In this document: piece by piece, positions 1 through 64,000 of the stretch
How the letters are laid out: the number at the start of each line of letters is the position of its first letter
Numbering within the stretch: position 1 is the stretch's first letter
DNA from: Eledone cirrhosa
Taxonomy: Eukaryota
Length of the DNA: 64,000 nucleotides
Direction: 5' to 3'
NCBI GenBank assembly: GCA_964016885.1
Contig: OZ024752.1
Location: 42,036,001 to 42,100,000 of the forward strand
Translations under genes and position numbers: made by a program
The notes under the pieces: model-generated
Databases searched by the model: none
The model's input: the letters and a program-made list of their open reading frames with translations, nothing else
What the model was told of the DNA's origin: nothing

Positions 1-1106
1 TTTAACTTGGGGAGAGGAGATCCCAGTACATTTGTTCCCGGCTCTGCCCAGCCAGTCCACCCACCTTTCGAGTGTTATGAAACCATGTAATCAGGTCAGT
101 ACAACGAAACGAAGCCCCTAATTTTATATTTTTATTCTTATTGTCATAAATAGGTCATGTTTGTTGTTCCCTTTTTTTCAGGCAAAAATCCCCTGTAAAT
201 GGTGAGAAAATAGCGATTGTTTACAGGTGACTACAACGCCCCCTTGCCCACTTTTTCCCTTTCTTTCTGTTAAGAATATGTAATAAGGTTTGTAATATTT
301 ATCCTAGGTAAATATGACATTTAAGGGGCATTTCTTACTGTTCACTTTTATGTTCTGCCTAATCTTTTATTTTTACGTTAGTCACGATTTTATATGAATT
401 GTTTCAGATGATTTTTTAACCCCTTCTTACCATATTTCTAATGAAAAACAAACAGACAAACAGACAAACAGACAAACAGACAAACAAACAAACAAACACT
501 GCCTATGGTCTTTAAATAATTTTGAAAATAATCAAGAATTTGAAGGAATTTTGTTATATAATTAACTTTCTACCATGCGTCCTGGAGGTCGAAGGTTGCC
601 AATTCGCCACCTTATATAATACACGCGTGTATGTGTAGTGAATAATGAATATAAAACAAAAATCAAAGATATGTTTCTTTATTAGCCACAGGGGCACAAA
701 AGAAGGGGACAAATACAAAGGGGAGGTTTACATATAATAAAAACCTGTAAAATACTATCACAAATGCAATTTAAAAAACAATCGATTTTCCCCAATAGGA
801 GGAGACATTACATATGGGTAACACATAGCCCCGAAAAAAATGTGCAACCCTCATCTCCAGGAGTACGAAGAGTGAGTAGCCCTTTCCTCTCTTCCTCTTT
901 TTCCTCCACCTACAGGTTGTTAATTGCCGCATTTCCCGGCGTCGAAGACGCTACTTTTTCCCCTAAAATAAGTCTCAAAAATCTACCCCGAAGGTTGTTT
1001 ATTATTTTTTTTTCAAATTTTTGGTTGTCAAAATTAGGGGCGCCGGGAAATACGGTAGTTTAATTAATATTCAGTGATGACATTATTTTAGTGAACAGGT
1101 CATTGT

Positions 1107-1290
1107 GGATTGGCAGTATAGGTAGAGGGTCGGACGCCATGCTTTCCAGCATAGTTACGTCCCTTTACGATCTGAGTTCAAATCCCGCCGAGGTTGACTT
1201 TGCCTTTCATCCTTACGGGGTCGATAAAATAAAGTACCAGTAATGCACTGGATAATTGCTGGCCTTGTGCCAAAAGTAGAAACAATTAAT
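1107..1290 (+). mobile_element. tRNA-derived SINE (~190 bp), the dominant family with more than 30 copies or units in the window
   Basis: A-box-like TGGCAGTATCGGT, B-box GAGTTCAAATCC, conserved body GCCTTTCATCCTTACGGGGTCGATAAAATAAAGTACCAG (resembles the Meta/MESC-type central domain), AATTAT tail. Other copies include 2732-2920(-), 3321-3512, 4418-4600, 5746-5933, 13283-13468(-), 14498-14650(-), 16425-16612, 22757-22950(-), 36378-36600, 38454-38648, 40033-40225(-), 42352-42543(-), 58682-58868(-). Confidence 0.9.
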
Positions 1291-1737
1291 TTTCTTTGTC
1301 TCTACAGAAACATTGTGTCAATGACAAGAAACATTGTGTCAATGACAAGAAACATTGTGTCAATGACAAGACTATTGGTATGCAAAGAAAATGTCAACAC
1401 TTCAGGAAATTAAAGATAAGTGGAAATAACAGATGTTTTTTTTTTGCGTCTTCTTGAATAATTAACGACGTAATTGCTCTCTCTCTCTCTACTCACACAC
1501 ATATACACACACATCCACTACCAAACACATACACACACACACACACACATCCACACTCACACACACATCCACACTCACAAACACACATACACACACACAC
1601 ATACATCCACACATACACACACATCCACTACCAAACACATACACACACACACACACACATCCACACTCACACACACATCCACACTCACAAACACACATAC
1701 ACACACACACATACATCCACACATACACACACACACA

Positions 1738-1909
1738 TACTGTATTTCCCGGCGCCGAAGACGCTTCGTCCTCCAGGACGCACCCTAATTTTGATAACCA
1801 AAAATTTGAAAAACAATAATAAACAACTTTCGGTGTCAAGGACACATGGTAGATTTTTTTAGACTTATTTTAGGGAAAAAGTAGCGTCTTCTACGCCGGG
1901 AAATACGGT
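1738..1909. mobile_element. ~170-bp MITE (Tc1/pogo-like TIR CCGTATTTCCCGGCG..GAAGACGC)
   Basis: Terminal inverted repeats; homologs at 926-1058 (internally deleted) and 13082-13254. Confidence 0.75.
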
Positions 1910-1995
1910 TTATATTATTTATTAATGTTCATACATAATGTAGATAAGAAGCTTCTAGATCTATTAAATAGACATTTCTCACCACAACATTGATA

Positions 1996-2490
1996 CAGTA
2001 AAATCTTCAATCGCAATTTCGTCAACAATTCATGTGGCCCATCTCGGAAATCGAAATTACCGCAAAGAATAAACCCGACGCAAATCCAAGTTGCTCTTGT
2101 AGGATTAAAGAGAACTGCCCTCTCCAAATATCAAATTCATTGAGTATGAAACAGAGATTAGACTCCATAAAAAACGGTAGCCTTAGATATGTGGGTATGG
2201 TGCAAGATCGTTTTAAACAACGTTTTTACTCGCATTTCCTCTCCTTCAGGAATCCAGATATGAGAACCAACACGACCCTAGCAAAAAGAGCCTGACAATT
2301 AAAGGAGAACGGAGTCCCATATAAGATTATTTAGAAGGTACTTGAAAGGTCCAGACCTTATATCAATGGTACCAAGTGATGTTGTCTTTGCCTCAGTGAA
2401 AAATTTAGGTTTGTCGTCTCCGAACAAGAATTATTGGAATTCAAAGAACGAAATTTTTAGAGGATGTCTACTTCTCAAAGATTAACTTGT
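1996..2490 (+). pseudogene. Decayed Penelope-like element C-terminus: Cys-rich linker plus GIY-YIG endonuclease
   Basis: CSCRIKENCPL...YVGMVQDRFKQRFYSHFLSFRN...TTLAK, continuing past stops as LKENGVPYKII*KVLERSRPYINGTK*CCLCLSEK; this is the pattern of metazoan PLE GIY-YIG domains. Confidence 0.8.
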
Positions 2491-3807
2491 CACGTTTTAT
2501 GGGTGTTGTGCCAATATATATTTTAATAAATATTTTTAAAGGGGCAGGGGCTTCTTGCACTGAAGCTCTGCAATGTTGCGCACGAGTCCCATATATACAT
2601 ATCGTACTATGATCACAATGGTTTCCATATGTAAATCAGGTACTGTTTATAAACATTATTTTATCTATCTTAACTATAATAAAGGAAGGTCTGACCCCCG
2701 TTTGTAAAATAAGTTGGATTACTTTGAATAAATAATTGTTTCTACTTTTGGCACAAGGCCAGCAATTATTCCAGTGCATTACTGGTACTTTATTTTATCG
2801 ACCCCGTAAGGATGAAAGGCAAAGTTAACCTCGGCGGGATTTGAACTCAGATCATAAAGGGAGGTAACTCTATGCTTCAAAGCATGGCGTCCGACCCTCT
2901 ACCGATACTGCCAATCCACATAATGAATGAATATATAATAATTCATGTGCTAAATTTCGTGGCTGTTGATTAAATATATGTTATAGCTTATTTAAAGATC
3001 GTTAAAATTCAATTCTTTAAAATTATCAAATCTCAACACTTCCGGTGAGCGGCCGTTATATTATAACACTTATAATCGCATATATTTCCGTTGCTAATTT
3101 TCTCCGAATGCAGTTTATATATATGTCGGCTTTTTTTTTAATATATCATGGATTACTGATTACAGAAGACAGTGTAACATAGGCTTTGTTCAATTTCTGT
3201 GTATATTGTCAATTACGATTTTATTTAATGTATCATATTTACATGCATATATATTTGTATATAATATCAATATACACACTACACATGCTAGCAGAAAACC
3301 ACACGTAGGGTATCTATAATGGGCGGTGGATTGGCAGTATCTGTAGAGGGTCGGATGCCATGCTTTCCAGCATAGAGTTACGTCCCTTTCCATTATGAGT
3401 TCAAATCCCGTCGAGGTTAACTTTGCCTTTCATCCTTACGGTGTCGATAAAATAAAGTACCAGTAATGCAATGGGGTAATTGCTAACCTTGTGTCAAAAG
3501 TAGAAACAGTTATTTTATCTATATTGCTAGTTAAGCTATCTTTGTCTCTGATATATCTTAGCTTGGGTCTAGAATTAGGACTGTTTATTTCTTTGCAATC
3601 ATCTTATTTTATTCTACTTTATTTCATTTGGTTATTTTATTTGTTTTATTTATTTATTTATATATTTATTTATATTATTAATACAATTCGAGTCTTAATT
3701 ATTTTTTTCTATAACGATTGCTGTTTCTGAAAGTTTCTTAACTTTGACCTCCGCCTGGGAAACCATTTTATGACCATCAATAAATGTCATTAACAATTGC
3801 ATGATTC

Positions 3808-4410
3808 AGACGTTAGTTTTCGTTATATCCCACGACTTGAGACGTTAGTTTTCGTTTTGATATCTCACGACTTGAGACGTTGGTTTTCGTTTTGATATCC
3901 CACGACTTGAGACGTTGGTTTTCGTTTTGATACTCCATGAGACATTGGTTTTCGTTTTGATATCCCACGACTTGAGACGTTGGTTTTCGTTTTGATATCC
4001 CACGACTTGAGACGTTGGTTTTCGTTTTGATATCCCACGACTTGAGACGTTGGTTTTCGTTTTGATATCCCACGACTTGAGACGTTGGTTTTCGTTTTGA
4101 TATCCCACGACTTGAGACGTTAGTTTTCGTTTTGATATCCCACGACTTGAGACGTTAGTTTTCGTTTTGATACTCCATGAGACATTGGTTTTCGTTTTGA
4201 TATCCCACGACTTGAGACGTTGGTTTTCGTTTTGATATCCCACGACTTGAGACGTTGGTTTTCGTTTTGATATCCCACGACTTGAGACGTTGGTTTTCGT
4301 TTTGATATCCCACGACTTGAGACGTTGGTTTTCGTTTTGATATCCCACGACTTGAGACGTTAGTTTTCGTTTTGATACTCCATGAGACATTGGTTTTCGT
4401 TTTGATATCC
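3808..4410. repeat. 35-bp minisatellite with periodic 30-bp variant units
   Basis: Unit gagacgttggttttcgttttgatatcccacgactt; variant ctccatgagacatt at about 3933, 4173 and 4378. Confidence 0.95.
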
Positions 4411-4848
4411 ATTATCAGTGGATTGGCAGTATCGGTAGAGGGTCGGACGCCATGCTTTCCAGCATAGTTACGTCCCTTTACGGTCTGAGTTCAAATCCCA
4501 TCGAGGTTAACTTTGCCTTTCATCCTTACGGGGTCGATAAAATAAAGTACCAGTAATGCACTGGGTAATGCTGGCCTTGTGCCAAATGTAGAAACAATTA
4601 TCAATTGCACGACTAATATCTCTTTTTGACCATATTATTATTATTTGGATTGGCAGTATCGGTAGAGCGTCGGGCACCATGCTTTGTATCACAGAGTTTT
4701 GGCCCTTTACGCTATGAGTCCAAATCCCGCCGAGGTCACTCTGTGTGTGTGTATGTGTGTGTGTATGTATGTATGTGTGTGTGTGTGCGCGTGTGTGTGT
4801 GTGTGTGAGTGTGTGTGTGAATAAAAAAACAACAACCAGTATTTAAAG

Positions 4849-5190
4849 CAGGCATGGGCAACCTTTTTCGAGAAGCGGGCCGCATGAGATACGGCTCATC
4901 GTCAGGCAGGTTGCATGAGATATGGCACATCATCAGGCGGGCCGCAAGCGCTAATTTACATTCGTGCCGACATTAAAAAAAAAGGGGTGGTAACTCAGGT
5001 TGTTTTGATTTGTTTCTTCAGAATTCGTACGTTGTTTTCCTCGATCGTAAAAATAATAGAAAGATAAATTACGACTGAAAAATTTGGGTAAAAAAATCAG
5101 AAAGATTTTTTACTTAGGTGACTTAGGCGAACCATTCAGAATGCTTCGCGGACTGCATGCGGCCGGCGGGCCGCAGTTTACCCATGACTG
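4849..5190. mobile_element. hAT-family MITE
   Basis: TIR CAGGCATGGGCAA / TTACCCATGACTG; perfect 8-bp TSD ATTTAAAG. Confidence 0.85.
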
Positions 5191-5218
5191 ATTTAAAGTT
5201 AGAATTAAATCATTTAAT

Positions 5219-5293
5219 TGATTGACAAACGTTTCGTTTTCGATTAAAATAACAGGAATATTCATTCCTGATATATTAATCTCTTCAGAATCA
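5219..5293 (-). ncRNA. Type I hammerhead ribozyme-like fold (with a 6-nt insertion)
   Basis: Minus strand: UGAUU-CUGAAGA-stem II (GAUUAA...UUAAUC)-GAAAAC-GAAA-CGUUUG-UC-AAUCA. Confidence 0.55.
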
Positions 5294-5294
5294 C

Positions 5295-5650
5295 GGCATG
5301 ATCACCTTCCCGTTCTGCGGTGGCAAACCCCTCGTCTGGGATGCCACTTGCACCGACACTTTCTCCAGCCGCAACCTGGTGCAGTCTGCGACTAACCCAG
5401 GTTCTGCTGCACGTCGGGCTGAAGAGGTCAAACTCCTCAAATACCGGTCGCTCTCCGACAGGTTTGCGGTTGTACCCTTGGCAGTGGAGACTACAGGTGT
5501 CCTCGGCCCTAGGGCTACCTCCCTACTCACCACCATAGGCGCTGAACTGGCCAGCCGCAGGTGTGAGCCTCGCGAGTTGGAATGGCTTTTCCAGCGCGAG
5601 TCCCTTACCGTCCTCCGGGGAAATGCCTTCTCCATTCTGTCCGCCGGAGC
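5295..5650 (+). mobile_element. CRE-clade-like non-LTR retrotransposon 3' fragment (restriction-like endonuclease domain)
   Basis: GKPLVWDATCTDT...AARRAEEVKLLKY..L...VPLAVETTGVLG...LFQR.S..VLRGNA matches the PD-(D/E)xK RLE C-terminus; 5' truncated. Confidence 0.75.
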
Positions 5651-6054
5651 TGTGGGGAGGCCATCAATACGATTGACTGACTTGTCATTATATCAGTCAA
5701 CACATTCTAACACGTTGAATACCATTATCGACTCTATTGTGGAGGGAGGTGGATTGGCAGTATCGGTAGAGAGTCGGACGCCTTGCTTTCCAGCATAGTT
5801 ACGTCCCTTTACGATCTAAGTTCAAATCCTGCCGAGGTTGACTTTGCCTTTCATCCTTACAGGGTCGATAAAATAAAGTACCAGTAATGCACTGGGTAAT
5901 TGCAGGCCTTGTGCCTAAAGTAGAAACAATTATCGACTCTAATGTGTCTGGAACAATATTTCGTAATATCACATAAATATTTACCAAAAACATGACCATA
6001 AGACAATCATAGAAGTCTGAAAACGTAAACAACTCCTTCATCTGCTTGTGTTAT

Positions 6055-6597
6055 CAACTTATCTAAGCTCTTATATATATATATATATAGCCATCAACTC
6101 ATTTAAGCTCTTATATATATATATATATAGCCATCAACTCATTTAAGCTCTTATATATATATATATATAGCCATCAACTCATTTAAGCTCTTATATATAT
6201 ATATATATAGCCATCAACTCATTTAAGCTCTTATATATATATATATATAGCCATCAACTCATTTAAGCTCTTATATATATATATATATAGCCATCAACTC
6301 ATTTAAGCTCTTATATATATATATATATAGCCATCAACTCATTTAAGCTCTTATATATATATATATATATATATATAGCCATCAACTCATTTAAGCTCTT
6401 ATATATATATATATATAGCCATCAACTCATTTAAGCTCTTATATATATATATATATAGCCATCAACTCATTTAAGCTCTTATATATATATATAGCCATCA
6501 ACTCATTTAAGCTCTTATATATATATATATATAGCCATCAACTCATTTAAGCTCTTATATATATATATATATATAGCCATCAACTCATTTAAGCTCT

Positions 6598-6600
<3 letters not shown>
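6055..6600. repeat. ~40-bp minisatellite gccatcaactcatttaagctct(ta)n
   Basis: About 13 tandem units with variable TA tract. Confidence 0.95.
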
Positions 6601-6646
<46 letters not shown>

Positions 6647-6813
6647 TAAGGAAATGTGGTAAGGAACCAGGTGGACCATAACGCACCAAAGTACTCAATA
6701 CTTAGGGTAGTAGAGTGGGTAATAGGAAGAAGTAAGACCCCGACGGCTGAGCTCAAGCCGTTTTTTAGCCGTCGAAACGGCTTGAGCTCAGCCGTCGGGG
6801 TCTTACTTGTTCC

Positions 6814-6844
<31 letters not shown>

Positions 6845-6984
6845 ATACTTGGGGAGGGTCATATTTATGTAATATTGCCAGAATTAATAAGACACAGAAG
6901 CGAAAAGCGAAAACCAACCAAACAGTGAGTGTGTTCTGTTATTAATTCTGGCAATATTACACAAATATGACCCTCCCCAAGTAT

Positions 6985-7051
<67 letters not shown>

Positions 7052-7260
7052 AGCTTAGATGAGTTGATGTCTATATATGTATGTATATATATATATATAT
7101 ATATATATTACACAAATATGACCCTCCCCAAGTATAACAATATTCGCCGTTATATATATATATATATATATAACGGCGATGAATTAGTTTTGCGAGGTTT
7201 TTTATATGAAATCGTGTGTCGAAACAAATATTGTTATACTTGGGGAGGGTCATATTTGTG

Positions 7261-7301
<41 letters not shown>

Positions 7302-7322
7302 CATATATAGACATCAACTAAG

Positions 7323-7368
<46 letters not shown>

Positions 7369-7573
7369 CATATATAGACATCAACTAAGCTCATATATAT
7401 ATATATATATATATATATAGCCATCAATTTAGTTTTCACGTGCAGAATTGAGATGAGTTCTTGTGATAAATGTGTAAAACTCCAGATCTTGTTTAAAGAA
7501 CGGAAATAATTAAATAATGGGAACCGACATCTTTAATATAGTATATCAATTTCACGTCTATATATGTGTATAT

Positions 7574-7685
<112 letters not shown>

Positions 7686-7856
7686 ATTTGAATATATAAA
7701 TATATATATGTATATATATATATGTATGTAAAAGGTAAACAGAAATAAAAACACAATCGGTACAGTATATGGAAGGGATATATTAGGGTAACGCTTGATA
7801 TAGCAGGAAATAGATGTATATATATATATATATATATAAGAGCTTAGATGAGTTGA

Positions 7857-7938
<82 letters not shown>

Positions 7939-8413
7939 ACGTTCTGCGTTCAAATCCCACCAGGTTTAAACAGCGCGCACGATACATAAGTCACGTGGAC
8001 GTCACGTGGGCGTCTCAACGACGCCATTCGGAATTAAGAGCTCTTCTTACAATAGAGTGCAATTGGTACTAGCAGGGACCGTACCAACGCCACTACTAAT
8101 ATTCCTTGAACCCCCTTTCAAATATATTTAGGGGGGGGGGGTTCATTGGTTCTATAAGACAGAATTAAATTCTTTATCCACCCCACCGCACCCCACCCCA
8201 CCACCATCGGATACTCCAACCCAACCCCGTCCCCATCATCCTATGCCTTTGTTCTGTGTGACGGCGGTAACGGTGATGGCGGATGTAGTGGTGGTGGTGG
8301 TGGTGGTGATAGTGACGATTAGGTGGTGGGGGTGGGTGGGGGGTGGGTGCAGGAGCTGGTGATGAAGATGCTGGTGGTTGTTGTTGTTGTTGTTGTGGTT
8401 GTGTGTTTGTTTG

Positions 8414-8471
<58 letters not shown>

Positions 8472-8474
8472 CAA

Positions 8475-8533
<59 letters not shown>

Positions 8534-8691
8534 TATATATGCATGTGTGTGCATGCTTCCACTACCACTACCATGATCGTCACAATCACTACAAAACCAC
8601 CACCACCACCACTACCACCACCACTACCACTACCACTACCATCATCAGCATCATCATCATCACTTTCAATACCACTACCATGAACAACTTC

Positions 8692-8723
<32 letters not shown>

Positions 8724-8785
8724 CCACCAGCAACCAACAACCACCATGTATATATATATATATGTATATATATACATATATATAT

Positions 8786-8995
8786 ATAGGAACGAGTAGG
8801 ACCCCGACGGCTGAACTCAAGCCGATCCGACGGCTAATTCTGGACTAAAATCTTTTAGTCCAGAATTAGCCGTCGAAACGGCTTGAGCTCAGCCGTCGGG
8901 GTCCTACTCGTTCCTATTACCCACTCTACTACCCTAAGTATTGAGTACTTTGGTGCGTTATGGTCCACCTGGTTCCTTACCACATTTCCTTCGTT
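8786..8995 (+). mobile_element. ~200-bp TA-inserted element with 5' inverted duplication (family A)
   Basis: TAGGAAC..GACCCCGACGGCTGAGCTCAAGCCG..inverted..TACCCACTCTAC..GAGTACTTTGGTGCGTTATGGTCCACCTGGTTCCTTACCAC; copies at 6646-6815(-), 12645-12805(-), 18705-18880, 25237-25310, 27900-27975(-), 31995-32116, 33121-33316, 37498-37696. Confidence 0.8.
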
Positions 8996-9092
8996 ATATA
9001 TATATATATATATCTATATATATGCATATGTTCCAAGGCTCTGATACCATCAATACTATAAACACAGAGCTGGCATATCTAAGAACTGACTA

Positions 9093-9148
9093 ACTGCCTG
9101 ATGAGGTCGTAGCCATTCAATGGCTATCATCGAAATATATATAGCAGT
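9093..9148 (+). ncRNA. Minimal type I hammerhead ribozyme (Penelope-type)
   Basis: ACUGC-CUGAUGA-GGU..UAGCCAU/AUGGCUA..AUC-GAAA-UAUAUA-UA-GCAGU; palindromic stem III segment; AATAAA directly downstream. Confidence 0.85.
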
Positions 9149-9339
9149 AAATAAAGGATTATGAGTTAGTTCATGCAATTGACTTATGTTTCGTCACTCT
9201 CTCTCTCTCTCTATATATATATATATGTATATATATATATAGTGATGGAACACTGGAAGCTAATATCCGTAGTGGTAGAGCACTCAGTCCATGGGACGAG
9301 TTAGGTAGAAGTGGTTACACAACAGTTAGTTCACCATAC

Positions 9340-9377
9340 CGAGAACAATTGTTTCACTTTAGCGGATCCTCAGCTCG
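9340..9377 (-). ncRNA. Minimal hammerhead candidate with weak stem II
   Basis: Minus strand: CGAG-CUGAGGA-UCCGCUAAAGU-GAAA-CAAUUG-UU-CUCG; lies in a TA-flanked element with a 28-bp inverted repeat (9361-9424). Confidence 0.55.
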
Positions 9378-9707
9378 TAATGGACATGATTGTACCCATG
9401 TCTATTACGAGCTGAGGATCCGCTTCTATATATATATATATATATATACATATTGTTATACTTGGGGAGGGTCATATTGTTGTAATAATATTGCTAGCCA
9501 GCACCACAACCACCACCATCACCACCACCACCACCACCACCACCACCACTGCACCTAGCCACCACTACTTGCACCACCACCAACACCACTGTTCCTATCC
9601 CCAACACCACCAGTACCTTCTCCACCACCATCAGCACCACCACCATCAGCACCACCACCATCATCATCATCATTGTGCCAAACTGAAAGGATATTGAAAA
9701 GTATATA

Positions 9708-10122
9708 CAAGGTGTGGACGATATTTGTTCGCAATTTTCAACTGCTAATTTTATGCAAATTCTTTTTACTTCCGTCGTCACTCTTGTCTTCATAAAAACA
9801 GTGACTATATTTCCATTATTTATTTTCAGAATAATTGATTATGAATAATTTTGAACCTCCAAATTTGTGGAAGAGACACGGAGTTCCTCTTGGAATCCAC
9901 GTTGGGAGGACAAATAAGGAAATTTCAGACTTTCTCAGCGACAGCAGGAGAATGGTGGAAAAGGTCTGAAAGGAATTGGAAGATCCAGGATTCGACTACG
10001 AAGCAACATCAGAGAGGAAAGACCAACTGACCCAAGTTTGATAAATAAATCTTAAAAAATAAAACTACTGTGTTACTTTTTCCGAGACAGTAATCTTGCG
10101 AACAAATATCGTCCGCACCCTG
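9708..10122. mobile_element. Tc1/mariner-type MITE
   Basis: ~27-bp TIR CAAGGTGTGGACGATATTTGTTCGCAA / TTGCGAACAAATATCGTCCGCACCCTG, flanked by TA. Confidence 0.8.
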
Positions 10123-10176
10123 TATATATATATAAATATATATATAAGAACAAAAGATGGTTAAAAGAGTTCCATG

Positions 10177-10247
10177 TATTTTATTATGCGCATTTCAAAA
10201 ACAAATATCATCATGCAATAATATTTGTGTTTTCATCAGATAAAATA
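10177..10247 (-). ncRNA. Minimal type I hammerhead ribozyme
   Basis: Minus strand: UAUUUUAU-CUGAUGA-stem II-GAAA-UGCGCA-UA-AUAAAAUA; same family as 11767-11837. Confidence 0.8.
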
Positions 10248-10300
10248 GGAAGACATGATATGAAGGTTAAAAAACACTTGTGGATAGTGCAGTTTTAAAT

Positions 10301-11088
<788 letters not shown>

Positions 11089-11231
11089 AGATAGATAGAT
11101 AGATAGATAGATAGATATGATTCCAGTTCCTCAGTGAAATAACAACCCAACCAGGAACTGGGCATATCAGAGTATTGACAAGGTTAAACACCTCAAAAAC
11201 ATGTGTACTCGTCTCTACCACACTAATTCGG

Positions 11232-11286
11232 ACTGCCTGAAGAGGTTACAGCCAAAGATGGCTGTCACCGAAATATATATAGCAGT
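11232..11286 (+). ncRNA. Minimal type I hammerhead ribozyme
   Basis: ACUGC-CUGAAGA-GGU.ACAGCCA/UGGCUGU.ACC-GAAA-UAUAUA-UA-GCAGU-AAUAAA; stem II covaries with the 9093 copy. Confidence 0.87.
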
Positions 11287-11433
11287 AATAAACGAAGCCA
11301 AATTTTAAACATTTGACTTAGTTATTTTATTTTATTTTACATTACTCCGGAATAACCAAACCAACCTGCGCACCTCGTCGAGTGCTCCAATCTACATACT
11401 GAGGTGTCGGTAAACAACCAACATATACTCAAA

Positions 11434-11468
<35 letters not shown>

Positions 11469-11551
11469 GGAGGTGAGTTTTATTGTAGTACAATAAAGCA
11501 ATGCAGATATCGGATAAGAAGCACTCTACAGTTTGTAGGACTGGAGTATAC

Positions 11552-11867
11552 ATAATATAAGATCAAAAGATGGTTAAAGGAGTTCCATGTATTTTATTAT
11601 GCGCATTTCAAAAACAAACATCATCATGCAATAATATTTGTGTTTTCATCAGATAAAACAGGAGAACATGATATGAAGGCTAAAAAACACTTGTGGATAG
11701 TGCAGTTATGTTGATTTAAAACTGCACTATCCACAAGTGTTTTTTAGCCTTCATATCATGTTCTCCTGTTTTATCTGATGAAAACACAAATATTATTGCA
11801 TGATGATGTTTGTTTTTGAAATGCGCATAATAAAATACATGGAACTCCTTTAACCATCTTTTGATCT

Positions 11868-11875
<8 letters not shown>
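11552..11875. repeat. Perfect inverted repeat, 156-bp arms, 12-nt spacer
   Basis: 11552-11707 is the reverse complement of 11720-11875. Confidence 0.92.
11767..11837 (+). ncRNA. Minimal type I hammerhead ribozyme (mirror copy on minus strand at 11590-11660)
   Basis: UGUUUUAU-CUGAUGA-AAA.ACAAAUAUUA/UGAUGUUUGU.UUU-GAAA-UGCGCA-UA-AUAAAAUA. Confidence 0.82.
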
Positions 11876-11898
<23 letters not shown>

Positions 11899-12049
11899 AG
11901 TGTGTGTGTCTGTGTGTCTTTATGTTCCAGTCTGTCATATATATAGGTTAACAACGTTGCCTACATATGACCCAATTCCAATATCAAAATAACAATTTTA
12001 GTTGCAGAAAGCCTTTCTAACATGAATAACGTTACATAACACTGTTACT

Positions 12050-12485
12050 ATCACCACCACCATCACCACCACCACCACCACCACCACTGTTCCTAGCCTA
12101 CACAACCACCATCACCACCACCACCACCACTGTTCCTAGCCTACACAACCACCATCACCACCACCACCACCACTGTTCCTAGCCTACACAACCACCATCA
12201 CCACCACCACCACCACTGTTCCTAGCCTACACAACCACCATCACCACCACCACCACCACCACTGTTCCTAGCCTACACAACCACCACCACCACCACCACC
12301 ACTGTTCCTAGCCTACACAACCACCATCACCACCACCACCATCACTGTTCCTAGCCTACACAACCACCACCATCTCATCCAGAACCAACACCATCACTGC
12401 CATTATACCACAGTACCACCACCACCACCACCACCACCACCACCAGCACCACAACCACCATCATCATCATCATCATCATCATCAC
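12050..12485. repeat. (CAC)n-based 42-45-bp minisatellite
   Basis: Unit actgttcctagcctacacaaccaccatcaccacc. Confidence 0.9.
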
Positions 12486-12491
12486 TTGCAC

Positions 12492-12538
<47 letters not shown>

Positions 12539-12800
12539 AGATCAAAAGATGGTTAAAGGAGTTCCATGTATTTTATTATGCGCATTACATATATATATAT
12601 ATATATGTATATATGTATATATATACGACATATATATATTATATATAACAAAGGAATTGTGGTAAGGAACCAGATGGACCATAACGCACCAAAGTACTCA
12701 ATACTAAGTGTAGTAGAGTGGGTAATAGGAAAAAGTCGTCGAAACGCTAGAAATAGCCGTCGAAACGGCTTGAGCTCTGCCGTCGGGTCATTCTTTTTCC

Positions 12801-12861
<61 letters not shown>

Positions 12862-13081
12862 TAAAATCCTCGTTACGCTTTACTCCTTATATATATATAT
12901 ATGAGTGTGTGTGTGTGTGTGTGTGTGTGTTAAGAAATTCGCTAAGCAGCCGAAGGCGGTGTGATAGATCAGGGACTCTCGAAACTAGAAACAGGGTAGC
13001 GACATAACCATTATCTACCAGTCGATCTATCGATCTACCATGATCAATCAACCCTCTGAAATGATCGTAAAATAAATCAAC

Positions 13082-13254
13082 TACCGTATTTCCCGGCACC
13101 GAAGACGCTTCGTCCTCGAGAACGCACCCTAATTTTGACAACCAAAAATTTGAAAAAAAAATAATAAACAACCTTCGGTCTCCAGGACTCATGGTAGATT
13201 TTTTTAGACTTATTTTAGGGAAAAAGTAGCGTCTTCTACGCCGGGAAATACGGT
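13082..13254. mobile_element. ~170-bp MITE, same family as 1738-1909
   Basis: TIRs and near-identical body. Confidence 0.75.
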
Positions 13255-13889
13255 TTATATTATTTATTTATGTTCATACATAATTGTTTCTACTTTAGGC
13301 ACAAGGCCAGCAATTACCCCCCGTACATTACTGGTACTTTATTTTATCGACCCCGTAAGGATGAAAGGCAAAGTTAACCTCGGCGGGATTTGAACTCAGA
13401 ATGGCAAGGGCCATAACTCTATGCGTCAACGCATGACGTCCGACCCTCTACCGATACTGCCAATCCAACAATGTAGATAAGAAGCTTCTAGATCTATTAA
13501 ATAGACATTTCTCACCACAACATTGATACAGTAAATTCTTCGACTTTTGTTATATATTCATTGTTCACTACACACAAACGTAGAAACAATTATATAAGGT
13601 GGCGAATTGGCAAAGTTGACAGAGCGTCGGAGTAAAATGCTTTGTGTAATTTGTTCCCGCTGTCTGAACTCAGTGTTCGAATCCCTTCATGTTGAGGTGA
13701 AGCTTACCTTTCTCTCTATAGGGGCGCGTGGGGTGGTAAATGAAGTACTAATACAGATAACTAACATATGGGTTCAAAGAAGAGTATACATGCTGAGCGA
13801 AATGGAAGGCAAAGGGTGAGAGACAGAGGCAAAGGAAAGCCAGTGATGCACGCCTGCACACACATACATGCACACAAACACATATATAT

Positions 13890-13928
<39 letters not shown>

Positions 13929-14901
13929 TACATACGCATACACGCAAACACATATGCATCTCCCACATATTTACACAAGTAATTACCATCTGGCAAGAGA
14001 AGTGCGAACATGTATCGTGTTTATATGAAATTACGTTTTCGTTTTACATTTTCTTCGTTCTTTTTTTTTTATAACTAGAACACAACACACACACACACAC
14101 ACACACAATTTTCTCAAATTCTGTTCTCTCCTTTTCTGTATGGTATTCGTTCTGACTCTGCTCTTTGAGCTCAAATCCCGCCGAGGTCAACTTTTGTCTT
14201 GAATAACGAACACGCTAGTCAGCAACTGCTGTTGTTGGCCTGCATGTTCGTTATTCAAGACATCGTTCGTCACTCGAGACGTTTTATGTTCGGAAAATTT
14301 GATTGTTCGTGAGCCGATTTGGTCCTGATGCGAGACGTTCGTGGACCAAGGTTTCACTGTATACATAAAGATATTGTATAAATCTTTCATATAAACTTCT
14401 ATTTTGTGTTAAACCTTCTATGGTGCAAAGCATGGCGTCCGACCCTCTACCGATACTGCTAAACCATAATAATAATATAATTGTTTCTACTTTTGGCACA
14501 AGGCCAGCAATTATCTCAGTACATTACTGGTACTTTATTTTATCGACCCCGTAAGGATGAAAGGCAAAGTTAACCTCGGCAGGATTTGAACTCAGAACGT
14601 AAAGAGTCATAACTCTATGCTGAAAAGCATGGTGTCTGACGCTCTACCGACAATGTACCAGTACTGGGGTCGATTCTTCTATTAAGGGCCCTGGATAAAT
14701 GGATATATATTTGCGTACATACGCCCACATACACAAACACACACACACACACGGACACACAAACATACACTGGCATACAAAAGCACGCACACCTACACAC
14801 GCATACACAAACACACATATACACTCAAATATACACGCATATACACGCGCATACACGTACATGCACACGCACACACACGCAAACGCACTCACAGACAGAC
14901 A

Positions 14902-14985
<84 letters not shown>

Positions 14986-15207
14986 AAGACGCTGGATGTT
15001 ACAATCATCTAATAATCTCCGCCATCCCCTCCGCCTTTCAAACAACCCCACCCAGTAATACCCACACACATACATACACACACACACACATATATATATA
15101 CTCTCCCCACCGCCGTTGAAACTTCCATTTCACCACTGCACACCACCCCTCTGTTCTCCCTCTTCTCCGACTTCTCCACCCCTTCTTGCACTCTAACAAA
15201 CTCTTTA

Positions 15208-15241
<34 letters not shown>

Positions 15242-15318
15242 GTTCTCTCTTTCTCTTTGAAAGATAAATTTGAAAGAAATACACGTACACACATACGTAT
15301 ATATATATTATATATACA

Positions 15319-15379
<61 letters not shown>

Positions 15380-15739
15380 CTATATATATTTATATATATA
15401 TATATATATATACACATACATATAGATATATATATACATATATACATACACACACATAAATATACGTGTGTACGTGTATATGTTTGTGTTTCCTTCACAC
15501 TATCTTTATCGCGTGTCTCTATCTAGATCTCGTCGTCTTTTTCTTCTTTTTCCTCTTTTTCCTTTAATTTACTTATCTTCTTTCTCTTCTTTCTTTTTTT
15601 TTCCTTTCTTTCTGCAAGGAAAAAAACAAAACAAAACAAACAACAAATAAATAAACAAATAAACAAACAAACGAGTGAAAACAAAAACAAAAACAAAAAC
15701 AAAAACACAAAAAAAATGACACGCATATCCCCCCCCCCC

Positions 15740-15980
15740 CCTATATAGCTCCTCTCCTCTGGCAGCCCCACCCACCCATCACCCCAGCTGCTAGCTGTAG
15801 TCGTCTCTTGGATTTCATGAATCGTTATAAAATCTACCTCGACTGTCTTCCTAACTTTTAAAACTACTCTCTGCGTCTCTGTTAGCAGACGACAGACACT
15901 CAGCAGACGACAGCTACAACATACATTAAAAGTGAAAGAAACCTGGAGTATTTTTTGGAAGTAAGAAGGGGGACTTCAAA
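15740..15980 (+). promoter_or_regulatory. Possible TATA-like box (TATATAG near 15742) and 5' UTR of the SLC5 gene
   Basis: Non-repetitive sequence directly upstream of the ATG with a TATA-like motif in C-rich context; position-based guess only. Confidence 0.3.
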
Positions 15981-16355
15981 ATGGGTGAACACGAAGCAGA
16001 GTATAGTTTTAACACGGGGAAAGTTGCAACTTTCGGAATTGTTGACTATGTGATATTTGCCATAACACTTTTAGTGTCAGTATGCATTGGATTTTTTACG
16101 CCATCAAGGACCGACATACGAAAACAACGAAATCGTTATCTCCTTGCCGGAGGTAATATGTCTGTAGGACCCGTGGCCCTTTCGTTGGTTGCCAGCTTCA
16201 TGTCGGCTATCACTCTTCTAGGTACCCCTGCAGAGATCTATAACTTTAACACGATGTTCATGGACATGACTCTCGGTTATATCTTTGCCATGTTCTTGGC
16301 TGCTCATGTATATATTCCTATACTGTATCGACTAAACATCACCAGTGTCTACGAA
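15981..16355 (+). CDS. SLC5A8-like: SLC5 transporter exon 1 (MGEHE...ITSVYE)
   Basis: ATG at 15981; motifs DYVIFAITLLVS, LLAGGNM, SFMSAITLLGTPAEIY; donor GTAAGT at 16356, phase 0. Confidence 0.93.
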
Positions 16356-16894
16356 GTAAGTCGCCCTTCTTTTTTGTTGTTGTTATTGTATTTGTTATAT
16401 TATTATTATTGTTGTTGTTGGGTAGTGGATTGGCAGTATCGGTAGAAGGTCGGACGCCATGCGTTGCAGCATAGAGTTACGGCCCTTTACATTCTGAGTT
16501 CAAATCCCGCCGAGGTTAACTTTACTTTTCCTCCTTACGGGGGGTCGATAAAATAAAGTACCAGTAATGCACTGGGCTGATTGCTGGCCTTGTGCCACAA
16601 GTAGAAACGATTAATATTGTTGTTGCTGTGGATTGGCAGAATCGGTAGAGCGTCGGACACCATGCTTTGCACCATAGAGTTACGTCCCTTTGTGCCTACT
16701 CTAGAAACCATTGTTATTGCTGTGTAAAAGCGTATGGCTTAATGGCCAGGGTGTTCAGCTCAGATGTTAAAGCCCTTTATTGATAAGGTTGTGAAACATA
16801 TTTCAATAACGACAGTGGCCACGCCATTCCGCATACCCAGTGCCATGATGGTGTTGTTATTTCTGTTTACCTTTTACACACATACCACACACAC

Positions 16895-16947
<53 letters not shown>

Positions 16948-16953
16948 TATAAA

Positions 16954-16989
<36 letters not shown>

Positions 16990-17012
16990 GTATATATATA
17001 CATATATATAAA

Positions 17013-17048
<36 letters not shown>

Positions 17049-17049
17049 G

Positions 17050-17160
<111 letters not shown>

Positions 17161-17161
17161 G

Positions 17162-17241
<80 letters not shown>

Positions 17242-17257
17242 TACATATATATACAGA

Positions 17258-17296
<39 letters not shown>

Positions 17297-17312
17297 GTAT
17301 ATATATATATAC

Positions 17313-17363
<51 letters not shown>

Positions 17364-17368
17364 TATAC

Positions 17369-17512
<144 letters not shown>

Positions 17513-17520
17513 TATATACA

Positions 17521-17621
<101 letters not shown>

Positions 17622-18260
17622 TATTTCCTCAACAACAACAGAGTTGCTCAGACTCTATTGTCGAGTTACAGTTTGGTTTTTTGGCATTTATGGACAAACA
17701 TGATGGCGTCATCAAATTAATGTTTACATTAATCAGAAGAAGTTGAATGTTTTGATTCGCCGTCTCTGGCGGGGCAAACAGATCAATTTCAGAAAATCTA
17801 GCACAAATATATCTCAAAATAAAAATAAGAAAACTTTGTTGTGCTTACAAGCAGCCCCAAATGAACGTTTTGCAAAAATATTTGAATATATATATATATG
17901 TATATATATTTATTAAAATAACAGATTAAAGTTTAAGCAAAGAATCGCTGCTTTCACCCTTATATATTTTCCTTATCGAGCCTCTTTGGATTTTAGTCTT
18001 CAATTTTATTATTATTACTATATGATATATATATAGGAACGATCGGCTTTCGTCAAATCGGACCGAGAGAACAATGTTTCCGTTGGTCTTTCCAATTGCT
18101 AGTACTATCTATCGGTCAAAACTCCAGGTAGAAGGAGCAACGTGAAATAAAGTGTCTTACTCAAGGACATAACGCATCGCCTGGTCCAGGAATCGAACTC
18201 ACAACCTTACGATGCGAATCCAATTCTCTAACCACTCAGCCACACGCTTTCACTAACTAC

Positions 18261-18330
<70 letters not shown>

Positions 18331-18331
18331 C

Positions 18332-18527
<196 letters not shown>

Positions 18528-18669
18528 TATGTATGTATGTATGTATATATATATTTGAAAAATTCGGAACCCGAGTTCGGATCTAGCTGTTGAAACGGCA
18601 AGAGCTCAACCGTCGGTGTCCCGAATTTTTCATATTACCCACTGTCTAATTGGTTTCTACCGCCTCTAT

Positions 18670-18713
<44 letters not shown>

Positions 18714-18908
18714 AGTGTCAGTACCCCGACGGCTGAGCTCCTGCCGTCGGATCTAATTGTCGAAACGGTCGGAGCTCAGCCGTCGGGTCCTGACGCTTTT
18801 CATATTACCCACTACCTTAAGTATTGAGTACTCTGGTGTGTTATGGTCTACCTGTATCTTACCACACCCTCTTTGTTATATATATATATATATATATGTG
18901 TGATATAA

Positions 18909-19026
<118 letters not shown>

Positions 19027-19032
19027 CACATA

Positions 19033-19085
<53 letters not shown>

Positions 19086-19159
19086 GTATATATATATATA
19101 TATATATATGTATATGTATATATTATATATTATATTATATATGTATATATATATATATG

Positions 19160-19216
<57 letters not shown>

Positions 19217-19243
19217 GTATATATATGTATATGTTATATATAT

Positions 19244-19330
<87 letters not shown>

Positions 19331-19429
19331 AATACCACTGCACTCTACCACAATACTTGACATATATAACAATATACAGATCTTTAAATGACGTATACGT
19401 GTATGCATTTCTGTATGTATGTTTATATA

Positions 19430-19501
<72 letters not shown>

Positions 19502-19502
19502 C

Positions 19503-19582
<80 letters not shown>

Positions 19583-19784
19583 TTATATATATATATATGC
19601 ATATATATATATATATATGCATACATATATATATATATGTATATATATATGCATATATATATATATATATATGCATATATATATATATATATATATATAT
19701 AGTATATATATATATATATATATGTAGTTAGTGAAAGCGTGTGTATATATATATTACATACATATATATATATATATATGTATG

Positions 19785-19900
<116 letters not shown>

Positions 19901-19962
19901 TGTATATATATATATATATATATTATATGTATGTATATATATATTATATAATATATAACTAT

Positions 19963-20007
<45 letters not shown>

Positions 20008-20014
20008 CATATAT

Positions 20015-20056
<42 letters not shown>

Positions 20057-20292
20057 AATTAGCAAAATCCAACGGAGGGCATATTCCGTTGGCTTGCAAG
20101 CTAAAAACACATACACACTTTTGGCACAAGGCCACCAATTACCCCCAGTGTATTACTGGTACTTTATTTTATCGACCCGTAAGGATGAAAGGCAAAGTTA
20201 ACCTCGACTGGAGTTGAACTCAGACCGTAAAGGGCCGTAACTCTATGCTGAAAAGCATGGCGTCCCAACCCACTACCGGTACTGCCAATCCA

Positions 20293-22630
20293 AATAATTA
20301 TTTCTACTATAGGCACAAGGCCAGCTATTATCTCAGTGTATTACTGGTACTTTATTTTATCGACCCCGTAAGTGATGAAAGGCAAAGTTAACCTCAGCGG
20401 GATTTGAACTCAGAACGTAAAACGCCATAACTCTATGCTGCAAAGCATGGTGCCCGACGTTAAATAATTGTTTCTACTTTTGGGCACAAGGCCAGCAAAT
20501 TACCCAGTACATTACTGGTACTTTATTTTATCGACCCGTAAGGATGAAAGGCAAAGTTAACCTCAGCGGGATTTGAACTCAGAACGTAAAACGCCATAAC
20601 TCTATGCTGCAAAGCATGGTGCCCGACGTTAAATAATTGTTTCTACTTTTGGGCACAAGGCCAGCAATTACCCAGTACATTACTGTACTTTATTTTATCG
20701 ACCCCGTAAGGATGAAAGCAAAGTTAACCTCAGCGGGATTTGAACTCAGAACGTAAAACGCCATAACTCTATGCTGCAAAAGCATGGTGCCCGACGTTAA
20801 ATAATTGTTTCTACTTTAGGCACAAGGCCAGCAAATTACCCAGTACATACTGGTACTTTATTTTATCGACCCCGTAAGGATGAAAGGCAAAGTTAACCTC
20901 AGCGGATTTGAACTCAGAACGTAAAACGCCATAACTCTATGCTGCAAAGCATGGTGCCCGACGTTAAATAATTGTTTCTACTTTAGGCACAAGCCAGCAA
21001 ATTACCCAGTACATTACATGGTACTTTATTTTATCGACCCCGTAAGGATGAAAGGCAAAGTTAACCTCAGCGGATTTGAACTCAGAACGTAAAACGCCAT
21101 AACTCTATGCTGCAAAGCATGGTGCCCGACGTTAAATAATTGTTTCTACTTTTGGGCACAAGGCCAGCAAATTACCAGTACATTACTGGTACTTTATTTT
21201 ATCGACCCGTAAGGATGAAAGGCAAAGTTAACCTCAGCGGGATTTGAACTCAGAACGTAAAACGCCATAACTCTATGCTGCAAAGCATGGTGCCCGACGT
21301 TAAATAATTGTTTCTACTTTAGGCACAAGGCCAGCAAATTACCCAGTACATACTGGTACTTTATTTTATCGACCCCGTAAGGATGAAAGGCAAAGTTAAC
21401 CTCAGCGGATTTGAACTCAGAACGTAAAACGCCATAACTCTATGCTGCAAAGCATGGTGCCCGACGTTAAATAATTGTTTCTACTTTTGGGCACAAGGCC
21501 AGCAAATTACCAGTACATTACTGGTACTTTATTTATCGACCCCGTAAGGATGAAAGGCAAAGTTAACCTCAGCGGTGATTTGAACTCAGAACGTAAAACG
21601 CCATAACTCTATGCTTGCAAAGCATGGGTGCCCGACGTTAAATAATTGTTTCTACTTTTGGGGCACAAGGCCAGCAAATTACCCAGTACATTACTGGTAC
21701 TTTATTTTATCGACCCGTAAGGATGAAAGGCAAAGTTAACCTCAGCGGGATTTGAACTCAGAACGTAAAACGCCATAACTCTATGCTGCAAAGCATGGTG
21801 CCCGACGTTAAATAATTGTTTCTACTTTAGGCACAAGGCCAGCAAATTACCAGTACATTACTGGTACTTTATTTTATCGACCCCGTAAGGATGAAAGGCA
21901 AAGTTAACCTCAGCGGGATTTGAACTCAGAACGTAAAACGCCATAACTCTATGCTGCAAAGCATGGTGCCCGACGTTAAATAATTGTTTCTACTTTTGGG
22001 CACAAGGCCAGCAATTACTCCAGTACATTACTGGTACTTTATTTTATCGACCCCGTAAGGATGAAAGGCAAAGTTAACCTCAGCGGGATTTGAACTCAGA
22101 ACGTAAAACGCCATAACTCTATGCTGCAAAGCATGGTGCCCGACGTTAAATAATTGTTTCTACTTTTGGGCACAAGGCCAGCAAATTACCCAGTACATTA
22201 CTGGTACTTTATTTTATCGACCCCGTAAGGATGAAAGGCAAAGTTAACCTCAGCGGGATTTGAACTCAGAACGTAAAACGCCATAACTCTATGCTGCAAA
22301 GCATGGTGCCCGACGTTAAATAATTGTTTCTACTTTAGGCACAAGGCCAGCAAATTACCCAGTACATTACTGGTACTTTATTTTATCGACCCCGTAAGGA
22401 TGAAAGGCAAAGTTAACCTCAGCGGGATTTGAACTCAGAACGTAAAACGCCATAACTCTATGCTGCAAAGCATGGTGCCCGACGTTAAATAATTGTTTCT
22501 ACTTTTGGGCACAAGGCCAGCAATTACTCCAGTGCATTACTGGTACTTTATTTTATCGACCCCGTAAGGATGAAAGGCAAAGTTAACCTCGGCGGGATTT
22601 GAACTCAGACTGTAAAGGGACGTAACTATA
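20293..22630 (-). repeat. Tandem array of about 14 head-truncated SINE units (~169-bp period)
   Basis: Repeating aataattgtttctact...gcatggtgcccgacgtta; all units except the last share diagnostic variants. Confidence 0.92.
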
Positions 22631-23196
22631 GCAACTATATTCATCTATAAAGAAACCACAGGTGTCAATACTCTCAACTCGTGTTCAAAGCGACAAATAC
22701 TAATGTTTGCCTATCGATTTAAGAAAATCAATATTAGAATAAAAATCAGGCCTTTAATAATTGTTTCTACTATTGGCACAAGGCCAGCAATTACCCAGTA
22801 CATTACTGGTACTTTATTTTATCGACCCCCCGTAAGGATGAAAGGCAAAGTTAACCTCGGCGCGATTTGAACTCAGAATGGCAAGGGCCGTAACTCTATG
22901 CGTCAAAGCATGGCGTCCGACCCTCTACCAATCCTGCCAGTTCACCGCCCTAATAATAGGCCTTTAATAATATTTTCATTTCTTGTGAATGAAATTACAG
23001 ATGTTTTCTAAACTGAACAGGTTTGGGGCCTTTTTGTGGAAATATACATACATTTTGTGGAAATATACATACAAGGGCGGTGCCCCAGCATGGCCTCAGC
23101 CGGATGGCTGAAACAGGTAAAAGAGTAATGTGTCTTAGGATGAAACCACACAAAGTTAAATTTACATATTTAAAGATTTAAAGTAGCTCAAATTCT

Positions 23197-23202
23197 GTAG
23201 TT

Positions 23203-23268
<66 letters not shown>

Positions 23269-23304
23269 ATGGTGGTGGTGGTAGTGGTGGTGGTGGCGGC
23301 GGCG

Positions 23305-23340
<36 letters not shown>

Positions 23341-23376
23341 ATGGTGGTGGTGGTAGTGGTGGTGGTGGCGGCGGCG

Positions 23377-23424
<48 letters not shown>

Positions 23425-23460
23425 ATGGTGGTGGTGGTAGTGGTGGTGGTGGCGGCGGCG

Positions 23461-23493
<33 letters not shown>

Positions 23494-23529
23494 ATGGTGG
23501 TGGTGGTAGTGGTGGTGGTGGCGGCGGCG

Positions 23530-23595
<66 letters not shown>

Positions 23596-23631
23596 ATGGT
23601 GGTGGTGGTAGTGGTGGTGGTGGCGGCGGCG

Positions 23632-23715
<84 letters not shown>

Positions 23716-23751
23716 ATGGTGGTGGTGGTAGTGGTGGTGGTGGCGGCGGCG

Positions 23752-23787
<36 letters not shown>

Positions 23788-23826
23788 ATGGTGGTGGTGG
23801 TGGTAGTGGTGGTGGTGGCGGCGGCG

Positions 23827-23889
<63 letters not shown>

Positions 23890-23994
23890 ATGGTGGTGGT
23901 GGTAGTGGTGGTGGTGGCGGCGGCGGTAGTAGTAGTAGTAGTAGTAGTAGTAGTAATGGTGGTGGTGGTGGTAGTGGTGGTGGTGGCGGCGGCG

Positions 23995-24030
<36 letters not shown>

Positions 24031-24066
24031 ATGGTGGTGGTGGTAGTGGTGGTGGTGGCGGCGGCG

Positions 24067-24102
<36 letters not shown>

Positions 24103-24141
24103 ATGGTGGTGGTGGTGGTAGTGGTGGTGGTGGCGGCAGCG

Positions 24142-24195
<54 letters not shown>

Positions 24196-24234
24196 ACGGT
24201 GGTGGTGGTGGTAGTGGTGGTGGTGGCGGCGGCG

Positions 24235-24267
<33 letters not shown>

Positions 24268-24303
24268 ATGGTGGTGGTGGTAGTGGTGGTGGTGGCGGCG
24301 GCG

Positions 24304-24354
<51 letters not shown>

Positions 24355-24416
24355 ATGGTGGTGGTAGTGGTGGTGGTAGTGGTGGTGGTAGTGGTGGTGG
24401 TGGCGGCGGCGGCGGT

Positions 24417-24474
<58 letters not shown>

Positions 24475-24513
24475 ATGGTGGTGGTGGTAGTGGTGGTGGT
24501 GGCGGCGGCGGCG

Positions 24514-24592
<79 letters not shown>

Positions 24593-24605
24593 CAGCAGTA
24601 GTAGT

Positions 24606-24650
<45 letters not shown>
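23197..24650. repeat. Compound trinucleotide array (GTA)n-ATG-(GTG)n-GTA-(GTG)4-(GCG)3
   Basis: Recurrent higher-order unit with variable (GTA)n length. Confidence 0.95.
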
Positions 24651-25001
24651 GTGTGGTCCTCAAAATGTAACTTAATCTACCACCCATAATTCCAGTCTCT
24701 CAACTTCACAAGAGAATGGAGGGCAACATATTAATTCCTTGATATATGTGTGTAGAGTTATTTCAACTGAGCTAGAATACATACCAGCCGACAATAAACT
24801 TAATTTAAATATAAAGGTACTTGAATGTAGGCCTAGACATAGAACAATGTGAGCTGTAAATGTCATTTTTTCGTTTCATCAATCCACGCTAACCCGTAAA
24901 ACAGAGGTGATACCCCAAAACAAAATGAATGTTGTTAATAACAATTAAAAAAAGGCCTAAACTTTGACTAAAATGTGTTTTATAGCTATACTTTAATATA
25001 G

Positions 25002-25136
25002 ATTGTTTCTGGGGAAAACGGTGCGATAGATCAAGGTTTTCGAGACTTGAAATGGGTAGCAACATAACCACTACCTGCTAGTCGATATATCGATCTGCCT
25101 TGATTAATCAACCCCCCGAAACGATCGTAAAACAAT
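25002..25136 (+). ncRNA. Degenerate hammerhead (core CUGGGGA) with long stem II
   Basis: 7-bp stem I AUUGUUU/AAACAAU, GAAA-CGAUCG-UA; one conserved core A is replaced by G, so probably inactive. Confidence 0.55.
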
Positions 25137-25184
25137 AAACTAATTAACCACCTATCTCCGACTTTTGTTTTATTTTCATTGTTC

Positions 25185-25238
<54 letters not shown>

Positions 25239-26962
25239 GGAAAATGTTTAACCCCGACGGCAGAACTCAAGCCGTTTCGACGGCTATTTCTGGACTAAAT
25301 TAGAATTTTTAGCGTGGTAATAAATAGCCGAACTTTTCAAGGAGTAATTCCTGATATGGACAGAACGCCAGTTCATTGCAGGATTAAACCCCCAGCTATT
25401 GCTGGTACTCATTTTCAGCTGAGTATACTGGAGCAACATGAAATGAAGTGTTTTGCTCAAGAACACGCGCAACCCAGGAATCGAACCCACGGCATTATGA
25501 TCGTAAGTCCAACACCCTAACCACTAGGCCACATGCTTCCACATATATAGACTATACTAGTACTAAATTTACATATTTGCATAACCCCATGTCTAAATCC
25601 GGTATTGGTATAAGTCATATAACTAAAGTTAGATATCTTTAAGTAGGAAAGGATTATGGGTGGTAGACTTGGTTCACCAGAAGCACATGCCTATCCTGTA
25701 TCATTGGTTTACTTAACTATAACAGGTTTTATTTTAAAAAAATGAAATAAAATAAAATAAATTACTTGGATAATGAAACTTAGGCAGAGAAAATATGCTT
25801 ATCTCTGTAAAGTTAACAAACCCAAACGGTGATTTGGTTAGCACACAGTAACCAGTTTTCCTATCTCAAATTGCTTACATCCTTTGGTCATAACAATTTT
25901 CCAGTATTTTATCTGGTCGCTTAAATTATCTTTTAAAACTCCACATACGACTTAATAAGAGGAAACAGTTACTATAAGGTTGACATCATTGATACTTAGA
26001 CGATCTAATAATTGGCTATAAAGACATATAAATCTTCGCTAGAAGTTGTGACTGTTTGATAGTATCAGTAATGGAAAGACCAACGGAAACAAAGTTTCTT
26101 TAGTTTCATTTGACGATCGGTTACTTTTCTTTTTTCTTTTTGTTTCTTTTTTTTTTTTGTCCTTTTGTTCTCGTTGATGTTTCTAAAATAGGTTATAAAA
26201 CACACCAGCCCTTGTTGTTGCTTTCACGACATAATAATTGTTTCTACTTTTGGCACAAGGCCAGCTATTATCTCAGTGCATTGCTGGTACTTTATTTTAT
26301 CGGCCCCGTAAGGATGAAAGGCAAAGTTAACCTCGGCGGGATTTGAACTCATCTTAATAATTGTTTCTACTTTAGGCACAAGGCCAGCAATTACCCAGTA
26401 CATTACTGGTACTTTATTTTATCGGCCCCGTAAGGATGAAAGGCAAAGTTAACCTCGGCGGGATTTGAATACATACAACTCCATAAAGCTATTAAATAAA
26501 TGGATTAAATTAAATAGAATTATTTAATTCACATACGAACAGAAATAACCAGACTGTGGACTGTAAACTCCACTTTGAATTTTGACGTTGCGTGCTGACT
26601 AGTAAAGGAATAAAAGGCTAACAGAATAAAAGACAAACAGAAAGAAAGATTAACAGAATAAAAGAATATTAGTAAACGGGATGAGAATGATGTGTAAGCA
26701 ATAAAGGTGTTGTTGATGGAATATAATGTTGATTATATCAATTACTGAGGTGAACGAAGAAAATCACATAGAAGGGATGTTATTGACTCAGGGGAATTAC
26801 AGAATACATCAGTGAATCCCTTTTCTTCTTCTTCAGACTTGGTTCGTTTAAACTGTTCAACTGTTCTCTTTGGTGGCAAAGAACATCTGTTATATGAATA
26901 TATTTACTCACATAACTTTCTATAGGAAGTTTATATGTAAATATATATATATATATATATAT

Positions 26963-27097
<135 letters not shown>

Positions 27098-27102
27098 TGT
27101 GT

Positions 27103-27267
<165 letters not shown>

Positions 27268-27363
27268 CATATATATATATATATGTATATATATCGTGTA
27301 CGTGTGTATATGTGTATTATATGTGGGTGGGTGGGTGCGCGCACATCCTCCATACATAAATAT

Positions 27364-27427
<64 letters not shown>

Positions 27428-27685
27428 ACTTAGAAAATGTAGAAACCTCAAGCGCAGAAAATAACTGTAACCACAGTCGATTGCTATAAATAATAGCATA
27501 GACGGGAAAAAATATGGTCAGCAGCCGCTACGAGGAATCGAACTCCGTAACTCTTTAATTTCGACTGACCGCTTTCAACCACAAGCAGACATATAATATA
27601 TATATATATATATATTATATATAGATGAGATTCTACAGGACTAGAACTGTTTCATTCTTTAGAAATCATCAGGAATTTGGATGGG

Positions 27686-27734
27686 GATTCCTGATGATTT
27701 CTAAAGAATGAAACAGTTCTAGTCCTGTAGAATC
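27686..27734 (+). ncRNA. Type I hammerhead ribozyme, GUA cleavage triplet
   Basis: GAUUC-CUGAUGA-U.UUC-UAAA-GAA.U-GAA-ACAG-UUCUAGUC-CUGU-A-GAAUC; 4-bp stem III; mirror copy in the inverted arm. Confidence 0.78.
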
Positions 27735-27817
27735 TCATCTATATTAACACTTTTATACTCTGCAATGTATTGAGTACCTTACTTACTGTGGTTACCTCCG
27801 ATTCAACCCGGAATAAC

Positions 27818-27877
<60 letters not shown>

Positions 27878-28182
27878 TTATTTATTTATATTTATATATA
27901 TAACAAAGAAAGTGTGGTAAGGAACCAGGTGGACCATAACGCACCAGAGTACTCGATACTTAGGGCAGTAGAGTGAAGAGGAGAGGAGAGAGTGGGGGTA
28001 GAGAGAGGGGGAGGCGGGAGAGAGAGGGTAGAGAGAGACAGAGAGAGGTGGAGAAAGAGAGGGGTAGAGAGAGAGCCAGAGAGAGGGAAGAAAGAGAGAG
28101 AGAGAGAGAGGGGGGAGTGGGGAGGGAGAGAGTGAGAGAGAGAGCGAGAGGGGGGAGTGGGGAGGGAGTGGTATCGCTTCCT

Positions 28183-28569
28183 GATTCGAAGTAGTCCTCC
28201 ATCCAGAGCCAATCATCATTTTAATAACTGTCACGCTTCGATCTCCATCCAAACCCAACCACCATTTTAATAGCAGTCACACTTCGATCTCTATCCAGAA
28301 CCAATCACCATTTTAATAGCAGTCACAGTTCGATCTCCATCCAAGGCCAATCACATTTTCATTAGTTTGTCAGATACTCTGACAAACTAATGAAAATGTG
28401 ATTGGCCTTGGATGGAGATCGAACTGTGACTGCTATTAAAATGGTGATTGGTTCTGGATAGAGATCGAAGTGTGACTGCTATTAAAATGGTGATTGGGTT
28501 TGGATGGAGATCGAAGTGTGACAGTTATTAGAATGATGATTGGCTCTGGATGGAGGACTACTTCGAATC
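28183..28569. repeat. Inverted repeat, 192-bp arms, 3-nt loop, with internal ~46-bp tandem units
   Basis: 28183-28374 vs 28378-28569, few mismatches. Confidence 0.9.
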
Positions 28570-28653
28570 TGTGTATGGAACGGACCTCAGTCGTTTGCAA
28601 CCATGAGTGTTCCAGCTGTTCGATCAAGTACTACTTAATGTAATGCTTTAAAC

Positions 28654-28942
28654 CAATCATGGGCAACCTGCGGCCCGCGAAACTTTCTCAATGGCTCGCC
28701 TAAGTCACCTAAGTGAAATCTTTCTGATTTTTTTACTCAAACTTTTCAGTCGTAATTTATCTTTCTATCATTTTTACGATCGAGGAAAACAACTTGTAAG
28801 AATTCTGAAGAAACAAATTAAAACAACCTGAGTTACCGCCCTTTTTTTATGTGGGCACGAATGTAAATTAGCGCTTGCGGCCTGCCTGATAATGAGCCAT
28901 TTCTCATGCGGCCCGCTTCTCAAAAAAGGTCGCCCATGCCTG
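28654..28942. mobile_element. hAT-family MITE, second copy in the opposite orientation
   Basis: Reverse-complement homolog of 4849-5190; 8-bp TSD CTTTAAAC/CTTTAAAT. Confidence 0.82.
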
Positions 28943-29743
28943 CTTTAAATATACGACTCTAGCTTCAACAAACATCTTCTTCACTGAAAAGTAGTTCTAT
29001 AGCTCGTGTCATCGGCGGTGGAAACGTTGGCAACTACTAGACTTCATACTCACCCAGAACAAAACAATAATGTAGATACAAGATGCACCCATACCATGAG
29101 CGGGTGGGTGGAGGTGGTTGACTGCTCCACTCATCATGTGCTGACATGCACCACATGTAATTTATTTGTGAGACTATAAAGTGCAAGAAAGTTGACAGAA
29201 CTCCATAAGTGTCACCGGGTGCTAGTAAACTAAAGATCCTGAATTGCAACGTGCATTTACAGCAAATACGAGCAACAGTTTAGACATGCTGCCTGAAAAG
29301 TGCACCAGACGACACTGTAGCAACCGATGCTTGCCGGGAGTACCTGCGCAAGACAATCTACAAAATAGCTGCTGCCTCAATCACCCGCCAGTCCTCTTCC
29401 AACTCCCCTAACAGAGGTGATTTCCGAGAAAGTTTATAGTAAAGATGTATTGTTTCTGAGTTCATATAAAACAATGTGGCAAAGATGAAGTAGTAAAATA
29501 TTTTATTTCAGTAGTTATTCTCTTAATCTCCGATGTGGGGAAAAAGCAAAAGAGTCACTGACAGTGATGTGTTTTCTGGGGTTTGTACCTCTAACACGAG
29601 GGAATAGAACTCACGCCTTTTGTATAAGGGACAACTGCGCTCTGTACTGTCGTCAATGTTTTCTCTTTGTAAACCCTTTGTGAAAGGAAATTATTATCAC
29701 CATCATCATCATCACCATCATCATTATTATTATTGGCAGTAAA

Positions 29744-30520
29744 GGGCGGTGGATTGGCAGTATCGGTAGAGGGTCGGACACCATGCTTTCCAGCATAGTT
29801 ACGTCCCTTTACGATCTGAGTTCAAATCCCGCCGAGGTTGACTTTGCCTTTCATCCTTACGGGGTCGATAAAATAAAGTACCAGTAATGCACTGGTAATT
29901 TCTGGCCTTGTGCCTAAAGTAGAAACAATTATTATTATTGGCAGTATATAGGGCGGTGAATTGGCAGTATCGGTAGAGGGTCGGACGCCATGCTTTCCAG
30001 CATAGTTACGTCCCTTTACGATCTGAGTTCAAATCCTGCCGAGGTTAACTTTGCTTTTCATCCTTACGGGGTCGATAAAATAAAGTACCAGTAATGTACT
30101 GGGATAATTGTTGGCCTTGTGCCTAAAATAGAAACAATTATTATTGGCAGTATCGGTAGAGGGTCGGATGCTATGCTTTGCAACATAGAGTTACGGCGCT
30201 TTACGATCTCAGTTCAAATCCCGCCAAGGTCAACTTTGCCTTTCATCCCTACGGGGTCGATAAAATAAAGAACCAGTCACGCACTGGGGTAGATTTATCC
30301 CCCAAAATTATTATTGGTGGATTGGCAGTATCGGTAGAGCGTCGGGCACCATACTTTGCTGCATAGAGGAATGACCCTTTACGGTCTGAGTTCAAATCCT
30401 GCAGCGGTTAGCTTTGCCTTCCATCCTTACGGGGTCGATAAAATAAAGTACCAGTAATGCACTGGGGTAGATTTAACCCCCCAAAATTGCTGACCTTGTG
30501 CCTATATAAGAAATTATTCT
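29744..30520 (+). mobile_element. Head-to-tail cluster of four SINE copies
   Basis: Four successive B-box-containing copies separated by ATT-rich linkers. Confidence 0.85.
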
Positions 30521-30534
30521 TATTCTTCTTATTA

Positions 30535-31012
30535 TTATTATTTACATCCTCTGTTTTTTTTTTGCTTTTTTACACGCAGAAATGCCCATTTGTACCGTCC
30601 TGTATTGTCCTGTACTGTCCTTAATGTCTACTTTATGTAAACCCTTGTGGTTAATGAAGAAATCATTATTATTGCTGAAAGGTGGGTGAATGTGGCGAGA
30701 ATGGCCCGTGCGAGTGGTCATGCGGCTGTAGGTAGGTAAATTTGAAGAGGAGATGGGTGCCCTTCCTGGGTTCTCTCGAAGCGTCGGGTCGTTCAGGACT
30801 GGTGGTGGGGTACCTGAGCGAACCCTAGGTGGTCATCCCCCCTATTAGGGAATGTTTTCTTGTTGTAATTTTCTTGTTACTTTATTGTTACTTTGTTATT
30901 GTTACTTTGTTATTGTTATTCATATTGTTTACTCGATTTTTCTGTAAAACCCCACTGTCCCAGTCTTTTGTATTGTCCCCTATATGTCGGCCCTTGTGGC
31001 CAATAAATGAAA

Positions 31013-31059
<47 letters not shown>

Positions 31060-31199
31060 GGGGAATTTTTTCATTGTTCTATTATTACATCCTCTGTTTC
31101 TTTTTTTTACACGCAGAAATGCCCATTTGTACCGTCCTGCATTGTCCTGCACTGTCCTTAATGTCTACTTTATGTAAACCCTTGTGGTTAATAAAGAAA

Positions 31200-31278
<79 letters not shown>
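30535..31278 (+). mobile_element. Stacked 3' ends of a related Tx1/L1-like LINE family with (ATT)n tails
   Basis: GAAAGGTGGGTGAATGTGGCGAGAATGGCCCG matches the reverse complement of ~10741-10785; three CCCTTGTGG..AAT(A/G)AA ends, each followed by ATT repeats. Confidence 0.65.
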
Positions 31279-31286
31279 CGTTTCAG

Positions 31287-31352
31287 TATTTAGAACAACG
31301 ATTTGACAAACGTCTCCGTCTCCTCGGTTCCCTGATCTACTGTATCATGATG
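31287..31352 (+). CDS. SLC5A8-like: SLC5 exon 2 (YLEQRFDKRLRLLGSLIYCIMM)
   Basis: tttcAG acceptor, GTAAGT donor, 66 nt, YLExRF motif. Confidence 0.92.
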
Positions 31353-31365
31353 GTAAGTATTTTGT

Positions 31366-31404
<39 letters not shown>

Positions 31405-31812
31405 ACTTGTAGTTGAGATCACTCCGTTTATGCTGGGCGAAAGGGACAGCGGAGGGGTGGAGAGATGAGGATGAATCGAGAAAATAAAGTAACGGCCAAA
31501 TAATAAGGTCGCTATAAACACCTATATTCCTCCTCTATTCCTCTACATTAGCCCGCTTCTCTCTACTCTACCCTACTCCCCCCCCCCCCACCCACATCCT
31601 CAACCACTACCCCTATACCCAACCTACCCATACCTCTAACCCATTCAGCCTCCACCATGCCCACACCCCTACTATATAAAAATGTTTTTTATGTTATGAA
31701 ATTAATATTTTCTTTTCATTACAAAACCGCGTCTAACTTCCTTTATTTTCGTACCTGTTTATTTAATACACTTTCTTTCTTTCTTTTTTTCTTTCTTACT
31801 TTCTTAATTTCG

Positions 31813-31844
<32 letters not shown>

Positions 31845-31946
31845 CTTCTTCTTCTTCTTCTTCTTCTTCTTCTTCTTCTTCTTCTTCTTCTTCTTCTTCT
31901 TCTTCTTCTTCTTCTTCTTCTTCTTCTTCTTCTTCTTCTTCTCTCC

Positions 31947-31980
<34 letters not shown>

Positions 31981-32114
31981 TTATATATATATAAAGAGAG
32001 CGACGGCTGAGCTCCGGCCGTTTCGACAGCTAGTTCTGAACTAACGCATAACCACAGTATCGAGTACTCTGGCGCGTTAGGGTCTAACTGGTTCCTTACC
32101 ACACTTCCTTTTCG

Positions 32115-32226
<112 letters not shown>

Positions 32227-32585
32227 ATGTAAGTGCGACTATTTGATTTACTTAATTTGAACGTAAACCAATCTACACAAATCTAATGCTATCCACGTCT
32301 AACTTCCTTATCTTCGTATCTGAATAAACCTATAGTCAATCCAATTTACTTGACCCATACCGTATGAGAAAAAGTAAAAAGCAAACATGTCTTTCAACAT
32401 CAAACACCCAAACCTTCCGACAAAACAATAAACAACCTGCACCAATTACTGGTATAGAGGTGACAAGCATCATCAGACTGCAGCTTTCGTTATATTATAT
32501 AGATATATGCATATACATAGATAGATAGGTGTATGCGCACAAACATATGTATATATGTATATATATGTATACACACACACACACA

Positions 32586-32717
<132 letters not shown>

Positions 32718-32811
32718 CATACATGCATTTATGTATACATGCATATGTATGTATATATATATATATCACAGAAAAAAAGAGAATCAGTATTGCGACGAAT
32801 GGCATTTATTG

Positions 32812-32907
32812 GACATATTACAATCGTTTCGCTGGCGACCAGCTGGAGGCACGATCGATGTGATGATCGAACCTGACTCTGAAAATCGCAAGGTCCTCAG
32901 ATGCATC
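32812..32907 (-). ncRNA. Degenerate hammerhead candidate with long stem II
   Basis: Minus strand: GAUGCAU-CUGAGGA-..GCGAUU...GGUCGC..-GAAA-CGAUUG-UA-AUAUGUC; stem I imperfect; inside a TA-flanked inverted-repeat element 32765-33012. Confidence 0.45.
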
Positions 32908-33022
32908 TTCATTCTACGAAGCAGATTTTCCTATGGTCGCCAGAGAAACGATTGTAATATGTCCAATAAATTCCATTCGTGGCAACACGGATTCTTTTTT
33001 TTTTCTGTGATATCATACTCTG

Positions 33023-33125
<103 letters not shown>

Positions 33126-33314
33126 AACCAGTAAGACCCCCGACAGCTGAGCTCAAGCCGTTTCGACGGCTAATTCTGGACCAGAATTAGCCGTCGAAAC
33201 GGCTTGAGCTCAGGTGTCGGGGTCTTACTGGTTCCTATTACCCACTCTACTACCTCAAGTATTGAGTACTTTGGTGCGTTATGGTCCACCTGGTTCCTTA
33301 CCACATTTCCTTCG

Positions 33315-33389
<75 letters not shown>

Positions 33390-33476
33390 GTATATATATA
33401 GATATATAGATATAAATATTCATATTTGCATTCATACATATATATTTACGTATACCTATGTATGTACGTATGTATG

Positions 33477-33583
<107 letters not shown>

Positions 33584-33924
33584 GTAGATAAATCTAGCAA
33601 AATGTACGGTAGTGTCCAATCCGTATGAAGAACTCAATGTAATCCGAATATCATGAAAAGAGAAGATGTATTCAAAAAATGTTTTCGGTGAAAAATAACG
33701 GAAAACAGAGTCAAGATAAATTAATAAAATAATGAATAAACAAAGAAACAGTTCCTTATATTAAAAAATTCATCATTTTACGATCGTTTCTAGGATATAT
33801 ATATTCTGTTACATGCGCACATGAAACAAATAACTGAAACATTATCCGTATAACTTCTAAAGTACGCCTTAACAGGGATTACAATTTAACCTAGTAAATA
33901 CATCTAATAAACACAAGAGATGGA

Positions 33925-34440
33925 AGTGGTGGTGGTGGTGGTGTAGCGAAGGAGCTGGGGAGTGTGAGAGTGGTGGTGGTGGTGGTGATGGTGGAGTAGC
34001 ATAGGGATGGAGCTGGGGAGTGTGAGGGTGGTGGTGGTGGTGGTGTAGCATAGGGATGGAGCTGGGGAGTGTGAGAGTGGTGGTGGTGGTGGTGGTGTAG
34101 CATAGGGATGGAGCTGGGGAGTGTGAGAGTGGTGGTGGTGGTGGTGGTGGTGTAGGGATGGAGCTGGGGAGTGTGAGAGTGGTGGTGGTGGTGTAGCATA
34201 GGGATGGAGCTGGGGAGTGTGAGAGTGGTGGTGGTGGTGGTGTAGCATAGGGATGGAGCTGGGGAGTGTGAGAGTGGTGGTGGTGGTGGTGGTGTAGCAT
34301 AGGGATGGAGCTGGAGAGTGTGAGAGTGGTGGTGGTGGTGGTGTAGCATAGGGATGGAGCTGGGGAGTGTGAGAGTGGTGGTGGTGGTGGTGGTGTAGCA
34401 TAGGGATGGAGCTGGGGAGTGTGAGAGTGGTGGTGGTGGG
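33925..34440. repeat. G-rich ~50-bp minisatellite gtagcatagggatggagctggggagtgtgaga(gtg)n
   Basis: About 9 tandem units, followed by a degenerate (GGT)n tract to ~34710. Confidence 0.92.
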
Positions 34441-36667
34441 TCTAGTGTTAGTGGTGGTGGTAATGGTGTTGTTGGTGGTGGTGATGCTGGTGGTGGTGGT
34501 GGTGGTGGTGTTAATGGTGTTGTTGTTGTTGTTGGTGGTGGGTCTAGTGTTAGTGTTGGTGGTGTTGGTGTTGTTGTTGGTGGTGGTCGTGGTGGTGGTA
34601 ATGGTGGTGGTGTTGGGGGTGGTGATAGTGTTGGTGGTGGTGGTGGTAATGGTGTTGTTGGTGGTGGTGGTGTTGGGGGTTGTGGTGGTGGTGGTGCTGG
34701 TGGTGGTAGTTGTCTTGGGTAGTAGCTATGGATGCTTGTTATGTGGGAGACAAATGTGCGAGGTAGAGTATGGGTCTGGTTGGAAGAGGGGGGGGGGGTT
34801 TAACACGAAACGTTGGCAACAATTAAATATGACAGTGACTGCTGACTGATGGCGGTAGTGATGGATACATTCCTAGGGACGCCTGATGTGTGGAAAATAA
34901 ATAGTAAAGTGTGCGTTAGGATTTAATTTCATTCTGTATTTAATTCTATCTGAGTTGTGTGGTGTAAAATACGTATTTTAATGGCAAAATGACTCTTTCA
35001 CGATGTTATTGCTATTTCTGACAACTAACTTCATTAATTTATGTTTTAACACGAAATGTTGGCAACAATTAAATATTACAGTGACTGCTGATTGATGGCG
35101 GAAGTGATGAAAAAATTCCTAGGGATGCCTGGTGCGTGGAAAACAAATAGTAAAGGGTGCATTAGGATTTAAGTTTGTTCTGTATTTAATTCTATCTGAG
35201 TTGTGTGTGGTGTGGTTGGGATGGGGTCATAATTGTATAACTGTCTTCCCTTGGTTGATAAAAAAAAGCATTTTAATGGCAAAATGACTCTTTCACGATG
35301 TGATTGCTCTTTCTGACAAATAACTTAATTAATTTATGTTTCCGTAAATGGCCACATTTTGAACGATTTGAAGTTTGTTGTATTTTTTAAAATGGCGGCG
35401 AATTGGTTGTGTCGCTCGGAGCGTCAGATTAAATACTTCCGGTTTATTTTACTCTGAGATTAAATCCTCCCGAAATTAACTTTGCCTTTCATTCTTTCGA
35501 GGTCGATAAATAAAGTACCATTCCTAATACGGGGTCGATTCTTCCTCCTCTCTCTCTCTCTTTCTATTTTTCGCATTCCTCGCTCTCTCTCTTTCTCATC
35601 TCTCTCTCTTTCTCAGCTCTCTCTCTGTCTTTTTTCTCACATCTCTCTCTCTTTCTTTCTTTCTCTCCCACTCGCTCTTTCTCATCGCCTCTCTTTCTCA
35701 CCTCCCTCTCTCTCTTTCTCACCCCTCTCTCTCTTTCTCACCCCTATCTCTCTTTCTCTCACCCTCCCTCTCTCTCTCTTTCTCACAACCCTCTCTCTTT
35801 CTCCCCCCTCTCTCTTTCTCATCCCCCTCTCTCGCTCGCTCTCACTTTCTTTCCCTGGAAGAAACCGGCTGTGTCCAGATCTAGTTAGAGAGTAATAGGT
35901 TCTACCAGGTTTAAAATTCCCGACACAAGACCTGTTAGGACAGCGTCCTTACGACTCTATCAGGATTTAAGGGCTCTTTCCTTTCCTTTCTTTTCCTTCT
36001 TTATAACATTTTATCCTTTTTTTAAACATCTCCCTCTCTCTATACATCTTATCCGTTCAGTTTCCTCCATTTTGGCCTTCTCTATAGGCCAAACACCGTT
36101 TTGAACCTATTGTCTCGTTCTTTCACTTCTCGTCTTTACTTCTCGTTCTTTCACTTCTCGTCTTTACTTCTCATCTTTCACTTCTCGTCCTTCCCTTCTC
36201 GTCCTTACTTCTCGTTCTTTCACTTCTCGTCTTTCACTTCTCGTCCTTTACTTCTCGTTCTTTCACTTCTCGTTCCTTCACTTCTCGTTCTTCACTTCTT
36301 GTTCTTCACTTCTCGTCCTTCACTTCTCGTCATAACATTTCCCTGTATATTTCAGAAATATTATCGTACATAATAGTAGGGCGATAGATTGGCAGTATCG
36401 GTAGAACGTCGGACACCATGCTATGCAGCATAGAGTTACGGCCCTTTATGATATGAGTTCAAATCCCGCCGAGGTTAACTTTGCCTTTCATCCTTTCGAG
36501 GTCGATAAAATAAAGCACCAGTCACGCACTGGGGTCGATTTAATCGACTTTCCTCTCGCCCAGAATTGCTGACCTTGTGCCTATATAAGAAACCATTATC
36601 GTACATAATACTACATCAATTCTCTTTCTTTTTTCTTCTTTTTCTTTCTCTCTTTTTTTTCGTGTAG

Positions 36668-36719
36668 ATCATGTACATGTCGATTGTTCTGTACGGCCCA
36701 TCTCTCGCCCTGCACGCTG
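36668..36719 (+). CDS. SLC5A8-like: SLC5 exon 3 (IMYMSIVLYGPSLALHA)
   Basis: Polypyrimidine tract plus tAG, GTAGGT donor, 52 nt, phase 0 to 1. Confidence 0.92.
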
Positions 36720-37208
36720 GTAGGTAGTATAGAATTACCATTTATAGAAGCTTCTAGATTAATCTTCTTCTTCTTCTTCAAATATTTCATGTTCTGTTGT
36801 TAATTTAGGGGAAAAAAAGAAGAAAGTAAAAAATTAAAATAAAAAAAACCAAAAAAAAACCAACAACAAATTTTCGAATCGTTCAAAATATCGCCTTTTA
36901 CCAAAACCATGGATTTAAATAAAATTATTAGAAACATCAATTACACGATGGCAGACATATTTTAGCCATTAAAATATATAACTCATCACACAAAATCTGT
37001 TAAATTTACTTTTCATTTATGGTATAGATTGTATACATTGTGCTGAAAATGAGCACCACCAATAGCTGGGGGTTTAACCCTGCGATGGACTGACGTCCTG
37101 TCCAGGGGGGAAGTCTTGTACTCTCAGTCGCTTCATGCCATGAAACCGTGATAAGCACTGACCAAATGAGCCTTCTGGCTTAAGGCAGGCTTTAGACATT
37201 AGATATAG

Positions 37209-37317
<109 letters not shown>

Positions 37318-37410
37318 GGTAATTCCGAAGGAAAGGCAAAGGAAAAAAGAGTGCTCTATGTATAGAACAGAGCTGTTTAATTAGAAAGTGAACAACACAA
37401 AATATAACTA

Positions 37411-37481
37411 CTCCATTACCAAAGGAGGTTTCTGGATCCCAGACAATAACAGTATATGCCTGGATTGGTCGTCAGACAGAG
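37411..37481 (-). ncRNA. Type I hammerhead candidate, GUA triplet
   Basis: Minus strand: CUCUGU-CUGACGA-..AUCCAGGCA/UGUCUGGGAU..-GAA-ACC-UCCUUU-GGU-A-AUGGAG; base of stem II is mismatched. Confidence 0.5.
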
Positions 37482-37694
37482 ATGTTATATATATATATAG
37501 GAACGAGTAGGACCCCGACGGCTGAGCTCAAGCCGCTTCGACGGCAAATTTCGACGGCTAATTAGCCGTCGAAACGGCTTGAGCTCAGCCGTCGGGGTCC
37601 TACTCGTTCCTATTACCCACTCTACTACACTACCCTAAGTATTGAGTATTTTGGTGCGTTATGGTCCACCTGGTTCCTTACCACACTTCCTTCG

Positions 37695-37785
<91 letters not shown>

Positions 37786-37790
<5 letters not shown>

Positions 37791-38220
37791 GATATTAAAC
37801 AAATGGAAACTATATTTATAAAACCATATTTATTTCATTATACATATTTCGGGGATACCATATTAAAAATATGGCATGCCTTCTTCAGATAAAATACAAT
37901 ATATAAACAGTTTTATAAATAATTTTGACGTACCATAAATATTGAGCAACCTTTATGTAGGAAGCCGGTTTGGTAGTGAGATGTTTATAAATATTTAGTG
38001 TTAAGCACTAAATATTTATAAACATCTCACTACCAAACCGGCTTCCTACATAAAGGTTGCTCAATATTTATGGTACGTCAAAATTATTTATAAAACTGTT
38101 TATATATTGTATTTTATCTGAAGAAGGCATGCCATATTTTTAATATGGTATCCCCGAAATATGTATAATGAAATAAATATGGTTTTATAAATATAGTTTC
38201 CATTTGTTTAATATCGTATA
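37786..38220. repeat. Perfect inverted repeat, ~215-bp arms, 5-nt loop
   Basis: 37786-38000 is the reverse complement of 38006-38220. Confidence 0.93.
38110..38175 (+). ncRNA. Minimal type I hammerhead ribozyme (mirror copy on minus strand at 37831-37896)
   Basis: UAUUUUAU-CUGAAGA-AGGC-AUGCCAUAUU/AAUAUGGUAU-CCCC-GAAA-UAUGUA-UA-AUGAAAUA. Confidence 0.8.
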
Positions 38221-38900
38221 TCTACTCCAAAACTTGTCGAGTGCTTTATATCAGTTATAAAATATTTACTTGTTGTAACCCAACAATTTTAAATAAAACT
38301 TTTGCATATATATATATATATATATATTGTGCTATATGCTGTTTCGAGTGAGGAACGGCCTTCAGGAACGAGTGAAGTTCTTGAACCGATGTCCCACTGA
38401 TCTATATTCTACACCATACTAAATATCAGGATACATACTAATATTATGTCATAGGGCGGTGGATTGGCTGTATCTATAGAGGGTCTGACGCCATGCTTTA
38501 CAGTAAAGAGTTACGGCCCTTTATGGTCTGAGTTCAAATCCCGCCGGGGTTAACTTTACCTCTCATCCTTACGCGGTCGATAAAATAAAGTACCAGTAAT
38601 ACACTAGGATAATTGCTGGCCTTGTGTGCCAAAAGTAGAAACAATTATATCATATGCTATATACTAACTTTATTCGATAACAGTAGGGCATAGATTTTTT
38701 TAAAATCCAAGTGAGGCGTGGGAAAAATCGGCTGAGAAACATTGAACTAAATGGAACTGAGGGTATTAACATGTATAAAGTCTATTGAATTAAATTTAAA
38801 ATGGATAAAATAATTAAAATAAATACAAAATTTAATCTGTTCTTGGCGTTGTAAAAAGAAAGGTAGGAAGAGAATTGAAGCAAAGTGTGTAGATAGATAG

Positions 38901-39018
<118 letters not shown>

Positions 39019-39130
39019 ATCGGAGAGATTCAAATGATTAGTTTAAGTCTGACATTTCGGTTAATTCCACAATCTGTTCTGGACGCGAATAGAAAAAACC
39101 CTAACACACATAAACACTTCCATCCTCCAT

Positions 39131-39193
<63 letters not shown>

Positions 39194-39198
39194 TACAG

Positions 39199-39255
<57 letters not shown>

Positions 39256-39351
39256 CATACCTTACACATACATATATACATATATATATATATACATACA
39301 TATATACACATACATACATACATATATATATATATATACATACATACACAT

Positions 39352-39409
<58 letters not shown>

Positions 39410-39558
39410 TTATATACATATGCACATACATACACCCCAAAACACATACATATATACAAGAGCACATACATACACACTTACATGCATACACTTACATGCT
39501 TATTTACTTAAACAAGCGGTCATTTTAAATGTCAAAATATTCTCTTTTTTTATTCCAG

Positions 39559-39626
39559 TGACTGGTTTTCCGCTATGGGGCGCTGTAATCGCTGTATGGT
39601 CTGTTAGCACGTTCTACACTACTGTG
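39559..39626 (+). CDS. SLC5A8-like: SLC5 exon 4 ([23 protein letters not shown])
   Basis: ttccAG acceptor, GTAAGC donor, 68 nt, phase 1 to 0. Confidence 0.92.
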
Positions 39627-41145
39627 GTAAGCAATCTCTTGCTAGATTCAGTCTCATTTGGAGGGGATGCGGAGGACCAAAGGGTTAAGGAATATTGCTT
39701 TAAAACCCCGTCTATTTGAGTTCAGTTCCACCCAACTGCCATGATTATTTTCAAAATTATTTGAAAATTATAGGCAAATCTTTCATTAGAAATAGGGTAA
39801 CGAAAGGGTTAAAGGGGTTATATTTATCTAAAATCATCATAATTTCTATCATAATTCTATGTAAAGAATTTTTTGTTATGTTCCAAATAATGATTTCTAG
39901 TAAATTGGGGGAGGTGAAAGTCGATTAAATCGACCCCAGAACTTAGACAGTAAAGGACCGTAACTCTATGCTGTCAAGCATGGTGTCTGACGCTCTACCG
40001 AGGCTGCCAAATCGCTGTCCTCTTTTATATAAATAATTGTTTCTACTTTTGGCACAAAGCCAGCAATTATCCCAGTGTATTACTGGTACTTTATTTTATC
40101 GACCCCGTAAGGATGAAAGGCAAAGTTAACCTCGGCGGGATTTGAACTCAGATCATAAAGGGCCGTAACTCTATACGTCAAAGCATGGCGTCCGACCCTC
40201 TACCGATACTGCCAATCCACCGCCCTGTTATGTTCCAAATAATGACAACATTAATTAAATTACTAAATTCTTTTGAATTCTTGAGTACTTTCAAAATTGT
40301 TTGAAAACTATAAGCAAGGTCGTTTATTAGAAATATAGTAATGAATGGGATAAAGTGGTTATATTTATCTAAAGATTTTCTATTTTCATCCTTACGGGGT
40401 CGATAAAATAAAGTACCAGTAATGCACTGGGATAATGCTGGCCTTGTACCAAAAGCAGAAACAATTATAATTATATTTAAGAACATTTATGTTAGCTTCC
40501 AAGCACCAGGTAAATAATGAAATAGTTAATTATATTATTAAATTCCTCCAAATTCTTGATTATTTTCAAAATCATTTGAAAATTACCAGAAATATGCAAT
40601 CGGAATAGAAATATTCTATCCAAATTTTATGTAAGAACTTTTGTTACATTATATTCCAAGCACTAATGAGAAAGCTATATGACTAAAAAGAAAAAAAGAA
40701 TTTGTCGATCGACTTTCGTCAAATTCTTTTTTTTCTTTTTCGTCAAATCGGACCGAGGAAACAATGTTTCCGTTGGTCTTTCTAATTGCTAATACTATCT
40801 ATCGGTCGCAACTCCAGATAGAAGGAGGAACGGCAAATAAAGTATCTTGCGCATGGACATAGCGCATCACCCGGTCCGAGAATCGAACTGACAACCTCAC
40901 GATTGTGAATCCAATTCTCTAATCACTCAGCCACGTGCCTTCACTAAATATTACTAAATCCCTCCGAATTATCGAATCCATAGGCAATGAATTTCATTAA
41001 AAATATGGTAACAAAAAGTGTAAAGAGTTTATCTCATCAGGTCCATGTTTTTTTTTTATGAGAAAGTTATTTCTTGTCCTTTTTTTTTTTGTTTTGTCTT
41101 GTTATTAAATAACTACATATGGTTGATAATGTTGTTATTGTGCAG

Positions 41146-41300
41146 GGAGGCATGAAAGCAGTCGTATGGTCAGACACTTTCCAAGCTACAATGATGGTTG
41201 GTGGACTGTTATGTGTCCTTATCCAAGGAGCCAATGAAGCCGGTGGACTGACCAAAGCATGGGGCATCGCCGCAGAAAATCAGCGAATTAAATTTTTGGA
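41146..41300 (+). CDS. SLC5A8-like: SLC5 exon 5 (GGMKAVVWSDTFQ...RIKFL)
   Basis: tgcAG acceptor, GTAAGT donor, 155 nt, SSF signature GGMKAVVWxD. Confidence 0.95.
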
Positions 41301-42711
41301 GTAAGTATCGGCAGTTAATTACAATGAATTGACAAAGACATTAGGGACATCGGATTAAAAATACCTCAGAATTTGTTCCGGTTCACTGCACTCTGAGTTC
41401 AAATTAGGCTGTGGTCTCGTCCTTTCGAGGTCGAGAAATAAAGTACCAGTCATGTCCTAGTGCTAATTATCCCGCGCCCTCACTCTTTCCCTTGAAAAAA
41501 TCGACTGTATTCCGACCTGGAGAGGGTTGAGCTCTGCCAGGTATGTAGTAACTGGAAGGAAAAAAACACTCCTGACCACTAGGCCACGTACCTTCACAAT
41601 GCGTGTACTTTAAAAAAGTAGTAAGGTATCATTTAAGTGAGATTAAGCAGCTATTTCTAGTAGCTTAAGCAACCACGAAGAAGCAGTCATCCTTATTATC
41701 TCCAGACATGAAGCATTTGGAAGGAAACAACGCTCTGTCAGATCTGAGGATAGAACCCTAGACCTTACAATCATAACACCAACACCCTAACTACAAGATC
41801 ACGCGCCTTCACAAAGGCGTTTACTTTAAAAAAAAGACAGTAAGGTGTAATTTGAGTGAGATTTGGCAGCTATATTTAACAGCAGAAGCGACCACATAGA
41901 AGCACCATCACCACAAGCTATAGATATGTAGTAATTGGATCACCTCCAGTATTTTCCATGCTTCCTGTATAATTTAATTTAAGATCCAATGTCGCAAGTT
42001 ATATTACAATATGCTTCTGTGTAAATGGTTTCTTTCGAGGAATTTAAATGTCTTTTGTTTGGCACTTGATGTAGACACACATATTGCTAAGTCATTATAA
42101 TATCTCCTGCAAAAATTGGAGGAGCTGGAATGTTTTTCTTTCTTTCTTGGAGAAGGCATACACATCTTAATTTCCTGTTTTCATACACATACCTTTTATA
42201 AGAAATAACTCTTATTTAAAATACAAAAAAAAAAAAGAAAAAAAAAGAGAAAACAAGACGATGAGGCAATAGAGGTGGCGGACTGTGAAACTGTATGAAT
42301 ACAAAAAATAACAGCCGAATTATCCTAAGATAAATATATATCTAAATATTAAATAACAGTTTCTACTTTAGGCACAAGGCCAGCAATTACCCAGTGCATT
42401 ACTGGTACTTTTATTTTATCGACCCCGTAAGGATGAAAGGCAAAGTCAACCTCGGCGGGATTTGAACTCAGATCGTAAAGGGACATAACTATGCTGGAAA
42501 GCATGGCGTCCGACCCTCCACCGATACTGCCAATCCACCGCCCTAAATATTCAATAACAATATAAATTTGTTCTCGGTGCCAAATTTTATTGTTAAATGG
42601 ATAAATCTGACTCATAAATTAGTTGAATAGTTGAATACATTTCATCTATGCAAACAATATTCATATTTCGGGGAAAATTGCATTTATCAGAATTTTGAGT
42701 AAATTTTAGAA

Positions 42712-44410
42712 TATATTATAAATAAATATATATTATATATATATTATAAATAAATATATATTATATATATATTATAAATAAATATATATTATATATATAT
42801 TATAAATAAATATATATTATATATATATTATAAATAAATATATATTATATATATATTATAAATAAATAAATATTATATATATATTATAAATAAATATATA
42901 TTATATATATATTATAAATAAATAAATATTATATATATATTATAAATAAATATATATTATATATATATTATAAATAAATATATATTATATATATTTTATA
43001 AATAAATATATATTATCTATATATATTATAAATAAATATATATTATATATATATTATAAATAAATATATATTATATATATATTATAAATAAATATATATT
43101 ATATATATATTATAAATAAATATATATTATATATATATTATAAATAAATATATATTATATATATATTATAAATAAATATATATTATATATATATTATAAA
43201 TAAATAAATATTATATATATATTATAAATAAATATATATTATATATATATTATAAATAAATAAATATTATATATATATTATAAATAAATATATATTATAT
43301 ATATATTATAAATAAATATATATTATATATATTTTATAAATAAATATATATTATCTATATATATTATAAATAAATATATATTATATATATATTATAAATA
43401 AATATATATTATATATATATTATAAATAAATATATATTATATATATATTATAAATAAATATATATTATATATATATTATAAATAAATATATATTATATAT
43501 ATATTATAAATAAATATATATTATATATATATTATAAATAAATATATATATATATTATAAATAAATATATATTATATATATATTATAAATAAATATATAT
43601 TATATATATATTATAAATAAATATATATTATATATATATTATAAATAAATATATATTATATATATATATTATAAATAAATAAATATTATATATATATTAT
43701 AAATAAATATATATTATATATATATTATAAATAAATATATATTATATATATATTATAAACAAATAAATATTATATATATATTATAAATAAATATATATTA
43801 TATATATATTATAAATAAATATATATTATATATATATTATAAATAAATATATATATATATTATAAATAAATATATATTATATATATATATTATAAATAAA
43901 TATATATTATATATAATAAACAAATAAATATTATATATATATTATAAATAAATATATATTATATATATATTATAAATAAATATATATTATATATATATTA
44001 TAAATAAATAAATATTATATATATATTATAAATAAATATATATTATATATATATTATAAATAAATATATATTATATATATTTTATAAATAAATATATATT
44101 ATCTATATATATTATAAATAAATATATATTATATATATATTATAAATAAATATATATTATATATATATTATAAATAAATATATATTATATATATATTATA
44201 AATAAATATATATTATATATATATTATAAATAAATATATATTATATATATATTATAAATAAATATATATATATTATAAATAAATATATATTATATATATA
44301 TTATAAATAAATATATATTATATATATATTATAAATAAATATATATTATATATATATTATAAATAAATATATATTATATATATATATATATTATAAATAA
44401 ATATATATAA
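42712..44410. repeat. Almost pure AT 28-bp minisatellite (tattataaataaatatatattatatata)
   Basis: About 1.7 kb tandem array. Confidence 0.95.
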
Positions 44411-44422
44411 TGTATATGTATG

Positions 44423-44478
<56 letters not shown>

Positions 44479-44672
44479 TGCTTGTATGTGTAGGTGCATG
44501 TTGAGTGAAAAGAAAAAGATAGAGAGAGAGAGAGAAGGGGAGAAAGAGAGAGAGAGAGAAAGACAGAGAGAGAGGGGGAGCGTGTGTGAGTTGCAAATAT
44601 TATTCGGAACATAGCACGTGTATTTTTTTCACCCAAATTAATGGCCATTCACTACTTTTCTTATTGTTACAG

Positions 44673-44813
44673 GTTCAGTATGGATCCCCGAGAACGGCAT
44701 ACCGTTTGGGCATTTCTCATTGGAGGCACCGTTATGTGGGCAGGTATTTATGGGACAAACCAGGCGCAGGTCCAACGAGCATTTTCTTTACCGACCCTGA
44801 AGAAAGCTCAAAT
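44673..44813 (+). CDS. SLC5A8-like: SLC5 exon 6 (FSMDPRERHTVW...NQAQVQRAFSLPTLKKAQ)
   Basis: tacAG acceptor, GTAAGT donor, 141 nt, phase 2 to 2. Confidence 0.94.
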
Positions 44814-45325
44814 GTAAGTATCGCCAAGAAATGTTTCCTCCAAATTATATTTAATGCATGTCTTTGCTCTGTTTTAATTTCTCGATGTTCGTAGTTCGTA
44901 GGGAAGTTAGCGAACGAAAGAAATGTGATTTTATAAATTTTCCTCAAGGGAGACAATTTTTTCAGTCACGTTATTTCATCATTACTCTTATAACGTTTCT
45001 TGTTAAGCAATTTGATATATCTAATACATACATCTGCTCTGTCTTTATGCCTCGATGGTATAGGTTCGTAGGGAAGTTAGCGAAAAAAATTATTAGTTAA
45101 TATATAAGTTGTACTCAAGGGACATAATTCTTTCAGCTAAGCTCTTTCATTATTACTGTATTAATGTTTCCTCTTAAACAATTCATTATATATAATACAT
45201 ATTTTGTACGTAGCCTAGTGGTTCAATTGATGGGCGTGGTTCAATTTATGGGCGTGCAGCGCGTTATATTTTTGAGCGAAATACTTACTTTTACGCTGCT
45301 AATTTCTGCCAAGTGTTGCGACCGA

Positions 45326-45502
45326 CAGTGAAATTCCGTTATAACGACATTCACAAAGTATAAAAAAATTCGAAAAATTCTTTATAACGAGATCGACAGA
45401 AATAAATCGAGCGTTTGTTTGTTATTACCTCGGGGACTGAAAAAAATTCATTATACTGAAAAATTCGTTATAATAGTATTTGTTATAACGGAATTTTACC
45501 TG
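45326..45502. mobile_element. Tigger/pogo-like MITE
   Basis: TIR CAGTGAAATTCCGTTATAAC / GTTATAACGGAATTTTACCTG. Confidence 0.65.
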
Positions 45503-46314
45503 TATTAACAATGGTCTCTGATATAAGCACAAGGCCAAAAATTTTGGGGGAGAGGAAAGTCGATTAAATAGACCCCAGTGCGTAACTGGTACTTACCTGT
45601 ATTAACAATGAAAACATTGTTTTCTTGGTTTGATCTACAGATCAGCCATTTAAAAAAATTCTTTATATTTATGTTTATGTTTCCACGTTTGTAGTGATGT
45701 TAGCGAGAAAAAAAAATGTGGTTTTATAGATTCTATCAGGCGTTCTAACCCCTTTACCAACTCACTGTCTTATTTTATGTTTAAAAAAAAATGGGAGAAA
45801 GATCCCATAACTCCTTGCGGGGTCGTAGAGGCACCATCATAGGGCGTGTCTAGGGCACTTTTAAACCTGGCGGAGCCCAACCCTCTCCAGGTCTGAACAT
45901 AGTTGTTTATTAGCTGCCTCTGATTATAAATAGTAGAGGTCAGCTTATATTCAAGTATGGTATGGTATGGTCATTTAACTCCTGGGGGAGTCTTAGGGAC
46001 GCCATATTCACATAAGGTGTTTCTTGGGCATTTTAAGCCTGGTGGAACCCATCTCTCTCCAGGCCCGAGTACAGCGGATTTCTTCCAGAGAAATATAGAA
46101 AGTTAGAGAGAGAGGAAGTGAGAAAGAGATATAGAGGAAGAATAGACCCCAGTACTAGACTGGTACTTTTATTTATCGTCCTCGAAAGGAGGAAAGACAA
46201 AATTGACCCCGGTGGGATTTGAACTCAGAGCGTGTAATGAGGTGGGACGAATACCGTAAAACATTTTATCCGACGTCTTAAAAACTCAGCCAATTCGCCA
46301 TATTTTATTTCCAG

Positions 46315-46444
46315 AGCAATTTGGCTAAATTTCCCGTGCCTGCTTATTATCCTGTATTTATGTGGCCTCATCGGAGTAGTTCTTTATGCCTTCTACAGCA
46401 AATGTGATCCCCTCTCCGCCAATATCATTACAGCATCGGATCAG
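46315..46444 (+). CDS. SLC5A8-like: SLC5 exon 7 (AIWLNFP...YSKCDPL...SDQ)
   Basis: ttccAG acceptor, GTAATA donor, 130 nt, CDP and DQ motifs. Confidence 0.93.
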
Positions 46445-46561
46445 GTAATATTTTTATCGATCAAATCGATTAATCAATTACATTATTGTTATTTTTTAAT
46501 CAATAACTGTATGGTGTTATTAACGGGGAGCTGCGGAGATGGCCGGGTGGTTAAGAAGTTC

Positions 46562-46610
<49 letters not shown>

Positions 46611-47283
46611 GCGCACACGTCACACATTCACGCACTCACGCACATACACACGCGCATACGTACACTTACATACACATACAAACGCACACGTACTCACACG
46701 CGTACAAACATACATACATACACACATCCACACAAACACACACACACATATATACACACACACATATATATATACACATACAAACACGCATACATACAGG
46801 TTTTTTTCAGAGTTTCCCTCTCATAGAAAGGTGTTGTGACAACATACATACATTCATACATACATACATACGTACATTCATACATACATACATACAAACA
46901 TACATACATACATAAATACAACATTCATACATACATACATACATAAATACATACATACATACATTCATAAATACATACATACATACATTCATACATACAT
47001 ACATACATACATACATACATACATACATACATACATACATACATACGTACATACATACATACGTACATACGTACATACATACATACATACATACATACGT
47101 ACATACATACATTCATACATACATACATACATTCATACATACATACATACATACATACATGCATGCATACATACATACCCACTCTATCAAGCGGTCGATA
47201 AATAACACCAGTTCAATACTAGGTCGATTCTTCTCTCTCTGTACCACTCTCTCTCTCTCGCCCCACCTCTCTCTCTCACTATA

Positions 47284-47315
<32 letters not shown>

Positions 47316-47338
47316 ACTATTTTGATTTTATTTTCCAG

Positions 47339-47427
47339 CTAGTTCCTCTCTTTGTCATGGATACACTTCAGAATCTTCCCGGGATTCCTGGAATGTTCCT
47401 GGCTTCCATTTTTAGTGGAACACTAAG
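47339..47427 (+). CDS. SLC5A8-like: SLC5 exon 8 (LVPLFVMDTLQNLPGIPGMFLASIFSGTL)
   Basis: ttccAG acceptor, GTAAAT donor, 89 nt, phase 0 to 2. Confidence 0.94.
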
Positions 47428-47481
47428 GTAAATATGACATCCATCTTCGTATTTATTCTAAACCAGAGTCTATTAAAGTGA

Positions 47482-48060
47482 AGGCTAAAGATGGCTTAGT
47501 GGTTAAAGCATTGGGCTTGCAATCGAAAGGTTGTGAATTCAATTCTCGGACCGGATTATGTGTTGTTTCCTTGAGCAAGACACTTTATTTCACGTTGCTC
47601 CAGTTTTACTCAGCTGTAGAAATGAGATGATAGGGACTGGGGTCCCTATCATTAAATCACCCAAGACACCTCCAGCGAGATATACCTTGGAGGAGGCCAG
47701 CTGAACCTGCATAGGTGTGAGCTGTCACACACACACACACACCGCACCACACCACACCACACCACACCACACCACACCACACCACACCACACCACACCAC
47801 ACTACACCACACCAGTGAAGGCGCATGGCTTAGTAGTTAGAGCATTGGGCTTGCAATCGAAAGGTTGTGAGTTCAATTCTCGGACCGGGTGATGTGTTGT
47901 GTCCTTGAGCAAGACACTTTATTTCACGTTGCTCCAGTTTTACTCAGCTGTAGAAATGAGATGATAGGGACTGGGGTCCCTATCATTAAATCACCCAAGA
48001 CACCTCCAGCGAGATATACCTTGGAGGAGGCCAGCTAAACCTGCATAGGTGTGAGTTGTC
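47482..48060 (+). mobile_element. Two duplicated CORE-type tRNA SINEs
   Basis: TGGCTTAGTGGTT A-box, GTTCAATTC B-box, CORE-like GTGTCCTTGAGCAAGACACTT; related copies at 18040-18255(-), 25330-25540(-), 40700-40945(-). Confidence 0.75.
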
Positions 48061-48811
48061 ACACACACACAAAATCACGCCCACCCCCCGCACACACAAA
48101 ATCACCCCCCTCCACACACACACACACACACACAAAATCAAAATAAAAAAAAACAATCCACAAATTCAAACAAAACAAAAGCGCGCCCAAAATGAAATGT
48201 GCGTCGAACAATAATTGTTTGTTTTTCTTTGAGAAATTACATGAAATGGAGCTGGTTTCTATACTGTACATTGACAGTTAAGTATACCAGTAAACTGTTA
48301 GGTCCCCATTTATCTCCCTTTCCTTCTCTCTCTTTCTCACCCTCTCTCTTCTCTCTCTCTATATATATATATATCTCCTCTCTTTCGCTCTCTCTTTCTC
48401 TTTCTCACTCTCTCTTTCCCACTCTCTCTCTTTCTCACTCTCTCTCCCTCTCTCTCTCTTCTCTATATATGCCTCTCTCTCTCTCTCTCTTTCTCTCCCA
48501 CCCTCTCTCTTTTTCTCACTTACTTTCTCTCTCAATCTCTCTCTCTCTCTCTCCCCTTCTCTCTTCCTTACCCTCGCTCTCTCTCTCCCTCCCCCTCTCC
48601 TCTCTCTTCCTCAACCCTCTCTCGCCGCCCCCTGCTAACATTACACAACCATGTTTTCTAGTACAGAACATTTCAATGTTGCAGTTGTCAGCTATTTTAG
48701 GAATCTATTTCTTTTCAAACGAAACAACATAAATAAAACTGGTGATAAAATATAGCTTTTCTTTTGACAGAGACGAGGGAGGAGGTAAAAGAAATATATA
48801 CACACACTGGC

Positions 48812-48844
<33 letters not shown>

Positions 48845-48909
48845 AGTAGGTATATATATATATATATATAAGAATAATATTAAGAAAGAAGCTGATGTTA
48901 CCCCCTCTC

Positions 48910-48940
<31 letters not shown>

Positions 48941-48961
48941 GTATGTATATATGTATGTATG

Positions 48962-49020
<59 letters not shown>

Positions 49021-49162
49021 GTTCAAGTGAACTATAACTTCCTCCTATATATATATATGTATATATAAATATATATACATATATATATATATGTATATAC
49101 ATATATATATATACATATATATATATATGTATATATATACATATATATATACATATATATTT

Positions 49163-49224
<62 letters not shown>

Positions 49225-49258
49225 ATATATATATATAGAGAGAGAAAAAGATGGAGAG

Positions 49259-49323
<65 letters not shown>

Positions 49324-49726
49324 ATGGAGAGATAAGTTTTTGATATTTGATGATGACAATTGCTGTTGTATGAAGAATTGGGGAGGAATTTAGGTCAGGT
49401 GTTGGTACCACAAAATATCCTATTTATATAGTTTTATGGGTTACATAATTTAAGAACCTTTGGCACAGTAAATGTTAGAGGAAAACAGGATGATGATGGC
49501 TGCAACTCGATTTTGAGTAATGCCATCACTTGATACTTAAGCATGAATATCATGGACGTGGCTTTTTAGTCCTGCTAGGAACTTGCCTATGATCAGTAAT
49601 ATCAATGCATCGCAAAAAATGCCACATATGCCTGTATGTATGTATCTTTTTGGTAAATATCATCGAAAACGAGTTGGCAGCCACCATGTATGTATGTATG
49701 TATGTTTGTATGTATATATGTATGTA

Positions 49727-50225
49727 TGACTTTGGACATCCTGCAGGACTAAAAACAAAACCTGTCAAAGGGCAAAGGAGCTCTTAAGAGTCAATGGCCA
49801 ACCAAAATCACCGGGAGAGATGACCCCCTTAGCCTTTGTCAAGGCAGAATTCTAGGAGAAGGAAAACTCTGATATAACACCTGCAACCCTGATGGTATCC
49901 AATGATGTTGACTTGTTCTTCTTTTTGGTAAATATTATCTTGGTTAAGAGAGTGGGACTGGCTTTGTGCGGTGCCTTTGCTCACTATAAAAGCTTCACGG
50001 CACAGGCATTGCTTTGTATTTGGAGATCTCTCTGCACTTGTCGTCACATGGTACCATGGGCCCAGCAATATGTGTCAATAATTGTCACAAGTATAGTGTT
50101 TGTACCAGAGTTTTCAAGTCGCTGGCTGGACTAAAAAGTCACATTCGTTCAGCGCATCGGTAGGGGTTCTCCTACATGGATATAAAGTAGTGGCCGTACT
50201 CGAAAACGAGTTGGCAGCCACCATG
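49727..50225 (+). mobile_element. Non-autonomous RTE-like element with (TATG)n tail
   Basis: CTAGGAGAAGGAAAACTCTGA motif reminiscent of RTE 5' regions; embedded in (TATG)n; inverted homolog at 60768-61385. Confidence 0.55.
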
Positions 50226-50305
50226 TATGTATGTATGTATGTATGTATGTATGTATGTATGTATGTATGTATGTATGTATGTATGTATGTATGTATGTAT
50301 GTATG

Positions 50306-50339
<34 letters not shown>

Positions 50340-50527
50340 TGTATGTATGTATGTATGAATGTATGTATATATATATATTTATATATATACGTTATTCCGG
50401 GTTGAATCGGAGGTAACCACAGTAAGTAAGGTACTCAATACATAGCAGAGTATAAAAGTTTTAATATAGATGAGATTCTACAGGACTAGAACTGTTTCAT
50501 TCATTAGAAATCATCAGAAATCATCTG

Positions 50528-50576
50528 GATTCCTGATGATTTCTAATGAATGAAACAGTTCTAGTCCTGTAGAATC
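50528..50576 (+). ncRNA. Type I hammerhead ribozyme, GUA triplet (mirror copy on minus strand at 50474-50522)
   Basis: Same fold as 27686-27734; the only difference is in the stem II loop (UAAU vs UAAA). Confidence 0.78.
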
Positions 50577-50593
50577 TCATCTATATTAAAATA

Positions 50594-50629
<36 letters not shown>

Positions 50630-51192
50630 TAGTAAATTTGTATTCCAATGTTACTAAGTAGTTGCATTGGATGGAGTCAACCGACGTCAGAGATTGCTCA
50701 ACGTATAATAAAGTGTGTTTTAAAATCTCTATACTGTAACCATCGTTTGAAAACGACTTTTTCTTTTTTTAAATGCATATAATGTTACCTTTTTACACCA
50801 CCGTTTGCAGATTTCTGTCTAATATGTTTATACACAGGATATGGCTTTCTATAATAATAGTACTGAACACTGTTTTTCTGGACCCCTTTAGAAATAACCT
50901 GCTACTATAATAGCCCTAATAACTTGTCTGTGACACTGTACCACTTTGACCCCTTTAACTAAATTTTGTCCGAACAACACCACTAGAAGAATCTACTTCC
51001 CCGCCAACCTTAGCATGCCTCATTAAGCTCACTGCTGCCAAAACATTCTCTCCTCACAATCTCTACTAGTCTGACAGTCTTAAATCATAAGACTCCCTCC
51101 ACCTTACTCACTTCCCTCTTCCCCTTCTCTTCCTACCTCCTTCTTTATCTTTTATCTAGTGTATAAAATATTTTCATATCATTCTAATACAA

Positions 51193-51309
51193 AGGTCTGA
51201 AGACATGGTGTGTGTGCTTACAGTGTACCTTCGGTTTATGATAATATTTGTATATTATTCAAATAGCGAGGTATAGGTAACCCATACACTATAGAAACAA
51301 TTGTTACCT
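51193..51309 (+). ncRNA. Type I hammerhead with ~90-nt extended stem II, GUU triplet
   Basis: AGGU-CUGAAGA-C.AUGGUGUGUG...CAUACACUAU.A-GAAA-CAAUUG-UU-ACCU-AAUAAA; inner helices UGUACCU/AGGUAUA and GAUAAUAU/AUAUUAUU. Confidence 0.75.
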
Positions 51310-51355
51310 AATAAATTCTATATACCCGCATTTCCATTTCGTAAACTTCTTCTCC

Positions 51356-51388
<33 letters not shown>

Positions 51389-51529
51389 TTATATATCATC
51401 ATCATCATCATCATCATTTTACGTCCGCTTTTCCCTGCTTAGCATAGCATCTCTCTACTTGTCACGGTCCTTCGTCCTCTCCTCCGTATATTTTATTATA
51501 TATATACATATACATATATATATATATAC

Positions 51530-51628
<99 letters not shown>

Positions 51629-51742
51629 CATATACATATATATGTATATATATATATATATATACATACACATACATATATATGTATATATATATATATG
51701 TATATGTATATATATACATATATATGTATATGTATGTATATG

Positions 51743-51774
<32 letters not shown>

Positions 51775-51828
51775 TATATATTTATATATATTTATATATT
51801 TATATATTTATATATATATATATATATT

Positions 51829-51906
<78 letters not shown>

Positions 51907-52102
51907 ATATATGTATATATTTATATGTATGTATATATATATACACACACACATATACATAATAAATTGAATAAAAAATACGTATACAATAAATAAATAA
52001 ATAAGTTTCTTTAAACGACAATTTCTTACCATATATGGAAATATGGTAATTTGTTGAATAGTTATTTTCTTAGTTATAAGGACTACTTTGAAAGTATGTG
52101 TG

Positions 52103-52138
<36 letters not shown>

Positions 52139-52726
52139 CGGTGGGGGGGGGGGGGGCACTCCTGGTTTTTGTTTAGCCCCAGACCAGATTTGATGAAGTA
52201 GATTCATGATAAAAAGGCATTCCTGCTGTGAACATCCCGCCTTTTCTGTTACAGCGTAACTAAGATCCTATCATCCTATATGTCTTTTATTTTATAGAGA
52301 CCAAAGTGTAATTTGAGGGAGATTTGGTTGTTATTTCTAGGTTTCTGTTAGGTGTTGCCAACGCTACAGGGCCTGACATCATAGTTGGTGTCGAAGGGGA
52401 GATAATTTAGCTCAGTTATATATAAATGCATGTGTGCGTTGTCCCGTAACTCATCAGAGGCTATGGCAAAAAAATACTCGCTTCTAAAATGACTCACCGT
52501 GAGATGAAGCCCGAGGTCTCTTGATTGCAAAGCGAACTATGGCTGGACATATATATGTTTACACACAAATGTATGTCTTATTACGAGGTCGATAAAATAA
52601 AGTACCAGTAATGCACTGGGGTCGATACAATAAAGTACCAGTAATGTACTGGGATCGATTTAATCGACTTTCCCCTCTCCCCAAATTGTTTGCGTTGTAC
52701 CTAAATCAGAAACCGTTATTTTACAG

Positions 52727-52842
52727 TACCATCGCTGCTGGAATGAATTCTTTGTCTGCTGTGATATTCCAAGATTTTTTAAAGCCATACTGCCTTAAAG
52801 GAGTGTCCGATGACAAATCGACATTCGTTACTAAAATCTTAG
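52727..52842 (+). CDS. SLC5A8-like: SLC5 exon 9 (STIAAGMNSLSAVIFQDFLKP...TKIL)
   Basis: tacAG acceptor, GTAAGA donor, 116 nt, phase 2 to 1. Confidence 0.93.
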
Positions 52843-53091
52843 GTAAGATGGAATATTTTTGTATCAATATACAGAAATAGTCTTGAGAACGTTATATGAA
52901 TGGACTGAGAAAGCTCTATAATTAATAGAGAATTGTAAATGAAACAGAGCTGGCTTAAAATGTGATCTGCCCTAGATTTTTTTCGGCGACATGTTCCAAA
53001 ATAAAACTATCTACTGTTTACTGTATTCTCGTTCGTTCATAATTTCCTTTTTCTAATAAATCACTCGTAATGTTATTATTCATATTTCCAG

Positions 53092-53159
53092 CTCTTTGCT
53101 TGGGTATCCTGTGTCTTACAGCAACAGTTGGTGCCTCTAAACTAGGTGGAATCCTCCAA
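53092..53159 (+). CDS. SLC5A8-like: SLC5 exon 10 (ALCLGILCLTATVGASKLGGILQ)
   Basis: ttccAG acceptor, GTAAGA donor, 68 nt, phase 1 to 0. Confidence 0.92.
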
Positions 53160-53518
53160 GTAAGAATCATTTCAATCTTAACCATTGCATTGCCATGTTT
53201 CTAACAAACGACACTGTTTATGGCTTTCAAATATTTCTGAAAATAATCAAGAATTTCAAGGGTTTTAGTAATATAAGAAACTTCCTCGTTATTGAGCAGT
53301 TGTTTGGAGGTTAACTTAACAAAGGCTCTTACATGGAATTATTAAGTAAAATTTTAGATAAATATAAACACTTTCAAATAAACAGCTTAGTAGCCATAAA
53401 ACCAAAGGCTATCGGTGGCGGTTTGACATAAAAAAAAAGATAATAATAATATCCATCGAAACGATTCTATCTAATCATGTCCTTCCAGTTATTTCCAGCC
53501 AAACGTATTTCATTCAAT

Positions 53519-56500
53519 TCTTCTTCTTCTGATCGTCCAAAAGAGTGTCAGTTACAAAGCTTGGCTAGATGTGGTTCCACCACAGCTGAACACATTGCTG
53601 TCGTTTCTCATTGAACTCTGCCAAGTCCAATGCTGTGCAGGGGTGTTCCAGCAGGGGGTATATCAGGAGGTTCTGCGAGGTACAATACTGCAGTCACAAC
53701 AACATCCCCATCTTTTAAATATCCCCTGCAGTCACACACAACATCCCCATCTTTTAAATATCCCCTGCAGTCACACACAACATCTCCATCTTTTAAATAT
53801 CCCCTGCAGTCACACACAACATCCCCATCTTTTAAATATCCCCTGCAGTCACACACAACATCTTCATCTTTTAAATATCCCCTGCAGTCACACACAACAT
53901 CCCCATCTTTTAAATATCCCCTGCAGTCACACACAACATCCCCATCTTTTAAATATCCCCTGCAGTCACACACAACATCCCCATCTTTTAAATATCCCCT
54001 GCAGTCACACACAACATCTCCATCTTTTAAATAATCCCTGCAGTCACACACAACATCCCCATCTTTTAAATATCCCCCACACAACATCCCCATCTTTTAA
54101 ATATCCCCTGCAGTCACACACAACATCTCCATCTTTTAAATATCCCCTGCAGTCACACACAACATCCCCATCTTTTAAATATCCCACACACAACATCCCC
54201 ATCTTTTAAATATCCCCTGCAGTCACACACAACATCTCCATCTTTTAAATATCCCCTGCAGTCACACACAACATCCCCATCTTTTAAATATCCCCTGCAG
54301 TCACACACAACATCCCCATCTTTTAAATATCCCCTGCAGTCACACACAACATCTCCATCTTTTAAATATCCCCTGCAGTCACACACAACATCCCCATCTT
54401 TTAAATATCCCCTGCAGTCACACACAACATCCCCATCTTTTAAATATCCCCTGCAGTCACACACAACATCTCCATCTTTTAAATATCCCCTGCAGTCACA
54501 CACAACATCCCCATCTTTTAAATATCCCCTGCAGTCACACACAACATCCCCATCTTTTAAATATCCCCTGCAGTCACACACAACATCCCCATCTTTTAAA
54601 TATCCCCTGCAGTCACACACAACATCTCCATCTTTTAAATATCCCCTGCAGTCACACACAACATCCCCATCTTTTAAATATCCCCTGCAGTCACACACAA
54701 CATCTCCATCTTTTAAATATCCCCTGCAGTCACACACAACATCCCCATCTTTTAAATATCCCCTGCAGTCACACACAACATCCCCATCTTTTAAATATCC
54801 CCTGCAGTCACACACAACATCCCCATCTTTTAAATATCCCCTGCAGTCACACACAACATCCCCATCTTTTAAATATCCCCTGCAGTCACACACAACATCC
54901 CCATCTTTTAAATATCCCCTGCAGTCACACACAACATCCCCATCTTTTAAATATCCCCTGCAGTCACACACAACATCCCCATCTTTTAAATATCCCCTGC
55001 AGTCACACACAACATCCCCATCTTTTAAATATCCCCTGCAGTCACACACAACATCCCCATCTTTTAAATATCCCCTGCAGTCACACACAACATCTCCATC
55101 TTTTAAATATCCCCTGCAGTCACACACAACATCCCCATCTTTTAAATATCCCCTGCAGTCACACACAACATCCCCATCTTTTAAATATCCCCTGCAGTCA
55201 CACACAACATCTCCATCTTTTAAATAATCCCTGCAGTCACACACAACATCCCCATCTTTTAAATATCCCCCACACAACATCCCCATCTTTTAAATATCCC
55301 CTGCAGTCACACACAACATCTCCATCTTTTAAATATCCCCTGCAGTCACACACAACATCTCCATCTTTTAAATATCCCCTGCAGTCACACACAACATCTC
55401 CATCTTTTAAATATCCCCTGCAGTCACACACAACATCCCCATCTTTTAAATATCCCCTGCAGTCACACACAACATCCCCATCTTTTAAATATCCCCTGCA
55501 GTCACACACAACATCCCCATCTTTTAAATATCCCCTGCAGTCACACACAACATCCCCATCTTTTAACTATCCCCTGCAGTCACACACAACATCCCCATCT
55601 TTTAAATATCCCACACACAACATCCCCATCTTTTAAATATCCCCTGCAGTCACACACAACATCTCCATCTTTTAAATATCCCCTGCAGTCACACACAACA
55701 TCCCCATCTTTTAAATATCCCCTGCAGTCACACACAACATCCCCATCTTTTAAATATCCCCTGCAGTCACACACAACATCCCCATCTTTTAAATATCCCC
55801 TGCAGTCACACACAACATCCCCATCTTTTAAATATCCCCTGCAGTCACACACAACATCCCCATCTTTTAAATATCCCCTGCAGTCACACACAACATCCCC
55901 ATCTTTTAAATATCCCCTGCAGTCACACACAACATCCCCATCTTTTAAATATCCCCTGCAGTCACACACAACATCCCCATCTTTTAAATATCCCCTGCAG
56001 TCACACACAACATCCCCATCTTTTAAATATCCCCTGCAGTCACACACAACATCCCCATCTTTTAAATATCCCCTGCAGTCACACACAACATCCCCATCTT
56101 TTAAATATCCCCTGCAGTCACACACAACATCTCCATCTTTTAAATATCCCCTGCAGTCACACACAACATCCCCATCTTTTAAATATCCCCTGCAGTCACA
56201 CACAACATCTCCATCTTTTAAATATCCCCTGCAGTCACACACAACATCCCCATCTTTTAAATATCCCACACACAACATCCCCATCTTTTAAATATCCCAC
56301 ACACAACATCCCCATCTTTTAAATATCCCCTGCAGTCACACACAACATCCCCATCTTTTAAATATCCCCTGCAGTCACACACAACATCCCCATCTTTTAA
56401 ATATCCCCTGCAGTCACACACAACATCCCCATCTTTTAAATATCCCCTGCAATCACACACAACATCTTCATCTTTTAAATATCCCCTGCAGTCACACACA

Positions 56501-58011
56501 ACATCCCATCTTTTAAATATCCCCTGCAGTCACACACAACATCCCCATCTTTTAAATATCCCCTGCAGTCACACACAACATCCCCATCTTTTAAATATCC
56601 CCTGCAGTCACACACAACATCTCCATCTTTTAAATATCCCCTGCAGTCACACACAACATCCCCATCTTTTAAATATCCCCTGCAATCACACACAACATCT
56701 TCATCTTTTAAATATCCCCTGCAGTCACACACAACATCCCCATCTTTTAAATATCCCCTGCAGTCACACACAACATCCCCATCTTTTAAATATCCCCTGC
56801 AGTCACACACAACATCTCCATCTTTTAAATATCCCCTGCAGTCACACACAACATCCCCATCTTTTAAATATCCCCTGCAATCACACACAACATCTCCATC
56901 TTTTAAATATCCCCTGCAGTCACACACAACATCTCCATCTTTTAAATATCCCCTGCAGTCACACACAACATCCCCATCTTTTAAATATCCCCTGCAATCA
57001 CACACAACATCTTCATCTTTTAAATATCCCCTGCAGTCACACACAACATCCCATCTTTTAAATATCCCCTGCAGTCACACACAACATCCCCATCTTTTAA
57101 ATATCCCCTGCAGTCACACACAACATCCCCATCTTTTAAATATCCCCTGCAGTCACACACAACATCCCCATCTTTTAAATATCCCCTGCAGTCACACACA
57201 ACATCCCCATCTTTTAAATATCCCCTGCAGTCACACACAACATCTCCATCTTTTAAATATCCCCTGCAGTCACACACAACATCCCCATCTTTTAAATATC
57301 CCCTGCAGTCACACACAACATCTCCATCTTTTAAATATCCCCTGCAGTCACACACAACATCCCCATCTTTTAAATATCCCCTGCAGTCACACACAACATC
57401 CCCATCTTTTAAATATCCCCTGCAGTCACACACAACATCCCCATCTTTTAAATATCCCCTGCAGTCACACACAACATCCATCTTTTAAATATCCCCTGCA
57501 GTCACACACAACATCCCCATCTTTTAAATATCCCCTGCAGTCACACACAACATCCCCATCTTTTAAATATCCCCTGCAGTCACACACAACATCCCCATCT
57601 TTTAAATATCCCCTGCAGTCACACACAACATCCCCATCTTTTAAATATCCCCTGCAGTCACACACAACATCCCCATCTTTTAAATATCCCCTGCAGTCAC
57701 ACACAACATCCCCATCTTTTAAATATCCCCTGCAGTCACACACAACATCCCCATCTTTTAAATATCCCCTGCAGTCACACACAACATCCCCATCTTTTAA
57801 ATATCCCCTGCAGTCACACACAACATCTCCATCTTTTAAATATCCCCTGCAGTCACACACAACATCCCCATCTTTTAAATATCCCACACACAACATCCCC
57901 ATCTTTTAAATATCCCCATTTTTCAAGAGTGACTTTTGTACGTCTAACACCAGATCTTAGTCTGTTTAGGCATTTCCACACCGCGTAGTTTGTATCTGCT
58001 GTTAAAAGTTC
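53519..58011 (-). mobile_element. Vingi/Ingi-like LINE 3' fragment with internal minisatellite expansion
   Basis: Minus strand: VWKCLNRLRSGVRRTKVTLEKWGYLKDGDVVCDC...(shifted) LLIYPLLEHPCTALDLAEFNEKRQQCVQLWWNHI*, (GAA)n tail, candidate TSD ttcattcaat (53509) / ttcatccaat (58012). Confidence 0.75.
53690..57918. repeat. 39-bp minisatellite, roughly 108 copies (ccctgcagtcacacacaacatccccatcttttaaatatc)
   Basis: Near-perfect tandem array; 13-aa periodic ORFs in the ORF track. Confidence 0.97.
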
Positions 58012-58099
58012 TTCATCCAATAAAATCTCATCAAAATAATTTATAAAGTTTACCTCTCTATTATAATATAAAACAAGAACATTAACTGTGCTGTTGCAG

Positions 58100-58186
58100 G
58101 CGGCGTTGGCTCTTTATGGTTGTTTATCATCACCAATGCTCGGTTTATTTACACTCGGAATTATCTTCCCATGGGCAAATGCTTGG
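58100..58186 (+). CDS. SLC5A8-like: SLC5 exon 11 (AALALYGCLSSPMLGLFTLGIIFPWANAW)
   Basis: tgcAG acceptor, GTAAGT donor, 87 nt, PxLGxFxLG...PWAN motif. Confidence 0.93.
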
Positions 58187-58611
58187 GTAAGTATCTCAAC
58201 ATTTACATGATTTACTATTTCTGTTCTCTTCAAATGACGTTCTTTGTTTTCACAGTCTGAATATCTGAATATCATCTATATTGGTTACCAGCTGGTTTCA
58301 CGTCTAGGGCAGTTTTCTTTTTTATTTGAAGGCAATATATCTACATCTGTTCGGCATTAATGTTTACTTATTAATGATCTCCCCACCCCTCTCTCTCTCT
58401 CTCGCGCTCTCTCTCTCTCTCTCTCTCTGTATATATATATATATGAATGTACTTATTGTGTATTTAATAATATATTGTATTTTTTATCTAAAACATTTTG
58501 AAAGCCTTTCGCTATGAATTTAAGCTAGTGACTACTGTCAGACCACCAACACAAATATATATATATATACAATATATTAACAAATGGAAACTATATTTAT
58601 AAAACCATATT

Positions 58612-58677
58612 TATTTTATTATACATATTTCAAGGGCCAACAAGGCAGATTATGGTGCACTTTCATCAGATAAAATA
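58612..58677 (-). ncRNA. Minimal type I hammerhead ribozyme
   Basis: Minus strand: UAUUUUAU-CUGAUGA-AAG...CUU-GAAA-UAUGUA-UA-AUAAAAUA; same family as 38110. Confidence 0.7.
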
Positions 58678-59134
58678 TAATTGTTTCTACTTTAGGCACA
58701 AGGCCAGCAATTACCCAGTGCATTACTGGTACTTTATTTTATCGACCCCGTAAGGATGAAAGGCAAAGTAAACCTCGGCGGGATTTGAACTCAGACCGTA
58801 AAGGGACGTAACTATGCTGGAAAGCATGGCGTCCAACTCTCTACCGATACTGCCAATCCACCGCCCATTCAGATAAAATATAATACAGATTAGTTTTATA
58901 AATAAATATTGATATACCCTGAAAAAATGCAACCTTTCCGGTTGGAGCTTCAGGGTATGTCAATATTTATTTATAAAACTAATCTGTATTATATAATAAA
59001 ATAAATATGGTTTTATAAATATAGTTTCCATTTGTTAATATATTGTATATTTACTCCAATAATTTGTTGAGTGCTTTATATCAGTTATAAAAATATTTTA
59101 GCTTGTTGTATCCCAACAAATTAAATATAACCTC

Positions 59135-59211
<77 letters not shown>

Positions 59212-59621
59212 AGATATATATATATATATATATATGATATATTAACAAATGGAAACTATATTTATAAAACCATATTTATTTCATTATATATATTTCAAGG
59301 ACACCAAGTTAAATTATGGTGTGCTTTCATAAGATAAAATATAATATAGATCAGTTTTAGCACACCATAATTTAACTTGGTGTCCTTGAAATATGTATAA
59401 TGAAATAAATATGGTTTTATAAATATAGTTTCCATTTGTTAATATATCGTACTCCAATAATTTGTTGAGTGCTTTATATCAGTTATAAAAATATTTGCTT
59501 GTTGTATCCCAACAATTTAAATAGATCTTCTACATTTATATATATATATATATTTCAAGATATATATATATTTCTATATATATATATATATATATTTCTA
59601 TATATTTCTATATATTTCTAG

Positions 59622-59806
59622 GGAGGACTCGTTGGATTATTATCCAGTATTTTTATAATGACGTGGATATCAGTCGGCCATTATACTTCAGAAACGAAGC
59701 CTTACATGCCACCAGTGAGTATTGAGGGGTGTGGTATCAACATCACACGTTTTGATGATTCTGTCACTCTTGTCAACAAATCATCTTTTCCAGAATATGT
59801 TTACCC
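59622..59806 (+). CDS. SLC5A8-like: SLC5 exon 12 (GGLVGLLSSIFIMTWISVG...EGCGINIT...YVY)
   Basis: tttctAG acceptor, GTAAGT donor, 185 nt open, phase 0 to 2; transmembrane segment plus a loop with N-glycosylation sequons. Confidence 0.88.
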
Positions 59807-59915
59807 GTAAGTATTGATAGTTTTCACCATCTCTACATTATGATTTATAATTATCACCATTATTCACTTCTCGTCATTCCCTATAACATTTCCCTGTATA
59901 TTTCAGAAATATTAT

Positions 59916-60525
59916 CGGCAGTATCGGTAGAGGGTCGGACGCCATGCTTTCCAGCATAGTTACGTCCCTTTACGATCTGAGTTCAAATCCCACCGAGGTT
60001 GACTTTGCCTTTCATCCTTACGGGGTCGATAAAATAAAGTACCAGTAATGCACTGGGTAATTGCTGGTCTTGTGTCTAAAGTAGAAACAATTATCATACA
60101 TAAGCGGTGAATTGGCAGTATCGATAGAGGGTCGGACGCCATGCTTTGACGCATAGAGTTACGGCCCTTGCCATTCTGAGTTCAAATCCCGCCGAGGTTA
60201 ACTTTGCCTTTCATCCTTACGGGGGTCGATAAAATAAAGTACCAGTAATACACTGGGTAATTGCTGGCCTTGTGCCTAAAATAGAAACAATTATCGCACA
60301 TAATAGTAGGGCGGTGGATTAGCAGTATCGGTAGAGCGTTGTCGGACGCCATGCTTGGCAGCATAGAGTTACGGCCCTTTATGATCTGAGTTCAAATCCC
60401 GCAGAGGTTAACTTTGCCTTTCATCCTTACGGGGCGATAAAATAAAGTACCAGTAATGCACTAGGGTCGATTTAATCGAATTTCCACAGCCCCCAAATTA
60501 ATGGCCGTGTTCCTATATTAGAAAT
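59916..60525 (+). mobile_element. Head-to-tail cluster of three SINE copies
   Basis: Three copies separated by attatc(a/g)(t/c)acataa target-like sequence. Confidence 0.85.
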
Positions 60526-60665
60526 TGTTGTTATTGGTATTATTATTAGTGTTTTTCCTCTTCATTCACACACACCCACACACACACACATATTTATATA
60601 TGTATATATATATACACACAAATGAGTGTATGTATATATATACATACATGCATACATATACATAC

Positions 60666-60708
<43 letters not shown>

Positions 60709-60711
60709 ACA

Positions 60712-60742
<31 letters not shown>

Positions 60743-60767
60743 CATACATAGATAGATACATACAAAC

Positions 60768-61385
60768 ATGGTGGCTGCCAACTCGTTTTCGAGTACGGCC
60801 ACTACTTTATATCCATGTAGGAGAACCCCCACCGATGCGCTGAACGAAGGTGACTTTTTAGTCCAGCCAGCGATTTGAAAACTCTGGTACAAACACTACA
60901 CTTGTGACAATTATTGACACATAGTGCTGGGCCCATGGTACCATGTGACGACAAGTGCAGAGAGATCTCCAGATATAAAGCAATGCCTGTGCCGTGAAGC
61001 TTTTATAGTGAGCAAAGGCACTGCACAAAGCCAGTCCCACTCTCTTAACCAAGATAATATTTACCAAAAAGAAGAACAAGTCAACAATCATTGGATACCA
61101 TCAGGGTTGCATGTGTTATATCAGAGTTTTCCTTCTCCTAGAATTCTGCCTTGACAAAGGCTAAGGTGTCATCTCTCCCGGTGATTTTGGAGGATGGCCA
61201 TTGACTCTTAAGAGCTCCTTTGTCCTTTGACAGGTTTTGTTTTTAGTCCTGCAGGATGTCCAAAGTCACCCTCCTCACCAAGAAACCTTGGTGGGGTTGC
61301 CAGTCTAGTCGCCAACGCCCCGACCATGGTACAGGTTGTACTGGGATACATGTTACCAGTAGCACCAACTGGTGACCTGACATAA
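60768..61385 (-). mobile_element. Longer copy of the same RTE-like element
   Basis: Reverse complement of 49727-50225 plus ~115 bp of extra 5' sequence; (TACA)n on both sides. Confidence 0.6.
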
Positions 61386-61845
61386 TACATACATACATAC
61401 ATACATACATACATACATACATACATACATACATACATACATACATACATACATACAACCTTGCCACCAGGAAGGTGGCCGGTCAAAAAAATATACTTGA
61501 AATTAAGAGAAAGAGATAACATACATACATACATACATACAAACTCTGCTAACAGTATTGCAATCGCTTGTCAGATTATAGATTTTGGTGCACTTTTAAG
61601 CTACGGTCAACCACACAAACCTGTAACATATCCTGAACAGCCAATGCCTGTATTTAGCGGCGTGCAGATCACACAAGGAAAGAAAAAGCCAGAACTCTTA
61701 TAAACTGAGTTAGTTCATGTCATTCAGAACAATGTTAGACAATGAAAAGAGGACTTTGTTTATAAATCTACTGACACTAATTATAATATATTATGATGAT
61801 GTTATTTTCAGCTATTTACACAGTTTCTTGTTTTATATGGACTTG

Positions 61846-61922
<77 letters not shown>

Positions 61923-62050
61923 GAGAGAGAGGTATATATATATATATACATGCATACATGCATATATACAAATATATATACATATATATATACATATATA
62001 CATATATATGCATATATATATATATACATGCATATATACATATCTATCTA

Positions 62051-62095
<45 letters not shown>

Positions 62096-62097
62096 GC

Positions 62098-62240
<143 letters not shown>

Positions 62241-62412
62241 AAGGGAGAGAAAGGTATATATATATATATATACATGCATACATGCATATATACAAATATA
62301 TATACATATATATATACATATATACATATATATGCATATATACATATATATATACATATATACATATATATGCATATATATATATACATGCATATATACA
62401 TATCTATATATA

Positions 62413-62445
<33 letters not shown>

Positions 62446-62450
62446 GCATA

Positions 62451-62618
<168 letters not shown>

Positions 62619-62812
62619 GAGAGAAAGGTATATATATATATATATACATGCATACATGCATATATACAAATATATATACATATATATATACATATATACA
62701 TATATATGCATATATACATATATATATACATATATACATATATATGCATATATATATATACATGCATATATACATATCTATATATATCTATATATATATA
62801 TATATATACACA

Positions 62813-62947
<135 letters not shown>

Positions 62948-62986
62948 TGATTTTGAGTATATGTTGGTTGTATACTTTATTAACTT

Positions 62987-63046
<60 letters not shown>

Positions 63047-63092
63047 GCATACATCAATATAAATATATATTTCTATATATTTCTATCTACAG

Positions 63093-63193
63093 GGGCGGCC
63101 TTGAAGGACTGTACAGTGTGTCGTATCTATGGTACAATGTAATGGCCTTTGCTATGGTTATTATTTTTGGTCTCATTGTTAGTTTTGCTACTG
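63093..63193 (+). CDS. SLC5A8-like: SLC5 exon 13 (GGLEGLYSVSYLWYN...GLIVSFAT)
   Basis: tacAG acceptor, GTAAGT donor, 101 nt, LYxxSYxWY motif; no stop codon, gene continues. Confidence 0.92.
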
Positions 63194-63533
63194 GTAAGTA
63201 TAATGGCTGCTTACGTATTTTATATTGTGTTTGGGACGCAGTACTATTAGAGCGTACGGGGTCGATAAAATAAAGTACCAGTAATACACTGGTATAATTG
63301 CTGGCCTTGTGCCAAAAGTAGAAACACTTATTAGAGCGTCGAACAACATGCTTTATAACACAGAGTTACGCCCCTTTGCGATCTGAGTACAACTCCTGCC
63401 CAAGTTAGCTTTGCATTTCATCCTTACGGGGGTCGATAAAATAAAATACCAGTAATGCACTGGGGTCAATTTAATCGACTTTCCCCTCCCCAAAAAATTG
63501 TTGGCCTTGTGTCTAAATCAGAAACCATATATT

Positions 63534-63579
<46 letters not shown>

Positions 63580-63610
63580 ATGTATAGTTGCATATATAAT
63601 AGGGGCTTCA

Positions 63611-63681
<71 letters not shown>

Positions 63682-63685
63682 TGTA

Positions 63686-63725
<40 letters not shown>

Positions 63726-63750
63726 CACACACATTTATATATATATAATA

Positions 63751-63784
<34 letters not shown>

Positions 63785-63888
63785 GATGGATGGATGGAAC
63801 AAACCCTTGTTTTTATGCGTGTGTGTGTGTCGTGTGTATATGTGTGTATGTATAGGTGCATCTGTTTACACACACACACACACACACA

Positions 63889-63923
<35 letters not shown>

Positions 63924-64000
63924 TGCAACAAACCCTTGTTTTTACATGTTTTTATCATAAGAATGTTTCGTCTTTTAAATCCCTTTTCAATTTAAATGCT

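Follow-up and report, generated by a model that had tools for sequence, protein, structure and literature searches.

Penelope-like elements (PLEs) of the Hydra clade are defined phylogenetically by a single ORF with a Hydra-type RT plus a GIY-YIG endonuclease at the C-terminus. File S2 of PMC8557442 tabulates the hammerheads of 25 Hydra families; counted by eye from this table, a U·U pair stands at the base of stem II in 14 families, stem III reads acag/ctgt in four, the cleavage site is GUA in 11 and loop III is 1–3 nt long in all 25. The available metadata from the same source record a preference for (TA)n in 26 of 27 Hydra families, and one family is annotated there with an inverted 5′-truncated copy. 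Such a copy, together with a one-sided tail, is also the layout of EN+ PLEs in the available parts of PMC8557442 and PMC3846280. In vitro, the protein of an Anolis PLE makes nicks in AT-rich DNA on both strands and extends each, using two internal starts with the tail between them (available text of PMC11167929). PLE hammerheads are described, in the portions of the literature available, as weak and dimer-dependent, and long, monomer-active helices III are reported from fungal and protist PLEs (available parts of PMC4209133 and PMC7229834). For octopods, 31 recently active PLE families are given for O. vulgaris in the available part of PMC13282606; among the matches listed for Octopus together with hammerhead ribozyme, only Craig et al. 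2021 concerns PLEs.

The window analysed here is a stretch of 64,000 nt from Eledone cirrhosa (contig OZ024752.1, positions 42,036,001–42,100,000), 28% of which is microsatellite. It contains one SLC5 gene on the + strand (exons 15981–63195, 13 exons mapped, PF00474), which resembles a sodium-coupled monocarboxylate transporter and whose protein has its best matches in Argonauta and Octopus (73–76%). Within exon 1, the octopod proteins match 16091–16135 only in a shifted frame, through two compensating indels, and the overall frame is open; this is either an assembly error or a genuine lesion. Two related inserts, termed family A, lie in the gene: copy 1 (27619–27818, +) in the first mapped intron and copy 2 (50390–50591, −) in intron 47426–52723. 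An earlier sequence-only reading had assigned both to SLC5 introns, which is correct, yet one gene holds both. The two inserts are hairpin-shaped fold-backs flanked on both sides by (TA)n, and their features are as follows.

27619–27676, −: copy 1, inverted tail-less arm; hammerhead core at 27672, cleavage predicted after 27634, stem I of only 4 bp
27677–27686: copy 1, junction, TTGGATGGGG, private to this copy
27684–27736, +: copy 1, type I hammerhead; stem I of 7 bp, CUGAUGA at 27691–27697, GAAA at 27710–27713, 3-bp stem II plus U·U with UAAA loop, stem III ACAG/CUGU with 8-nt loop III, GUA site with predicted cut after 27729
27715–27726, +: copy 1, 6-nt tandem duplication (AGTTCT AGTCCT), which makes the 8-nt loop III and the CUAG palindrome
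27745–27818, +: copy 1, tail of 74 nt, carried by a single arm, with (TA)n after it
27757–27778, +: copy 1, bulged tail hairpin, ACUC-UGC-aau-GUA-uu-GAGUAC
50390–50458, −: copy 2, tail of 69 nt past the arm; tail hairpin begins at 50451
50459–50517, −: copy 2, direct arm; hammerhead core at 50517, cleavage predicted after 50479, loop II UAAU
50518–50532: copy 2, junction; 10-nt direct repeat (50506–50515 = 50516–50525)
50527–50591, +: copy 2, inverted tail-less arm; core at 50533, stem I of 6 bp, predicted cut after 50571

The arms of copy 1 (27619–27676 and 27687–27744) are complementary at 58/58 positions around a centre of 10 nt, and those of copy 2 (50459–50517 and 50533–50591) at 59/59 positions around a centre of 15 nt, AAATCATCTGGATTC. 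Direct arm and tail are 97.0% identical between the copies over 135 nt. The two arms of each copy agree in loop II, which reads UAAA in copy 1 and UAAU in copy 2. The earlier description of a common body and tail with different centres, each copy having its own loop II variant in both arms, is thus borne out. A type I hammerhead is present on both strands of each copy, one per arm, and both copies contain the CUGAUGA/GAAA core, the ACAG/CUGU stem III and the GUA site. All four arms have the type I core residues (C3-U4-G5-A6-N7-G8-A9, G12-A13-A14, A15.1-U16.1 and H17), with an open-ended stem I of 4–7 bp, a stem II of 3 bp plus the U·U pair and a stem III of 4 bp. The + strand hammerhead of copy 2 sits in the inverted, tail-less arm and not in the arm that carries the tail, which is a correction to the earlier reading. 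A relaxed hammerhead descriptor found 10 cores in the window, four of them in family A; 20 windows shuffled in blocks averaged 0.25. Searching Rfam with the direct arm gave no significant hammerhead (best RF00008, 11.8 bits, E 7.6), and the whole window gave microsatellite-driven miRNA matches only, among the 150 listed of 227.

To place these copies in a wider population, the 144-nt direct arm and tail (27677–27820) were aligned to the contigs of three public sequencing runs (X1, X4 and X5); 17 of the 24 runs listed contain part of this stretch. The aligned contigs numbered 8,995 in X1, 336 in X4 and 145 in X5. Family A is a common repeat, contig depth not being equated here with copy number. 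Read depth falls almost to zero left of 27686, and the centre of copy 1 is therefore private. The proposal of a repeated hammerhead family whose copies each have their own inversion junction is right. Upstream, the reads have other letters, ending CCCA, which by eye would yield a stem I of 6 bp. A 12-bp stem I, with the centre of copy 1 as its original 5′ strand, had also been considered; it was rejected because depth disappears left of 27686 and the reads have different upstream letters. Another idea, which concerns a single copy, is that the centre of copy 1 may be an A-to-I-edited copy of the arm start. The junction of copy 2 can alternatively be read as one C-to-T change.

The upstream loose ends of the contigs are long and varied, with a median of 56 letters in 210 contigs and one of 145. 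Their consensi hint at mutually compensating substitutions in the distal part of stem I (GGC/GCC and GAC/GUC), but the agreement is 0.4–0.98 and the register is off by one. Three further opposite-strand joints are present in the run contigs, although such joints may also arise from repeats. Across the catalytic core and the U·U pair all variants are below 3% in the three runs, and the UAAU loop variant is also below 3%. Between 27686 and 27732 the sole listed change sits in loop III, where it breaks the CUAG palindrome (3.7% in X4, 0.2% in X1). Three contigs of X1 contain a 78-nt head-to-tail unit (27686–27754 plus 9 letters), the joint of which has a depth of 343 against about a million at the same place; this unit, which is hammerhead only, could self-dimerize like a minimal retrozyme. 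In the aligned contigs, no position collects many molecule ends. Scans with the family motifs gave 0 matches in each of metagenome, viral and prokaryote contigs.

In the full hairpins, folding predicted that the arms pair with each other at −124 to −128 kcal/mol and offered no competing structure; the pair probabilities of stems I and III were 0.0000. The claim that the upstream arm can silence the ribozyme is consistent with these predictions. The intronic copies are likely to be silent, since the arms would pair and the antisense arm is transcribed first on either strand. In isolated arms, the pair probabilities of stem III are 0.01–0.05, and the monomer hammerhead lies above the minimum energy by 3.4 kcal/mol in copy 1 and 2.0 kcal/mol in copy 2. 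With the core held unpaired, and in energies that ignore concentration and tertiary contacts, the double hammerhead reached −11.2 and −10.3 kcal/mol per strand in copies 1 and 2, compared to −6.2 and −5.3 kcal/mol for the monomer. The suggestion that ACAG/CUGU allows this ribozyme to work as a monomer is therefore upheld in part: the 4-bp stem III with its 8-nt loop is able to close, but does so with low probability, and the dimer is better by about 5 kcal/mol per strand. Loop III keeps a centred CUAG palindrome. Among 840 permutations of the loop, at least 2 centred pairs were formed in 32 and equally good dimerization was seen in 105, so the palindrome is only moderately unusual. Our best guess is that the parent ribozyme would prefer the dimer, with weak monomer activity possible. 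Lunse et al. in 2017 reportedly dealt with dimeric PLE hammerheads, and may list similar stem III variants.

It had also been feared that the U·U pair at the base of stem II might abolish activity, which is not supported. Because variants at this pair stay below 3%, it is a family state rather than decay, and no variant of 3% or more occurs there in any of the three runs. Moreover, an axolotl ribozyme with U·U cleaves 22% in 1 h as a monomer and does better as a dimer (available part of PMC7229834); in axolotl HHR_Amex2, U·U stands at the base of stem II as in family A.

Family A was compared with the Hydra-clade PLEs in the available part of PMC8557442 (for example Hydra-1_aMil, Hydra-2_aMil, Penelope-1_NV, Penelope-1_SK and Hydra-1_oBim). 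In common are a type I hammerhead near the 3′ end and in sense, the CUGAUGA-U...U-GAA and ACAG/CUGU-A patterns, (TA)n targets and an inverted 5′-truncated copy. The distance from the cut site to the 3′ end is 89 nt in family A and, by eye, ∼97 nt in Hydra-2_Amil. Unlike these elements, family A has a loop III of 8 nt, a 6-nt duplication relative to the acag-tt-ctgt-a of Hydra-1_aMil, and a U/A-rich stem II of only 3 bp, and no ORF was seen. The published octopus element, Hydra-1_oBim, has a different ribozyme and is without the tail hairpin described below, and the available Naiad/Chlamys/Hydra supplement has no exact match to the family A motifs. ACAG/CUGU, GUA and U·U had been singled out as special features of the locus; since all three are listed among the Hydra ribozymes, they are traits of the clade. 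Motif scans and the 30 letters upstream tied no reverse transcriptase or endonuclease ORF to family A. Judged by ribozyme pattern, tail, target and layout, family A is likely to be Hydra-type, the ORF that defines the clade not being among these features. Its fold-back 3′ ends are a new family, but of a described retroelement class.

With the EN+ PLE unit and the Anolis element Poseidon (PAc), family A has in common a pseudo-LTR (pLTR) inverted head-to-head, a tail on one side, a target rich in A and T and two fixed 3′ end points, as far as the available parts of PMC3846280 and PMC11167929 describe them. The tails in the window are ∼70–85 nt, against 30–40 bp in published EN+ PLEs, and the family A insert, unlike these units, barely exceeds ribozyme and tail. 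With the PLE hammerheads and non-LTR retrozymes of Cervera and de la Pena (available parts of PMC4209133 and PMC7229834), family A shares type I topology, a palindromic loop III and the preference for the dimer, and opposite-strand hammerhead pairs have already been noted there for PLEs. In contrast to those ribozymes, family A lacks the G10.1-C11.1 pair and 220–350-nt tandem arrays, and combines, in an animal PLE, a stem III of 4 bp with a loop that can close. Its units in the window are single and inverted, whereas non-LTR retrozymes are tandems of ∼220–350 nt. MITEs have inverted repeats at both termini; here, one arm extends 69–74 nt beyond the inverted repeat. Intronic hammerheads of the RECK or C10orf118 type are single-copy and keep their position across species, whereas thousands of contigs align to family A. 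As a ribozyme or regulatory discovery the two inserts carry little weight, since insertion by retroelements of this known class would be expected to produce them.

Family A is not alone in the window, which has nine clear fold-backs in five families (A twice, B four times, and C, D and E), each with its own centre. The fold-back-plus-tail layout is common to four families besides A. The pieces of the other families, and of a sixth family (F), are as follows.

6649–6816, 8786–8990, 12652–12805, 18584–18866, 25251–25299, 27907–27975, 32001–32109, 33121–33311 and 37497–37691: family B, nine pieces
11547–11880, 10136–10299 and 12526–12589: family C, fold-back or single-arm hammerhead inserts in (TA)n
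37782–38300, 58562–58681, 58868–59131 and 59227–59523: family D, fold-back or single-arm hammerhead inserts in (TA)n
9243–9424: family E, hammerhead-bearing insert in (TA)n
9093–9148 and 11232–11286, +: family F, two minimal hammerheads with a long stem II and a UAUAUA palindrome

The outer ends are fixed in each family: in B the inverted arms stop at position 66–68 and the tailed arms at 139, and in D the corresponding positions are 220 and 291–296. In one insert of each of these families (B1 and D4), the upstream limit of the inverted arm lies beyond that of the tailed arm, by 10 and 48 nt, respectively. Single arms that have no tail also occur (C2, D2 and B5). Family B has the 3′ half of a hammerhead, with a 6-bp stem III, a GAGCUC palindrome and a GUC site; its tail is 73 nt long, its fold-back centres vary, and the CUGANGA half is absent from all nine pieces. 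Stem III is minimal and palindromic in families C and D. The two hammerheads of family F are not folded back and lie upstream of the mapped SLC5 exons. A further, single hammerhead adjoins a family B insert at 37316–37481 (−); it has a CUGACGA core, a 3-bp stem III with a non-palindromic 6-nt loop, a GUA site with a predicted cut after 37417, a tail hairpin and a (CA)n end.

The tails of families A–E all contain a hairpin of the form RCUC, an inner stem of 3–5 pairs, a 3′ bulge of 1–2 nt and GAGYRC. The inner stem differs by family, its pairs covarying (UGC/GUA, UACU/AGUA, CAGU/ACUG, CAA/UUG and GUCC/GGAC). The family B tail resembles that of family A (5/2000 shuffles as high), and the tails of families C and D are related (0/2000 shuffles as high). 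A descriptor built from families A–E and Hydra-2_Amil had 14 matches in the window, compared to a shuffled mean of 0.92 (maximum 4 in 100 shuffles); 13 of the 14 are non-independent because they fall within the families used for its design. The fourteenth (37373, −) was a blind match, with a hammerhead 44 nt upstream that the relaxed hammerhead scan had missed. When the inner letters were permuted, the rule was satisfied in 4.5–20% of trials, depending on the family. Six of the seven hammerhead families in the window have the hairpin, the exception being family F, whose members (9098 and 11237) do not match the descriptor.

Among the six Hydra consensi in File S7 of PMC8557442, in the part available, the same hairpin was recognized by eye in three: at the 3′ ends of Hydra-2_Amil and Hydra-2_Ajap and at the 5′ end of Hydra-1_Ajap. 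It is partial in Hydra-1_Crog and absent from Hydra-1_Amil and Hydra-1_Obim, again by eye. No description of it was found in the available PLE literature; one may exist in Repbase, in subscription papers or figures, or among the supplements on bioRxiv. The hairpin is the one new-looking feature of the inserts. It lies between the two fixed end points of the inserts and is conserved across corals, sea cucumbers and an octopod, and it is a likely candidate for a signal that binds or positions the protein of the element. As such, it offers a concrete RNA element to mutate in studies of how PLE proteins recognize RNA and form tails and inverted arms. More tentatively, and we would call this rather doubtful, the hairpin may be a signal of the whole Hydra clade that binds the protein and sets the two RT starts flanking it, dual-strand priming giving the fold-backs and the 6-nt duplication having given a stem III for both monomer and dimer cutting.

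Taking these data together, we consider it most likely that each element is the heavily 5′-truncated 3′ end of a Hydra-type PLE (a pLTR with hammerhead and tail), inserted as a head-to-head pair in (TA)n, its ribozyme being predicted to be inactive in place through pairing of the two arms. In the parent, the ribozyme would probably cleave after GUA in tandem transcripts, and would do so best as a double hammerhead that pairs via stem III and CUAG. The protein of the element would nick both strands of a TA run and prime reverse transcription from each, with the copy for the tail-less arm starting ∼15–20 nt past the ribozyme cut site and that for the tailed arm ∼89 nt past it. Both cDNA copies would halt close to the ribozyme's 5′ side and then be joined by template slipping or end-joining, so that each insertion would acquire a private centre. 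We lean slightly towards dual priming from both strands, on the strength of the longer inverted arms of B1 and D4, the tail-less single arms and the 10-nt direct repeat at the junction of copy 2. Against it, both arms of copy 2 carry the rare UAAU loop, for which snap-back copying or later arm-to-arm correction is a simpler explanation. Snap-back supposes the same PLE origin, with one cDNA folding and being copied until a TATAT patch anneals to the target, and with centres reshaped by opening and repair of the hairpin. The perfect arms that share UAAU fit this scheme, as do the outer ends at a TATAT or TAT patch in families A and B, and self-priming has been proposed for PLE palindromes (available part of PMC3846280). 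However, the longer inverted arms would require an extra deletion, so plain snap-back copying is insufficient for B1 and D4, although the unequal inner ends could alternatively have arisen from later deletions at the hairpin centre. Tail-less single arms occur without any fold-back, and extension of both strands has been seen in vitro (available part of PMC11167929). Snap-back is a serious possibility, if not the one we would choose.

Other explanations depart further from insertion of a truncated PLE end. Family A might instead be a retrozyme-like element, short and non-autonomous, that descends from a Hydra pLTR and spreads via small RNAs, tandem or circular, with the aid of a stem III functional in the monomer. 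Its high abundance, invariant core and 78-nt head-to-tail unit (three contigs of one run) would fit, as would an 8-nt loop III where the 25 Hydra families have 1–3 nt (File S2 of PMC8557442), and retrozymes have been argued to derive from pLTRs (available part of bioRxiv 2026.07.22.740005). We nevertheless think this unlikely: the tandem is absent from the window, the depth of its joint is minute, the upstream loose ends are long and varied, and the described units are 220–350 nt (available part of PMC7229834). It is very improbable that the antisense arm is a switch under selection, gating an active ribozyme in the intron and thereby regulating the SLC5 pre-mRNA. Both copies do lie in introns, where a complementary arm precedes the sense hammerhead, and active intronic hammerheads are known in amniotes (available part of PMC3088659). 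The sequence-only reading had hinted at a regulatory meaning of this order, but a head-to-head palindrome yields it on either strand and, because the geometry forces it, the order is no sign of regulation. Furthermore, the hairpin has no alternative fold, family A is a common repeat, and the same layout is found upstream of the mapped exons (6649–6816, 8786–8990 and 11547–11880) and in copies with no catalytic core (family B). More remote still is the idea that the palindromes are assembly artefacts from fold-back chimeric long reads. The microsatellite content of the window and the short frame-shifted stretch in SLC5 exon 1 would be compatible with such errors, but fold-backs are restricted to the ends of elements, their boundaries are constant within a family and their tails one-sided, and opposite-strand joints are present in independent contigs too.

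The window also contains repeats of other kinds. Part of the flank of copy 2 (49729–50222) recurs inverted 10 kb away at 60770–61266, with 96.6% identity over 498 nt; this duplicate reaches the microsatellite and is without the element. A near-perfect palindrome at 28183–28569 has 189-bp arms made of short tandem repeat units, in which the hammerhead core was not found. A dispersed repeat of ∼190 nt is present at 1101–1296 and some 30 further places, and in tandem at 20117–22630. An array of 39-nt units occupies ∼4.2 kb (53688–57917) and a triplet-repeat block 1.5 kb (23107–24700). Two ORF fragments, at 5280–5798 (+) and 10719–11183 (−), resemble what we take to be 3′ parts of non-LTR retrotransposons. 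Finally, in an animal group known for heavy A-to-I editing, the short perfect hairpins, which are frequent in these introns with at least nine in 64 kb, probably contribute a great deal of intronic double-stranded RNA.
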